From contig OZ218965.1 in assembly GCA_965112735.1 (NCBI GenBank), forward strand, positions 124,001 through 188,000: DNA of 64,000 bases. The letters run 5' to 3'. A program made the position numbers and the translations under genes. The notes below the pieces were generated by a model, which ran no database searches, was not told the DNA's origin, and was given only the letters and a program-made list of their open reading frames with translations. This stretch comes from Phaeosaccion multiseriatum (taxonomy: Eukaryota; Protista; Ochrophyta, other classes). Below are positions 1 through 64,000 of the stretch, piece after piece (within the stretch, counting starts at the first letter, position 1; every line of letters starts with the position of its first letter).

Positions 1-3000
1 CGGCTGGAACTTGAACTTGTCCCTTCCGCAACCCCCTCCCCTCCACTGAAGCGCACTCTCCCCGTACGGAGGGAGGGAGAGCCCTGCCCATCCACTGCCA
101 TCCCCCGCCTCCCCCTTGGGGTATGTGACGGTGTCAGGACCGGCAGTGGAGAGAGCATACCGGCGTCGAGCAGCTGCTGCAGCAGGGCCTGTGTATGTGC
201 GTGCGTGTGCGTGTTATCATGCGCGTGGTCCTCTCCTTGACAAATGCCCAACAGCGATCGCCGCCACTCCTCCCAAGACCGAATGCTGCTGCTGCCTCTG
301 CCGCCTCCGGAATCTCCCCCCTGGGGCAGGCCCTCGGGCAGGCTGCCCCCCTGGGACTGGGGCAGGCATATGGGCAGGCTCTTGTAGAGCTGCACCGCCA
401 GGGCACAGAGCTCAGTGCGATTGAGCGGCTCCGCCCCCGCCCCTCGCCCACTCCTGCTTCTTGTGCGCGTGTGCCTTCCTTTCCCGCCGCCGCCATCTGT
501 GAATCGTCTGCCGCTGCCATCTGTGACTCTTCTGCCGCTGCCCGCATGTCTGCTACCCGTATGCCTGCCCGGAGGAGCGTCGTGCGACAGGGTGGGTGTC
601 CTTGGAGCTTTCGGAGACTTGCCTCCCGCTCGAGCGGCACCAGCCGCATCAGTTGGTGATACAGCGGGAGCAGCAGCAGGAGGAGGAGCAGGAGCCGGGG
701 GGGAGCTTGATCCGAACATGAGACTCATTGCTCCGTCCATAAAGCCCGACAAGCCGCCCCCTTCGCCTCCCTCGCCGTCCGCTGCCATCCCCCTCCCCTC
801 GGTGGTGGTAGCCGGGGCTGCTGTCCTGGGATGGCGCTGCCAGACCTTCGCTCCATGAGGTGCACTCCTTATCAAGTGCTGCTTGGAGAGAGAGAGAGAG
901 AGAGAGAGAGAGAACCCAATTGACACTCGTCACAAGAGCAGGAAAAGGGGCTGGCTGTCCAAAGGTCGTGGAGAAGAAGCAGAAGGGACACGCAGCAAAC
1001 AGAGATACAGACCGACGCACGCACCCACCACGCAGGCACGCACGCACCCTCCAATCCCTCCATCCACTGCCATCCCATACCCCATGGCACTCACCGGGAG
1101 CGGCTTGGTGTTGGGCCCCAAGTGGACAACGCCCCTGAGCTCGTGCTGCTTCTCGTCACTAAACAGGTACAGCGCATCCCCCTGCAGCACACAGTAGCGC
1201 CGCTTCCATCCACTGCCATCCCCCCCTCCCCACAGGGAAGTGGAGCTGCCCTTGGTGCCCCATCCCGCGCCCCCCGGGGGCCCTCTACTCTGCCACGGCC
1301 GCTGCAGCAGGAATCCCCTCTTGCTCGCCCCTGTGAGGTCAGGGAGGCGACGTGTCAGCTCCAAGCGGCGGTGGCGGGTGAGCACATCGAGGGGGTAATC
1401 CCGCCCCGTCCAGATGGCAGCAGATGCCTCCCCTCCCTGTTGGAAGTCCACCCTCACAGCCCTCGACGCCGCCACCGGCTCGTCCCACGTGTACGCCGCA
1501 GAGGCGTAGGGCTCCAGATGGTCCCAGACGGCTCCGTCTGAAGAGCCCGAGCCACCTGAGGATGAAGCTGATGCGCCACCCACCCCCACCCCAACCTGCC
1601 GGTAGCGGATCCGATGGCTGGTGAGGTTGTCCACTCGATAGGGCGGCCAGCGGGGAGAGGGGGCGCTCAGCACGACGGTTACACTGCCTCCTACCACCTC
1701 CACCTTGGCTGTGATGATCACCACCTCCGGGGAGGAGGGAGCCTCAGAGGAGGGGGATGGCAGTGGATGGTGTGCTGCCTTCTTGCGCCTGAGCTTCAGG
1801 GGCACCTCCCCGAGATTGTCGGGCTTGAAGGAGCCCGACCACTCCCATCCACTGCCATCCCTCTCCCCTCCATTGCCATCCCTCTCCCCTCCATTGCCAT
1901 CCTCTCCCACTGACGGAGGAGTCGAGCCTGCGAAGCGCACCTTCAGCAGCTTCTTACGATCTGGGGATGGCAGGGGTTGGCAGGGGATGGCAGTGGAGGG
2001 AGGGGATGGCAGTGGATGGGAGAGGGACGGTAGGGGAGGGCGGAGGAGCGCAGTGGCGTAAGGACGAGGCAAGAAAGACTTAGAGGATGAGAAGAAAGCA
2101 ACCACGACGGACCGTCCCTCTTCCATCCACTGCCATCCCCTCCCTCCTCCATCCACTGCCATCCCCTCTGCTGCACATCCATTGCCCTCTCCTCTCCCCT
2201 CCCACCTGCGAAGGGCCAATGGAAGGCCTTGCTCGCCCCCGCCTTTAGCAGCACGCTCCACTCCTCCTCCCCCCCACCGCCCCCGCCGCCGCCCCCCCCC
2301 GCCTGCGTCACCTCAACATCGCGTCCTGACACCAGGCCATTCACCAGCACGTAGCGAGGCACGAAGGTCAGGACTGTACTGCGTGAGAAAGCGCCCTTGC
2401 CCCTCTCCACATGCAGACCCAAGTCGTACTGAGTCCTCATGCCAGTCCTCATGCCAGGGGTGGGGGTCGTTGGGCTGTTTGGGCTGCTGATGCCCAACTT
2501 GCTCCGGCTGTTGCTGCTTATGCTACTGCTGATGCTGCTGCTCAGGCTGGAGCCTTTGAAGGCGTCCAGTACAGAGGAGGAGGAGGAGGAGGAGGAGGAG
2601 GTATTGGCATTGGAGGAGGAGGGTAAGCTTGCCTTCTTGGACTGCTTGAGAGACATGCACGTCACCAAGCCGCCCGCCGCTGACACCTTTTGACTGCGCA
2701 CGTCGAAAGGCTCGCTCCACACGCTGAGAGAGGATGGCAGGGAATGGCAGGGAATGGCAGGGGCGTGAGTCAAGTGCAGTCCAGTGCAGTCGAGTGCAGT
2801 CGAGTCAAGCCACAAGCGACGCATCAGTCACTTGACTCTGCTTGGCAGGGGGGTGCGCCACAGCACCATCTCCCCCCCGTCCATCCGCTGCCATCCCCTC
2901 CTGCCCAGCCACAGCCACAGCCACGCCACAGCCACAGCCCCCCTGTCCATCCACTGCCATCCCCTCCTGCCCATCCACTGCCATCCCCTCCTGCCCAGCC

Positions 3001-6000
3001 ACAGCCACAGCCACAGCCACAGCCCCCCTGTCCATTCGCTGCCATCCCCCACTCACCTGTCCAGCGCCTTGCAGCAGAGCGGCGCATAGTCACCGATGGC
3101 AGAGGGCGGTGCGAATATCACCACCTTGCCCCACTCACGCGCCCACACGCCCCCCTGGGGAGACTCCAACACGCGCAGCCCCTTGCCCTTGGCCCCCCGG
3201 GGTATGGACTGCACGCGCCCACGCCCCTCCGCCTCCTGCCCCGGGGGGACATGACTGCTGCTACTACTACTACTACTACTGCTGCTACTGCCACTGTCCG
3301 CCACTCCCGCCCGGACAGACTCACTTTGGGCTCTCTGCTGCTGTATCACCAACTGCTGTGCCTGCTTGGCGCTGTCTCTGTCTGTGTATAGCGTCGCACT
3401 CTGCGCGGCCACCTCGAGCTCCGCCCTGTGCACCACACGCACCACAAGCCCCCCGGGGGATGAGCCCTTCTCCCCCGGGGACAGCGCGCTGAGTGGCGTG
3501 TGGTTGGGAATGACCTCATACCTGAGTTAGACACAAACATAGAGACAAAGGCAGAGACAGAGTCAGACACAGAGATAGAGACAGAGACAGTGACAGAGAC
3601 AGAGACAGAGAGAGAGACATACACAGAGTCAGACACACAGACAGAGACAAAGTCAGACACAGAGACAGAAATAGAGACAAAGGCAGAGACAGTGACAGAG
3701 GCAGAGACAGAGACAGAGAGAGAGACAGAGAGAGAGACAGAGACAGAGAGAGAGACATACACAGAGTCAGACACAGAGATAGAGACAGAGACAGTGACAG
3801 AGACAGAGACAGAGAGAGAGACATACACAGAGTCAGACACACAGACAGAGACAGAGACAGTGACAGAGACAGAGACAGAGAGAGAGACATACACAGAGTC
3901 AGACACACAGACAGAGACAGAGACAGTGACAGAGACAGAGACAGAGAGAGAGACATACACAGAGTCAGACACACAGACAGAGACAAAGTCAGACACAGAG
4001 ACAGAAATAGAGACAAAGGCAGAGACAGTGACAGAGGCAGAGACAGAGACAGAGAGAGAGACAGAGAGAGAGACAGAGACAGAGAGAGAGACATACACAG
4101 AGTCAGACACAGAGATAGAGACAGAGACAGTGACAGAGACAGAGACAGAGAGAGAGACATACATAGAGTCAGACACACAGACAGAGACAAAGTCAGACAC
4201 AGAGACAGAAATAGAGACAAAGGCAGAGACAGTGACAGAGGCAGAGACAGAGACAGAGAGAGAGACAGAGAGAGAGACAGAGACAGAGAGAGAGACATAC
4301 ACAGAGTCAGACACACAGACAGAGACAAAGTCAGACACAGAGACAGAGAGAGAGACATACACAGAGTCAGACACACAGACAGAGACAAAGTCAGACACAG
4401 AGACAGAAATAGAGACAAAGGCAGAGACAGAGTCAGACACAGAGATAGAGACAGAGACAGTGACAGAGACAGAGACAGAGAGAGAGACATACACAGAGTC
4501 AGACACACAGACAGAGACAAAGTCAGACACAGAGACAGAAATAGAGACAAAGGCAGAGACAGTGACAGAGGCAGAGACAGAGACAGAGAGAGAGACATAC
4601 ACAGAGTCAGACACACAGACAGAGACAAAGTCAGACACAGAGACAGAAATAGAGACAAAGGCAGAGACAGTGACAGAGGCAGAGACAGAGACAGAGAGAG
4701 AGACAGAGAGAGAGACAGAGACAGAGAGAGAGACATACACAGAGTCAGACACAGAGATAGAGACAGAGACAGTGACAGAGACAGAGACAGAGAGAGAGAC
4801 ATACACAGAGTCAGACACACAGACAGAGACAAAGTCAGACACAGAGACAGAAATAGAGACAAAGGCAGAGACAGTGACAGAGGCAGAGACAGAGACAGAG
4901 AGAGAGACAGAGAGAGAGACAGAGACAGAGAGAGAGACATACACAGAGTCAGACACACAGACAGAGACAAAGTCAGACACAGAGACAGAGAGAGAGACAT
5001 ACACAGAGTCAGACACACAGACAGAGACAAAGTCAGACACAGAGACAGAGAGAGAGACATACACAGAGTCAGACACACAGACAGAGACAGTGACAGAGAC
5101 AGAGACAGAGAGAGAGACATACACAGAGTCAGACACAGAGATAGAGACAGAGACAGTGACAGAGACAGAGACAGAGAGAGAGACATACACAGAGTCAGAC
5201 ACACAGACAGAGACAAAGTCAGACACAGAGACAGAAATAGAGACAAAGGCAGAGACAGTGACAGAGGCAGAGACAGAGACAGAGAGAGAGACAGAGAGAG
5301 AGACAGAGACAGAGAGAGAGACATACACAGAGTCAGACACAGAGACAGAGACAGAGACAGTGACAGAGACAGAGACAGAGAGAGAGACATACACAGAGTC
5401 AGACACACAGACAGAGACAAAGTCAGACACAGAGACAGAAATAGAGACAAAGGCAGAGACAGAGTCAGACACAGAGATAGAGACAGAGACAGAGAGAGAG
5501 ACAGAGACAAAGGCAGAGACAGAGAGAGAGATATACACAGAGTCAGACACACAGACAGAGACAAAGTCAGACACAGAGACAGAAATAGAGAGACATACAC
5601 AGAGTCAGACACACAGACAGAGACAAAGTCAGACACAGAGACAGAAATAGAGACAAAGGCAGAGACAGTGACAGAGGCAGAGACAGAGACAGAGAGAGAG
5701 ACAGAGAGAGAGACAGAGACAGAGAGAGAGACATACACAGAGTCAGACACAGAGATAGAGACAAAGACAGTGACAGAGACAGAGACAGAGAGAGAGACAT
5801 ACACAGAGTCAGACACACAGACAGAGACAAAGTCAGACACAGAGACAGAAATAGAGACAAAGGCAGAGACAGAGTCAGACACAGAGATAGAGACAGAGAC
5901 AGAGAGAGAGACAGAGACAAAGGCAGAGACAGAGAGAGAGACATACACAGAGTCAGACACACAGACAGAGACAAAGTCAGACACAGAGACAGAAATAGAG

Positions 6001-6290
6001 ACAAAGGCAGAGACAGAGTCAGACACAGAGATAGAGACAGAGACAGAGAGAGAGACAGAGACAAAGGCAGAGACAGAGAGAGAGACATACACAGAGTCAG
6101 ACACACAGACAGAGACAAAGTCAGACACAGAGACAGAAATAGAGACAAAGGCAGAGACAGAGTCAGACACAGAGATAGAGACAGAGACAGTGACAGAGAC
6201 AGAGACAAAGGCAGAGACAGAAATAGAGACAGAGACAGAAATAGAGACAAAGGCAGAGACAGTGACAGAGGCAGAGACAGAGACAGAGAC

Positions 6291-6321
<31 letters not shown>

Positions 6322-7304
6322 CAGAGACAGAGAGAGAGACAGAGACAGAGACAGAGACAGAGACAGAGAGAGAGACAGACACAGAGAGAGAGACAGAGAG
6401 AGACAGAAATAGAGACAATGGAGATGGGGTTGGGGGGGGGTCCACACAAGTCAGATCATGCCACAGCGCGCACACACACACACGCATACACACACGCACG
6501 CACACGCACACACACACACACCTGTCGAAGACGAAGCCGACTCTGTCCCACCGGGGGTACCCCTCCTCCTCCCCCCCCCCTATCGAGAAGAGCGCCCCTG
6601 CCTTGCCCTTGGCGAGCATCGCATTGAAGGACCTTAGACTGCCATCCACCAGCGACAGCCTGTCCAGCTCAGCTGTGAGCAGCTCTCTGAGGGCGATGCT
6701 GTCGTCGGGCCCGGGGGGGAGGTGTCTACACAGCACAAAGTCGTCTGCTACACAGCCCGAACCGCCTTGGGGGGAGGGGATGGCAGTGGATGGGGGGAGG
6801 GGGGGGAGAACTTCGTTAAGCAAGTGCCTGGGCTTGGGAGGTGCGCGCTCTCTCTCCCCCCCAACCGTGAGAAGCAGTATATGGCAGTGGATGGCAGTGG
6901 ATGGCAGTGGATGGCAGCGAGAGTGGTGGATGGTCCTCTGACTTACTGACTTACTGCACTCACCCATGCTTGCCTCCGCCTCCCCCGCTACTTTGGTGAG
7001 CACTTGTCCCGCCGTGGCAGTGTGGGGCAGAGAGAGACGCCGCTCCTGAAAGTGGTCACAGCCGAGCAACACCGTCACACGCGTCTTGTCCGTCGGATCC
7101 GTTCCATCCACCAAAGAGAGGGAGGAGGAGGAGGAGGAGGAGGAGGAGGAGGGAGGGGGCACAGAGGAGGAGGGCTCCGAGGTTGGCAGCTTCTTCCGCC
7201 CGATGGCAGTGGATGGGACAGGGCTGCCCAAGGAGGGCGACAGAGGAAGCGCACTGCCCAAGGAGGCGGAGGAGCCGCTGTGCACCATTTGCGGCTGTTG
7301 CTGC

Positions 7305-7342
<38 letters not shown>

Positions 7343-10300
7343 TATCACCAACTGCTGTGCTTCGTACTCGGGCGTTCCTCTATGCACAAGGTGGGCCATG
7401 CGACTCGCCATGAAAGAGGCGTCCATCCCCATGGCCAGCGACGCGTCCTGCAGCAGTTGGTGATACAGCAGTTGGGTGATGCAGCAGCTAATTTCAGCAC
7501 TCATTCACTTACTCACTCACTCGAAGGTCAGTAGCAAAGCATCTGAAGGACACCAAAGCCCACTTAATCAACCACCCACCCACCCACCCACCCACCAACC
7601 AACCAACCCCCTCCCTCCCCTCCCTCCCCTCCCACTCACTCACTCACTCACCCGATAGTGGAGGGTCATCTCCGTCCTGTTGACCACCCACAGCTTGCAA
7701 TACACACTGACGCTCCTTCCCACAAGGCCCACGTGCAGGAGCAGCGTCGGCAGCACCCGCAGCTCACCCTTACTCTTCCCCACACCTATACCACTGTCAG
7801 GGGCAGCCCCATCCCCACCCCCCGGGGTAGCCGCACCCCCCGGGGTAGCCGTACCCCCCGGGGCAGCTGCGGCCCCCACCTCGCCAAGGATCTTGAGTCC
7901 CTTGAGCTCGAGGGTGACGTCCTTCCCCGGGGGGCTGGGGTGGGCACCCGCGGGAGAGTGCACGCGCACAAAGGGAGACCAAGGGTAGTTGACCACACGC
8001 ACACTGAGATAGTGCTTCTCGCGGAGGTCCAATCGAGGGAGAGGCAGAGCGGATCCGACGGTTAAGACGCCCTCCGAGGAGAGCCGGCCTTCTCGGTTGG
8101 TGAGGCGGTAGAGAAGGGGGAGGGGGAGCAGGTTGTGGAGGAGGAGGGGGGGGTGCAGGCCGAGGTTGATGGCAGGGGGTAGGCCTGTGTTGTGGGTCCA
8201 GGAGCCTCCCCTGCCGAACAAGTCCTTGAGATCCTTCAGAACGTCGAGCTCCTCGATCACCTAGAGGGTCACAAGGGGGTGGGATGGCAGTGGACAGGCA
8301 ATGGGCAGGGTAAAGAGGATGGCAGTGGACAGTGGACAGGGTAAGGGGATGGCAGTGGACAGGCCATGGACAGGGCAGGGGATGGTAGTGGACAGGCAAT
8401 GGACAGGGCAAAGGGGATGGCAGTGGACAGGCAATGGACAGGGCAAAGGGGATGGCAGTGGACAGGCAATGGACAGGGTAAAGGGGATGGCAATGGACAG
8501 GCAATGGACAGAGCAAAGGGGATGGCAGTGGACAGGCAATGGACAGAGCAAAGGGGATGGCAGTGGACAGGCAATGGACAGGGCCAAGGGGATGGCAGTG
8601 GACAGGCAATGGACAGGGTAAAGGGGATGGCAGTGGACAGGCAATGGGCAGGGCCAAGGGGATGGCAGTGGACAGGCAATGGACAGCAACGGACAGACGG
8701 CAGTGAGGGGAAGAGGAGCGGTAGGCAGGAAGGAGGAGTGTGGGAACAGCAGATACACTGATGCCCTTTCCCCACAGACAAGCGCAGGAGTTGGTGATAC
8801 AGCAGCACACTCCCCTCCGCCACTGCCATCCCACCTTGATGCCGCCGCTGGAACGCTTGAGCTTGAAGCATTCCGACGTTATCGCCCGAGTCTTCCCATC
8901 CACTGCCATCCCCCGAGCCCTCCCATCCACTGCCATCCCCTCCCTGGCCCGGCCCGCCTCCGCCTCGGCCGCCTCTGCTGCCACATCACCTTCACTCCCA
9001 TCGTCAAAGCGCACGCCCCCCCCGGGTCCCGACACCCCATCCCCGTCCACTGCCATCCCCCTGACCCCATGTCCGGTGGCGGCTACAGACAGCTCCGTCT
9101 GCAAGCACCAGCGCAGGTCTGTGAGGTTATGAGGAGCAGCATCGCCTCGGCTGTCCTTAGTGTTCGCCTTGGCTTTGGCTTTGGCCATGTCGCTTAGAGT
9201 GCCATCGGTCTGGTGCGGAAACCTCCTCGGAGACGTACCCTGATGCCTCCACGCCACGTTGGTTAGGGCGCTGCTCCATCCACTGCCATCTCCCTCCTCA
9301 TCCTCCTTGGGGTAGCAGACTGTGAAGATCTTCTCCCTGTCTCTCGTGGCCCCTCCCCCTTCCGCTGCCTCTGCCGCACGAAGCTCGAGCTCCGCCAGGC
9401 CAGTCACCAGCTGCCCCCACGCCATCCCTCCACCCCGGGGGTCCTTGTTGCTCCTCGTGGGGTTGTGATCGGTCTCCTCGTCGCCCCCCCGGGCCAGCAC
9501 ACACAGCCCCCCCCGGAGCATGTCCAACGGCACGGGTAGAGATTCCTCCGGCTCCAGCCACACCGTCAGCCTGCGTCCTGACACCCCTGACAGCCCCCCC
9601 TCGGGCTCTCCACCCTCGGGTGCTCCCCCCCTGGGTGCTGCTGCTTGGGGCCGACAGAAGAGACTGAGGCTTACGGGCAGACCACTGAAGTTGGTGATGG
9701 ATAATCGGCTGCTAAAAGTCACCTCTCGCAGCTCGGACACCCCCTCCCCCTCCCCCGCCGACACGTGTGCCACAAGCACCAGCCACTTGGCGCCAACCGC
9801 TGTAGCACCAATCGCTTTAGCACCAACCGCTGCACCAGCCGCATCTTCGTCGTCGCCAACCCTCCCCTCCCTCCGCATGCGAATGTAGTGTGTGCCCACC
9901 TGATTAGCATGCACGGGCCCGACCGACGCGTACCTCCATCCGCCCTGCTGCAGCCGTGCCGAGAGCCTGTGCTCGTCCTGGTGCTCGCCCACCCGGGAGG
10001 AGAAACCCAAACCTCGCTCCTCCAATGGACCCCGTCCACTGCCATCCCCAACCCCCGAGCGGCGCTGCTGCTGCCTCTGCATGTCCACTCGGAGCTCCTC
10101 TTCTCCCGGGGGGCCCAGCTCCACCTCGAGAGGGTCCCCTCCCCCCCGGGACGAGGAGGAGCGGAACGTCAGCTTGAGCGTGAGACCGCATCTGTTCCTG
10201 AGGAGGTAGGGCTGTGTGTGCGTGCGTGAGCGGCCGTCGCCAATGGTGAGCTGCCTTCTCGAGTCCGACAGGCTCTTGGAGCGGAGCACGCTCAAGAGGG

Positions 10301-13300
10301 CGAAGGTCACGTTCACGTTGGCCGTATCGGGCACCTGTCACGAAACGTAGCGAAATGTAACGAAATGTAACGCATCAGTTGGTGAGGGGGACGGAAGGCG
10401 AGGTTGAGTTTGAGCTGGAGCAAAAGGGCTTGAGTTTGAGTTAAGATGGAGTACAAAAGGGACCAAGAGCTTGAGCTTGAGCCTCGTCGCCCACGCACAC
10501 CAAGAGGTGGAAGCAAACAGGCAAGCATGCAAGCAAGCCAGCAAGCAAGCAAGCAAGCAAGCACGCACACAAGCAAGCAACAAGTACACAAGCAAGCAAG
10601 CAAGCACGTACGTACCGATAAGACCATGTCTTTCCCTCCCCCGGGCCGCGCCTGAAGGGTCCCCTTGGCCCACACGTCTTCAAGCAGCGGCTCCCAGCGT
10701 CCCCCCCCCCGCAGCAAGGAGTTCAAGTAGCCCAGGGATAGCACCCCCTGGAGGGAGGCCCACAGCCCAGGGGAGGCATCCCCATCCTGCCCCCCGGGGG
10801 TCCCCCCAGGGTTCCCCCCGGGGGTCCGACCCTCGCCCCCTCCCTCAGGCTCCGGGGCGGCAGTCCTCCTTACGATGGATGCCCCTCCTCGCTTGAGCTC
10901 GGCGTACAAAAGCGGCGCAACCCCGACGCCATGCGAGTTGCTCACCAGGGCCACGCGGAGGTCCGCCAGCCGCACCACAGCCTCCAGCAGCGTATCACCA
11001 ACTGCTTGCTGCGGTTGAATCACCAACGGCTCCATCTGTGAGTGCGATACCCAGAGCTGCTCCACTCGGCGGAGCTCTTGTCTCGCCTTGGCAAGGCGTC
11101 TCCGCTGCTCAGTCAGTACCGTATCTGTATCATCAAGTGCCGTATCACCAACTGCCGCATCATCAGTCGCTGCCCTCGGCCTCCTCATCCCCTTTGCTCC
11201 CCTCGTCCCGCTCGCCGCTCCCCACCGTCTTTTGAAGGCTCCCAGCGTGTGCGCGAGCACCTCCGCATCCGCCATCGTCACCTGCGCCTCGAGCTTGCCC
11301 AAGGGGTTCAGCCCGGCAGCAGCAGCAGCAGCAGCAGCAGTTGGTGATACGGCAGGGGCGGCATCTAAACCTTGTGGCGTGACGTGCATCCTCCCCGGGG
11401 TCAGCTCCGCCACCCTCAAGTCAACTCGGCGAGACCTGTCAGGGGTGTCAGCGGCGATCATCATCATCAATGTCCACAAGGTCCACACATAATGATACGT
11501 AAGGGTCTACAGAAATGGCTAAGGGTTAGTGTTAGTGCGTTGTGTGTGTGTGTGTATGGTATCCAGTTCCATTCACTTCCATCCACCTCCATCCACTGCC
11601 GTCCAATGCCATCCACTGCCATTGACAGAAGCTTGTGTTTCCGCTCACCGATTGGGGGCCATGTGTGCCGCAATGGCCGTGTGGAGAGTGAGATCCGCCC
11701 GGAGGGGCACGAGAAGGCTACCATCTCCTGCCATCCCCTGACCATCCGCTGCCATCCCCTGACCATCCGCTGCCATCCCCTGCCCATCCACTGCCATAAA
11801 GCTGGCGTGGTGCAGGCTCAGTCCCAGGTGCAGTTTCACATCTCCGGGGCCCCTCTCTCCGACGGCGGTGAGGCCCCTCCACTGATGCAGGTATGACACG
11901 TCGAGCTTGAGAACCAGGCACACGCCGTCGCCAGCTGTAAAGAGGGGGCGAGAAGATGACAGTGGATGGAGTACCAGGTGTCAGGCAACAGGTTGGGTGT
12001 ACCATCCTCCTTCCAAGCTGCTCTTTCGTCTCCTCCTCCTCCTCCTTTCTCTACCCCCTCTAACCGAAATCACACACACACGCACGCACACACGCACGTA
12101 CACACGCACGTACACACGCACGTACACACGCACGTACACACGCACGCACACACCCACGCACACACCCACGCACCTATCGTGCCCCCCTCTCCCTGCGGCC
12201 CCCCTGCGCCTCTCAGACAGAGACGGCTCCCCATCACTGTCACCTGCAGGGGGGGGGCGAAGAGATGGCAGTGGATGGCGGCAGTGGATGAAGGGGGGGG
12301 GGGGGGAAGAGGCCGCGGGTGAATGGAGAGGCAGCGCGAGAGGGGCCAAGGGATGGCAGTGGAAGGAGCCAGCCCCCCTGGAGGATACACACACACATAC
12401 ACATGCTAACACGCACGCACACATCCACCCACCCACCCACCCGCCCACGCACGCACACACCCACGCACGCACGCACACACCCACGCACGCACACACGCAC
12501 ACACCCACGCCCCCTCACCTCGACATCTCTGTAGACCGGCCTGTGCCCCTTCCACTTGTCCGGCCAGGTGCCCTCGAGGCAATGACGGAGCGGTGCGAGC
12601 GGTCTGGTGAAGAAGGTGGTGATACGCCTTATCTTGTCAGCCGCACCTCCCACCACAGAGTCCCGTACAAGCACGGAGCATCGGCGGTAGGGGCGGGGCT
12701 CAGAGGAAGGAGGGAGGCTCTCCTGCCCTCTGGGGGGCTGTGAGTGAGGCGGTGAGGGAGGGAGATTCTGCTGTGTGTACCACACCTGGGGCTGATAGCC
12801 CACGCGCGGGTCCTGACACCGCCCTCCTCCCAGGCCGAAGCCGAAGCCAGAGGAGGAGGAGGAGGAGGAGGAGGAGGAGGAGGAGGAGGAGGGGGAGGAG
12901 GAGGAGGAGGATGAGCTGCGTTGCCCGTCTTGTTGCTGCTGCTGTTGTTGTTGTTGTTCTTGCTGTTGTTGTTGTTGCCCCTGGAGCCCTGGAGGGGCGC
13001 TGGGTCCCGAAGCCGTTCCTCCTCCCAGGGGGGCGAGGAGGAGCGTTCTCCTCTTGCTGCTCATGTACTCACGGGCCCGGGCCTCGCGCTCGTGGTCCCA
13101 TTCGTCCTCTCCTTCGCCTTGGTGCACGCCTTGCTCCTCATCTGACTCTATCTCATTCATGGTGAAGCTGACAAGCAGCAGAGGCGTATGGGCAAGAAGT
13201 GCGGGTATATGGCCACAAGGTAAAGCACGGTAGAAGGTAGAAGCATATGGGAAAGCACCACACCACCACAGCCAAGCATAACGCAACCAGACACAGTACC

Positions 13301-15534
13301 GCACAGCAGAGTCCAACACAGGGCCCTTGTCCACCCCATTTGTGACTTGTACCACCAACTTATCAACCCCACTCACCGCCTGGCGGCGAAGGAGATTGCC
13401 GCCCCCGTGCCGAGGCGCATTCTGTCGAGAGCGAAGAAGGCGTCCTGCGCCACCGCCTCTACCACCGCCTCCCCCAGAGGCAAAGCCATCTGTGAAGCCG
13501 CCCTGGAGAAGGAGGGGGCGTGACCCTTCTGCTGCCATCTGCTCCTCTCCTCTTGCCCTTCTTCCTCCTCTTCCTCCTCTTGCTCCGCATCTTCCCCCTC
13601 CTCCTCCTCCTCCTCCTCCTCCTCCTCGTCGTCGTCGTCGTCTTCATCCTCCCAGTACCCCCCCCCCCTCTCACCCACGAGTACTCTCAGCTGGGCCTCA
13701 GGCAGAAGGCCGGACCCCCCCCTCTCTGTCCTCTCTGCCGTGTCCACCTCTTCCTCGTGGGCCATACCAACATCCACAGCTCCATCGGCTTCTGCTGCTG
13801 CTCCTGCTGCTGCTCCTGCTACTTGTCTTCGCCCTCCGGGCACCGCCATCTGTAAACCGTCACTGCGTCCTGACACCTCCTCGGTCATGACACTTCCACC
13901 CACCCCATAGTCCGCCCCGAAGGAGGCCCCTCCCTCCTCCTCCTCCTCCTCCTCCTCCTCCTCCTCCTCATCCTCCTCCTCCTCCTCCTCCCCCTCCTCC
14001 CGGAGTGTCAGGCGAAGCTCACGCGCCCACACCACGACTGACATGGCGCGGTTGAGCCCCTTCAGTGCGTCATGAGTGACTGCCCAGCCCCTCGTGGGGA
14101 GTGTCCCGGGGGGGGTCCCACCGGGGGGTGTCAGGACCCGTGCGTCGCCAACGTTGGCCATGAGGAGTGCGAGGATGACGCCGTACTGAGACTCCGTCAA
14201 GCTCACGTCCAGCCGCTCCGTCTGAGGGGTGTCAGGACACACAAGGCGGTAGAAAGGGGGGTGTCAGGACACACATGGCGGTAGAAAGGGGGGTGTCAGG
14301 ACACACAAGGCGGTAGAAAGGGGGGTGTCAGGACACACCAGGCGGTGTACGACATGTGATGTGATTCCAAAACGCCGCGCGCATGGCCATCTCCTCTCCC
14401 ATATGCCTCCACCTACTTCGACCACCACTTACAGCCCCCCCCTGTGTCCTGACACCCACCCCCTTCCCATATGCCTCCACCCACCTGCAGCACCACTTGG
14501 AGCGGCTCCATAAGTCTCTCTACCAAAGTGTCTGCCGAGCGAAAGCCCAGCGCAGAGAACGTTCCCGAGTACATGCCCATATGCCTGCCCATGTGCCGCC
14601 GATGCTCAGCCATGGCACTCGCCTCTTGAGGGGGTGGGGCAGGCATATGGGCAGGTATATGGGCAGGTATATTGGCAGGGGGGGGGGATAGGCCGAAGAC
14701 CTGGGGGTGGCCGAGTGCGAACCAAATGTAAAGATCCACATCTCGCGCCATGACGCCTGGGCAGATGGCAGTGGACGGGGGGCGGGGTGGGCGGTGAGAG
14801 AGAGTGGGGGTGATGCTTTTGCTTGTGAGGGAAGACAAGACAGAGACCGAGGAAGCGAGGAAGACGAGAGCATCACAGCAGACGGCAAAGAGAGGGCAGA
14901 GAATAGACACACCCCGTACTTGCATGCCCATATGACAGTCGTACTCTCCTGACACCCCGTACTTGCATGCCCATATGACAGTCGTACTCTCCTGATACCC
15001 CGTACTTGCATGCCCATATGACATTCGTACTCTCCTCATACCCCATACTTGCATGCCCATATGACAGTAGTACTCTCCTGACCACACGCAACACGCACTC
15101 ACACACACACGCACACACACACGATCACACGAACACACGCACACACACGCACACACGCACACACAAACACACAAACACACGCACACACGCACGCACCTGC
15201 ACTGCGCCACGAAGAGAGCACCGCAGAAGACACGCGAATCTCGAAGCGGTCGGGAGGAAGGGCTCGGTCCTGACACCCATCCTGACCCTCACCCTTACCT
15301 TCACCCTCACCCTCACCCCCACCCTCACCCTCACCCTTGCCCTGGCCCTGATCCTGATCCTGATCCCGAGTGGTTGCCCTTCCGTTGTCCTGACACCCCT
15401 GACACCCTGCCTGTGTGTGGATGACCTCCGCCTCCAAGGTCGCTAAGCGGCGCTGCACACGTGTCAGTGAGGCCAAAATGCCCGTATGCCTCTTCTGCGC
15501 CTCCCGTAGGCCCTCGTCCTCCTCCTCCTCCTCG

Positions 15535-15566
<32 letters not shown>

Positions 15567-18500
15567 CTCCTCTTCCTCCTCCTCCTCCAGGTCCAGTCCT
15601 GACACCGCCCTGATTCCTGCGTCCCGATACTGACACACCTCCTCTCTCGCGTCCTCCTCCTCTCCTCGCAGTCTCTCCAGCCGCGCCGCACACTCCCTCC
15701 GCTCCCCCTCCAGTAGGGGCAGCACATGGATGGGCAGGTTGGAGGGGTCTCGGAAGGGAAGGAGGTCTCTGTCCGAGGAGGTCATCTCATGCTCGAACAG
15801 CCCGCTGAGGAGGAAGGCACTCAATGGCCCCTCCTCCTCCCCCGCCGCCGCAGTCTCTTCCTCCTCGCCCCCACCGCCACTACTACTGCTACTATTCCTA
15901 CTACTGCTGGCACTACTGCTGCTGCTGCTGCTGCTGCTGCTACCCGTATGACTGTGACTACCGCTGGCCGACGGGATGGCAGTGGATGGAGGGGGAGGAG
16001 GCACTTCCCAGAGGCGCTCCAAAGTAAGCCTGGGCACCTCGAGCTTCAGCGCGTCGTCGCCAACCCTGCAGCTGAGCAGGTGCAGCTCCGAGTTGAGCAC
16101 CAACAGCTCCACTCGAGGGGGGGTGGGCCAGGGGACCTCTCCCGTGGCCATGATCAGGCACCGCTCACCTCCGTCTTGTGCCATACCGCCTCTGACGCGG
16201 TTCCATGGCCTCGGTCCATCCCATGGCACCCTGTGCTGCGGAGCACCTTGGTACCAGCCTCTGCAGACCGTTGAAGCAGCGGTCGATGATGCATCTGCTG
16301 CCGAGGCAGAGGAGCAAGAGGCGGTGGAGGGAGGGGCAGAGCAAGCTGCCCACAGTTGGCCGGCTACGGTGCCGCACAGCACGTCTCTGTCCTGACACCC
16401 CCCACCCACCGGCAGCAGCGCCTTGGTCAGCCCCTCTCTGATCAACGACACGTGGTCCATCAGGAAGCGCTGCAGGAAGTGCACACGCGCGTCATGAATC
16501 CTGACACTCACCACTGCTCTCTTTGTAACGGCTGTAACGGCTGTAACGGCTCTCTGCTCGTAGTCATCTTCCTCATCCTCACACCCCTGACCCGTGGCTG
16601 CGGCAGCTGATCCTGACACTGCTGATCCTGCCGCTCCTTCTGCTCCTGCTGCTGCTGAAGAGGACTGGGACCGAGACCCCCTCCCCGGGGTGGGGGGCGG
16701 GGTGACTGCGAAATCAATATCGACCCCCCCTACATCCGGGTCCTTGGCGGAAGCGAGCAAGCACCGTAGGCCCTCGCTCACGGCCCCCGTTGCGTCCGCC
16801 CACCTCACGCCCCTCAGCGATCCGACGGCAGAGACGGCAGCAGGCGTTACAGAACCGTTGCCGCCCCACGCGGTGTGCCTCCTCTCTAGCGACGCGTCGA
16901 GCCCCCCCGTGCATACGACCTCCGACAGCTCCTCCCGAGGGCCCAGGACAGGCGTCAGAACGAAGCGGAGCTTAACTGTCTCCATGCTGACCGACACCGC
17001 CAGCGCCAGAGGGTCTGGCTGGAGCACCAGCTGCTGCATCACAACTGGCTTCCCTGCCACTGTAGCCACTGCTCCGCCACGCCCATCCCCTCCCTGGGGC
17101 CTCCCCTCCCCTTCTTGCTTGGGGCAGGGGCAGCAGCCGTTGGTGATATAGCACGCCTTCCTCGCCAGGCTGCTCGCCGCCCCCCACGCACTGGCCAGGT
17201 GCGCGAGACGGCCGAGCAGCAGAGGGTCGAGCGTCGCACAGAGGGGGGTGGACACACGCACTGCGCAGCTCCGGCACATCACACCGAGGCCGAGGCGGGG
17301 TGTCTTGTTGGTGCTCCGCTGGGGGTCGGAGGCGGAGCCGTCGTCGTCGCCAGCTGCAGTGGGAAGGAGGTGCAGGGGCTTCACCCGGCACTCGTAGGAG
17401 ATTGAAAAGGCAGGTTGTCCGTCTGCTTCGTCTTCGTCCTCCATCCACTGCCATCCTCCCGCTTCCTCCTCCTCCTGCCCCTCCTGCCCCTCCTCCGCCT
17501 CCTCCTCGTCGTCGTCGTCCGTCTCCTGCTGCCGTACCACCAACTGTTGTACCTCATGCTGCCCCAGCTCCAGCAAGGACACCGGCGCATCCTGCTCCTC
17601 CGTCCCCGCCCCCACAAAGACCCCGCCCAGCTTGATCGACGCGCGATGGTCCCACGCACAGCTCAGACCGCTGCCGACCGCCGGCTTTTCCCCCTCCAGC
17701 GACAGACGCAGCGAGTGAAGGCGCACGCTCGCAATCAGTCTGCAGTCGTCGACATCCCCTACTTCTCCTTGCCCTTCTCCTTGCTCTTCTCCTTGCCCTT
17801 CTCCTTGCCCTTCTCCTTGCCCTCGCTCCCCGGGGGGGTGCAGCGCCCCCCAGGGGCTGCTCGCCTGCATCACCTCCTTGCCGGGCCCGACCTTGGCCGC
17901 CTTCGGACAGGGGCGCACGCACACACGCAGTCCCTGCAGGCCGACCTGCACGCAGACGCGATCCCAACAGGGGGCGTCTCTCCGCATCACCACCACGCGA
18001 GGCGGAGTCCCTCCCCTCTTCGTAAGTTTATCACCACCACCCGAGGATGAGGACGAGGACGAGGAGGATGGGGAGGATGAGGAGGATGGGGAGGATGAGG
18101 AGGACAAAGCCCCCACCGCCCAAGCGGCCTCCACCACCGCCGAGGCGTCGCCATCTGCACACATGACAGGGAGTGACAAGGAGAGGCGCCTGTGCCGGGC
18201 CGTGCCGCTTGAAGGTCGAGTCTGCTCCTCCGCCTCTGCCCGCAGGGGGCCGCCCGAGTGAACGAACAATAGAGACTCCAGGGTACCGTCGAAGTGGAGG
18301 AAGTGGGCACACACGCCTTCGACCGTCGCAGACACTGCCCTTTTGCTGCTCCTGCTGCTAGGGAGAGGGGGGGGCGGGGAGGGGGGAGGGGAGGAGGAGG
18401 AGGAGGAGGACGAAGAGGACGAGGCATCTACGGACACGCCCAGCACACTCAGTCGCAGGCTCTTCCGTTTGCTGATGGCCTCGCTGCTGCCCCGAATGGG

Positions 18501-20690
18501 CAGGCAGATTGCCATCTCGCCAATTCTTAGTAGGCCCTTCACCCCTGCCCCACTGCTCCACAGGCCCGCAGAGGAAGCGGATTGCCCATGAGCCTGCCGC
18601 CGCCGAGCAGGTTTATAGGCAGAGGCGGGTAGAGGCATATGGGGAGGAGCCAGGCCCCGCACCACTCTCTCGAACAGCCCCGGACTGGCGACGGCTCGCA
18701 CCCCGCCCACCTCGATCGTGACTCGCGCGGGCTGCATCACCAACTGCTGCATCACCAGCTGCTGGGGCTGTATCACCAACTGCCGCTGTTGCACGTCCAC
18801 GGCGAGGAACTCAGTAAATTCGCGCCCTCCCTTTGTGTCCCGCCCCTCCGCCCCCGTACCACCAACCCCTGTAGCACCCAACATGCCGAAAGCTGTGGTG
18901 CCAAGCAGCACAGCCTGCTCCCAGTTGCCGTTGATGAGGCGAGAGTGCTCCCACCCTGATAGGGACCCCACGCCAAGGCGCAGCTCCCTCCGAAGCTCCG
19001 AACCAACTGCCGCCGCTGTAGCACCAACTGCTGCAGGTGAAGCCTCCCCTCGCTCGTGGCGCTGGCAGGCTGAGCAGCGCAGGCCCTGGAGCGTGAAAGC
19101 GGCGTCCTTCCCTCTGTCCTTCGCGAAGGGCCCTCGCAGGGTCACCCCCACCACGCGCACATCCAAACGCGCTGTGTGCCATCTCCCCCCCATCCCCTGC
19201 CCTCCTCCTCCTTTGCTCTGCGCCCCTCCTTGCTCCTTCTCCCCATCCTCCTCCTCCTCCTCCTCCTCCTCCTTCCCATCCTCCTCCTCCTCCTCCTCCT
19301 CCTCCTCCTCCTCCTCCTCCTCCTGCTCCTCCTGCTCCTCGCACGCGTCGAACCACACCTCGCCATCCTCCAGCAGCAGACCCTGCGGAGTAGTGCCGCC
19401 GCCCCGTCCACTGCCATCCCCCAGGAGCCTCCATAGCATCTGCACAGACGCCGGGAGAGCATTCAGCATCACAAAGCTCTCCTCGCCCTCCTCCTCGCCT
19501 TCTGCCGCCATCTGTCTACTGCCTGTATCACCACCCCCTCCTGTACCAGAGGCAGCGATTCGGACGTGCAGTGCGACCTCCCCCCCTCCCCCGCATTGAC
19601 TGCCATCCCCCCCCGCCGTTACAGGTAGAGAAACACGCACGTCCGCATCCGTCCTGCACAGCAGAGGAGGGTGGAAAGCGACACCTGGTGTCAGGACGGC
19701 GCTCCTCCCCCTCCTGCCCATATGGCTGCTGCTGCTGCTGCTGGTGGTGGTGGGACTCACGGGGGAGGCGAGCTGGAGCTGGACGCCTCGCAGCTGCACC
19801 GGTACAGCCAGCGCCGTCCTTGCCCTTGTGGCCTCTCCTCCTCCTCCTGCTGCTGGTACTGCTTCTGCTGCTGCGGCTGCTGCTGGTACTGCTTCTGCTG
19901 CTGCTGCTGCTCCTCCTGCTGCGAAGCTCTCCAAGCAGGGTTGACAAGAGAGCGAGTCGGCAGTAAGAGCCGCGATCCCCCCACCCCCCTGTGGAGAAGA
20001 GGACGAGGATGTGAAGGACACCGACACGCTCCGGATGATGACGTGTACCCGCCCCAGCAAAAGCTTCTGCAGACCGGCCATCACCACGGAACGCCGCTTT
20101 CCAGAGGGAGCACCCCCTTGCCCCCCCGTTGACCCCCTGGATCCATTCTCCGCCGTTCCTCCTTCCTCATGAGCTGGGGAGGTGAGGCGTGGCTGTACAA
20201 GCTCCCCTCCCCCCCACAGCACGAGGTCTACGCCTTCCACCTCAACGACGATGACCGGGCTGCGCATGAGGCTGCGCAAGGCCAGTCGCACTGAGACCTT
20301 CGCTATCTGCGCCGTGTCCACGCTCACTGCCGCGAGGCCCAGCCACCTACCCACCACGCTGCCACGGAGCGCGAGGTGGGAGATGCTGAGGCTGCACCAG
20401 CCCACTGAAGCGTCCACGACACCACCTCGACAGTCTTCATCAGAGCCTGGACCACTTCTCGCGTGCACAGCAGCATCGTCGCCGAAGAAGCTGCCTTGCT
20501 GTGCTGCGGCTGCTGGTCCAGCACAGGACCCTGTTGAAGAAGACGGCGCTGTGGCTCCTCCTCCCCTCCCCCGACCGAGCATCCACCAGAGGCGCTCCAC
20601 ACGAGAGGGTGGAGGCTTGCTAGGTAGGTCCAGGACATCCCACACGGGCTCAGGAAGAAGCAGGGCCAGCACATAGTTTAAGAAGAGCAT
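1..20690 (-). CDS. VPS13: VPS13-family bridge-like lipid transfer protein, multi-exon, 3' end beyond window start
   Basis: Chorein-N-like start (SLSISHLALR...AQIAKVSVRLALRSLMRSPVIVVEVEGVDLVL), WEPLLE motif, and VAB/SHR-BD repeat motifs (PYLLRNRCG, YCKLWVVNRTEMTLHYR, WSEPFDV, LGLHVERGKGAFSRSTVLTFVPRYVLVN, WSGSFKPDNLGEVPLKLR, PPYRVDNLTSHRIRYRQ, YTWDEP). PH-like segment at ~1110-1330. Exon 1 is 20690-15197 (5.5 kb). Junctions checked at 15197 and across intron 6521-3489 keep frame; not every junction was checked. Confidence 0.85.
3527..6415. repeat. 2.9-kb intronic hexamer-based satellite (ACAGAG and variants)
   Basis: Continuous ACAGAG/AGAGAG/TCAGAC/ACATAC/ACAAAG/GCAGAG/ACAGTG/ATAGAG modules inside VPS13 intron 3489-6521. 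Confidence 0.97.
8281..8690. repeat. ~34-bp intronic minisatellite (gggatggcagtggacaggcaatggacagggcaaag-like), about 11-12 copies
   Basis: Tandem units directly visible in a VPS13 intron. Confidence 0.92.
14226..14340. repeat. ~33-bp tandem repeat (gggggtgtcaggacacacaaggcggtagaaag-like)
   Basis: About 3.5 tandem copies in a VPS13 intron. Confidence 0.88.
14910..15082. repeat. ~43-bp tandem repeat (accccgtacttgcatgcccatatgacagtcgtactctcctgac)
   Basis: Four tandem copies in VPS13 intron 1. Confidence 0.9.
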
Positions 20691-21469
20691 AGATCTCCCC
20701 TCGGAATACTCTCTGTCCTACTCTCGAGAAGGAAGAAATATTCCCAATATCTTTCTCTCCCTCTCTGTCTCTCTCTTTGACGTGCCTACCCTTGGCATCG
20801 TCCGCTACTCTGCCGCTTCCCCTGTTCCCCCACTGCACCCCGCAGTCTTCTGCTGATCATCTCTCTTGATCAAAAGAAGAGGATTTCTCGGATTCGCCAG
20901 CATTTGTCATCTGTAATCATACTGTATGTGTAATGCCCTTACTTTCCCCGACGGCGGAATCCTTTCCTTTTTTTCAAGGCTTTTCACAATTTTATTCTTG
21001 TCTGACCTTGACCTGACCCAGAAGAGCGAGGGGAGCCTGAATCACTTCTTGAATAGTGGTATGAGGAGTGTCTATTACCACAAAGGCACGAAAAGGCGGG
21101 GGGGCTCACCATAATGTAGTCGTCGTTGTCGAACTGCTCATGAAGTTTTCTGTTTGTCTCTGTTGTCCCCTCTCTCCCTCCCTCCCCCCCTCCCTCCCTC
21201 CCTCCCTCCCTCCCTCCCTCTCTTTATCTCTGTCCCTCTATCTCTGTCTCTCTATCTCTGTCTCCGTCTCTGTGCAAGTGTTCCGCCTCTTTCCTGGCCG
21301 TGCCTCGCGATGTGCTTTCCATGCTGTTCACGCTGCTGGTTTTGCTCTTCCTTCCGTCCTGTACCACCACAGCGATGAACTGGACTAGCTAAGGAGCGGA
21401 AGCGACAAGTTGCTTGTTGAACACAGTTCGCCTTCTTAAGGAGCCGGTGGGCTGCCCCCCTCGAGCATA

Positions 21470-22072
21470 ATGGGTGCGGTACTAAAAGAGTACTTCAAGT
21501 GGCTTTCCATCCTTATCATAGATACGTTCTGTCCGTCCTTCGCGAACACCAGACGTAAAAGGAGTGCTGCGCTTCTCATTATGCTGGGAACCCTTGTCAT
21601 AGTTGCGGTCCTGACCTACACTTTCCACGTTGGTCGATGTGAGACTCGGTTTGGAGTTCTCCCAAATTGCTCTGCTCTAAGCGACGAGACAGCTGAACAA
21701 AACTGCTACGCGTCCGGCGTGCCCGGGCCTCTGGCGCGCTTGGTGGACGAGAAGGGGATCAACGTAAAGAATGTGCAACGCATTGCGATCCGGTCCAGCG
21801 GGACATTTGAACAGTTGGGCGAGAGCTATTGGGTACCGGACTCCCTTTCCTGCGGCACCACTTGCAACGGCGGGGACTGCAACCTGTCTACGTGCTCAGG
21901 AACCTACCTTCTCACGGTCGAGTATGAACGGTGTCTCCCCTTGCTTGAATCACTTGGCCTAGCAGCGGGTTACATGAGCATCATCACCTTTTCTTTGAGT
22001 ATACTGTTCTCACCCTATGTGCTTTGTGGAACCGGCGGGGGGCTAGATACAATAAGTCAAGAAGAAACATGA
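21470..22072 (+). CDS. Hypothetical two-transmembrane protein with Cys-rich loop (200 aa, intronless)
   Basis: ATG-started, non-repetitive ORF. Hydrophobic segments AALLIMLGTLVIVAVLTYTF and LGLAAGYMSIITFSLSILFSPYVL flank a loop with 8 Cys. Confidence 0.7.
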   Translation: MGAVLKEYFKWLSILIIDTFCPSFANTRRKRSAALLIMLGTLVIVAVLTYTFHVGRCETRFGVLPNCSALSDETAEQNCYASGVPGPLARLVDEKGINVKNVQRIAIRSSGTFEQLGESYWVPDSLSCGTTCNGGDCNLSTCSGTYLLTVEYERCLPLLESLGLAAGYMSIITFSLSILFSPYVLCGTGGGLDTISQEET

Positions 22073-22528
22073 CGGAGTCGGTAGAGGGCTGCGGGGCAGG
22101 CATATGGGCAAAGACAGAGGTAGAAGCAGGACGCCGCCCCCTGCTCGTGCTCGTATGAGAGGCTCGCAGCGCATAAAGTGGGGCGCCAGCGCGGTATATC
22201 CGACGACGAGTGATACAAGTCAGTACTATGTCAGTGGCCCAGGCCCAGGCGGATAGAAGGAGAGTGGCGCTGCTCTCCACGGTGAGGGATTGACTACAAT
22301 GGGCATTTCGTTCATTTGGTTTGAAAAGATTACAGAGAGATGAGTGAGGGCATCGAGGCTAATAGAGTAATAGAGGAAACGCTGAGACAGCGGCTTTATT
22401 TCAAGGCAGTGGTGACTCCATCAAACAAGTGAGGGGGTCGAGAGGCGACGCCGGAGCAGTCTACTGGCGCATGTCTTCTCGGTTGCTCCAGAGTGGAGGG
22501 GGCAAGGCCCAGCATGGAGCGGCTACCC

Positions 22529-24670
22529 TCACCGCCCCCTTCGATGCCTCCCTTGCCCCTGCCCCTGCCCATACGCCTGCCCCTGCCCATATGCCTGCCC
22601 CTGCCCATATGCCTGCCCCTGCCGCCTGTGGTGGGGCGAGTAGGAAGGCCGAATAGCTGCAGCCAGTGGAGACTCCAAAGGAGAGCGTGTCCGGGTTGGG
22701 GTGGGGCCTCTGGTCACAGGCCGTGCAGCAGGCTCCCTACAGCTGCCGCTGTCGCCGCTGCGAACATCACTTGCCAAACTTGTCGTCGTAGCTGCCACAC
22801 TCCCTGCTGAGCGGGACACAAAACAGTTACACAACACAGTCACACAAGACAACGGCACCATCCGCGGAAAGGAGAGGAGGAGCAAAAGAGAGGAGAGGAG
22901 GAGGACGAGTGAGCGGTAGAGGCGGACACGTGCGAAACGCCCCCCCTCCTCGACCCTCACCTGCTGCGGCGGAACGTCGGCCCCCTTGGGAGAGCCCCCC
23001 CTGGGACCACCCCCTCGCTGAACCCGTCGCTGGCCTTGTGGCCTCGGCCTGCGAGTGCGGCGAATAGGAAGTGGACGACACCCAGCCGATGTCAGCACCC
23101 GCAAATAGGCTGCCGCGATACCGCCCTGGCGCACCCCCACTGCCTCGCCGGCCACTCGAAAAGGCGTGGGCTCTGCTGGCCACAGCTGACACTGGAGCGG
23201 CCCTGGAGAGCTCTGTCAGTAAGTCAGCAACCCGAGGAGCAGTGGTCACAGCGCTCCTCCCTCGCCCTGCCACCCCCGCCCCTGCTGCCTCTGTGTGTCT
23301 CTCTACTGCTCTTGTCGCATGCCGCGGCGGAGTCCTTGGTGGAGCTCGAGTGTCACCTCGCCGCCGCGCTGCTGCAGCCCCTTCCCCTTGCCGTTGCCCT
23401 TCCCCGCTCCCACGCCTCGTGAGCCTCTCTCTGAGGTCCACATGTGCTCCACCCCCCATCCTCGCCCGCTGCTGCTGCCCCTGTCTGCCATGCCTGGACC
23501 CTCCAGAGCTGCTGGGGCGGCCTCTAGCGCGGACTGCAGAGGCACGGGAACAAGCAGCCCTCTCCTCCTGCTGCTCCTTCAGTGCTGCCTTCTCACGGTC
23601 TCTCCAGGCCCTCCCCGCCTCCCCCAGAGCCTTGAGCGTGAGGCTTTCGTCGTCACTACTGTCGTCCTCACTTTCATCATCCCGACTCCCTCCCTCTTCC
23701 TCGCCTTGCCTCATCAGCAGTGTGCCCCGGGGCATATCCACTCTCCGCTTCCGAGCTGGTGGCGGCCTGAACAGCCTCCTTTCGTCCTCATCGTCGCTCG
23801 TCAGATCCACGACCTCCGGCTCCTGTAACTGCTGGTGTTCGAAGGGCCGGGCATCCTCTTCCTCTTCGTCTTGTTCGTCTCCGTCTCCGTCTCCATGAGC
23901 AGCGAAGCGCAGAGGAAGGGCCACCCGTGTTCCCTCTCTCTGCAAAGGACCCTGTGGAGCGGTTGGGACAGTAGTCAATAAGTCAATGAGTCAACAAGCA
24001 TGGGGAGTGACTGTAACTGCGCAGGCTATATACTCGGTACCATGCATAGATCCTCCCGGCCCCCGCCCAAAGCGAGGCATATCTGTTCCCCTCATACAGC
24101 AGACTTCCTTTCTTCTTGCTTCTTTCTCTTCTTATTCACTGCCCCTCTCAAGCGCCTCAATCACTGCCCCTCTCCCTCTCCCATATGCCTCCATCACTGC
24201 CCCTCTCCCTCCTCCATATGCCTTCATCACTGCCCCTCTTCCTCCCCCATATGCCTCCATCACTGCCCCTCTTCCTCCCCCATATGCCTCCATCACTGCC
24301 CCTCTCCCTCCTCCATATGCCTTCATAGAGAGCCTCACACTCACACTCACGTTGCGGCCATGGCCCCCCGGGAACACATGCCTCGGGAAGGACGAGGCGG
24401 CTGCAGAAGAGAGCACTCTCCCCCAGGGCATCGTCCGTAAGCCCTGCAGCCCCCCGCCCTCTCCCCCTCCTCCTCCTCCTCCTCCTCCTCCTCCTCCTCC
24501 TCCTCCCTCATGCTCAGCCCAAGGCCGCCGCCGCCGCCGCCGCCGCCAAGAAGCCCCGTCGCTGGGCACGTCCCCTCCTGCTCTACTCCAAGTCGAAGAA
24601 GAGGAGGAGCTTGTGATGGCCCCCGCGTGCCGCTGCCCACGCACTGCTGAGCGAGAGGAGCCGGTGCTAC

Positions 24671-24702
<32 letters not shown>

Positions 24703-25802
24703 GTGGTGGCGGTGTTGACCCCGCCATTACGACGGTCTCTACGGCTCCCGGGGCTCGGACGGATTCGGGTGCGAAGGACTTCCCGCTCTGCATCAGTCAC
24801 CTCCACTGCCGTGCCCAGGACGCCGCTGGGGGGGGGGGGGGGGCACGATCATCAAGCGGTACGTAAGGGTACGTAAGGATCACATAGTGAGTCACATAGT
24901 GAGGGAGGGAAGGGTGGACAGGGAGGCAAGAGAGGCACAGCAGCACAGCAGCACAGCTCTCCGCACCTCGCATCAAGCCGCTCACTCATGGCGAGCACGC
25001 GGTGGAGTGCCTGGCAATCGGGGCAGAACCAGTCGCAGTCGTCGGGCGGGGGGTCCTGCTCTGACAGCCCCACGCAGGCGAAGTGGAATTGCCCGTGGCA
25101 GTTGTCGCCGTCGCAGAGCAGCAGCAGGCTCCCGGGCTCGCCAGACTCTCCACACTGGTGGCAGGTGTTGTCTTCCTCGTCTCCCTCCCCCTAACGAGAT
25201 GGATGGGCCGAGTGGAGGGGGGAAGGGAGGAGGTGTCAGCACGCCACACCCTCCAGTCAATGCCAGTGCAAAGAGGTGACAGACTCCAATTACTCGACGC
25301 ACTCACCTCTTCCTCCTCGTCCTCGTGGTCAGAGAACAAGTCCTCCTCGTGACCAGCGCTGCTCTGCTTCTTATCCTCGAAGCGGCGAGTCTGACCATCG
25401 CTGGGCCGCACCACGAGACTGAAAGGAGCTTTGCACAGCGGGCAGGAGTTCTCGTGTTGGCCTGAGAGAGAGGGAGGGAGGGGGTGGCGCCGCCATCGAT
25501 CATCGGAAGGAGGGCATGAGTCAGAGGCGGTGCTGTGATATAGGAGGCCTTTCTCTCCCCCCCGTCTTACCCCATTTCGTGATGCAGTCCATGTGATAAT
25601 GGTGAGAGCAGCCTTTCTCGAGAAGCCGAGTCTCGTCGTCGAAGGCCAGGTCCTCGAAGCATATCCCGCAGCGACTCACTCCCTCTGTCTTCCGCTCCTC
25701 CCCATCCCCCACCTCTACAACTCTCGCCCGCCCTCTTCCGCGGCTCTCTCCCTCGTCTCCCTCTTCGCCCCTCTTCCGCTTCCGCTGCTCCATGACCTCC
25801 AT
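22529..25802 (-). CDS. RING-H2 + PHD finger protein (PHRF1-like architecture), multi-exon
   Basis: Spliced RING-H2 CGICFEDL...CSHHYHMDCITKW|GQHENSCPLCK and PHD CHQCGE...LLLCDGDNCHGQFHFACVGL...WFCPDC, then a low-complexity tail ending at TGA 22529-22531. Start ATG may be 25802 or 25793. Confidence 0.85.
24163..24325. repeat. 39-bp intronic tandem repeat containing CCATATGCC
   Basis: About 4 copies of actgcccctctccctcctccatatgcctccatc-like units. Confidence 0.85.
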
Positions 25803-26506
25803 TTGTACCCCCACACGTCGTTCAGCTGCGTCAAGCAGCAGCTGCGTGGTCTCCTCCTCCCTCTCCCCCTCCCCTCCCCACCTCCTCCGCGGTCACGTTC
25901 AGGTCGTTCAGCTGCGTCAAGCAGCGCGTGTGGCTTGCGTTCTCTCCCTCCCAGCCTCCTCCGCCAACCCCAAGCCCCTTCGTATTTTTATCTCTGTCTT
26001 TCTTTGTCTCTTTCTCCGTCTCTCTGCTTCTCTCTTTAGTGATGTGTCGCAGCAATACAAGAGATCTGAGAACAAATACAAATACTGTCCCAGTCTCACG
26101 AAAAAGACACCAGCAAGGGCATCTTTATTGGCGGGTCATTGGGGATCCATTGGGCAAGGCAAACACAAATAACGAGGAGCAACCGTCGGCTGCCATCGCA
26201 CCAACGCTTTTTGCCCCTTCCTTACATTGAGCGTGGTTGACGGGCAGAAGGTGAGGGGCTTAGATACAGGTGACTGGGATGAATGACCCTTCCAAGGGAG
26301 CCAAGTGGAGTACATGCGTCGCGGTATGCTTTTCGTTCTTCTTCTTTCCCCTCCTCTCTCCCCATCTTGTTCTCCGCCCTTCTCCCCCCCTTCCCCCCCC
26401 CTGCTTCCCCTAACTAAGGCCTTCTCCCACTCAAGTGCACCTTCCATACCGTCCCTCTCTCCGCCCAGGAAGCAGCAGCAGAGCACCGGATCGAGGGGCA
26501 GGCAGG

Positions 26507-29500
26507 ATGTCTCTCTACCCGCAAGCTGCACCAACGGGTAAGTAGGGGGAAAGGGGAAGGGGTTCCCTGTGTTGTGGCGCACTTGGTCCACTGCGGCAGC
26601 GTCTCTGGCGTCCCTGTCTCGGCTGTGCTGTACTGTGGTGATCCCCCCCGAGACCCCGGCGACGAAGAGAGCACCCCTCTAAAGGCGCGTATCTCCATCT
26701 ATCCGTCCCTGCCTTCACCCCCTGCGCCCCTTCTTTGCCGTGCCTGCCCTTCTGCCCCTTGCTGCTGCCGGCGCTGCGAATCGTCAAACAGGGGCATTAG
26801 TGAGCATGAAGGCCGGCAAGTGCGAGATGAAGCTGCAGCCCAATGGCAAGTACCTCATCACTCCCGAGCTTCAAAAGGGCCTCCTCACGGTGACCAAGGA
26901 GCAAGACCAACTTCATCACATCAAGTGGCAGCCGCGAGGGGGGGCGGGGGCGGGCGTCTCCGTGGAAGACGACCGCATCCTCCTGGAAGGCTCGGGCACC
27001 TTCCGCAAAGTAGCGACGGGCAGGCCCGAGGACAGAGTGTACCTGCTGCAGATGGGAGACGGCTCCGACCCCAACCCAGACCGCTTCTTCTATTGGTGTC
27101 AGGTGAGGCAGGGGTGGTCTCCTTGCCTGTGTTGGACCTTCATCTCGCAGCGCTGCGAGGAGGCGGACTGCGCGTGTGGGCGCCATTGACACTTGACTCT
27201 TGTCTCCTAACAGCTGCTGTCGGATGTGTCGGCCCCTCCTGACTACTGTCCCTCTCTCTCTCTCTCTCTCTCCTCCACACCCTGTGCTCTTCTCTCTGTC
27301 TCTCTGCCTGTAGGAGAAGGACAGTGCGCTCGATGAGGAGAAGGCGGCCACCTTCGACAGGCTCGCCACCGATCCTGACACCGCGGAGAGCCCCTGGGCA
27401 GAGGCCCGGGGGGGCGCGCAGGGAGAGGCGAACATGGCCAACGACCTGCAGGTGCGTGCCATGCAGTGCCGTGCAGTGCCGTGCAGTGCCGTGCAGTGCC
27501 GTGCAGAGCCATCTTGGTTGGGCGGTGTTGCTGTGTCCGTCCGCCCTACGAAGCACGAGCGTGCCTGCCACCTCTCCCCGTCCCCTGCTGCTGCAGAGAC
27601 GAGCAACTAATTGGTGTCAGGACTCAGGGCAACAGGATTGCTCCTGTCAGGACTCAGGACAACAGGATTGCTGTCTTCTCGCACGCTCTGGCTTGGCTGA
27701 CGCACTGCTCTGCCCTTCCGTTTGCCCCCTGCTTGTGCCGCTGCCCCCCCGTGTGTGGCTTTCCCTTCATTCCGCCTGCCTGCCTGCCTCTCCTTGGTCC
27801 TCAGTCGATCCTCCTCTCCATGGGCTATCCCGCAGCAGCAGCAGCAGGGGTGAGTGTGTGTGAGTGTGAGTGTGGTCTCTCTTCCTCGCCCCCCTCGGGA
27901 GGAGCGCGCGATCTAGAGCCCCCTCAGGTTCCTCCCTCCTTCCTTCGTTCCTTCCTTCCTTCATTCCTTCCTTCCTTCCTTCCTTCCTTCCTTGCTTCCC
28001 CTCCCCTTGTAGTGCCCACACACTCATGCACGCGCACAGTCACAGCACACGCTTTAGTCACGCCCCTGACCTGAACTGAGCTGAGCTGAGTTGGGCATGC
28101 CCTCCCCCCAACCTTACCTTGCCTGCCTGTCACTCGCCTGTGTCTTCCTTGCTTGCCACTCACTCGCCTGTCTGCCTTACCTCGTTTCTCGCGGTCCTGA
28201 CACCAGCCTGCCGGCGAGGCGGAGGCCGCACCTGCCAGCGCTGAGGAGGGGGGCGGCGGGGGAGCAGACGCGGAGGGCGGGTCAGCTGTATCACCAACTG
28301 CTGCAGAAGGGTCAGCAGGTGAGCAGGATGGAGGCCAAGCGGCGGAGGAGGAGGTTCGTCCCGAGGGGGGCATGGACGTCGAGGAGAAGGAGGAGGAGGG
28401 CAAGGAAGGAGGAGAGGGAGGAGGAGAGGGAGGAGAAGGAGGAGGAGGAGGAGGAGGAGGAGGAGGAGGAGATGAACCTGCGGCGGGGTGAGGGTATAGG
28501 CTCTTTGTATGGGGGGTAGGCGAGGAGGAGGGCAAGGAAGGAGGAGAGGGAGGAGAGGGAGGAGGAGGAGGAGGAGGAGGAGGAGGAGGAGGAGATGAAG
28601 CCGCGGCGGGGTGAGGGTATAGGCTCTTTGTATGGGGGGTAGGCAGAGGCGGGGAGGGGGGTTCTCCCCCCCCCTGAAGACCCCCGGGAGACGGTTCCGA
28701 GGGGGCTTTCCCCGAGGGGGCTTTCCCGAGGGGGCTTTCCCTGAGGGGGCTTTCCCCGAGGGGGCTTTCCCCGAGGGGGCTTTCCCCGAGGGGGCTTTCC
28801 CCGAGGGACTGACGGACGGGCAACAGCATCGAGGAGAAGGGGAAGTGCAAGGGGGAGGGGGAGGGGGGGCACTTGGCAGTAGCAAGAGCAAGTCATGCAA
28901 GCAAGTCATCGAAAGAGGGCCCGTAACTGCCGTAACTGCCGTAACTGTAAATAGAAACTCACGCTGCCCCCACGCACCACGCACGCCGCTCTCTGTGTGA
29001 CACCGAAGGGAGGGAGGGTTTTGTTGACTTGGAAGGGATTTATTAACTTACAGGGGTCACCTCAGAAACTGAAAGTGTGTGTTGTCGAGGGAGGGAGGGC
29101 TTTAATGACTTACAGGAGTCACCTCAGAAATTGGAAGTGTGTGTGTATGAGGGAGGGGGGGAGGCAAGGCTGCGGTGTATCGCTGTTGGTTGTGCGCTCT
29201 CTCTGGCGACGACAGCTGCTCTGTGTGCTGTGCGTGCTGCTGCTGCTGCTGCTGCTGCTTGGGTGGTTGAGGGTGTGCCAAGCGCCCCATGCCCACTTAC
29301 TGACTTACTGACTCACTGACTTACTGACGACGGAAGGCCTGGCCTGTGTGTGAGTGCGAGTGTGAGTGTGTGATGTTGAGTTAGGTCGGTCTCACCCGTG
29401 TGAGGGTGTGGTGGAGCAGGCACTCGCTGCTCCGCCTCGCCCCCCCCCCCTCTCTCATGCTACGCTCTCCCTTCAGCCTCTCTGCCTCGCCGACTTGCTG

Positions 29501-30122
29501 ACCGACTGACCGACTGACCGACTGACCGACTGACTTGCTCTATGTTGGGTGCCCCCCTCCCTCCCCTTCCATGTGCCATTTGTGAGCAGGAGGAGCAGGA
29601 GCAGGAGGAGAAGGTGGAGGAGGAGGAGGCCTGACGGCGGAGGCGATGCAGCGAGCCATCAACGGGGCCATGATGAACATGGCGGCGAGGGACTCGAGCG
29701 GGGCGGGGCAGCAGCAAGGCCAAGGGCAAGTGGTGCCGCTCAACGACCTCGTCATCGCCGATGACATCCTAGAGACGGGAGTGCTTGACGACCCCGAGGT
29801 GCAGGCCGCGCTCGTGCCCTTGTTGGCAGAGGGGCAGCAGAACGAGGCAGAGCTGAGGGAGATTATGCGCTCCCCGCAGCTGCAGCAGTCCCTCAGTAGC
29901 CTGACTGCTGCGCTGCAGTCAGACAACTTTAACGGCGTGCTGCAGAGCTTCGGCCTCGATCACTCGGCGCCAGGGGCGGGGGAGTCACTTGCCCGGGGGG
30001 ACGGGGTAGATGCATTGCTTAAGGCGTTGCTGCATGCCGCCAGGCTCAAGAAGGAGAAGGAGGAGAAGGAGAAGGGGGAGGGGGAGGGGGGGGCACAGGA
30101 TGAGGAGATGAAGGACGCGTGA
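26507..30122 (+). CDS. RPN13: Proteasomal ubiquitin receptor RPN13/ADRM1
   Basis: Exon 1 MSLYPQAAPT|G splices to a Pru domain (LVSMKAGKC...KGLL...LHHIKWQPR...EDDRILL...FRKV...RVYLLQ...RFFYWCQ|EKD). C-terminal DEUBAD-like domain (LREIMRSPQLQQSLSSLTAALQS...LQSFGL). Confidence 0.92.
28697..28807. repeat. 15-bp tandem repeat ccccgagggggcttt
   Basis: About 7 tandem copies in an RPN13 intron. Confidence 0.9.
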
Positions 30123-31496
30123 GGGGCATGGCGAGGGGAATGCCATGCCGGCCCGGCGCTCTCTGTGATGCTCTCCCATAGGATGCTACCATAGGTGTCT
30201 GAAAGAAACATGTTATACACGCAGTGCAAGGTATGGTGTAAATGCCTCTCCTCAGATATCTCACTCTTCATAGAGAGTACCCACCCCGCGAGAGGGTCTG
30301 CAGTACATAAGCAGCGACTAACCCTACGGTTACGTAAGGTTACGTAAGGTTATGTAAGGTTACGGGAGTAGGGGACATGGTGAGGTTCTCTGTGACCTCC
30401 TCTCTCCTCTCCTCTATTATGAGAGTGTGGCCTCCTCTCCTCTATGAGAGTCATCCCTGCCCTGCCGCTGAGAGTTGGCTCTGCCCTGCCGCTCTCAGCC
30501 GCCTCTCGCTCTCCGAGGGTGGACTCTCCTCTGCCTGCTGCTCTCCTCCAAGTGTATGCAGGCCCTCTCCTCTCCTTTGCCCTCCCCTCTCCTTGATTGA
30601 CCTCTCCCCTCCTCCCCTTGATTGCCCCCGCCAAGTGTCTACAGGCCTCTCCTCCTCTCCTTAGTGCCCTCTCCTCTCCTCTCCTTGATTGCCTTCGCCA
30701 AGAGAGGAGTCCACCAACACCGCCACCGACGCCGCTGTCGTGAGGCGCCCTCTCCTCTTGGCCGGTGGGCGGCATCCGCTGCCATCCACTGCCATCCACT
30801 GCCATCCATTGCCATCCATTGCCATCCATGCCCCCCCTCCGAGCCGCTGAGAGGGGCTGAGAGAGGCTGGGAGAGGCTCCCTCCCTCCGGCATACCTCAG
30901 ACGAGGCGGGAGCAGCAAGCGAAGTGCCTGGGGTCAGGACACACACACTCTCGAAGTGCCTGGGGTCAGGACACACACACACACACACTCGAAGCGTGGG
31001 GTGGCGGGTGGTGCCCCTCTGCAGCGGTGCCCCTTTGCAGTGGTGCCCCCAATCCTCCTTGTTCCCCCAATCCTCCTTGTGTGTGTCTGAGGGGCGCCTT
31101 GTGTGTGCCTGAGGGGCGGCATCGGGTGGTCTCCTCTGATCCCGCCCATCCGGCCCATCCCGCCCCCGGTAAGGCGTTCAGTGCACAAGGGTTGTAACGG
31201 TTGTTATGGCTGAGCCCCTCCCTCCCTCCCTCCCTCCCTTCTCCAGCAGAGCTAAGAGTGGGCGTCTGAAGCCCAACTCTTCTCTCTCACTAGAGTGGGC
31301 CTCTGAAGCCCCACCTTTCTGTCTCTCTCTCTCTGTGAAGCTCGACGCTTTCTTCTCTCTCTGTGTCGTATCGCACCGCCGCTCCTCTGTGCTCGTGTGT
31401 GCGTGCGTGTGTGCGTGCGTGTGTGCGTGCAAGCAAAGCAGCAACACCACCTACGCCAAGCCCCTCTTCTCATCACTCGTCTCTCGTCACCCCCTC

Positions 31497-33178
31497 TCAC
31501 TCCTCCGCACCCTGCTTCGCTCCCTCCTCGCTCAGTGTCCTCGTGCCCTCCCGATCGACCACCTTGAAGGTCCAGGCGCCGCTGCTGTTGACGAGGTACC
31601 TCCTACCGAGCTGCCGCACGCTCTTCCTCACCAGCGACACGGCCTCCTCCAGGCTCAGGTCCGGCCGGTAGTCCTGTACACGCACGCACACACACACACA
31701 CACACAGAGAGAGAGACAGAGAGAGCGGCAAGAGAGAGGCGAGGAGGGGTGTGGGTAAGGGCGTAGCTCTGTCTGTTTGGGGGAAGGGCGGCGGGCAGGC
31801 GGGAAGTAGAAAAGGTGGACTGACTTCCGTATTGAGTGAGTGAGTGAATGAGTGAGTGGGTGAGAGAATGAGTGAGTGAGAGAGTGAGAGAGTGAGTGAA
31901 GTAGAGGGAAGTAAATGAGTGCGGGAGAGGGAAGTGAATTGAGTGAGTCCGTGGGAGACAGAGTGAGTGGGTGACTGGGGGAACGAGTGAGTGGGTGACA
32001 GAGTGAGTGGGTGACTGGGGGAGCGAGCGGACAGGGGCGGGCTAAGGGCTTCCTTGATGGGCACACATGAGGACCAAAGAATCCCCCTGCCCCTCCTCTT
32101 TCTATGCTCTGTGCTCTGGGCCCTGTGTTCTGTGGTTGGGGCTCTGTGTTCTGTGGTCAGTACCTTCTCGAGGAGCCCCAGCGCGAATTTGGCGGCGTGT
32201 CCGTGGGCCCCGAAGTTCACTTCCTGTTGAATGCATGCATTGTGTCGGTAGAATGCAGTGAGTCAGTGTGTCAGTGACAGGCCGAGAGAGGGGATTCACC
32301 CACACCGGCAAGCAAGGGAATCGAGTGAGGTGAGACAGAGAGGGAGAGGGGGTGAGGTGGAGCACTCGAGTACGAGGGAGACAGCCCCACGCACGATGAG
32401 AGGCAGTGCTTTCTCTCCGATGCCAGCCAGTGCGATCCACGGTCTCCGCAACACGCACGCACCCACGCACGCACACACGCACGCACCTGCAAGGCCCCGT
32501 ACGTGTCCAGCCAGAAGAGGGCCGCATCCCCGCTGCTCGGGTCCACGCCCCCCAACAGCACGTTGATGAGCGTCTGCGCCTTCCGCAGCTTCTCCGCTCG
32601 CTCGCGCCTCGCGAAGTGCGCGATGGCCCTCACGGACATGCCTGTGGGGTGCGCCGAGGCCACGCGGTCCAGGTACACGCTCCTCTGGAGGAAGGAGGTG
32701 AATTGGTCCACATCGCCCTGCTCGCCCACGGCCCCCAGGACCACGCCCTCGCTCAGCTCCACCACCTTGTCGTACTCCTGCGTCCGGGATAGAGTGGGTC
32801 TCGTTAGGCAAGCTCTGCGTAGGGAGGAGAGACTTATGCCTGCCCACGACAAGCCCACGGCAAGCCCTCCTTGTTCCCCACGTGGCTCACCTGGTTCATG
32901 ACCACGATGGAGCGGTAGAAGCCCTTGTCAGCTGCCAGTAGCACAAAGTCCTTGCCCCGGATGCCGATGAGCGAGTTCAGATCTTACGAGGCGGCGGGGG
33001 AGGGGGGCAGAGAGGCAGGCCGAGCAACGCGAGAGGGAGGGGGAAATTAGTTAGGGTGCAGGCAAAGAGCAGCAATTGCGGCAGCAGCAGCTTGAGAAGA
33101 GACCCCACCTGCTGTGGCCAGCCCGACAAAGAGCACACCCAGCAGCAGGAGCAGCAGCGGGGAAGCTGGCGCGGCCAT
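31497..33178 (-). CDS. PSMB2: 20S proteasome beta-4 (PSMB2/PRE1-like) subunit with N-terminal signal peptide
   Basis: Exons 33178-33109, 32982-32891, 32777-32487, 32223-32164 and 31673-31497 splice in frame: MAAPASPLLLLLLGVLFVGLATA-DLNSLIGIRGKDFVLLAADK...EYDKVVEL...GEQGDVDQF...NVLLGGVD...LFWLDTYGAL...AHGHAAKFALGLLEKDYRPDLSLEEA...FKVVDREG. Confidence 0.9.
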
Positions 33179-33295
33179 GATCGAACGATCTGCTGTGTTC
33201 CGGACGCAGGGAACAGATATCGGGAACACGAACTTTCAGTTGGTGAGAATGGCTGGGCACATCCATCCACAAAGAAAGCGACCCAAGAAAAGACA
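33179..33295. promoter_or_regulatory. Probable bidirectional promoter between PSMB2-like and ArgRS
   Basis: Divergent ATGs at 33178 (minus) and 33296 (plus) are separated by only 117 bp. Confidence 0.55.
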
Positions 33296-41561
<8,266 letters not shown>

Positions 41562-41759
41562 GCGATCAGAGCCAAAGGGCCAACGTCAGGGCCAGGCTCG
41601 TGCTCAAGGTCGGGGTCGGGGTCAGGGTCAGGGTCAGGGTCAGGGTCAGGGTCAGGGGCAGGCTCAGGAGACACTCGGTGTGTTGCTGCGGCGCTTCTGC
41701 GGCTTTGGCCTCGGACCCTCACAAGAGCCTTGCGCACGACGATGGCAGTTGGTGATACA

Positions 41760-41985
41760 GCAGCAGCAGCAGCAGTTGGTGATACAGCAGCTGCAGCAGC
41801 AGTAGCAGCAGGTGGTGATACAACAGAAGCAGCAAGGGCCTGAACACGACGATGGCGGTCCTTATGCTCTCCAGCATGTGCAGAATACAAAATAGCGCTA
41901 CCGCTCACTCGCTTGGTGAACAGAGCGGCGGAAGACGCGAGAGACTCGAGAGGGGAGGGGGGCTTGCCTGTCCGTCTTACACAGT
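41760..41985 (+). repeat. Left direct repeat (ArgRS 3' flank) bounding the ROCO-TIR island
   Basis: Near-identical to 51218-51445. The core aatagcgctaccgctcactcgcttg...cttgcctgtccgtct also occurs at 57588 and 60209. Confidence 0.9.
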
Positions 41986-42118
41986 GGGGGACTGTGGAGT
42001 AGGCCACTCGTTCATGCCCAATCGGAAACCCGAGGCACCGTTTCAATATACTTTACTCTCGTTCGGTCCATAAAAAGCTTTGGCGCTTCTCTCGCTTCTC
42101 TCCCTCTCTATCTGAGGG

Positions 42119-45100
42119 TTACGACTTAGAATGTATCGTCGTCAATACCCCTTCCACCTCGTTGGCCACTCTCTTGGCGAAAGCAAACAGATCTTCTTGC
42201 CGGTCATCGCGGAGACCTGTGTTTTTATCCACACGCCCCAGCAGGTCTTTCGCAAGCTCATCCGCTGTCTTGAACTTGTCCTTCTCAAGCCAACCCCAAT
42301 CCCCTCCCTTCCCTTTGCTCCACTCCTCCCATGTCTCCTTCACGCCGGGATTGTTGTCTTCTAATTTGCCTGTGTCCCAGCATTCCTCAACCGTCAGCCC
42401 GAAGAATAGCGGCACCAGCGCTGCTCCCCCCTTCTCCGCCCTGTCCATGAAGATTTGCATCTCCTCAAGAGGCCACTCTCGGCACACAAAGTCTGGGCTC
42501 AGCACCACCACGCCAATCGGGGCGGTACGGGCAACGTGGAGCATCTTGTGCTCTGCGCGGTCTCCTGCCTCCAGGCTTCTCTCGTCCAAGAAAGTCGGAA
42601 TTCCTCTCTGCCACAGACATCTGTGAAGCAGATACACAATGCCCCGCTTCTCCGGCCCGGCGTGGCTCAAGAAGACTTGGTACCCCTTACCGTCGCTCAT
42701 TTCAATAGTCTCGACGTTGGGAAGCCCGTCTCGCGCGTTCTGCAGGGATTCCTTTGAGACAAGAGAGGGACAAGAGGAATTCGTCGGCATCAGAACACAA
42801 AGGTTTGCCCGGAGAGCAAAGTCGTCAACACAGACCTACTGAGCCTCGTACCTGGTATTTCTCGAAACCTTTCACACAAGTCCGGAGTGTAACGAAAGCC
42901 TCCCCTTCAAACTTGTCGCACAAAGTCTTCCACTCGCCTCTAAAGCAATCCGTGGCCAGAGTCGGCGGCGCCCACCGGGGGCTCAAGACGGGTGTAGCGA
43001 TCAGCCGCTCGACATCATATTCAGACAGCAGGCCCCGCTCGTTTGTGTGTGCATCAGCTTTCCGCGATGGATCCAGCACACACCCGAATTGCTGAAGGTC
43101 TCCCTGTTTCCGTCCCAAAACACACAGGTTATGATGTATGTGAGCCGCACGCAAGCTGAGAGCAACACTTACCGGCACGAGAGAAGCCTCGACAATTGTT
43201 AATTAAACAAGCAAGGTGTGTACAACCAACAACCAACATCCCCCCCTCCTCTCTCTTACCTCACGGAGCGGCCCCCACTCTTCTTTCAGGGGATCCTTGG
43301 CCACGTACACGGCTGTCCACGGGCACTTGTGGGAGGAGAGATGGTGGACCGTGTGCCGGAGCAGCATGCCCATCGCAACGGTCGGGAAAGAGTCGCACTT
43401 GGTGGGTGCAGTGTTGACGACGTGCAAAAAAAAACGAGTATAAGCAAAACTTGGAGAATCAGAGTGACGGCACGGTGAGTACATCAGGCCACGCATATGA
43501 CGCCCGTTCCTCTTCCTCACCTGCTTCTCCTCTTCTTCCCACTGACCAGCCACCTTCAGGTACAAGCGTTGCTCCGTCCAGTCATAGCTGACGAAGGCCA
43601 TGTACGCCTGTTGGGCATCGACGAACAACGCCCCTTGCCTCCAGCCAACCGCCACCTCACCGAGTCCCTTGGTGGAGAGAGTAGACACCAGCCTGGCAAT
43701 GGTCCCGGGGGGAGGGGGCCGCTCCAGCTGGAGGTACACCTGCTTCAAGTAACCCCCTACCTTCATCTCCTGGCTGATCGCATCTGCCGCATTCTTTAAT
43801 GCCTGCGCTCGCTCGTTCGAGCTGTCCATCGCATCTGGCATGCGGAGGGAGACCACAAATTGGAGCTCTTGCTCCTTGGCACGAGTGCCACCACCATTGA
43901 CCCCTTCCCCCCCTCCCGGGGTATTGTCGTGCTCAGCCTTCTCAAAAATGATGCCCAGGTCCACCAACCTTCCCAGCAGAGCCTTCACGTGTTGTTGGTC
44001 GAAAGTCCTTCCCCCGTCCCCCCCGTGACGAAGAAGAACAGCGTTCCACACGGATCCGGCAAAACCAATCGTCAGCACCCCATCCTTCTTGAGTTTGTTG
44101 GCAGCATTCCTGTCAAGTTCAAGAGCAGAAGAGCCGTCTGGTTGCGTCTCATACTGTCGCTTAGGCTTCAGTCCAAGTCTCTGCGATGATCCATTAGGCG
44201 GGGGGCAGAAATCAAGACAATACCGAGGATAAGACAGGTTGTGGCAAACGAAAGAAAGTGTGCAGCAGGTGGTGGAACATGTGAGACGGAGGGCGTATCA
44301 TCTTTACACTCTTGCCGCGTTTCATCCTTTTGTATCTTTCTTTCCCCTCCCTCCCACGCACCAGCCGCACACACACACCTTGCTGCGACCCAGTCGCACT
44401 TCAACACCGTCGGTAACGATGTCACCGGCCGGAGTCAGGAGCGGACTGATCAACTTGGAAAACAAGGCCGCCTCTGTAAGAACAACGGCTGCACCAGTCT
44501 TCACGTCTCCAGCCACCACAAGCCTTCCGTCCCTTTCCCTGCAGGGAGGGGGCACGATGAGTGTTACAATGAGTGAGAAACGAACAGGGCAAACCCCCTG
44601 GATACGTCCTCTTCTCCCTCTGCCTAAGGGATAACCGTGCCCATATTTCGAATCATATTCAGTCCAAGCAACAGCCAACCTTGGGAGTATCAACCGTGCC
44701 CCAGCCAAGCGCACTTAATTCCCACTCACTCACCACTCACTCACCACTCACTCGCCCCGAGCGCGGTATTCACTTACATCATTGTCACCGCGCACGTGAG
44801 CATCACATCACACAGGGGCTGCTCGGCTCGGCCCTGCTGCTCCTCCTCCCAGGTCTTTTTCACTTCGCCCATTGTCAGGAAGACGTGCTCCTTCGCCAAG
44901 TCGCCCAGCAGGGCCACTGCTTTCTCGAGAATAGGACCCACGACGTAGGTCTGAGCCAGGTCCTGCAACGCCCGTGTCAGAGCCATTAACTGCTGCTCCC
45001 GCCCTCCCTTCTTCTCGCAGCTCGTCATGAACGGCCTTTCATCCAGCACGAGTGATCGTCCCCCTTGCAGTTTGCCTTGTAAATCGGCGTGAATTTGGGC

Positions 45101-48100
45101 CCATTGCGCCTCCAAATCTCCTTCCCCCCGCCCCTCCCTGACCCTGTCGCATTTATTGGCTACTAAGAGCACAGGGGACTCCGAAGCGCCGTGCTGGAGC
45201 ATGTCCATTAAGGGCTCCAGCTGCTCCCCTTCCCAATCGTCGGGCGGACTCCAAACCAGCAGGTAGGCCGCTCCTTCCGTGAGAAACATGTTGCTCAAGG
45301 CGTGATAGTCTTGCTGACCACCGCAGTCAAAGAAGCGCAACGTCACCCCCTTAAGATCGCAGCTCTTGATGTCCACACCGACCGTCGACGGCTTCTCTTC
45401 TTTCCCCGTTGCTGTGGGCCGCCCTGCTACGATGCTAAGCATCAAACTGACACAAGCAAGGGACGAAGCGTCGGGGGGGGGGAGGGATGTTGGAAGCTAA
45501 TCAAGAGCAGTGGGTAATAACGAGCCGTATGTATCTTAGTATTTCTCCCCTCCTCTCTCCTGCCCTCGACCTCCTCTGTCGCCCATCGTAGTCAGCTAGA
45601 CAGGACAATGTGACGAAGAGGGCATACTGTACCTGGTCTTGCCTACTGTTGTGGGCCCTAAGAGCATGACCTTGAGGCTCATTACTTCCCTTCGACCCTT
45701 GCGCAAGTCTTGGAAGTACTTTTGCGCCATGACCCATCCTTGCTCTAACACCCCAACTGGCGGGTACTGCAGCGGGTTATCTCTCACGTAAAGGCGGCGA
45801 ATCCAGCGACCCTCGTCCGGGCAAAATTTGAGTATCCAATCTTCACTCGTGTCCGTAGCAAAGCCTGCAGGCAAGGGCACGACGCGAGTAGAGCGGCGGA
45901 GGATGGGCGGTGGTCTTTAAAGGCGGTAGGGGCTTATTTCCCGTCACCACGGAGCAGGACCACTCAGAATTGGCTCTCATCGAAAATCTCGCCACGTTCC
46001 CTACCCAAGTATCAAGTGGAAGGGACGCGAGCGGGCATGCTACCACTCACCAGTGAGCTTGTTGTTGTTGAGGTTCAAATTCGCAAGCTTGCGCAGACTT
46101 CCAAGCTCCCTTGGAATAATCCCTGCGGATGGGAGGAAAGTTCTTTGGTCAAACTCATATCAAGTGAAAGGGACGCGAACGGACCACTCGCCAGTGAGCT
46201 GATTGTTGTTGAGGTACAGTCCCGTAAGGTTCTGAAGACCTCCAAGCTCGGGCGGAGGGAAGTTTTTTGTCATACGACTTTCAAGCGAAAGGGGCGCGAA
46301 CGGTTGTGCGTACCACTCACCAGTGAGCGAATTTTGGCTGAGGGACAGTTTCTCAAGGTTCTGAAGACCTCCAAGCTCGGGTGGAATACTCCCTGCAATG
46401 GGAGGAAAGGTCAGCCATACTCATATCAAATGAAAGGGGTTCGCGTACGAGCCACTCACCATTGAGCTTATTGTAGCTGAGTTGCAGCATCTCAAGGTTC
46501 TGAAGACCTCCAAGCTCGGGTGGAATGCTCCCTGCAATGGGAGGAAAGAGTTCTTTGGTCATACTCATATCAAGTGAAAGGGACGCGAACGGGTGTGCGT
46601 ACCACTCACCAGTGAGCTGATTGTTGTTGAGGGACAGTCTCTCAAGGTTCTGAAGACCTCCAAGCTCGGGTGGAATACTCCCTGCGGATGGGTGGAAAGT
46701 TCTTTGGTCATACTCATATCAAGTCAAGGGGACGCGAACGGGTGTGCGTACCGCCTACCTTCTAGATTGTTCTCCTTGAGCGATAGTTCTCGAAGGTGTG
46801 AAAGTTGGTCAAGCTGCGGCGGAATGCTCCCTGAGATGTGGGGGAAATTCTTCAGCCATACTAATATCAAGTCAAGGAGACGCGAGCGGGTTCGCGTACC
46901 ACTTACCGGTGAGCTTATTGCGGGAGAGGCCCAATTGCTCAAGGTTCTCCAGACTTCCAAGCTCGGATGGAATGCTCCCTGCGGATGGGACAAACTTTGT
47001 TTGGTCACAATCATCTCAAGCGAAAGTGACGCGAACGGGTACGCATACCACTTACCAGTGAGCTTGTTGTGGGAGAGGCCCAATTGCTCAAGCTTCTCCA
47101 GACTTCCAAGCTCTGGTGGAATGTTCTCTGCGGAGCGGAGGACAGTTCTTCGGTCATACTCATATCAAGTGAAAGGGACGCGACCGGGTGTGCGTACCAC
47201 TCACCAGTGAGCTTGTTGTTGCGGAGGCCCAAAACCTCAAGCTTCTCCAGATGTCCAAGCTCGGGTGGAATGCTCCCTGCGGATGGGAGGGAAGTTCTTT
47301 GGTCATACGACTACCAAGCGAAAGGGAATACTCCACGTGGAGTGAGAGAGGGAGTCATACGACTACCAAGCGAAAGGGCCGCGAACGGGTTCGCACACCA
47401 CTTACCAGTGAGCTTGTTGTGGGAGAGGCCCAAAACCTCAAGCTTCGCCAGACGTCCAAGCTCGGGTGGAATGATCCCTGCGGATGGGAGGGAAGTTCTT
47501 TGGTCATACTCATATCAAGTGAAAGGGACGCGAACGGGTGCGCGTACAACGTACCAGTGAGCTTGTTGTAGGAGAGGATCAAAACCTCAAGCTTCTTCAG
47601 ACTTTCAAGCTCCATTGGAATGCTCCCTGCGGAGCGGAGGGAAGTTCTTCGTCACACGCTTATCAAGCGAGAGGGACGCGAACGGGTTCGCGTACCACCT
47701 ACCGCTGAGCTGGTTGGTCCACAGGTTGAGCACCGTCAGGTTCTCAAGACTTCCAAGCTCTGGTGGGATGCTCCCTGCGGATGGGAGGAGAGTTCTATTG
47801 TCACACTAATTCCAAGTCAGAGGGACGCGAACGGGGTGCGCGTACCACCTACCTTCTAGATTGTTCGCGTTGAGCGAGAGATGTCGAAGCTCTGCTTGCT
47901 TCCCCAACTCCTTGGGAATGTTCCCTGCGAAGCGGAGGAAGGTTCTCTGGTCACACTAATACCAAATCAAAGGGACGCGAGCGGGTGTGCGTCCCACTTA
48001 CCAGTGAGCTTGTTGTCGGAGAGGACCAAAACCTCAAGCTTCTTCAGACTTTTAAGCTCCCTTGGAATACTCCCTGCGGAGCGTAGGGAAGTTCTTCGTC

Positions 48101-49678
48101 ATACACGACTATCAAGCGAAAGGGACGCGGACGGGTTCGCGTACCACTCACCAGTGAGCTCGTTGTGGGAGAGGCCCAATTGCGCAAGCTTCTCCAGACT
48201 TCCAAGCTTCCTTGGAATGCTCCCTGCGAAGCGGAGGGAAGTTCTTTGGTCATACTCATACTAAGTGAAAGGGACGCGACCGGGTGTGCGCACCACTTAC
48301 CAGTGAGCTTGTTGTGGGAGAGGCTCAAACTCTCAAGCTTCTTCAGACGTCCAAGCTCGGGTGGAATGCTCCCTGCGGATGGGAGGAAAGTTCTGTGGTC
48401 ATACTAATATCAAGTGAAAGGGACGCGAACGGGTGTGCGTACCACTCACCAGTGAGCTCATTGTCAAAGAGGCTCAGAACCTGAAGGTTCTTCAGATCTC
48501 CAAGCGCGGGCGGAATATTCCCTGCGGAGCGGAGGAAAGTTCTTGGTCATACTCACATCAAGTGAAGGGGACGCGAACGGGTACGCGTACCACTCACCAG
48601 TGAGCTTGTTGTCCCTCAGTGTGAGCCACGTCAAGTTGGTCAGATCTCCCAACTCCTTGGGAAGGTTCCCTGTGGATGGAAGGAGAGCTCTTTGGTCATA
48701 CTAATATCAAGTCAAGAGGACGCGAACGGGTTCGCGTACCACCTACCTTCTAGATTGTTCCGATCGAGCCGTAGTTCTTGAAGGTTTGAAAGCTTGCCAA
48801 GTTGCGGAGGAATACTCCCTGAGATGTGGGGAAAGCTCTTCAGCCATACTAATATCAAGTCAAGCCAAGGGGACGCGAACGGTATGCGTACCACTTACCG
48901 CTGAGCTGATTGCCGCCGAGTTTCAGCAGCGTAAGGATCTGCAGACTTCCGAGCTCCTCGGGAATGCCCCCTGCGTATGGGAGGAGAGTTCTTTTGGTCA
49001 CACTAGTATCAAATGAAAGGGGGGAGAACGGTTGCGCGGACCACTTACCAGTCAGCTTGTTGTCGGAGAGGCCCAATTTCTCAAGCTTCTCTAGACTTCC
49101 AAGCTCGGGTGGAATGCTCCCTGCGGATGGGATGAAAGTTCTTCAGACATATAATGTCAAGTCAAGAGGACGCGAACGGGTGCTCGTGCCACTCATCAGT
49201 GAGCTGATTGTTGTTGAGGGACAGTCTCTCGTGACCTTCAAGCTCTGGTGGAATCCTCCCTGCGGAGCGGGGGGAGCTCTTTGGTACACGAAGTGTAAGG
49301 GACGCGAACGAGTCGCTGGACTACCACGTCATGCCCCTGCCTCACACTCCTCTTGCCCCTCTTTGCTTCGTCCTTCCCTAATATTCTAGACCCATCACAT
49401 GAAGGAAAGAGAGAGAGAGAACTTTACCCCCCCCCTTCTGAATACGACGCATTCTTCAGGACGTAAGGCACAACAACCATCATCACGTCTCTCCTACCTT
49501 CGAGGCCGTTGCTTCCGAGGTCAAGCTCCACCACATAGTCATTTTCCAGGCTCACTCCGAACCAGTTCTCCAAAGATGCGTCCGCGTTCCATCCCGCCTT
49601 GTTAGACCAAGCGGGTCCGCTCGTCGCGTGAAAGACGTCTGTGAGTATTCTACGCTGATCCTCGAGGACACTAGACAT
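42119..49678 (-). CDS. LRR-ROC-COR-TIR (ROCO GTPase with C-terminal TIR domain)
   Basis: Exon 1 (49678-49498) is an LRR N-cap (QRRILTDVFHATSGPAWSNKAGW...LENWFGV...VVELDLGSNGLEG), followed by 20 intact 72-nt LRR exons. ROC motifs: GPTTVGKT|S, STVGVDI, DCGGQ, VLLVANKCD, TSC. COR-like exons 44538-44379, 44180-43521, 43397-43260 and 43103-42852. TIR exon 42751-42119 (YQVFLSHAG...TFLDERSL...VVVLSPDFVCREWPLEEM). All junctions GT-AG and in frame. Confidence 0.92.
46192..46256 (-). pseudogene. Broken LRR cassette (acceptor and exon 5' end deleted, donor GC)
   Basis: LRR sequence ...PELGGLQNLTGLYLNNNQLTG is joined directly to intron sequence without the cag acceptor. The donor reads GCGAG. Confidence 0.8.
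49197..49259 (-). pseudogene. Broken LRR cassette (63 nt, donor GT>AT)
   Basis: GRIPPELEGHERLSLNNNQLTG carries a 9-nt deletion, and the donor reads ATGAGT. Confidence 0.8.
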
Positions 49679-51217
49679 CGTAACCTTTGTAACACGCAAA
49701 CACTGATAAAAGCTCGTCCTGTTCTCAGTGTTTAGTCTGGTTCAATCTGCAAAACGGCGTTAGGATACGTCAGCATTAAAAGTGAGCGAGCTTTGAATCC
49801 ATGAAGTTCACAAATGGATGTGACCGTGACCCAGGAAAAAAATTGTCTTCCGTAGCAAGACCAAGCACATGGGTGGGGTGCTACACTCCCTGAGCATTGT
49901 AAGGGGATAGACAGATAGCAGCATTATTGCTAACAAGGCTGGTGCGAACGGGATTACTCTCGGGGAGGAAAAAAGGAAGGAGGCGGGCCACGTTTACGAA
50001 GCCGGCATTGGAGGAGCACATTGCGCGGCTATTGGCAGAGGAGACGCGGATAGCGCAGGAGAATCTTGCCAGCGCCCTCAGCATGCACAAGGGAAGCACT
50101 GCTGCCACCCCTCCAAGCTTGCAGCTGGCACAGGGCATTGAGCCCGCATCTGGCTGGGAGCAGCCAGAGGCGTCGGCGAACGAGAAGGCAGCGGCGCAGG
50201 CCAAGCAAGCTCCCGGATAGGGCATATTCCACGTTTCGGGCGCTGCCTGCGGGGCGGCCTGGCTGCCCCCTCCCCTGCGCTGAGGCAGAGAGTCGGAAGG
50301 TCTGGGCTACGGGGAAGGCGGCAGTGGCAAAGGGGGGGGGATAGAGGTCTAGTGGCGGACCCTGTGGGCGACAGCGGCCGGGCCCACTTACGCGGGTGAT
50401 GCGGTCGTTGGGCGCCTTGCGAGCTGTACACCACCCCAGGTGGAGGTCTCGCTGCCCCGCATATGGACCCGGCCAGCCAGGAAAGATGAGGTGCTGGAGG
50501 ATAAGCGCGTCACCGGCCACGTACGAGAGCAAGTCGTCGCTTGCTGGCGCCAGGAACGGCGTTCAGCAGTAATGGTGGACGCAGCCAGAGGTGAGATGAG
50601 AGGGTGAAAGGGTTTCTCGAAGGGTCAGCTCGCAGCTGCAAGGCAGAAGGCAGTGGCCGGGGAGAACCACCAGAGCGTCGATGAGCACGCTGCCCTGGCT
50701 GATTGAGAATAGAAGGATCAAAGACTTTCTGCTCGAGAGGGCGATTGTAGTGCATCATGCTTTTCTGGACGAGCAGGCCTGCAGTGAGATGTGGCCACAC
50801 CCCTTGGGGGAAGTTGAGGAGCAGAAGGGGAAGCGAAATGGAGGGTCATCAGCGATATGACGGCAGGGCGCTGCGGCAGCGAGTCGGGGTGCCTGGAGGT
50901 GCTGCTCGACCTCCTATCTCTCTCTTCCCCCTTCAGGCTTACAAGGATGCAGCGGGGGGGAGTGGAAGGTGATGCACCGCAAAGGGGGCAGTACAGGTCC
51001 TCAGCAGCGTGGTGGCGAAGGCCAGAGATGCCGATATCAATGTCGATGATGCCGATATCAATGTCGATGATGCCGACATCAATGTCGCAGTGGCGAGGGC
51101 CAGAGACAGGCCTGGACCCGAGCGACTTCGTACTGCACACGCTCGCCCTCTCCGTAGCTATCGGCGCAGCGACAACGCTGGCGGCCAGGGTACTCTCGGA
51201 TGCGCAGGTATACGACA

Positions 51218-51445
51218 ACAGCAGCAGCAGCAGCAGTTGGTGATACAGCAGCAGTAGCAGCAGGTGGTGATACAACAGAAGCAGCAAGGGCCTGAACACG
51301 ACGATGGCGGTCCTCATGCTCTCCAGCATGTGCAGAATAAGAATAGCGCTACCGCTCACTCGCTTGCTGAACAGAGCGGCGGAAGACGCGAGAGACTCGA
51401 GACGGGATGGGAAGGGAGGGGGGCTTGCCTGTCCGTCTAACACAG
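51218..51445 (+). repeat. Right direct repeat bounding the ROCO-TIR island
   Basis: Near-identical to 41760-41985. Confidence 0.9.
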
Positions 51446-52537
51446 AAGGAGAAGGAGTAGCTCAGTTTTAATGTGTTCATTCTCTTTGATTTTTGATTTA
51501 AGATCCTTCATACAAGGTGGATACTGTACCTGTTCGCTTATCTACACATCCCCCACCCCCTTCGCCTGAGCCCGCGCGACCAAGGCCGCCGTCCGCGCCC
51601 CTCGGCTCCGCCATGCCCATATGCCTCTGCTCAAATATGCCCATATGCCTCTGCTCAAATATGCCCATACGCCTCTCCTCTTCCCTTCCCATCCTCCTTT
51701 TTACTATTGACTATTGGGCCCTTACTTGGGCCGGGCCTCGTCCGAGCTGGTGGGTTGACCTGAGGGCGTTTGTTGGCTTACTGGGGTGGAGGGCGTTTGT
51801 TGGCTTACTGGAGTGGGCGTTCGCTGACCTGCCGGCCGTTCCTCCTTTACGGGCGGCAGGCACTGCAGCTGATGACCACCCCGGCCCATACACCTCCCGC
51901 TGGACTGCCTGCCTATATGCCTGTCGCCGCTGGGGACGACACTCTCGTGCTTCCCCTGCTGCGGCGTCTCCAAGCGCTCTCCGCTCGGAGGGAGGCTCTC
52001 GTCGTTGTCCATTGAGAGGTGCTGTATGCCCAACTGCTGTACCACCCACTGCTTCGTCTCCCCCCCGTACGGCCCCACTGTTGCCCGCCTCCCTTCCTGC
52101 GTCGGTCCCCCGGTGGGTGCCCCTGCCCCTGACCCATGCAATGCCCTTGCCCCTCCTGCCGCCCCCACCCCCATCAGCTCCTCTACGGAAGGACTGCTCG
52201 CAAGAAGAGCGAGGGTGTCGTGACTGCGGCTGGGAGAGGGGGAGCTGCTGATGGACTTTCTTTGCCTCAGTCTGAGCTTCCTCCTCACCACCCCCCCACC
52301 CCCCCCCCCAGCTCCCTCCTCTGGAGGGCTTTGCGCTGTGAGGGGTCCGCTGAGTGCGAGCTCGAGAAGACCCTTCTCGTGCAACGCGAAACAGGAGCTG
52401 CAGCCGCCCAAACAGCGCCCGTGGCTGAAGAGCTGGGGCACTGGACAAGAGAGGGGGGAGGAGGGAGAGGGAGCGTCAGGGGGAGGGTTTCGACAACACA
52501 CACCGCACACCCTCTCCTTTCATCGGGCCTCGGGGAG

Positions 52538-52650
52538 CACCGATGGCCCATATGCCTTAGCACTGATGGCCCATACGACTTAGCACTGATGGCCCATATG
52601 CCTTAGCACTGATGGCCCATACGACTTAGCACTGATGGCCCATATGACTT
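52538..52650. repeat. 23-bp tandem repeat cttagcactgatggcccatatgc
   Basis: About 5 copies here; the paralogous array at 61321-61500 has about 8. Confidence 0.9.
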
Positions 52651-53834
52651 ACCTGTGGCGATGCCAGTCATTTTGGTGAGCTCGAGCTGCAGGGGGACAC
52701 CCCCCCCGGGGAGCTCGTCGAACTGCCAAAAGAGAGCGGAAGAGAGAAGGAGAGAGAGAGTGACAAACAGAGAGGCAGACAGAGAGGGATAGAGAGACAC
52801 ATCAGTAAGGCAGAAAGAGAGAGAACTATTCAGGCTTGTGAGCGAAGACGATGGCACCCCACGGCCGTACGAGGGGCGTTGGTGGTCCAGACAGTTGTCA
52901 TCTGTTGCATCGATCCCAAGGGCTCTCTCTCTCTTCATTGTCGCTCCTTATCTCCCCATTCGCTTGTCTCCCTGCCCCTCCCGAGAAGCTCTCACCTGCA
53001 CCACAGTGAACTCCACCTTAAGGTTGTGCAACAAGTCCAACAAGCGGTTGCTGCGACAGGGAGGGGGGGCGTCGAGAGGAGTAGGGGTGGGCGTAAGGGT
53101 GGTGGGCACAGATAGTAAGGAGGACTTGAGGAGGACGAGGTCAGGAGGCAGGCGAGAGGAAGACACCCTCTCCACAAGGAGTGCCGAATGGCCAACAACG
53201 AGGGCACAAACCTGAAGGAGCAGTAGCTCTTGCCGAACACCACGACGTCGTTCTTGGCCACTTGCTCCTTCAGCCACCACCGCCATGTGGCCGGGTCCTG
53301 ACACCAACCAGCGTTTTCACAGAGCAGAAACAAGTGTATGGGCATGAGAGAGCTGACACCAGCACCACCAAGAGGACTTTGGTCAACCTCCCTCCCGAGC
53401 AGCACGTGCTGAGAACGTTCCTCGAGGACATCACCCTCCCCTGAGAATGTTCTGCGAGGACACCCCCCTCCCCCACAACACCCTGGTGCTGACTGTGGTG
53501 GACTGTGGTGATGACTGTGGGCATCCCTTCGTAGCTACTGGGGGCCATGGCCAGGCAGTCATTAGCTTATTGCGCTGTACCACTCCTCACCTGATCGAGC
53601 TCCGCGAGTGTGGCAAATCGGTCCGAAATCTCCTCCCAGCTGCCCCTCTCGTTCATCACCCACTGCCGCGAGAGGAAGACAGTGGACACACATAAGACAC
53701 GGGCCGTGAGGAGAAGGAGAGAGAAAGAGAGAGAAAGGGAGGGGGGGGGTGGGGGAGGCTCTGGACAGAGAGAGAGTACACTACATCAGAGCAGAGCAGA
53801 GCACGCATGACGCACGGTACTGAGGAACTCAGGG

Positions 53835-54462
53835 ACTGACTGACTGACAGACTGATTGACTGACTGACTGACTGACTGACTGACTGACTGACTGACTGAC
53901 TGACTGACTGACTGACTGACTGACTAACTGACTAACTGACTGACTGACTGACTCACTGACTCACTGACCGACTGACTGACTGACTGACTGACTGACTGAC
54001 TGACTGACTTCACTGACTGACTGACTTCACTGACTGACTGACTGACTGACTGACTGACTTCACTGATTGACTGACTGACTGACTGACTGACTGACTGACT
54101 GACTGATACTGACTGACTGACTGAGGGCCTGACTGACTGACTGACTGACTGACTGAGTGATACTGACTGACTTACTGACTGACTGAGGGCCTGACTGACT
54201 GACAGACTGGCTGACTGACTGACTGACTGACTGACTGAGGGCCTGACTGAGGGCCTGACGGACTGACTGACTGACTGACTGACTGACTGATACTGACTGA
54301 CTGACTCACTTAGGGCCTTGACTGACTGACTGACTGACTGACTGACTGACTGACTGACTGACTGACTGTGACTGACTGACTGACTGACTGACTGAGAGAC
54401 TTGACTGACTGACTGATTGATACTGACTGACTGACTGACGGACTGACTGACTGACTGACTTC

Positions 54463-54494
<32 letters not shown>

Positions 54495-54705
54495 CCTGCC
54501 TGCCTGCCTGACAGACTGACAGACTGACAGACTGACTGAGTGACTGACCGACCGACTGACTGACTGACTGACTGACTGACTGACAGACTGAGGGCCTGAC
54601 TGACTGACTGACTGACTGACTGACTGACTGACTGACTGGCTGCCTGACTCACTGACTCACTGACTGACTGCCTGACTGACTGACTGACTGACTGACTGAC
54701 TGACT

Positions 54706-54739
<34 letters not shown>

Positions 54740-54740
54740 G
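53835..54740. repeat. (TGAC)n intronic microsatellite
   Basis: About 900 bp here, versus about 90 bp at the paralogous site 62640-62730. Confidence 0.95.
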
Positions 54741-55501
54741 AGCCTTGACGGACCCCTCTCGCGGCGCCCCCCCCCGCACCTGTCTGCCTGCGCTCTGCCG
54801 TGTGTCGCTGCCCGGCTGGCTGCTCTGGTCCGTACTCTGGTCTGGGCTCTCGCTCTCCATGTACTTGACGAGCTTGGGGCCCGAGGTGGACGTGTCCTTA
54901 TTCTCCGAGTTCTCGATCCACGCCACGAAGTCCACCTGCGCATGCACACACACGCGCACACACACACACACGCACACACGCATACACACAAACGCACACA
55001 CACATACACACACGCACACACGCACACACACACGTGCCCGCGGGCGCGGCATTCGGCAGTGGAGCGACAGAGACATACGTCATGAAACGCCATGGCAGGA
55101 AGGGTCATGGCGGTAAGAGCTTTGGCGGGAAGGGCTTTGGCGGGAAGGGCTCACGCTCCCTCTAGTCCTTATCACTCCTCGGTGGCCCAACCTGTGTACG
55201 CCCAACCTGTGTATGCCCAAACAACCCCACCCGTGCATGGCCCTGCCCGCCCCGCTGCTGCCGACAGTTTCACTCACCTTGTGCATGAGCTTCTCTACGG
55301 TGAGGGGCACCTTCTGCAGCGAGTCCTCGATCTCCTCCTCGGGCACGAAACGGCCCGTCTGCTCGCCGCGCTCCTTGGCCCTTCGAAACACACACTCGCG
55401 GTCGGCGAACACGTAGAGAATGGCGATGCGGTAGTGGGGGCGCTTCAAGCGGATCTGTCGGAACACGATCTGCGTGGGCACAAACACACACACGTACATA
55501 C

Positions 55502-55703
55502 TCGGCCCCTGACATGCTTCTGAGGCGACCCTGCTTCCTGCTTCTGGCCGGCGCCAGCCGGCCAGGCAGGTTCCAGGTTCTGGGGGAAAGCCATGTAATA
55601 AGGCAATGATGAGGGCCAAGGCTGGTTCCTGCTTCTGGCCGGCGCCAGCCGGCCTGCTTCCTGCTTCTGGGCTGGCCTGTCTCAGAAGCATGTCAGGGGC
55701 CGA
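55502..55703. mobile_element. MITE (202 bp, 23-bp TIRs, 6-bp TSD ACATAC)
   Basis: TCGGCCCCTGACATGCTTCTGAG (55502-55524) and its exact reverse complement (55681-55703). ACATAC at 55496-55501 and 55704-55709. Absent from the paralogous intron near 63445. Confidence 0.92.
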
Positions 55704-57186
55704 ACATACAAACGCTCTGTCAGAAGGGGCCGATGCGCTTCTGTCTGCAGACGGACGGCTCTCTCTCTCGCTCTCTTTCTCTCCCTCTCTGGCTCTCTTT
55801 CTCTCTCTTGCTCTCGTTCTCTCTCTCTCTCTTTCTCTGTCTGTAGCTATGTCCGTCTTTCCCTCCCCCTGCGGCGGGGAGAGTGCGCAGCCCTCATCCC
55901 TGGCGACCCCACACACGCACGCACGCACGCACCTCATACCACTCTGCATCCCTTAGGCTGCCATCGACCCACACGTTCTTCTGCCTCTCCATAGCAACCT
56001 CCTGCGCAGACAAGGGGGGGGGGCACGCACGAGGCAGCGGGTAGAGAGCGGCAATACCAATGTCAAGCAATGGCAATGTCAATGTCAAGCAATGGCAATG
56101 TCAATGTCAAGCAATGGCAATGTCACGGGGTCAAGCTTTTGGGGTCAGCGGGTACAGTGCAAGGTGTCAGGACAGCGGGTACAGTGCAAGGTGTCGGGAC
56201 AGCGGGCACAGTGCAGGGTGTCAGGACAGGGGGGGCGTGTCACTGACTGCGCTACTGACTGCGCTGGTGACCAACTTATTGACAGATTGACTCAATGACT
56301 GACTGACAGACTCGAGAACTGACTGACTTACTGGCCGACCGACCCACCGACCGACCGACCGACCCACCGACCGACCGACCGACCGACCGACTGACTGACT
56401 GACTGACTGACTGACTGACTGACTGACTGACTGACTGACTGACTGACTGACTGACTGACTGACTGACTGACTGACTGACCTGCGCAATTTCGATCATGAA
56501 GCCGCTCTCGAGCCTAGTCCTGTTGCCGGCCTCGTTGGGGCACGTCTTGAGGTAAAGCTTCCACTCGGGAAACGACATCTTGAGCATGTCGGGGTCCAGC
56601 TGAGGACAGGAGGGGGGGAAGGCAGGGGCGTTGGGGGGTCAGGGAGGGAGGATGGCAGTGGATGGCAAGGGGCAGGAGCAGAACAAACAAGAGGGCGCCC
56701 CATCGCCCGGAGAGGGAGGGATGGCAGTGGATGGCAGTGGACGTGAGTGAGTACGTGCGTGGGTGGGTGAGTGAGTGAGTGTGTGAGGGATTGAGTGAGT
56801 CAGTCAGTCAGCGAAAGAGTGAGGGAGTAAGTGAGGCTGTGAGTGAGTGAGCCAGTGAGTCAGTCAGCGAAAGAGTGAGGGAGTAAGTGAGGCAGTGAGT
56901 GAGTGAGTGAGTGAGCCAGTGAGTCAGTAAGTGGGCCAGTGAGTCAGTAAGTGAGCCAGTGAGTCAGTTACTAGTGAGTGGGTGAGTGGGGGGGGGGGGG
57001 GAGATGTGAGTGAGTGAGTGAATTAAATGTGACACGATGTCTCTGACGCTGTATCACCACTGCTGCTTTGTGCATGGCCCTGTCCCGTCGGTGATACAAA
57101 ACGGGCACCTCCCACCCACCGTCCTGAAACCCCCTACCCGCTGTCCTGACACCCCCAACCCCCACGCTCCCGTGTTGGTGCTACAT

Positions 57187-57276
57187 AACGGGCGCCTCCT
57201 GCTGTGCCAAGCCACGAAGCGAGCCATGGGCACATGCTTCGAGCTGCTCGGCATCAAGCCCCTGGAGCGTATCTAA
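57187..57276 (+). pseudogene. Duplicated ArgRS terminal exon (pseudo-exon)
   Basis: Copy of NGRLLLCQATKRAMGTCFELLGIKPLERI*. The acceptor gatacag is mutated to gctacat. Confidence 0.88.
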
Positions 57277-57897
57277 GCGATCAGGGCCAAAGGGCCAACG
57301 TCAGGGCCAGGCTCATGCTCAGGGTCAGGGTCAGGGTCAAGGTCAGGGTCAAGGTCAGGGGCAGGGTCAGGGGCAGGCTTAGAAGACACTCGGTGTGTTG
57401 CTGCGGCGCTTCTGCGGCTTTGGCCTCGGACGCCTCACAAGAGCCTTGGGCACGACGATGGCAGTTGGTGATACAGCAGCAGCAGTTGGTGATACAACAA
57501 CAACAGCAGCAGCAGTTGGTGATACAACAGAAGCAGCAAGGGCCTGAACACGACGATGGCGGTCCTCATGCTCTCCAGCATGTGCAGAATAGCGCTACCG
57601 CTCACTCGCTTGCCGAACAGAGCGGCGGAAGACGCGAGAGGGGAGCGGAGGGGAGGGGAGGGGGGCTTGCCTGTCCGTCTATCACAGAATGAGTGATTTA
57701 AGATCCTTCATACAGGGTGGATACCCTCAACAGGATATGTTAAGGGGGGACTGTGGAGTAGGCCACTCGTTCATGCCCAATCGGAAACCCGAGGCACCGT
57801 TTCAATATATTTTACTCTCGTTCTGTCCGTGAAAAGCTTTGGCGCCTCTCTCTCTCTCTCTGACTAAGGGTGGCTGGGGACTTGCAATCGGTGAGGG

Positions 57898-58780
57898 TTA
57901 CGACTTGGAATGTAACGTCGTCAATGCCCTTGCCACCTCGTTGGCCGCTCTTTTGGCGAAGGCAAACAGATCCTCTTGCCGGTCATCGCGGAGACCCGTG
58001 TGTGCACCCACACGCCCCAGCAGGTCCTTCGCAAGCTCATCCGCTGCCTTGAACTTGTCCTTCTCAAGCCAACCCCAATCCCCTCCCTCCCCTTTGCTCC
58101 ACTCTCCCCATGTCTTCTTCACGCAGGGATGGTTGTCTTCTAATTTGCCCGTGTCCCAGCATTCCTCAACCGTCAGCCTGAAGAATAACGGCACCAGCGC
58201 TGCTTCCCCCTTCTCCGCCCTGTCCATGAAGATGTGCATCTCCTGAAGAGGCCACTCTCGGCACACAAAAGACGGACTCAGCACGACCACGCCAATCGGG
58301 GCGGTGTGGGCAGCGTGGAGCATCTTGCGCTCGGCGCGGTCTCCTGCCTCCAGGCTTTTCTCGTCCAAGAAAGTCGAAATTCCTCTCTGCCACAGACATC
58401 TATGCAGCAGAGACACAATGCCCCGCTTCTCCGTCCCGGCGTGGCACAGGAAGACTTGGTACCTCTTATCGTCCCTCGTTTCAATGTCGTAAAGCCCGTC
58501 TCGCGCCTTCTGCAGGCATTCCTTTGAGAGAAGAGAGGGACAAGAGGAATTCGTCGGCATCAGAACACGGATTTCCCCCCCCCCCCTTTTTAACGTTTAT
58601 CTCGCTCCCTCGTACCTGGTACTTGTTGAACAGGTCCACACAAATCTTTCGTGCAACGTTGGCATCATCTCTAAATTTGCCATAGACCCTTGAGAGAAGC
58701 CCCCACAACTGGTTTTTAATCGTGCGGAAAATGTCATAAAAAAAAGTCCAAGAGGAGGCCGAAAGGCCCATCCGTTCCAT
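57898..58780 (-). CDS. Stand-alone TIR-domain protein (two exons, ~262 aa) or truncated ROCO paralogue
   Basis: Exon 58780-58616 (MERMGLSASSWTFFYDIFRTIKNQLWGLLSRVYGKF...FNKYQ|GT) splices in frame to an intact TIR exon 58521-57898 (YQVFLCHAG...WPLQEM), paralogous to 42751-42119. Confidence 0.7.
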
Positions 58781-58903
58781 TCTTGGGTGAGCGACTCGCA
58801 CTACTGTAACGCCTGATTCCTATTAAGTCAAAAGTCCCCCTGTAACGCCTGCAGGACATTCTGTAACTGTTTAGCGTGCCAGCAAGGGTGACAGTCCCGC
58901 CAT

Positions 58904-58970
<67 letters not shown>

Positions 58971-58971
58971 A

Positions 58972-59074
58972 ACATTGCCTTATTACTTTCCCCCAGAACC
59001 TGCTGGAGCAGGAAAAAGGCCGGCAGGCGCCGGCCAGAAGGAACCAGGGTCGCCCCAGAAGCATGTCAGAGGCG
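58972..59074 (-). mobile_element. Truncated, diverged copy of the MITE family at 55502
   Basis: Reverse-complement match to MITE positions ~55502-55608, including one degenerate TIR (cagaagcatgtcagaggcga). Adjacent to an (AG)n tract. Confidence 0.78.
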
Positions 59075-60535
59075 AGGCGAACCTTTAGCACGGCTGTTCT
59101 TCTGTTGTAGACTGTCTGGCACGCGAGCAACTTTGCACACGTTCGGATTAGGTACCAATGGAGGGCATTGCTGCTCATCTCGACTGGCATCTGGCTTAGG
59201 TCGGGCGGTGGAGGCAATGCTGTGTGGGCGGATTCCAACGGCAATCTATGGCATTCTGCCCACGGCGTCTTCTTTCGGCTGTAGGCTCCGCGTCTGCGCA
59301 CTCGTATCGTCCCTGCTGGCCGCGTTGGGGATGGGGTTGTTCAGATGCACCGGTGGGGCTGCGCAACCAGTCCCACGCCTTGTGGGAACTGGCGGTTCGG
59401 ACAAAATGACGGAGCTGGAGGGGAAGGACGTTGTCTGGCATTTTCTCCTGGACACACAGCGTAGGCAAGCCCCTGGCGGAAGAGAGGAGTGCAGTGATCA
59501 GTAGACATAGGGAGAAGCAGACGGCGCAAAGTGGGCAGGAGAACGACGGAGGGGGGGGCAAGGGAGGAGGACGCGGGGCAGCACCGACAGCGACGGCGTG
59601 GCCCCTTTGGGGGGCGGTGCCAACGCGCCACCCAGCGCCCTTGGCGCCGATTGCGGCTCGAACCTCGGAAGCATCGCGCACGGCACGGCCAATGGCAAGA
59701 GGCGCCACAGCACCGGGAGCGGCAGCAGGAGCTGCTCCGTCCAACCGCCGCAGGGAGGGAGGGGGGCAGTGCTGCCAGAGGGCCCATGGAGTGGCATCAT
59801 GGCGTTTTTTCGTGACTCCGGCTCTCTCTGCTGGTAGTGGGGGGCAGCCCCACGCAGCCGGAGGCGCACGTGACACCCGTCAACTGCGTGCTCGTCGACG
59901 TCACCGCGTGGGCGCAGAGTAAGGGTATAGGTTTATGTCCGTCTTGAAGCACTTTTTCACTTTTTCCACCCGCCGGATGGAAAGGGCGCCCTGTTTACCC
60001 TTGCTGACGGGTCTGTGGGCGGTGCTGGCCTCATTGCAGATGGAGGGTCGGCCCCGGAGCCACCTGCCAAGCAGCCGAAGACGGGTGGCGCGCAGAGGAC
60101 AGATGCCCCCCTCCCATGCCGTGGGGTACTGGCAATCGAGTTCGGTCCTTCCGTCATCAAGCGGGCTAGTGAGAGGCTTACTGAGATTTCCAGGGGGGCC
60201 GTAAGCGAAATAGCGCTACCGCTCACTCGCTTGCCGAGCAGAGCGGCGGAAGACGCGAGAGACTCGAGACAGGGGGGCTTGCCTGTCCGTCTTAGAAGGA
60301 GTAGTTCAGTTTTATTGTGTTCATTCTCTTTGATTTTTGATTTAAGATCCTTCATACAAGGTGGATACCTGTTCGCATATCTACACATCCCCCACCCCCT
60401 TCGCCTAAGCCCGCGCGACCAAGGCCGCCGTCCGCGCCCCTCGGCTCCGCCATGCCCATATGCCTCTGCTCTAATGTGCCCATACGCCTCTGCTCGTGAC
60501 TTCCCCCCCCCTTTTTCCTATTGACTATTGGGCCC

Positions 60536-63500
60536 TTACTTGGGCCGGGCCTCGTCCGAGCTGGTGGGTTGGCCTGAGGGCGTTTGTTGGCTTACTGGGG
60601 TGGGCGTTCGCTGACCTGCCGGCCGTTCCTCCTTTACGGGCGGCAGGCACTGCAGCTGATGACCACCCCGGCCCATACACCTCCCGCTGGACTGCCTGCC
60701 TATATGCCTGTCGCCGCTGGGGACGACACTCTCGTGCTTCCCCTGCTGCGGCGTCTCCAAGCGCTCCCCGCTCGGAAGGAGGCTCTCGTCGTTGTCCATT
60801 GAGAGGTGCTGTATGCCCAACTGCTGTACCACCCACTGCTTCGTCTCCCCCCCGTACGGCCCCACTGTTGCCCGCCTCCCTTCCTGCGTCGGTCCCCCGG
60901 TGGGTGCCCCTGCCCCTGACCCATGCAATGCCCTTGCCCCTCCTGCCGCCCCCACCCCCATCAGCGCCTCTACGGAAGGACTGCTCGCAAGAAGAGCGAG
61001 GTTCTCGTGACTGCGGCTTGGAGAGGGGGAGCTGCTGATGGACTTCCTTTGCCTCAGTCTGAGCTTCCTCCTCACCACCCCCCCACCCCCCCCAGCTCCC
61101 TCCTGTGGAGGGCTTTGCGCTGTGAGGGGTCCGCTGAGTGCGAGCTCGAGAAGACCCTTCTCGTGCAACGCGAAACAGGAGCTGCAGCCCCCCAAACAGC
61201 GCCCGTGGCTGAAGAGCTGGGGCACTGGACAAGAGAGGGGGGAGGAGGGAGAGGGGGCGTCAGGGGGAGGGTTTCGATACCACAAACCGCACACCCTCTC
61301 CTTTCATCGGGCCTCGGGGGGCACCGATGGCCCATATGCCTTAGCACTGATGGCCCATATGCCTTAGCACTGATGGCCCATATGACTTAGCACTGATGGC
61401 CCATATGCCTTAGCACTGATGGCCCATATGACTTAGCACTGATGGCCCATATGCCTTGGCACCGATGGCCCATATGCCTTAGCACCGATGGCCCATATGA
61501 CATACCTGTGGCGATGCCAGTCATCTTGGTGAGCTCGAGCTGCAGGGGGACACCCCCCCCGGGGAGCTCGTCGAACTGCCAAAAGAGAGAGCGGAAGAGA
61601 GAGGGAGAGAGAGAGCGACAAACACAGAGGTAGACAGAGAGGGATAGAGAGACACATGAGTAAGGCAGAAAGAGAGAGAACTATTCAGGCGTGTGAGCGA
61701 AGACGATGGCAACCCACGGCCGTACGAGGGGCGTTGGTGGTCCAGACAGTTGTTATCTGTTGCATCGATCCCAAGGGCTCTCTCTCTACATTGTCGCTCC
61801 CAATCTCCCCATTCGCTTGTCTGCCTGCCCCTCCCGAGAAGCTCTCACCTGCACCACAGTGAACTCCACCTTAAGGTTGTGCAGCAAGTCCAACAAGCGG
61901 TTGCTGCGACAAGGAGGGGGGGCGTCGAGAGGAGGGAGTGGGAGTAGGGGTGGTGGGCACAGATACTAAGGAGGACTTGAGGAGGACGAGGTCAGGAGGC
62001 AGGCGAGAGGAAAAGACCCTCTCCACAAGGAGTGCCGAATGGCCAACAACGAGGGCACAAACCTGAAGGAGCAGTAGCTCTTGCCGAACACCACGACGTC
62101 GTTCTTGGCCACTTGCTCCTTCAGCCACCACCGCCATGTGGCCGGGTCCTGACACCAACCAGCGTTTTCACAGAGCAGAAACAAGTGTATGGGCATGAGA
62201 GAGCTGACACCAGCACCACCAAGAGGACTTTGGTCAACCTCCCTCCCGAGCAGCACGTGCTGAGAACGTTCCTCGAGGACATCACCCTCCCCTGAGAATG
62301 TTCTGCGAGGACACCCCCCTCCCCCACAACACCCTGGTGCTGACTGTGGTGGACTGTGGTGGTGACTGTGGGCATCCCTTCGTAGCTACTGGGGGCCATG
62401 GCCAGACAGTCATTAGCTTATTGCGCTGTACCACTCCTCACCTGATCGAGCTCCGCGAGTGTGGCAAATCGGTCCGAAATCTCCTCCCAGCTGCCCCTCT
62501 CGTTCATCACCCACTGCCGCGAGAGGAAGACGGTGGACACACACAAGACACGGGCCGTGAGGAGGGGGAGAGAGAAAGAGAGAGAAAGGGAGGGGGGGGG
62601 GTGGGGGGGGGTTATTATGACGGTACTGAGGAACTGAGGGACTGACTGACTGACTGCCTGACTGACTGACTGACTGACTGCCTGCCTGACTGACTGCCTG
62701 CCTGACTGACTGACTGACTGATTGACTGACCCCTCTCGCGGCGCCCCCCCCCGCACCTGTCTGCCTGCGCTCTGCCGTGTGTCGCTGCCCGGCTGGCTGC
62801 TCTGGTCTGTACTCTGGTCTGGGCTCTCGCTCTCCATGTACTTGACGAGCTTGGGGCCCGAGGTGGACGTGTCCTTATTCTCCGAGTTCTCGATCCACGC
62901 CACGAAGTCCACCTGCGCATGCACACACACACACCCACACACACCCACACACACACACACACACACACGTGCCCGCGGGCGCGACATTCGGCAGTGGAGC
63001 GACAGAGACATACGTCATGAAACGCCATGGCAGGAAGGGTCATGGCGGTAAGAGCTTTGGCGGGAAGGGCTTCGGCGGGAAGGGCTCACGCTCCCCCTAG
63101 TGCTTATCACTCCTCGATGGCCCAACCTGTGTATGCCCAACCTGTGTACGCCCAACCTGTGTATGCCCAAACAACCCCACCCGTGCATGGCCCTGCCCGC
63201 CCCGCTGCTGCCGACAGTTTCACTCACCTTGTGCATGAGCTTCTCTACGGTGAGGGGCACCTTCTGCAGCGAGTCCTCGATCTCCTCCTCGGGCACGAAA
63301 CGGCCCGTCTGCTCGCCGCGCTCCTTAGCCCTTCGAAACACACACTCGCGGTCGGCGAACACGTAGAGAATGGCGATGCGGTAGTGGGGGCGCTTCAAGC
63401 GGATCTGTCGGAACACGATCTGCGCGGGCACAAATACACACACACATACACACACACAGTCAGAAGGGGCCAATGTGCTTCTGTCTGCAGATGGACGGCT

Positions 63501-64000
63501 CTCTCTATCTCTTTCTGTGTGTGTGTGTCCGTCTGTCTCTCGCCCTGCGGCGAGGTGAGTGCGCAGCCCTCATCCGTGGCGACCCCACACACGCACGCAC
63601 GCACGCACCTCATACCACTCTGCATCCCTTAGGCTGCCATCGACCCACACGTTCTTCTGCCTCTCCATGGCAACCTCCTGCGCAGACAGGGGGGGGGAGC
63701 ACGCACGAGGCAGGGGGTAGAGAGCGGCAATGTCAATGTCAATGTCAATGTCAATGTCAATGTCAATGTCAATGTCAATGGCAATGTCAATGTCAATGTC
63801 ACGGGGTCAAGCTTGGGGTCAGCGGCTACAGTGCAAGGTGTCAGGACAGGGAGGGCGTGTCACTGACTACTCACTGAGCTGGCTGACGAACCTATTGACA
63901 GGTTGAATCACTGACTGACTGACTGACTGACTGGGGAACTGGCTGACTCACTGGCCGACCGACCGACTGACTGACTGACTGACTGACTGACTGACTGACT
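60536..64000 (-). CDS. Zeta-toxin-like P-loop kinase / glutaredoxin fusion, 5' part beyond window end
   Basis: Same exon series as 51722-56001, from EVAMERQKNVWVDGSLRDAEWYE to SSDEARPK*, with no lesion noticed. Continues past 64000. Confidence 0.82.
61321..61500. repeat. 23-bp tandem repeat (paralogue of 52538-52650)
   Basis: Tandem cttagcactgatggcccatatgc units. Confidence 0.9.

Follow-up and report, generated by a model that had tools for sequence, protein, structure and literature searches.

LRR-ROCO proteins of brown algae (Ectocarpus and others) were reportedly put forward by Zambounis et al. in 2012 as candidate immune receptors. They have an N-terminal LRR array in which each symmetric 72-nt exon encodes one 24-aa repeat, hypervariable at the xxLxLxx positions, followed by Roc and then COR, and they have no signal peptide. 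According to Liu et al. (2024, PMC11378527), none of the 111 published brown-algal LRR-ROCO genes has a TIR domain; in a few, a peptidase domain or DUF900 is present. In prokaryotes, conflict systems are described in which an LRR region is followed by an AP-GTPase (Roc), COR and an effector, with TIR among the effectors listed (Kaur et al. 2021, eLife, PMC8195603). ROCO together with TIR has also been published for Chondrus (PMC11378527), and ROCO proteins with TIR for Trichoplax (Civiero et al. 2014, PMC4104024). The window analysed here, a stretch of 64,000 nucleotides from Phaeosaccion multiseriatum, contains a locus that resembles each of these systems in part.

The segment from 42119 to 49678 on the minus strand is probably one intact gene, a brown-alga-type LRR-ROCO with a TIR effector. 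Its cytosolic product of approximately 1,450–1,500 aa would consist of an LRRNT, 20 plant-type LRRs, Roc, a COR of divergent sequence, a linker of 84 aa and TIR, in that order. The model comprises 27 exons, with GT-AG at all junctions and no in-frame stop. From the start ATG at 49678 to the stop at 42119, the joined exons form an open reading frame of 1,495 aa, which shrinks to 1,454 aa when an optional in-frame intron (43398–43520, 123 nt) is removed. Exon 1 (49498–49678) encodes an LRRNT-like cap behind the start codon; no signal peptide is visible in it, and it is similar to exon 1 of the Chrysoparadoxa locus L001. All elements of the in-frame gene claimed in the sequence-only reading (LRR array, Roc, COR-like region and TIR) were found on the minus strand at the DNA level.

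The LRR array (46051–49120, minus strand) is built from 20 exons, each of 72 nt and encoding 24 aa, with one LRR per exon and introns mostly of 76–80 nt. All 20 exons are in phase 1-1 and bounded by GT-AG, and all 20 cassettes are distinct. The per-position entropy peaks at repeat positions 15, 17, 19 and 20 (2.3–3.1 bits) and is approximately zero at the framework Leu, Asn and Pro positions. Per cassette pair, differences amount to 9.07 of 13 variable positions versus 0.58 of 11 framework positions, with the variability concentrated at xxLxLxx. The array therefore shows the symmetric 72-nt exons and the xxLxLxx variability of the brown-alga type of one exon per LRR, and the variable cassettes of the sequence-only reading are confirmed and are phase-symmetric. 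The further claim of that reading, diversification by cassette recombination or alternative splicing, holds insofar as ordinary germline duplication and reshuffling of cassettes are concerned; nothing shows diversification beyond that. Repertoire diversity would arise from germline duplication and reshuffling of cassette blocks, and the in-frame skipping of LRR exons is structurally possible. Two degenerate cassettes are also present on the same strand. One, of 63 nt (49197–49259), lies within intron 1 and has AT in place of the GT donor. The other (46192–46251) lies within a 198-nt intron, lacks the acceptor region and has a GC donor. Both are intronic, and the reading frame is unbroken.

The switch region follows on the same strand. 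The exon at 45633–45864 carries a pre-Roc segment, with blastp similarity to the N-terminus of the Chrysoparadoxa protein P0002, and the P-loop GPTTVGKT; the exon at 44778–45446 carries DCGGQ and NKCD and the start of COR-A. Roc matches PF08477 at 4.9e-11, which exceeds the cutoff of that family, and the G1, G3 and G4 motifs are intact (GPTTVGKT, DCGGQ and NKCD at model residues 610, 658 and 715), as expected from the intact ROC GTPase read from the letters. A STAND NTPase (NB-ARC/NACHT) is absent; NTPase matches were only to Ras-like GTPase families (Roc, Ras, Arf), together with a sub-threshold match to GTP_EFTU.

The region after Roc is likely a divergent COR, although it stays below the curated threshold. 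It comprises a COR-A exon (44379–44538, with the upstream intron at 44539–44777), placed by hhalign, and a main exon with the C-terminal part of COR-A and COR-B (43260–44180), placed by hhalign and AF2/Foldseek, which by its geometry holds the optional intron. The region 43260–44538 gave no match to Pfam COR-A or COR-B and no PDB sequence match, and neither a HMMER profile of three Chrysoparadoxa CORs nor BLASTP matched it. With hhalign, it aligned to a 14-sequence COR profile that excluded the query (Prob 50%, E 1.6e-4), and a longer query aligned to a 12-sequence profile (Prob 84%, E 7e-6). The top Foldseek matches of an AF2 model (mean pLDDT 60) were 3DPT (the COR of C. tepidum Roco, E 2.7e-6), 6HLU and the CORs of LRRK1 and LRRK2; this fold match is not independent because the alignment was assembled from hand-chosen COR-bearing proteins. 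Single-sequence AF2 reached a pLDDT of only 38. The ESM Atlas gave just weak look-alikes of the winged-helix (TFIIIC) type. The “COR-like region” of the earlier reading is thus backed by profile alignment and fold but not by Pfam or PDB sequence matches.

The TIR exon, which includes the stop codon, spans 42119–42751 on the minus strand. It matches PF01582 at 4.3e-14 and PF13676 at 2.2e-12; the PDB matches are 3JRN, 7UWG and 8G83, with AtTIR at 2.6e-13 and AbTir at 3e-11. The TIRs that it matches best (AbTir, AtTIR, PADLOC PDC-S66 and ThsB) are of enzymatic or defence type. The second Glu of WPLEEM (codon 42461–42463) shares its alignment column with the Glu in WCLDEL (AtTIR) and in WTNYEL (AbTir), which we take to be the catalytic residue. 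As the sequence-only reading had pointed out, the Glu at the catalytic position is retained, and it is kept in a second TIR copy of the window as well (WPLQEM).

The nearest relatives of this domain support the fusion indirectly but strongly. Among 4,331 TIR matches in 1.84 billion proteins, the top three are proteins with a Roc-(COR)-TIR layout from Chrysoparadoxa australica, all annotated “unnamed protein product”: CAM9907097.1 (P0002), CAM9660036.1 (P0001) and CAM9880587.1 (P0003). Their TIRs are 47–50% identical to the window TIR (BLASTP), the closest found, their Roc is 38% identical, and in the TIR tree the window TIRs cluster with this trio (SH-aLRT 83). The order of LRRNT, 72-nt LRR exons, Roc, COR and TIR is the same. 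P0002 is one uninterrupted ORF of 2,388 nt that lies behind an LRRNT exon and LRR exons of 72 nt, and residues 1–713 of P0001 lie within a single exon. Roc-COR-TIR is contained in one uninterrupted exon there, versus six exons here; moreover, the COR regions cannot be aligned to the window COR by BLASTP or HMMER, and the public annotation sets the LRR part off as a separate gene. The GC content is 60% here and 50% in Chrysoparadoxa. At the DNA level, the sensor–switch–executor architecture is upheld both by the open spliced frame of the window gene and by these relatives, which have the same fusion in one uninterrupted ORF.

In the window gene, TIR is predicted to be joined to the rest by a splice. 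The linker exon (42852–43103, minus strand, 84 aa) ends in ...KYQ and is directly followed by the donor GTACGAGG. The linker/TIR intron of 100 nt (42752–42851, same strand) contains an in-frame stop, its AG is preceded by a pyrimidine tract of 24 nt, and both sides of the junction are in phase 0. This intron also contains an ATG at 42790, which opens an alternative TIR-only ORF of 223 aa (42119–42790). It is therefore conceivable, but rather unlikely, that there are two adjacent genes: an LRR-Roc-COR gene that reads through the donor and ends in ...KYQVRGSVGLC*, and a separate 223-aa TIR-only gene starting at ATG 42790, like the copy at 57898. The ATG-initiated TIR ORF is intact in both copies, the duplication boundary lies merely 8 nt upstream of ATG 42790, and the brown-algal ROCOs of the literature have no TIR (PMC11378527). 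Intron words also apparently occur in sequencing runs. In runs X1 and X4–X6, whose kind is not given, the share was 0.65 of 17 sampled words across the linker/TIR intron, where at most approximately 0.32 is expected for spliced-only RNA. However, the shares found in the runs (0.65–0.78) fit retained-intron RNA and equally DNA with few differences, and they are therefore uninformative on the splice. Two genes are also difficult to reconcile with the covalent fusion of the nearest TIRs to Roc-COR in single ORFs or exons of Chrysoparadoxa, with the phase-compatible junction and its strong acceptor context, and with the conservation of the donor and linker-exon tail upstream of both copies amid DNA that cannot be aligned. 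No protein or transcript of the same genome with the TIR exon, the COR exon or the exact 223-aa ORF was found in protein collections, and the 24-mer of the spliced junction had no match in JGI metagenome contigs. One gene, presumably spliced from linker to TIR and expressed, remains the preferred reading.

The second TIR copy is a stand-alone gene model of 262 aa at 57898–58780 on the minus strand (exon 1 at 58616–58780, intron at 58522–58615, TIR exon at 57898–58521, Glu codon at 58240–58242). Its ORF at 57898–58560 is intact and hits Pfam TIR at 1.5e-14; its amino acid identity to the fusion TIR is 82%, and the dN/dS of 0.49 between the two indicates moderate constraint only. Measured upstream from the ROCO start codon, its 3′ end is 8.2 kb away, so the earlier estimate of a paralogous stand-alone TIR at “~9 kb” was roughly right. 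A duplicated block with the TIR exon and its 3′ flank (40962–42798) is 85–90% identical to 56746–58568, and the last 50 nt of the linker/TIR “intron” are nearly identical between the copies, which speaks against a spliced fusion. The one island conserved upstream of both copies consists of the linker-exon tail and its donor (TACCAG/GTACGAGG). The TIR-only gene has thus retained the end of the linker exon together with the donor site, and from its sequence it looks like a truncated duplicate of a ROCO-TIR gene; the proposal of a “linked TIR-only partner” loses ground, as there is no sign of a dedicated partner. A membrane anchor on the TIR-only gene was rejected (maximum 19-aa Kyte–Doolittle mean of 0.35, N-terminus without a hydrophobic segment). 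A repeat of approximately 230 bp (51218–51445, also at 41757–41984, 57474–57693 and partly at 60208–60294) brackets both TIR-bearing genes, and the region has flanking microsatellites and nested duplications. When the model was searched against the rest of the window by tblastn for further ROCO or TIR remnants, only the second TIR was recovered.

How does this gene compare with the described systems? It shares the LRR array, the order of Roc and a likely COR and the missing signal peptide with the brown-algal LRR-ROCO proteins, and its Roc is ~31% identical to Ectocarpus and Laminaria proteins. Unlike them, it ends in the spliced model in a C-terminal TIR and not after COR, its COR is too divergent for Pfam models, and its introns of ~77 nt are better conserved than its exons. 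P0161 and P0163, which come from public assemblies and serve as examples of the prokaryotic systems, have the order LRR, Roc, COR-A, COR-B and TIR, which is the order of the predicted spliced window frame, and the logic proposed for these systems is that of an LRR sensor that evolves rapidly, followed by a GTPase switch and by an effector at the C-terminus. P0161 and P0163 differ in having uninterrupted ORFs, a canonical Pfam COR and a ThsB-like TIR; the published family is prokaryotic. The window and prokaryotic fusions are probably independent or very old, because BLASTP of the spliced model against P0161 and P0163 gave no match in Roc, COR or TIR and because their TIRs are placed elsewhere than the window TIRs in the tree.

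The Sel1/TPR-ROCO-TIR of the red alga Chondrus crispus (XP_005712860.1, P0151/P0084) and the Trichoplax proteins likewise combine a eukaryotic Roc with a C-terminal TIR, and the Chondrus and window TIRs share 39% identity. In Chondrus, however, the sensor consists of Sel1/TPR repeats and not of LRR cassettes, and the TIR falls outside the window–Chrysoparadoxa clade. Plant TIR-NLRs (ROQ1, RPP1, RUN1) also combine a sensor made of repeats with a nucleotide switch and a TIR that has the catalytic Glu, and the window TIR matches those of ROQ1, RPV1, RUN1 and L6 at 1.7e-8 to 7e-5. In contrast to them, the switch here is a Ras-like Roc-COR GTPase and not a STAND NB-ARC ATPase, and TIR is C-terminal here and N-terminal there; the window gene is an analogue of a TIR-NLR and not a member. 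The novelty implied by the sequence-only reading is smaller than it seemed, as LRR-GTPase-COR-TIR has been published for bacteria (PMC8195603) and ROCO with TIR for Chondrus and Trichoplax (PMC11378527, PMC4104024). The overall architecture is already known. The new element is the TIR on a brown-alga-type LRR-ROCO, which is unreported for that family.

By analogy with these systems, the protein may sense ligands, have TIR enzyme activity and play an immune role. A ligand would be bound by the LRR solenoid on its hypervariable concave face, and binding would shift the nucleotide or dimer state of Roc-COR. Self-association via Roc-COR would then bring the TIR domains together, and the clustered TIRs, with Glu retained, might cleave NAD+ or make a nucleotide signal, as is known of bacterial and plant TIRs. 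Animal TIRs, on the other hand, act as adaptors. The fused TIR could similarly be a scaffold that recruits other TIRs, e.g., the TIR-only paralogue, by homotypic TIR–TIR contacts, with no NADase executor and in a pathway that need not be immune. The linkage of that paralogue to the ROCO-TIR gene agrees with such a role, and the enzyme activity of the window TIR is a prediction from its sequence; nevertheless, the Glu in both copies and the enzymatic or defence-type best matches make an adaptor unlikely. A recently duplicated receptor copy that is decaying or silent in a repeat-rich, rearranging region would fit the two degenerate cassettes, the dN/dS of 0.49 and the microsatellites and nested duplications, but it is very improbable given that the 27 exons all stay open and have canonical splice sites, that the GTPase and TIR motifs are intact and that the degenerate cassettes lie within introns of an unbroken frame.

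A putative sensing receptor with a TIR output is the preferred reading. The immune proposal for brown-alga-type LRR-ROCO proteins rested mainly on LRR exon variation, and no output domain was linked to known immune chemistry. A TIR at the C-terminus, with Glu in the catalytic position, provides an assayable output for the immune hypothesis, namely NAD+ consumption or a nucleotide signal; the TIR is present in this gene and in Chrysoparadoxa. As an intron-rich eukaryotic version beside the bacterial LRR-GTPase-COR-TIR systems, the gene also helps in asking how often sensor–switch–TIR receptors arose independently. A bolder and quite doubtful extension is that pathogens inside the cells of this lineage are recognised mainly by LRR-ROCO-TIRs, that the skipping or choice of symmetric LRR exons gives cell- or stage-specific repertoires, and that the TIR-only paralogue is a helper amplifying a nucleotide signal made by TIR. 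If true, stramenopiles would have independently evolved a counterpart of the plant TNL/TIR-only/EDS1 system that is based on a GTPase.

The minus strand of the window (GC ~60%) carries a real, apparently intact ROCO-TIR gene. Pfam matches were obtained for minus-strand open reading frames (ORFs) at 42119-42790 (TIR, PF01582, 4.3e-14), 44774-45445 (Roc GTPase, PF08477, 4.9e-11) and 57898-58560 (a second TIR, 1.5e-14). The gene model comprises 27 exons joined at canonical sites, with GT-AG at all junctions and an open frame of 1,495 aa. These are exon 1 (49678-49498), 20 leucine-rich repeat (LRR) exons, a P-loop exon (45864-45633), the Roc exon (45446-44778), an exon assigned to COR-A (44538-44379), the main COR exon (44180-43260), a linker exon (43103-42852) and the TIR exon (42751-42119). 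An additional in-frame 123-nt intron is possible from 43520 to 43398, which would give a protein of 1,454 aa; without this segment, the sequence, judged by eye, is nearer the COR-B tail of relatives. The anatomy proposed in the sequence-only reading is correct: an LRR array, Roc, a COR-like region, a TIR with its Glu and a TIR paralogue.

The Roc domain has the motifs GPTTVGKT, DCGGQ and NKCD. Among solved structures, the C-terminal TIR (TIR1) is closest to AtTIR (2.6e-13), followed by the NADase AbTir (3e-11), and TIR1 is also matched by the PADLOC models PDC-S66 and ThsB. Of the two Glu residues in WPLEEM, the second is aligned to the Glu in WCLDEL and in WTNYEL, which is the catalytic residue. 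COR is the weak point of the domain assignment. Its region had no match in Pfam, no sequence match in the PDB and no similarity to the COR regions of relatives by HMMER or BLAST, and single-sequence fold prediction gave no usable model. Profile-profile comparison gave E 1.6e-4 against a COR profile built without the query and 7e-6 with a longer query, and the alignment matches COR landmarks, among them G.l...l..lW, Y.vP.lLp, PPG.l.rL and Wr.G. When this alignment was used to build an AF2 model (pLDDT 60), Foldseek ranked the COR domain of C. tepidum Roco, together with LRRK1 and LRRK2, at the top (2.7e-6). Since the alignment rows were chosen by hand, the fold match is supportive and not independent.

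The LRR exons lie in an array at 46040-49260 with a period of ~149 bp, each period consisting of AG, 72 nt, GT and an intron of ~77 nt. Two degenerate minus-strand cassettes, 49259-49197 (63 nt, with AT where the GT donor is expected) and 46251-46192 (without an acceptor), are intronic and leave the frame unbroken. All 20 LRR cassettes are distinct. Their framework positions are near-invariant, and entropy reaches 2.3-3.1 bits at positions 15, 17, 19 and 20; cassette pairs differ on average at 9.07 of 13 variable positions versus 0.58 of 11 framework positions. Across 46051-49120, introns are more alike (mean identity 80.7%) than exons (68.6%). The least conserved exon position there is codon position 3 (63.8%). 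A cassette's nearest match often lies 13, 7 or 6 units away, a pattern that indicates germline duplication of cassette blocks. Every LRR exon is in phase 1-1, so exon skipping would preserve the frame and is a structural possibility.

It is quite probable, judging from the gene's sequence and its relatives, that the TIR is fused with LRR-Roc-COR in one protein. The phase at the end of the linker exon (...KYQ, then GTACGAGG) is 0, as is the phase at the start of the TIR exon; the 100-nt intron between them terminates in a 24-nt pyrimidine tract and AG. DNA 5' of TIR1 and of TIR2, the stand-alone TIR, is unalignable except for one island, the last ~30 nt of an exon and its donor, which includes the 14-nt exact match TACCAGGTACGAGG. 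These features, and the relatives and the TIR tree described next, favour fusion; against it counts an ATG at 42790 that starts a 223-aa TIR-only ORF, as found in both copies. The best 3 of 4,331 TIR matches (HMMER, 1.84 billion representatives) are Chrysoparadoxa australica proteins, with Roc upstream of the TIR in CAM9660036.1 and CAM9907097.1 and an N-terminal region of COR length in CAM9880587.1. Residues 1-713 of CAM9660036.1 lie within one exon. In CAM9907097.1, Roc, COR and TIR share a single uninterrupted 2,388-nt ORF, and its contig carries upstream one exon resembling LRRNT as well as LRR exons of 72 nt; a second ochrophyte thus has the same overall architecture with no need for a linker-TIR splice. 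In the TIR tree, TIR1 and TIR2 group together (SH-aLRT 98) and join the three Chrysoparadoxa TIRs (SH-aLRT 83). In sequencing runs whose kind (RNA or DNA) is not stated, k-mer shares were 0.67-0.78 over 42100-46000. A 221-nt probe centred on the linker-TIR intron gave 0.65 in all four listed runs of one sample; spliced-only RNA would give at most ~0.32 and exact genomic DNA ~1.0, so this intermediate share favours neither. The C. australica locus L001:55-3416 (CAXMZZ020002094.1) is annotated publicly as two genes, a 104-aa LRR gene (LRRNT and 72-nt LRR exons) and a 795-aa Roc-COR-TIR gene in one uninterrupted ORF, and looks like a single gene.

The TIR2 model (262 aa) starts with an ATG at 58780 and has an exon of 55 aa and a TIR exon of 207 aa, separated by a 94-nt intron. 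Because the linker-exon tail and donor are kept and TIR2 is nested in the ROCO-TIR clade, its most plausible reading is a truncated duplicate of a ROCO-TIR gene. Its TIR exon lies in a duplicated block (40962-42798 versus 56746-58568, 85-90% identity). TIR1 and TIR2 are 82% identical (dN/dS 0.49, dS 0.17), and TIR2 retains the Glu at the catalytic position but has no hydrophobic anchor. The final ~50 nt of the pre-TIR intron (42752-42800 versus 58522-58570), which contain the ATG of the alternative ORF, have 1 difference between copies and so exceed the TIR coding sequence (89%) in similarity. A repeat of ~230 bp flanks both genes (41757-41984, 51218-51445, 57474-57693, 60208-60294), and the unit as a whole, which runs through flank, repeat, TIR gene, repeat and neighbouring gene, occurs as a tandem duplication whose period is ~15.7 kb. 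Such an arrangement suggests that an insertion or a recombination event at the repeat came first and a segmental duplication later. A duplicated segment (51342-56175 and 60209-63849, 91-97% identity) bears the neighbouring gene, on the minus strand, which has a weak Zeta_toxin-like match at 55083-55949 (E 0.004, under the Pfam cutoff). Long arrays with an 8-12-nt period and SVSQ-type repeats in their ORFs flank the duplicated units (40385-41236, 53719-54700, 56221-57018). Just past the duplicated flank, 39250-40342 holds proline- and CT-rich low-complexity ORFs on both strands and is probably simple-sequence DNA, not a gene.

Related architectures have been described elsewhere. Liu et al. 2024 (PMC11378527) reported 111 brown-algal genes with LRR-ROC-COR only, accompanied in a few cases by a peptidase or DUF900 domain, and mentioned a TPR-ROCO-TIR in Chondrus, which our search recovered (XP_005712860.1). 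According to Civiero et al. 2014 (PMC4104024), the domains present in ROCO proteins of Trichoplax include TIR. Kaur et al. 2021 (PMC8195603) described bacterial proteins in which fast-evolving LRRs are combined with an AP-GTPase, COR and, at the C-terminus, an effector that varies and can be a TIR, and read them as counter-invader systems. Two proteins from public assemblies (P0161, P0163) have exactly this domain order, and both their COR-A and their COR-B are canonical by Pfam; further layouts are Ank-Roc-COR-TIR (P0102) and Sel1-Roc-TIR (P0138). In the TIR tree, these other Roc-linked TIRs fall outside the window clade, so Roc-TIR fusions probably have more than one origin. It is a reasonable idea that the product of the ROCO-TIR gene would couple a sensor and a GTPase switch to a TIR executor, and fusion and proposed function taken together are rather likely to hold. 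This concept is already published for bacteria. No description of an LRR-ROCO-TIR in brown or related algae was found in the literature searched; the new element is the combination, in ochrophyte algae, of an exon-cassette LRR-ROCO of the brown-algal type with a TIR effector.

Follow-up and report, generated by a model that had tools for sequence, protein, structure and literature searches.

What gene does a tandem array of equal-length LRR exons belong to, and has the variety of its units arisen over generations, by splicing or afresh in each cell? The array lies in a 64-kb stretch of DNA, termed here the window. Exon shuffling and an analogy to agnathan VLRs are already published for brown-algal ROCO proteins, in 2012 and 2024 (PMC3341825, PMC11378527). 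This copy is set apart by the compactness of the array, a TIR tail with the catalytic Glu position, and tiny introns that are better conserved than silent sites. The locus probably holds a gene, intact and of LRR-Roc-COR-TIR order, that belongs to the brown-algal ROCO lineage with 'type I LRR exons' and is carried by a related alga with short introns.

Gene organization

The predicted gene extends from 49678 to 42119 on the minus strand and comprises 28 exons (Table 1). It has one open frame of 1454 amino acids, with canonical GT-AG sites throughout. The gene model was translated to check the frame, and homology searches were done exon by exon. The predicted domain order is LRR array, linker with P-loop, Roc, COR-like region and TIR. 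That the array forms the N-terminal end of a Roc-COR-TIR gene is absent from the initial annotation.

Table 1. Coordinates of gene and array features in the window
Feature	Position	Strand	Remarks
Predicted first coding exon	49498..49678	minus	ATG at 49678; 60-aa N-cap and partial first LRR; phase-1 donor
Dead LRR unit	49197..49259	minus	63 nt, 9 nt less than an intact exon; acceptor retained; donor AT, not GT
LRR exons 1-19	46321..49120	minus	72 nt, phase 1-1; homologous introns of 67-80 nt
LRR exon starts, units 1-10	49120, 48970, 48818, 48669, 48521, 48372, 48223, 48073, 47924, 47774	minus	
LRR exon starts, units 11-20	47626, 47477, 47276, 47127, 46978, 46830, 46681, 46531, 46392, 46122	minus	
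LRR exon 10	47703..47774	minus	Best-supported mid-exon mosaic; Bonferroni P 0.0014-0.004 with half-intron flanks
129-nt intron	47277..47405	minus	Internal duplication/insertion of intron core
Dead LRR unit	46192..46252	minus	Lacks acceptor and first 11 nt; donor GC; nearest relative unit 46681
LRR exon 20	46051..46122	minus	
Linker exon	45633..45864	minus	Ends in Roc P-loop; intron directly after GKT
Roc GTPase exon	44778..45446	minus	G3 DCGG, G4 NKCD; Pfam Roc 4.9e-11, above cut-off
Predicted COR-region exon 1	44379..44538	minus	Frame continuity; profile match insignificant
COR-region exon 2	43521..44180	minus	hhalign to brown-algal ROCO post-Roc region: probability 92%, E 6.7e-7
Predicted exon between COR and TIR	43260..43397	minus	Frame continuity only
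Predicted exon preceding TIR	42852..43103	minus	Frame continuity only
Last exon, TIR domain	42119..42751	minus	Pfam TIR 4.3e-14

The 60-amino-acid N-terminal cap has no Pfam match; an LRRNT_2-like cap is a feature of the brown-algal type. Pfam COR does not match the second COR-region exon, and this profile also misses the brown-algal proteins. An Atlas search with the COR exon gave weak winged-helix matches only (scores <0.9). The TIR domain keeps the catalytic Glu position of plant and bacterial TIR NADases and is a candidate enzymatic TIR: a Glu aligns with the catalytic αC-helix Glu of 3jrn (plant) and of the bacterial NADase AbTIR (7uwg). A simple repeat is found inside an intron at 44718-44756, and was masked in the local self-comparison.

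Relationship to brown-algal ROCO proteins

A search of the Roc exon against 1.8 billion representatives returned ROCO proteins. Those matches that align from the very start of the exon come from Ectocarpus, Scytosiphon and Sphacelaria, or else from unnamed sequencing-run contigs; they are also its best matches by BLASTP. Identity to brown-algal Roc is about 40%, and this distance, together with the short introns, suggests an ochrophyte outside the brown algae. A length-limited, uninformative homologous-protein search with the Roc and TIR exons gave no matches, nor did metagenome contigs match the Roc exon or the intron pattern of the array.

At each of three comparison loci, two from Ectocarpus and one unnamed, an intron directly follows the P-loop GKT and matches the one here in position and phase. 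In a Roc tree the query falls within a 33-row set that holds all brown-algal rows (SH-aLRT 96), with modest support, as this is a quick tree of 117 columns with long branches in the set. The P-loop intron and the Roc tree support shared descent with brown-algal ROCOs, and the exon register and the best Roc and COR matches agree with this kinship.

The LRR array

Twenty intact LRR exons are found on the minus strand from 49120 to 46051. All 20 are exactly 72 nt and phase 1-1, as the initial annotation had stated, and have AG/GT ends. The array has a period of ∼149 nt (exon plus intron), spans 3.3 kb as a whole, and consists of modular, frame-neutral units. The exons are 69% identical pairwise and share the register GxxPxxLxxxxxLxxLxLxxNxLx. 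The encoded peptides, 24 residues apiece, are all distinct, and the nine xxLxLxx strings listed earlier are all present. An assembly artefact is unlikely, as the 20 units all differ and words of the stretch occur in five sequencing runs from two studies, the best of which may be the source sample.

Two dead units accompany the intact ones. The last 35 nt of the unit at 49197..49259 match the unit at 46681-46610 at 34 positions, a likeness of the 3′ part that had been seen before. No intact LRR exon was found outside the array in a scan of the 64-kb window, and no inverted LRR exon was found.

Of the 19 introns between LRR exons, 17 are 67-80 nt long, with a typical length of ∼77 nt. The remaining two are 129 nt and 198 nt, the length of the latter being due to the dead unit that it encloses. 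Homology among introns of ∼78 nt had been proposed, and it is borne out by a pairwise identity of 79% (76% minus the splice ends) versus 36% for shuffled sequences. The array contains 21 matches to a 13-nt intron motif, for which chance alone predicts 1.4 over the full window; 5 further matches, at 2 mismatches, are outside the array. The matches in the array are all on the minus strand, with none on the plus strand.

Intron core columns are 79% identical versus 65% at eight four-fold third positions of framework residues (P ∼0.03, with columns that are not independent). This excess is modest, because a looser four-fold measure already gives 73% identity. It fits intron-centred conversion or a splice-signal constraint in introns this short. 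A conserved intron RNA structure is without support: the predicted hairpin has compensatory changes in 0 of 11 pairs.

Recombination among units

Recombination among the units is significant. Exact 3SEQ-type triplet tests with Bonferroni correction were applied to non-overlapping units, each a half-intron, an exon and a half-intron. Units 1, 10, 13, 14 and 15 are flagged after correction (P 0.001-0.05), which supports the conversion or shuffling suggested in the initial annotation. Units 10 and 15 are flagged when the exposed codons are removed, and nine units when whole introns are added on both sides; in exon-only tests no unit survives correction. Most switch points lie within introns or close to them. 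The clearest mid-exon switch is that of unit 10 (47774): its 5′ half resembles units 15, 18 and 19, and its 3′ half and flanks resemble unit 4. PHI gives a marginal result (P 0.014-0.23), and a GENECONV-like global P of 0.0007 is given little weight, being confounded by rate variation along the unit. Divergence between units does not depend on their distance in the array (rho 0.06, P 0.39).

Units 3 and 16 are alike in a portion of their upstream intron, in exon type and in donor, and their neighbours are unrelated. This likeness would fit a single cassette that has moved or been copied. The exons ending at 48747 and 46759 do share a distinctive intron, as had been reported, which lies upstream of them, and the NNLE end. 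The exons ending at 47853 and 46759 differ at 4 of 30 nt in the 3′ part and at 17 of 42 nt in the 5′ part, in agreement with the earlier description of an NNLE-type end on a different 5′ half.

Among the exons ending at 46610, 46460 and 46321 (units 17-19), the 42-nt 5′ part shows 0-1 differences and the 30-nt 3′ part shows 6-10. Alike 5′ parts with differing 3′ parts had been correctly described, but the half-swapping read into them is not supported. The trio shares uncommon synonymous codons across the 3′ half, and the differences there are amino-acid changes only, at variable positions; it is therefore better read as duplication followed by selected codon change.

Selection on the LRR codons

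The exposed class was set beforehand as repeat codons 15, 17, 19 and 20, those selected in Ectocarpus (PMC3341825). Concave-face codons are under diversifying selection and the leucine framework is under purifying selection. A codon model with three alternative trees gives an omega of 0.03 for the framework and of 4.2-7.0 for exposed codons (LRT P <1e-11), with 1.0 at all remaining codons. Exposed-codon omega is 3.5-4.4 if multi-nucleotide changes are allowed. Given a separate synonymous rate, the exposed class takes a rate of zero and omega = 1 is still rejected (P ∼5e-7); the excess therefore consists of amino-acid changes and does not reflect a locally raised mutation rate.

Overall, exposed-codon omega is 3.5-7, with P <1e-6 under every model, although 23-codon exons and recombination strain codon models, and short, recombining sequences inflate such tests. 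A dN/dS below 1 at exposed positions, which the initial annotation had set against its own reading, is thus not what is observed. Transitions account for 19 of 49 changes at exposed codons, which is no excess (kappa 1.3-1.8).

Proposed mechanism and alternative explanations

Unequal crossover and gene conversion over generations probably account for the array. Each ∼149-nt exon and intron unit would act as a frame-neutral module, and exchange between similar units would duplicate, delete and swap them. The conserved intron core would help this exchange. Selection would fix amino-acid changes on the concave face and retain the leucine framework, and failed exchange events could have left the dead units. 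The resulting diversity would be heritable, lying between loci and strains, and would not be made afresh per cell.

A role as an immune sensor is proposed with less confidence than this evolutionary account. The protein may be a cytosolic non-self sensor in which the LRR solenoid binds a ligand. Binding would switch the Roc-COR GTPase dimer such that TIR domains gather, and the gathered TIRs might signal, NLR-like, by NAD+ cleavage or scaffolding. Neither a ligand nor an immune function has been demonstrated for an algal ROCO (PMC3341825). A bolder proposal, which we regard as improbable, is that TIR-armed LRR-ROCOs form an NLR-like family in a non-brown ochrophyte, with conserved introns as recombination or splicing handles that yield variants in clonal populations through mitotic exchange or regulated skipping.

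Dscam-like combinatorial exon skipping might add much working diversity. It is compatible with exchange over generations, and is possible but doubtful. All 20 exons are phase 1-1, so any subset stays in frame, and both dead units must be left out for the frame to hold. Short introns with canonical sites usually favour constitutive, intron-defined splicing. The 20 exons here have similar canonical sites and introns of ∼77 nt, which argues against regulated skipping, as does the lack of compensatory changes in the intron hairpin. On the other hand, LRR splice variants are found in Ectocarpus ROCOs, with up to nine transcripts (PMC11378527).

It has been proposed for Ectocarpus, by Zambounis et al. 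(PMC3341825), that diversification is somatic. A programmed process in the agnathan VLR style, with cassettes copied or shuffled per cell to give a clonal repertoire, is highly improbable at this locus. Mosaic units and dead cassettes are present and the conserved intron core could guide recombination, but the assembled gene is complete and intron-split, and no donor cassettes are found outside the gene within the window; the 'VLR-like repertoire' of the initial annotation is not sustained. The exposed-codon excess is solely non-synonymous and therefore marks selection over generations; a transition excess at these codons is also lacking. For brown algae there is no report of a somatic ROCO recombinant or of a recombinase (PMC11378527).

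A neutral tandem repeat or decaying gene, with similarity from recent duplication and variation from drift, is largely refuted and very unlikely: two dead units, one rearranged intron and an omega of ∼1 at codons neither core nor exposed are in keeping with it, but the framework omega of 0.03, the absence of any stop or frameshift in 1454 codons, the intact splice sites on 28 exons and an omega well above 1 at four codons predicted beforehand are not.

Comparison with known systems

Agnathan VLRs likewise have 24-amino-acid LRR modules, a hypervariable concave face and patchwork similarity (PMC3308329). However, the germline VLR gene is incomplete with an intron-free coding region, and its somatic assembly draws on hundreds of flanking cassettes with CDA1/CDA2 (PMC3308329). 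With a complete 1454-amino-acid frame and no such cassettes elsewhere in the 64 kb, the locus lacks two hallmarks of a VLR-type system, the incomplete gene and the donor cassettes, and does not qualify as one.

In spider silk genes (Argiope MaSp2, flagelliform), iterated small introns also flank the repeat exons and undergo within-gene homogenisation (PMC9779670). These genes encode structural proteins and their exons are homogenised; the introns are ∼98% alike (PMC9779670), compared with 79% here. At an Ectocarpus ROCO locus, LRR exons lie inside ∼1.9-kb exon and intron repeats that are 91-96% identical. Homologous introns are therefore not unique to this alga.

The TPR-ROCO-TIR protein of Chondrus crispus also has Roc-COR followed by TIR (PMC11378527), but it has a TPR sensor and no one-exon-per-LRR array, and belongs to another lineage. 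The Podospora NWD/HNWD NLRs het-d and het-e are close analogues in having a repeat sensor that undergoes concerted evolution, with four positively selected surface codons per repeat, joined to an NTPase and an effector (PMC1805685). They differ in their WD40 repeats and NACHT NTPase, and in that an allorecognition function has been demonstrated (PMC1805685).

The closest likeness is to brown-algal type I LRR-ROCOs. The 2012 work on Ectocarpus described 72-nt exons with one LRR each, their shuffling, inactivated exons among them, selection at sites 15, 17, 19 and 20 and the VLR analogy (PMC3341825). The work was extended in 2024 to four brown algae, with splice variants and no somatic recombinant found (PMC11378527). 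The locus analysed here has, as these genes do, a 24-amino-acid LRR on each 72-nt exon with an identical register, the LRR-Roc-COR order with Roc after a linker, inactivated LRR exons lying within introns, recombination inside the gene, positive selection at the same four sites and the P-loop intron. It differs in its introns of ∼77 nt, which give a regular 149-nt array and are more alike than silent exon sites. It also differs in that no inverted LRR exons were found; LRR exons on the non-coding strand, present at 19 Ectocarpus loci, are common but not universal (PMC3341825, PMC11378527). Both papers report that TIR is lacking from brown-algal ROCOs and LRR proteins (PMC3341825, PMC11378527); these ROCOs end in a conserved post-COR domain or membrane anchor, whereas TIR is the C-terminal domain here. 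Searches of the open-access literature yielded no account of an ochrophyte LRR-ROCO-TIR.

At 3.3 kb, the array makes the question of 2012, whether shuffling is somatic, germline or at the level of splicing, addressable with one long amplicon. The TIR tail is a candidate signalling output absent from published brown-algal ROCOs. With it, the predicted protein would be a GTPase-switched analogue of TIR-NLRs, and its putative NADase activity can be assayed.

Duplications around the ROCO-TIR gene

The TIR domain of the predicted LRR-Roc-COR-TIR gene (ROCO-TIR gene) has a counterpart elsewhere in the window. This second TIR exon lies in a duplicated block (56774-58568, matching 41046-42798), and its translated sequence is 82% identical to the gene's own TIR. 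Roc, COR and LRR exons were sought upstream of it by tblastn and none was found. A short repeat flanks the gene on either side in direct orientation, with a further copy near the second TIR. Adjoining the gene is also a segmental duplication of 90-97% identity (51342-56175 and 60209-63849).

Features of the ROCO-TIR gene region (window coordinates)
Feature	Position	Strand or orientation	Remarks
Predicted intron of ROCO-TIR gene	43398-43520	(-)	123 nt, in frame, without stop
Second TIR exon	57898-58521	(-)	within duplicated block
~230-nt repeat	41757-41984, 51218-51451, 57474-57693	direct, on both gene flanks; third copy near second TIR	~90% identity

Introns

As one predicted intron is in frame and stop-free, its retention is possible and could add 41 residues to the protein. 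In the repeated LRR exon/intron cassettes (46020-49312), every intron displays a short dyad 3' of the donor, and the donor is able to pair with a conserved mid-intron stretch. Compensatory changes were sought among the cassette introns; none was found.

Other features of the window

An intron-split arginyl-tRNA synthetase gene is present at 33400-40300 (+), with one exon matching PF00750 proteins. Very long open reading frames of up to 1863 amino acids are found at 900-20700 (-), which may represent a VPS13-type giant gene. A 2.9 kb purine-rich satellite of 6/12-nt units spans 3541-6417.

Comparison with Ectocarpus

In the Ectocarpus ROCO locus used for comparison (L001), the LRR exons are contained in ~1.9-kb tandem repeats that are 91-96% identical (locus positions 4000-8850). 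These exons are situated upstream of the annotated gene start and are thus absent from the deposited gene model.
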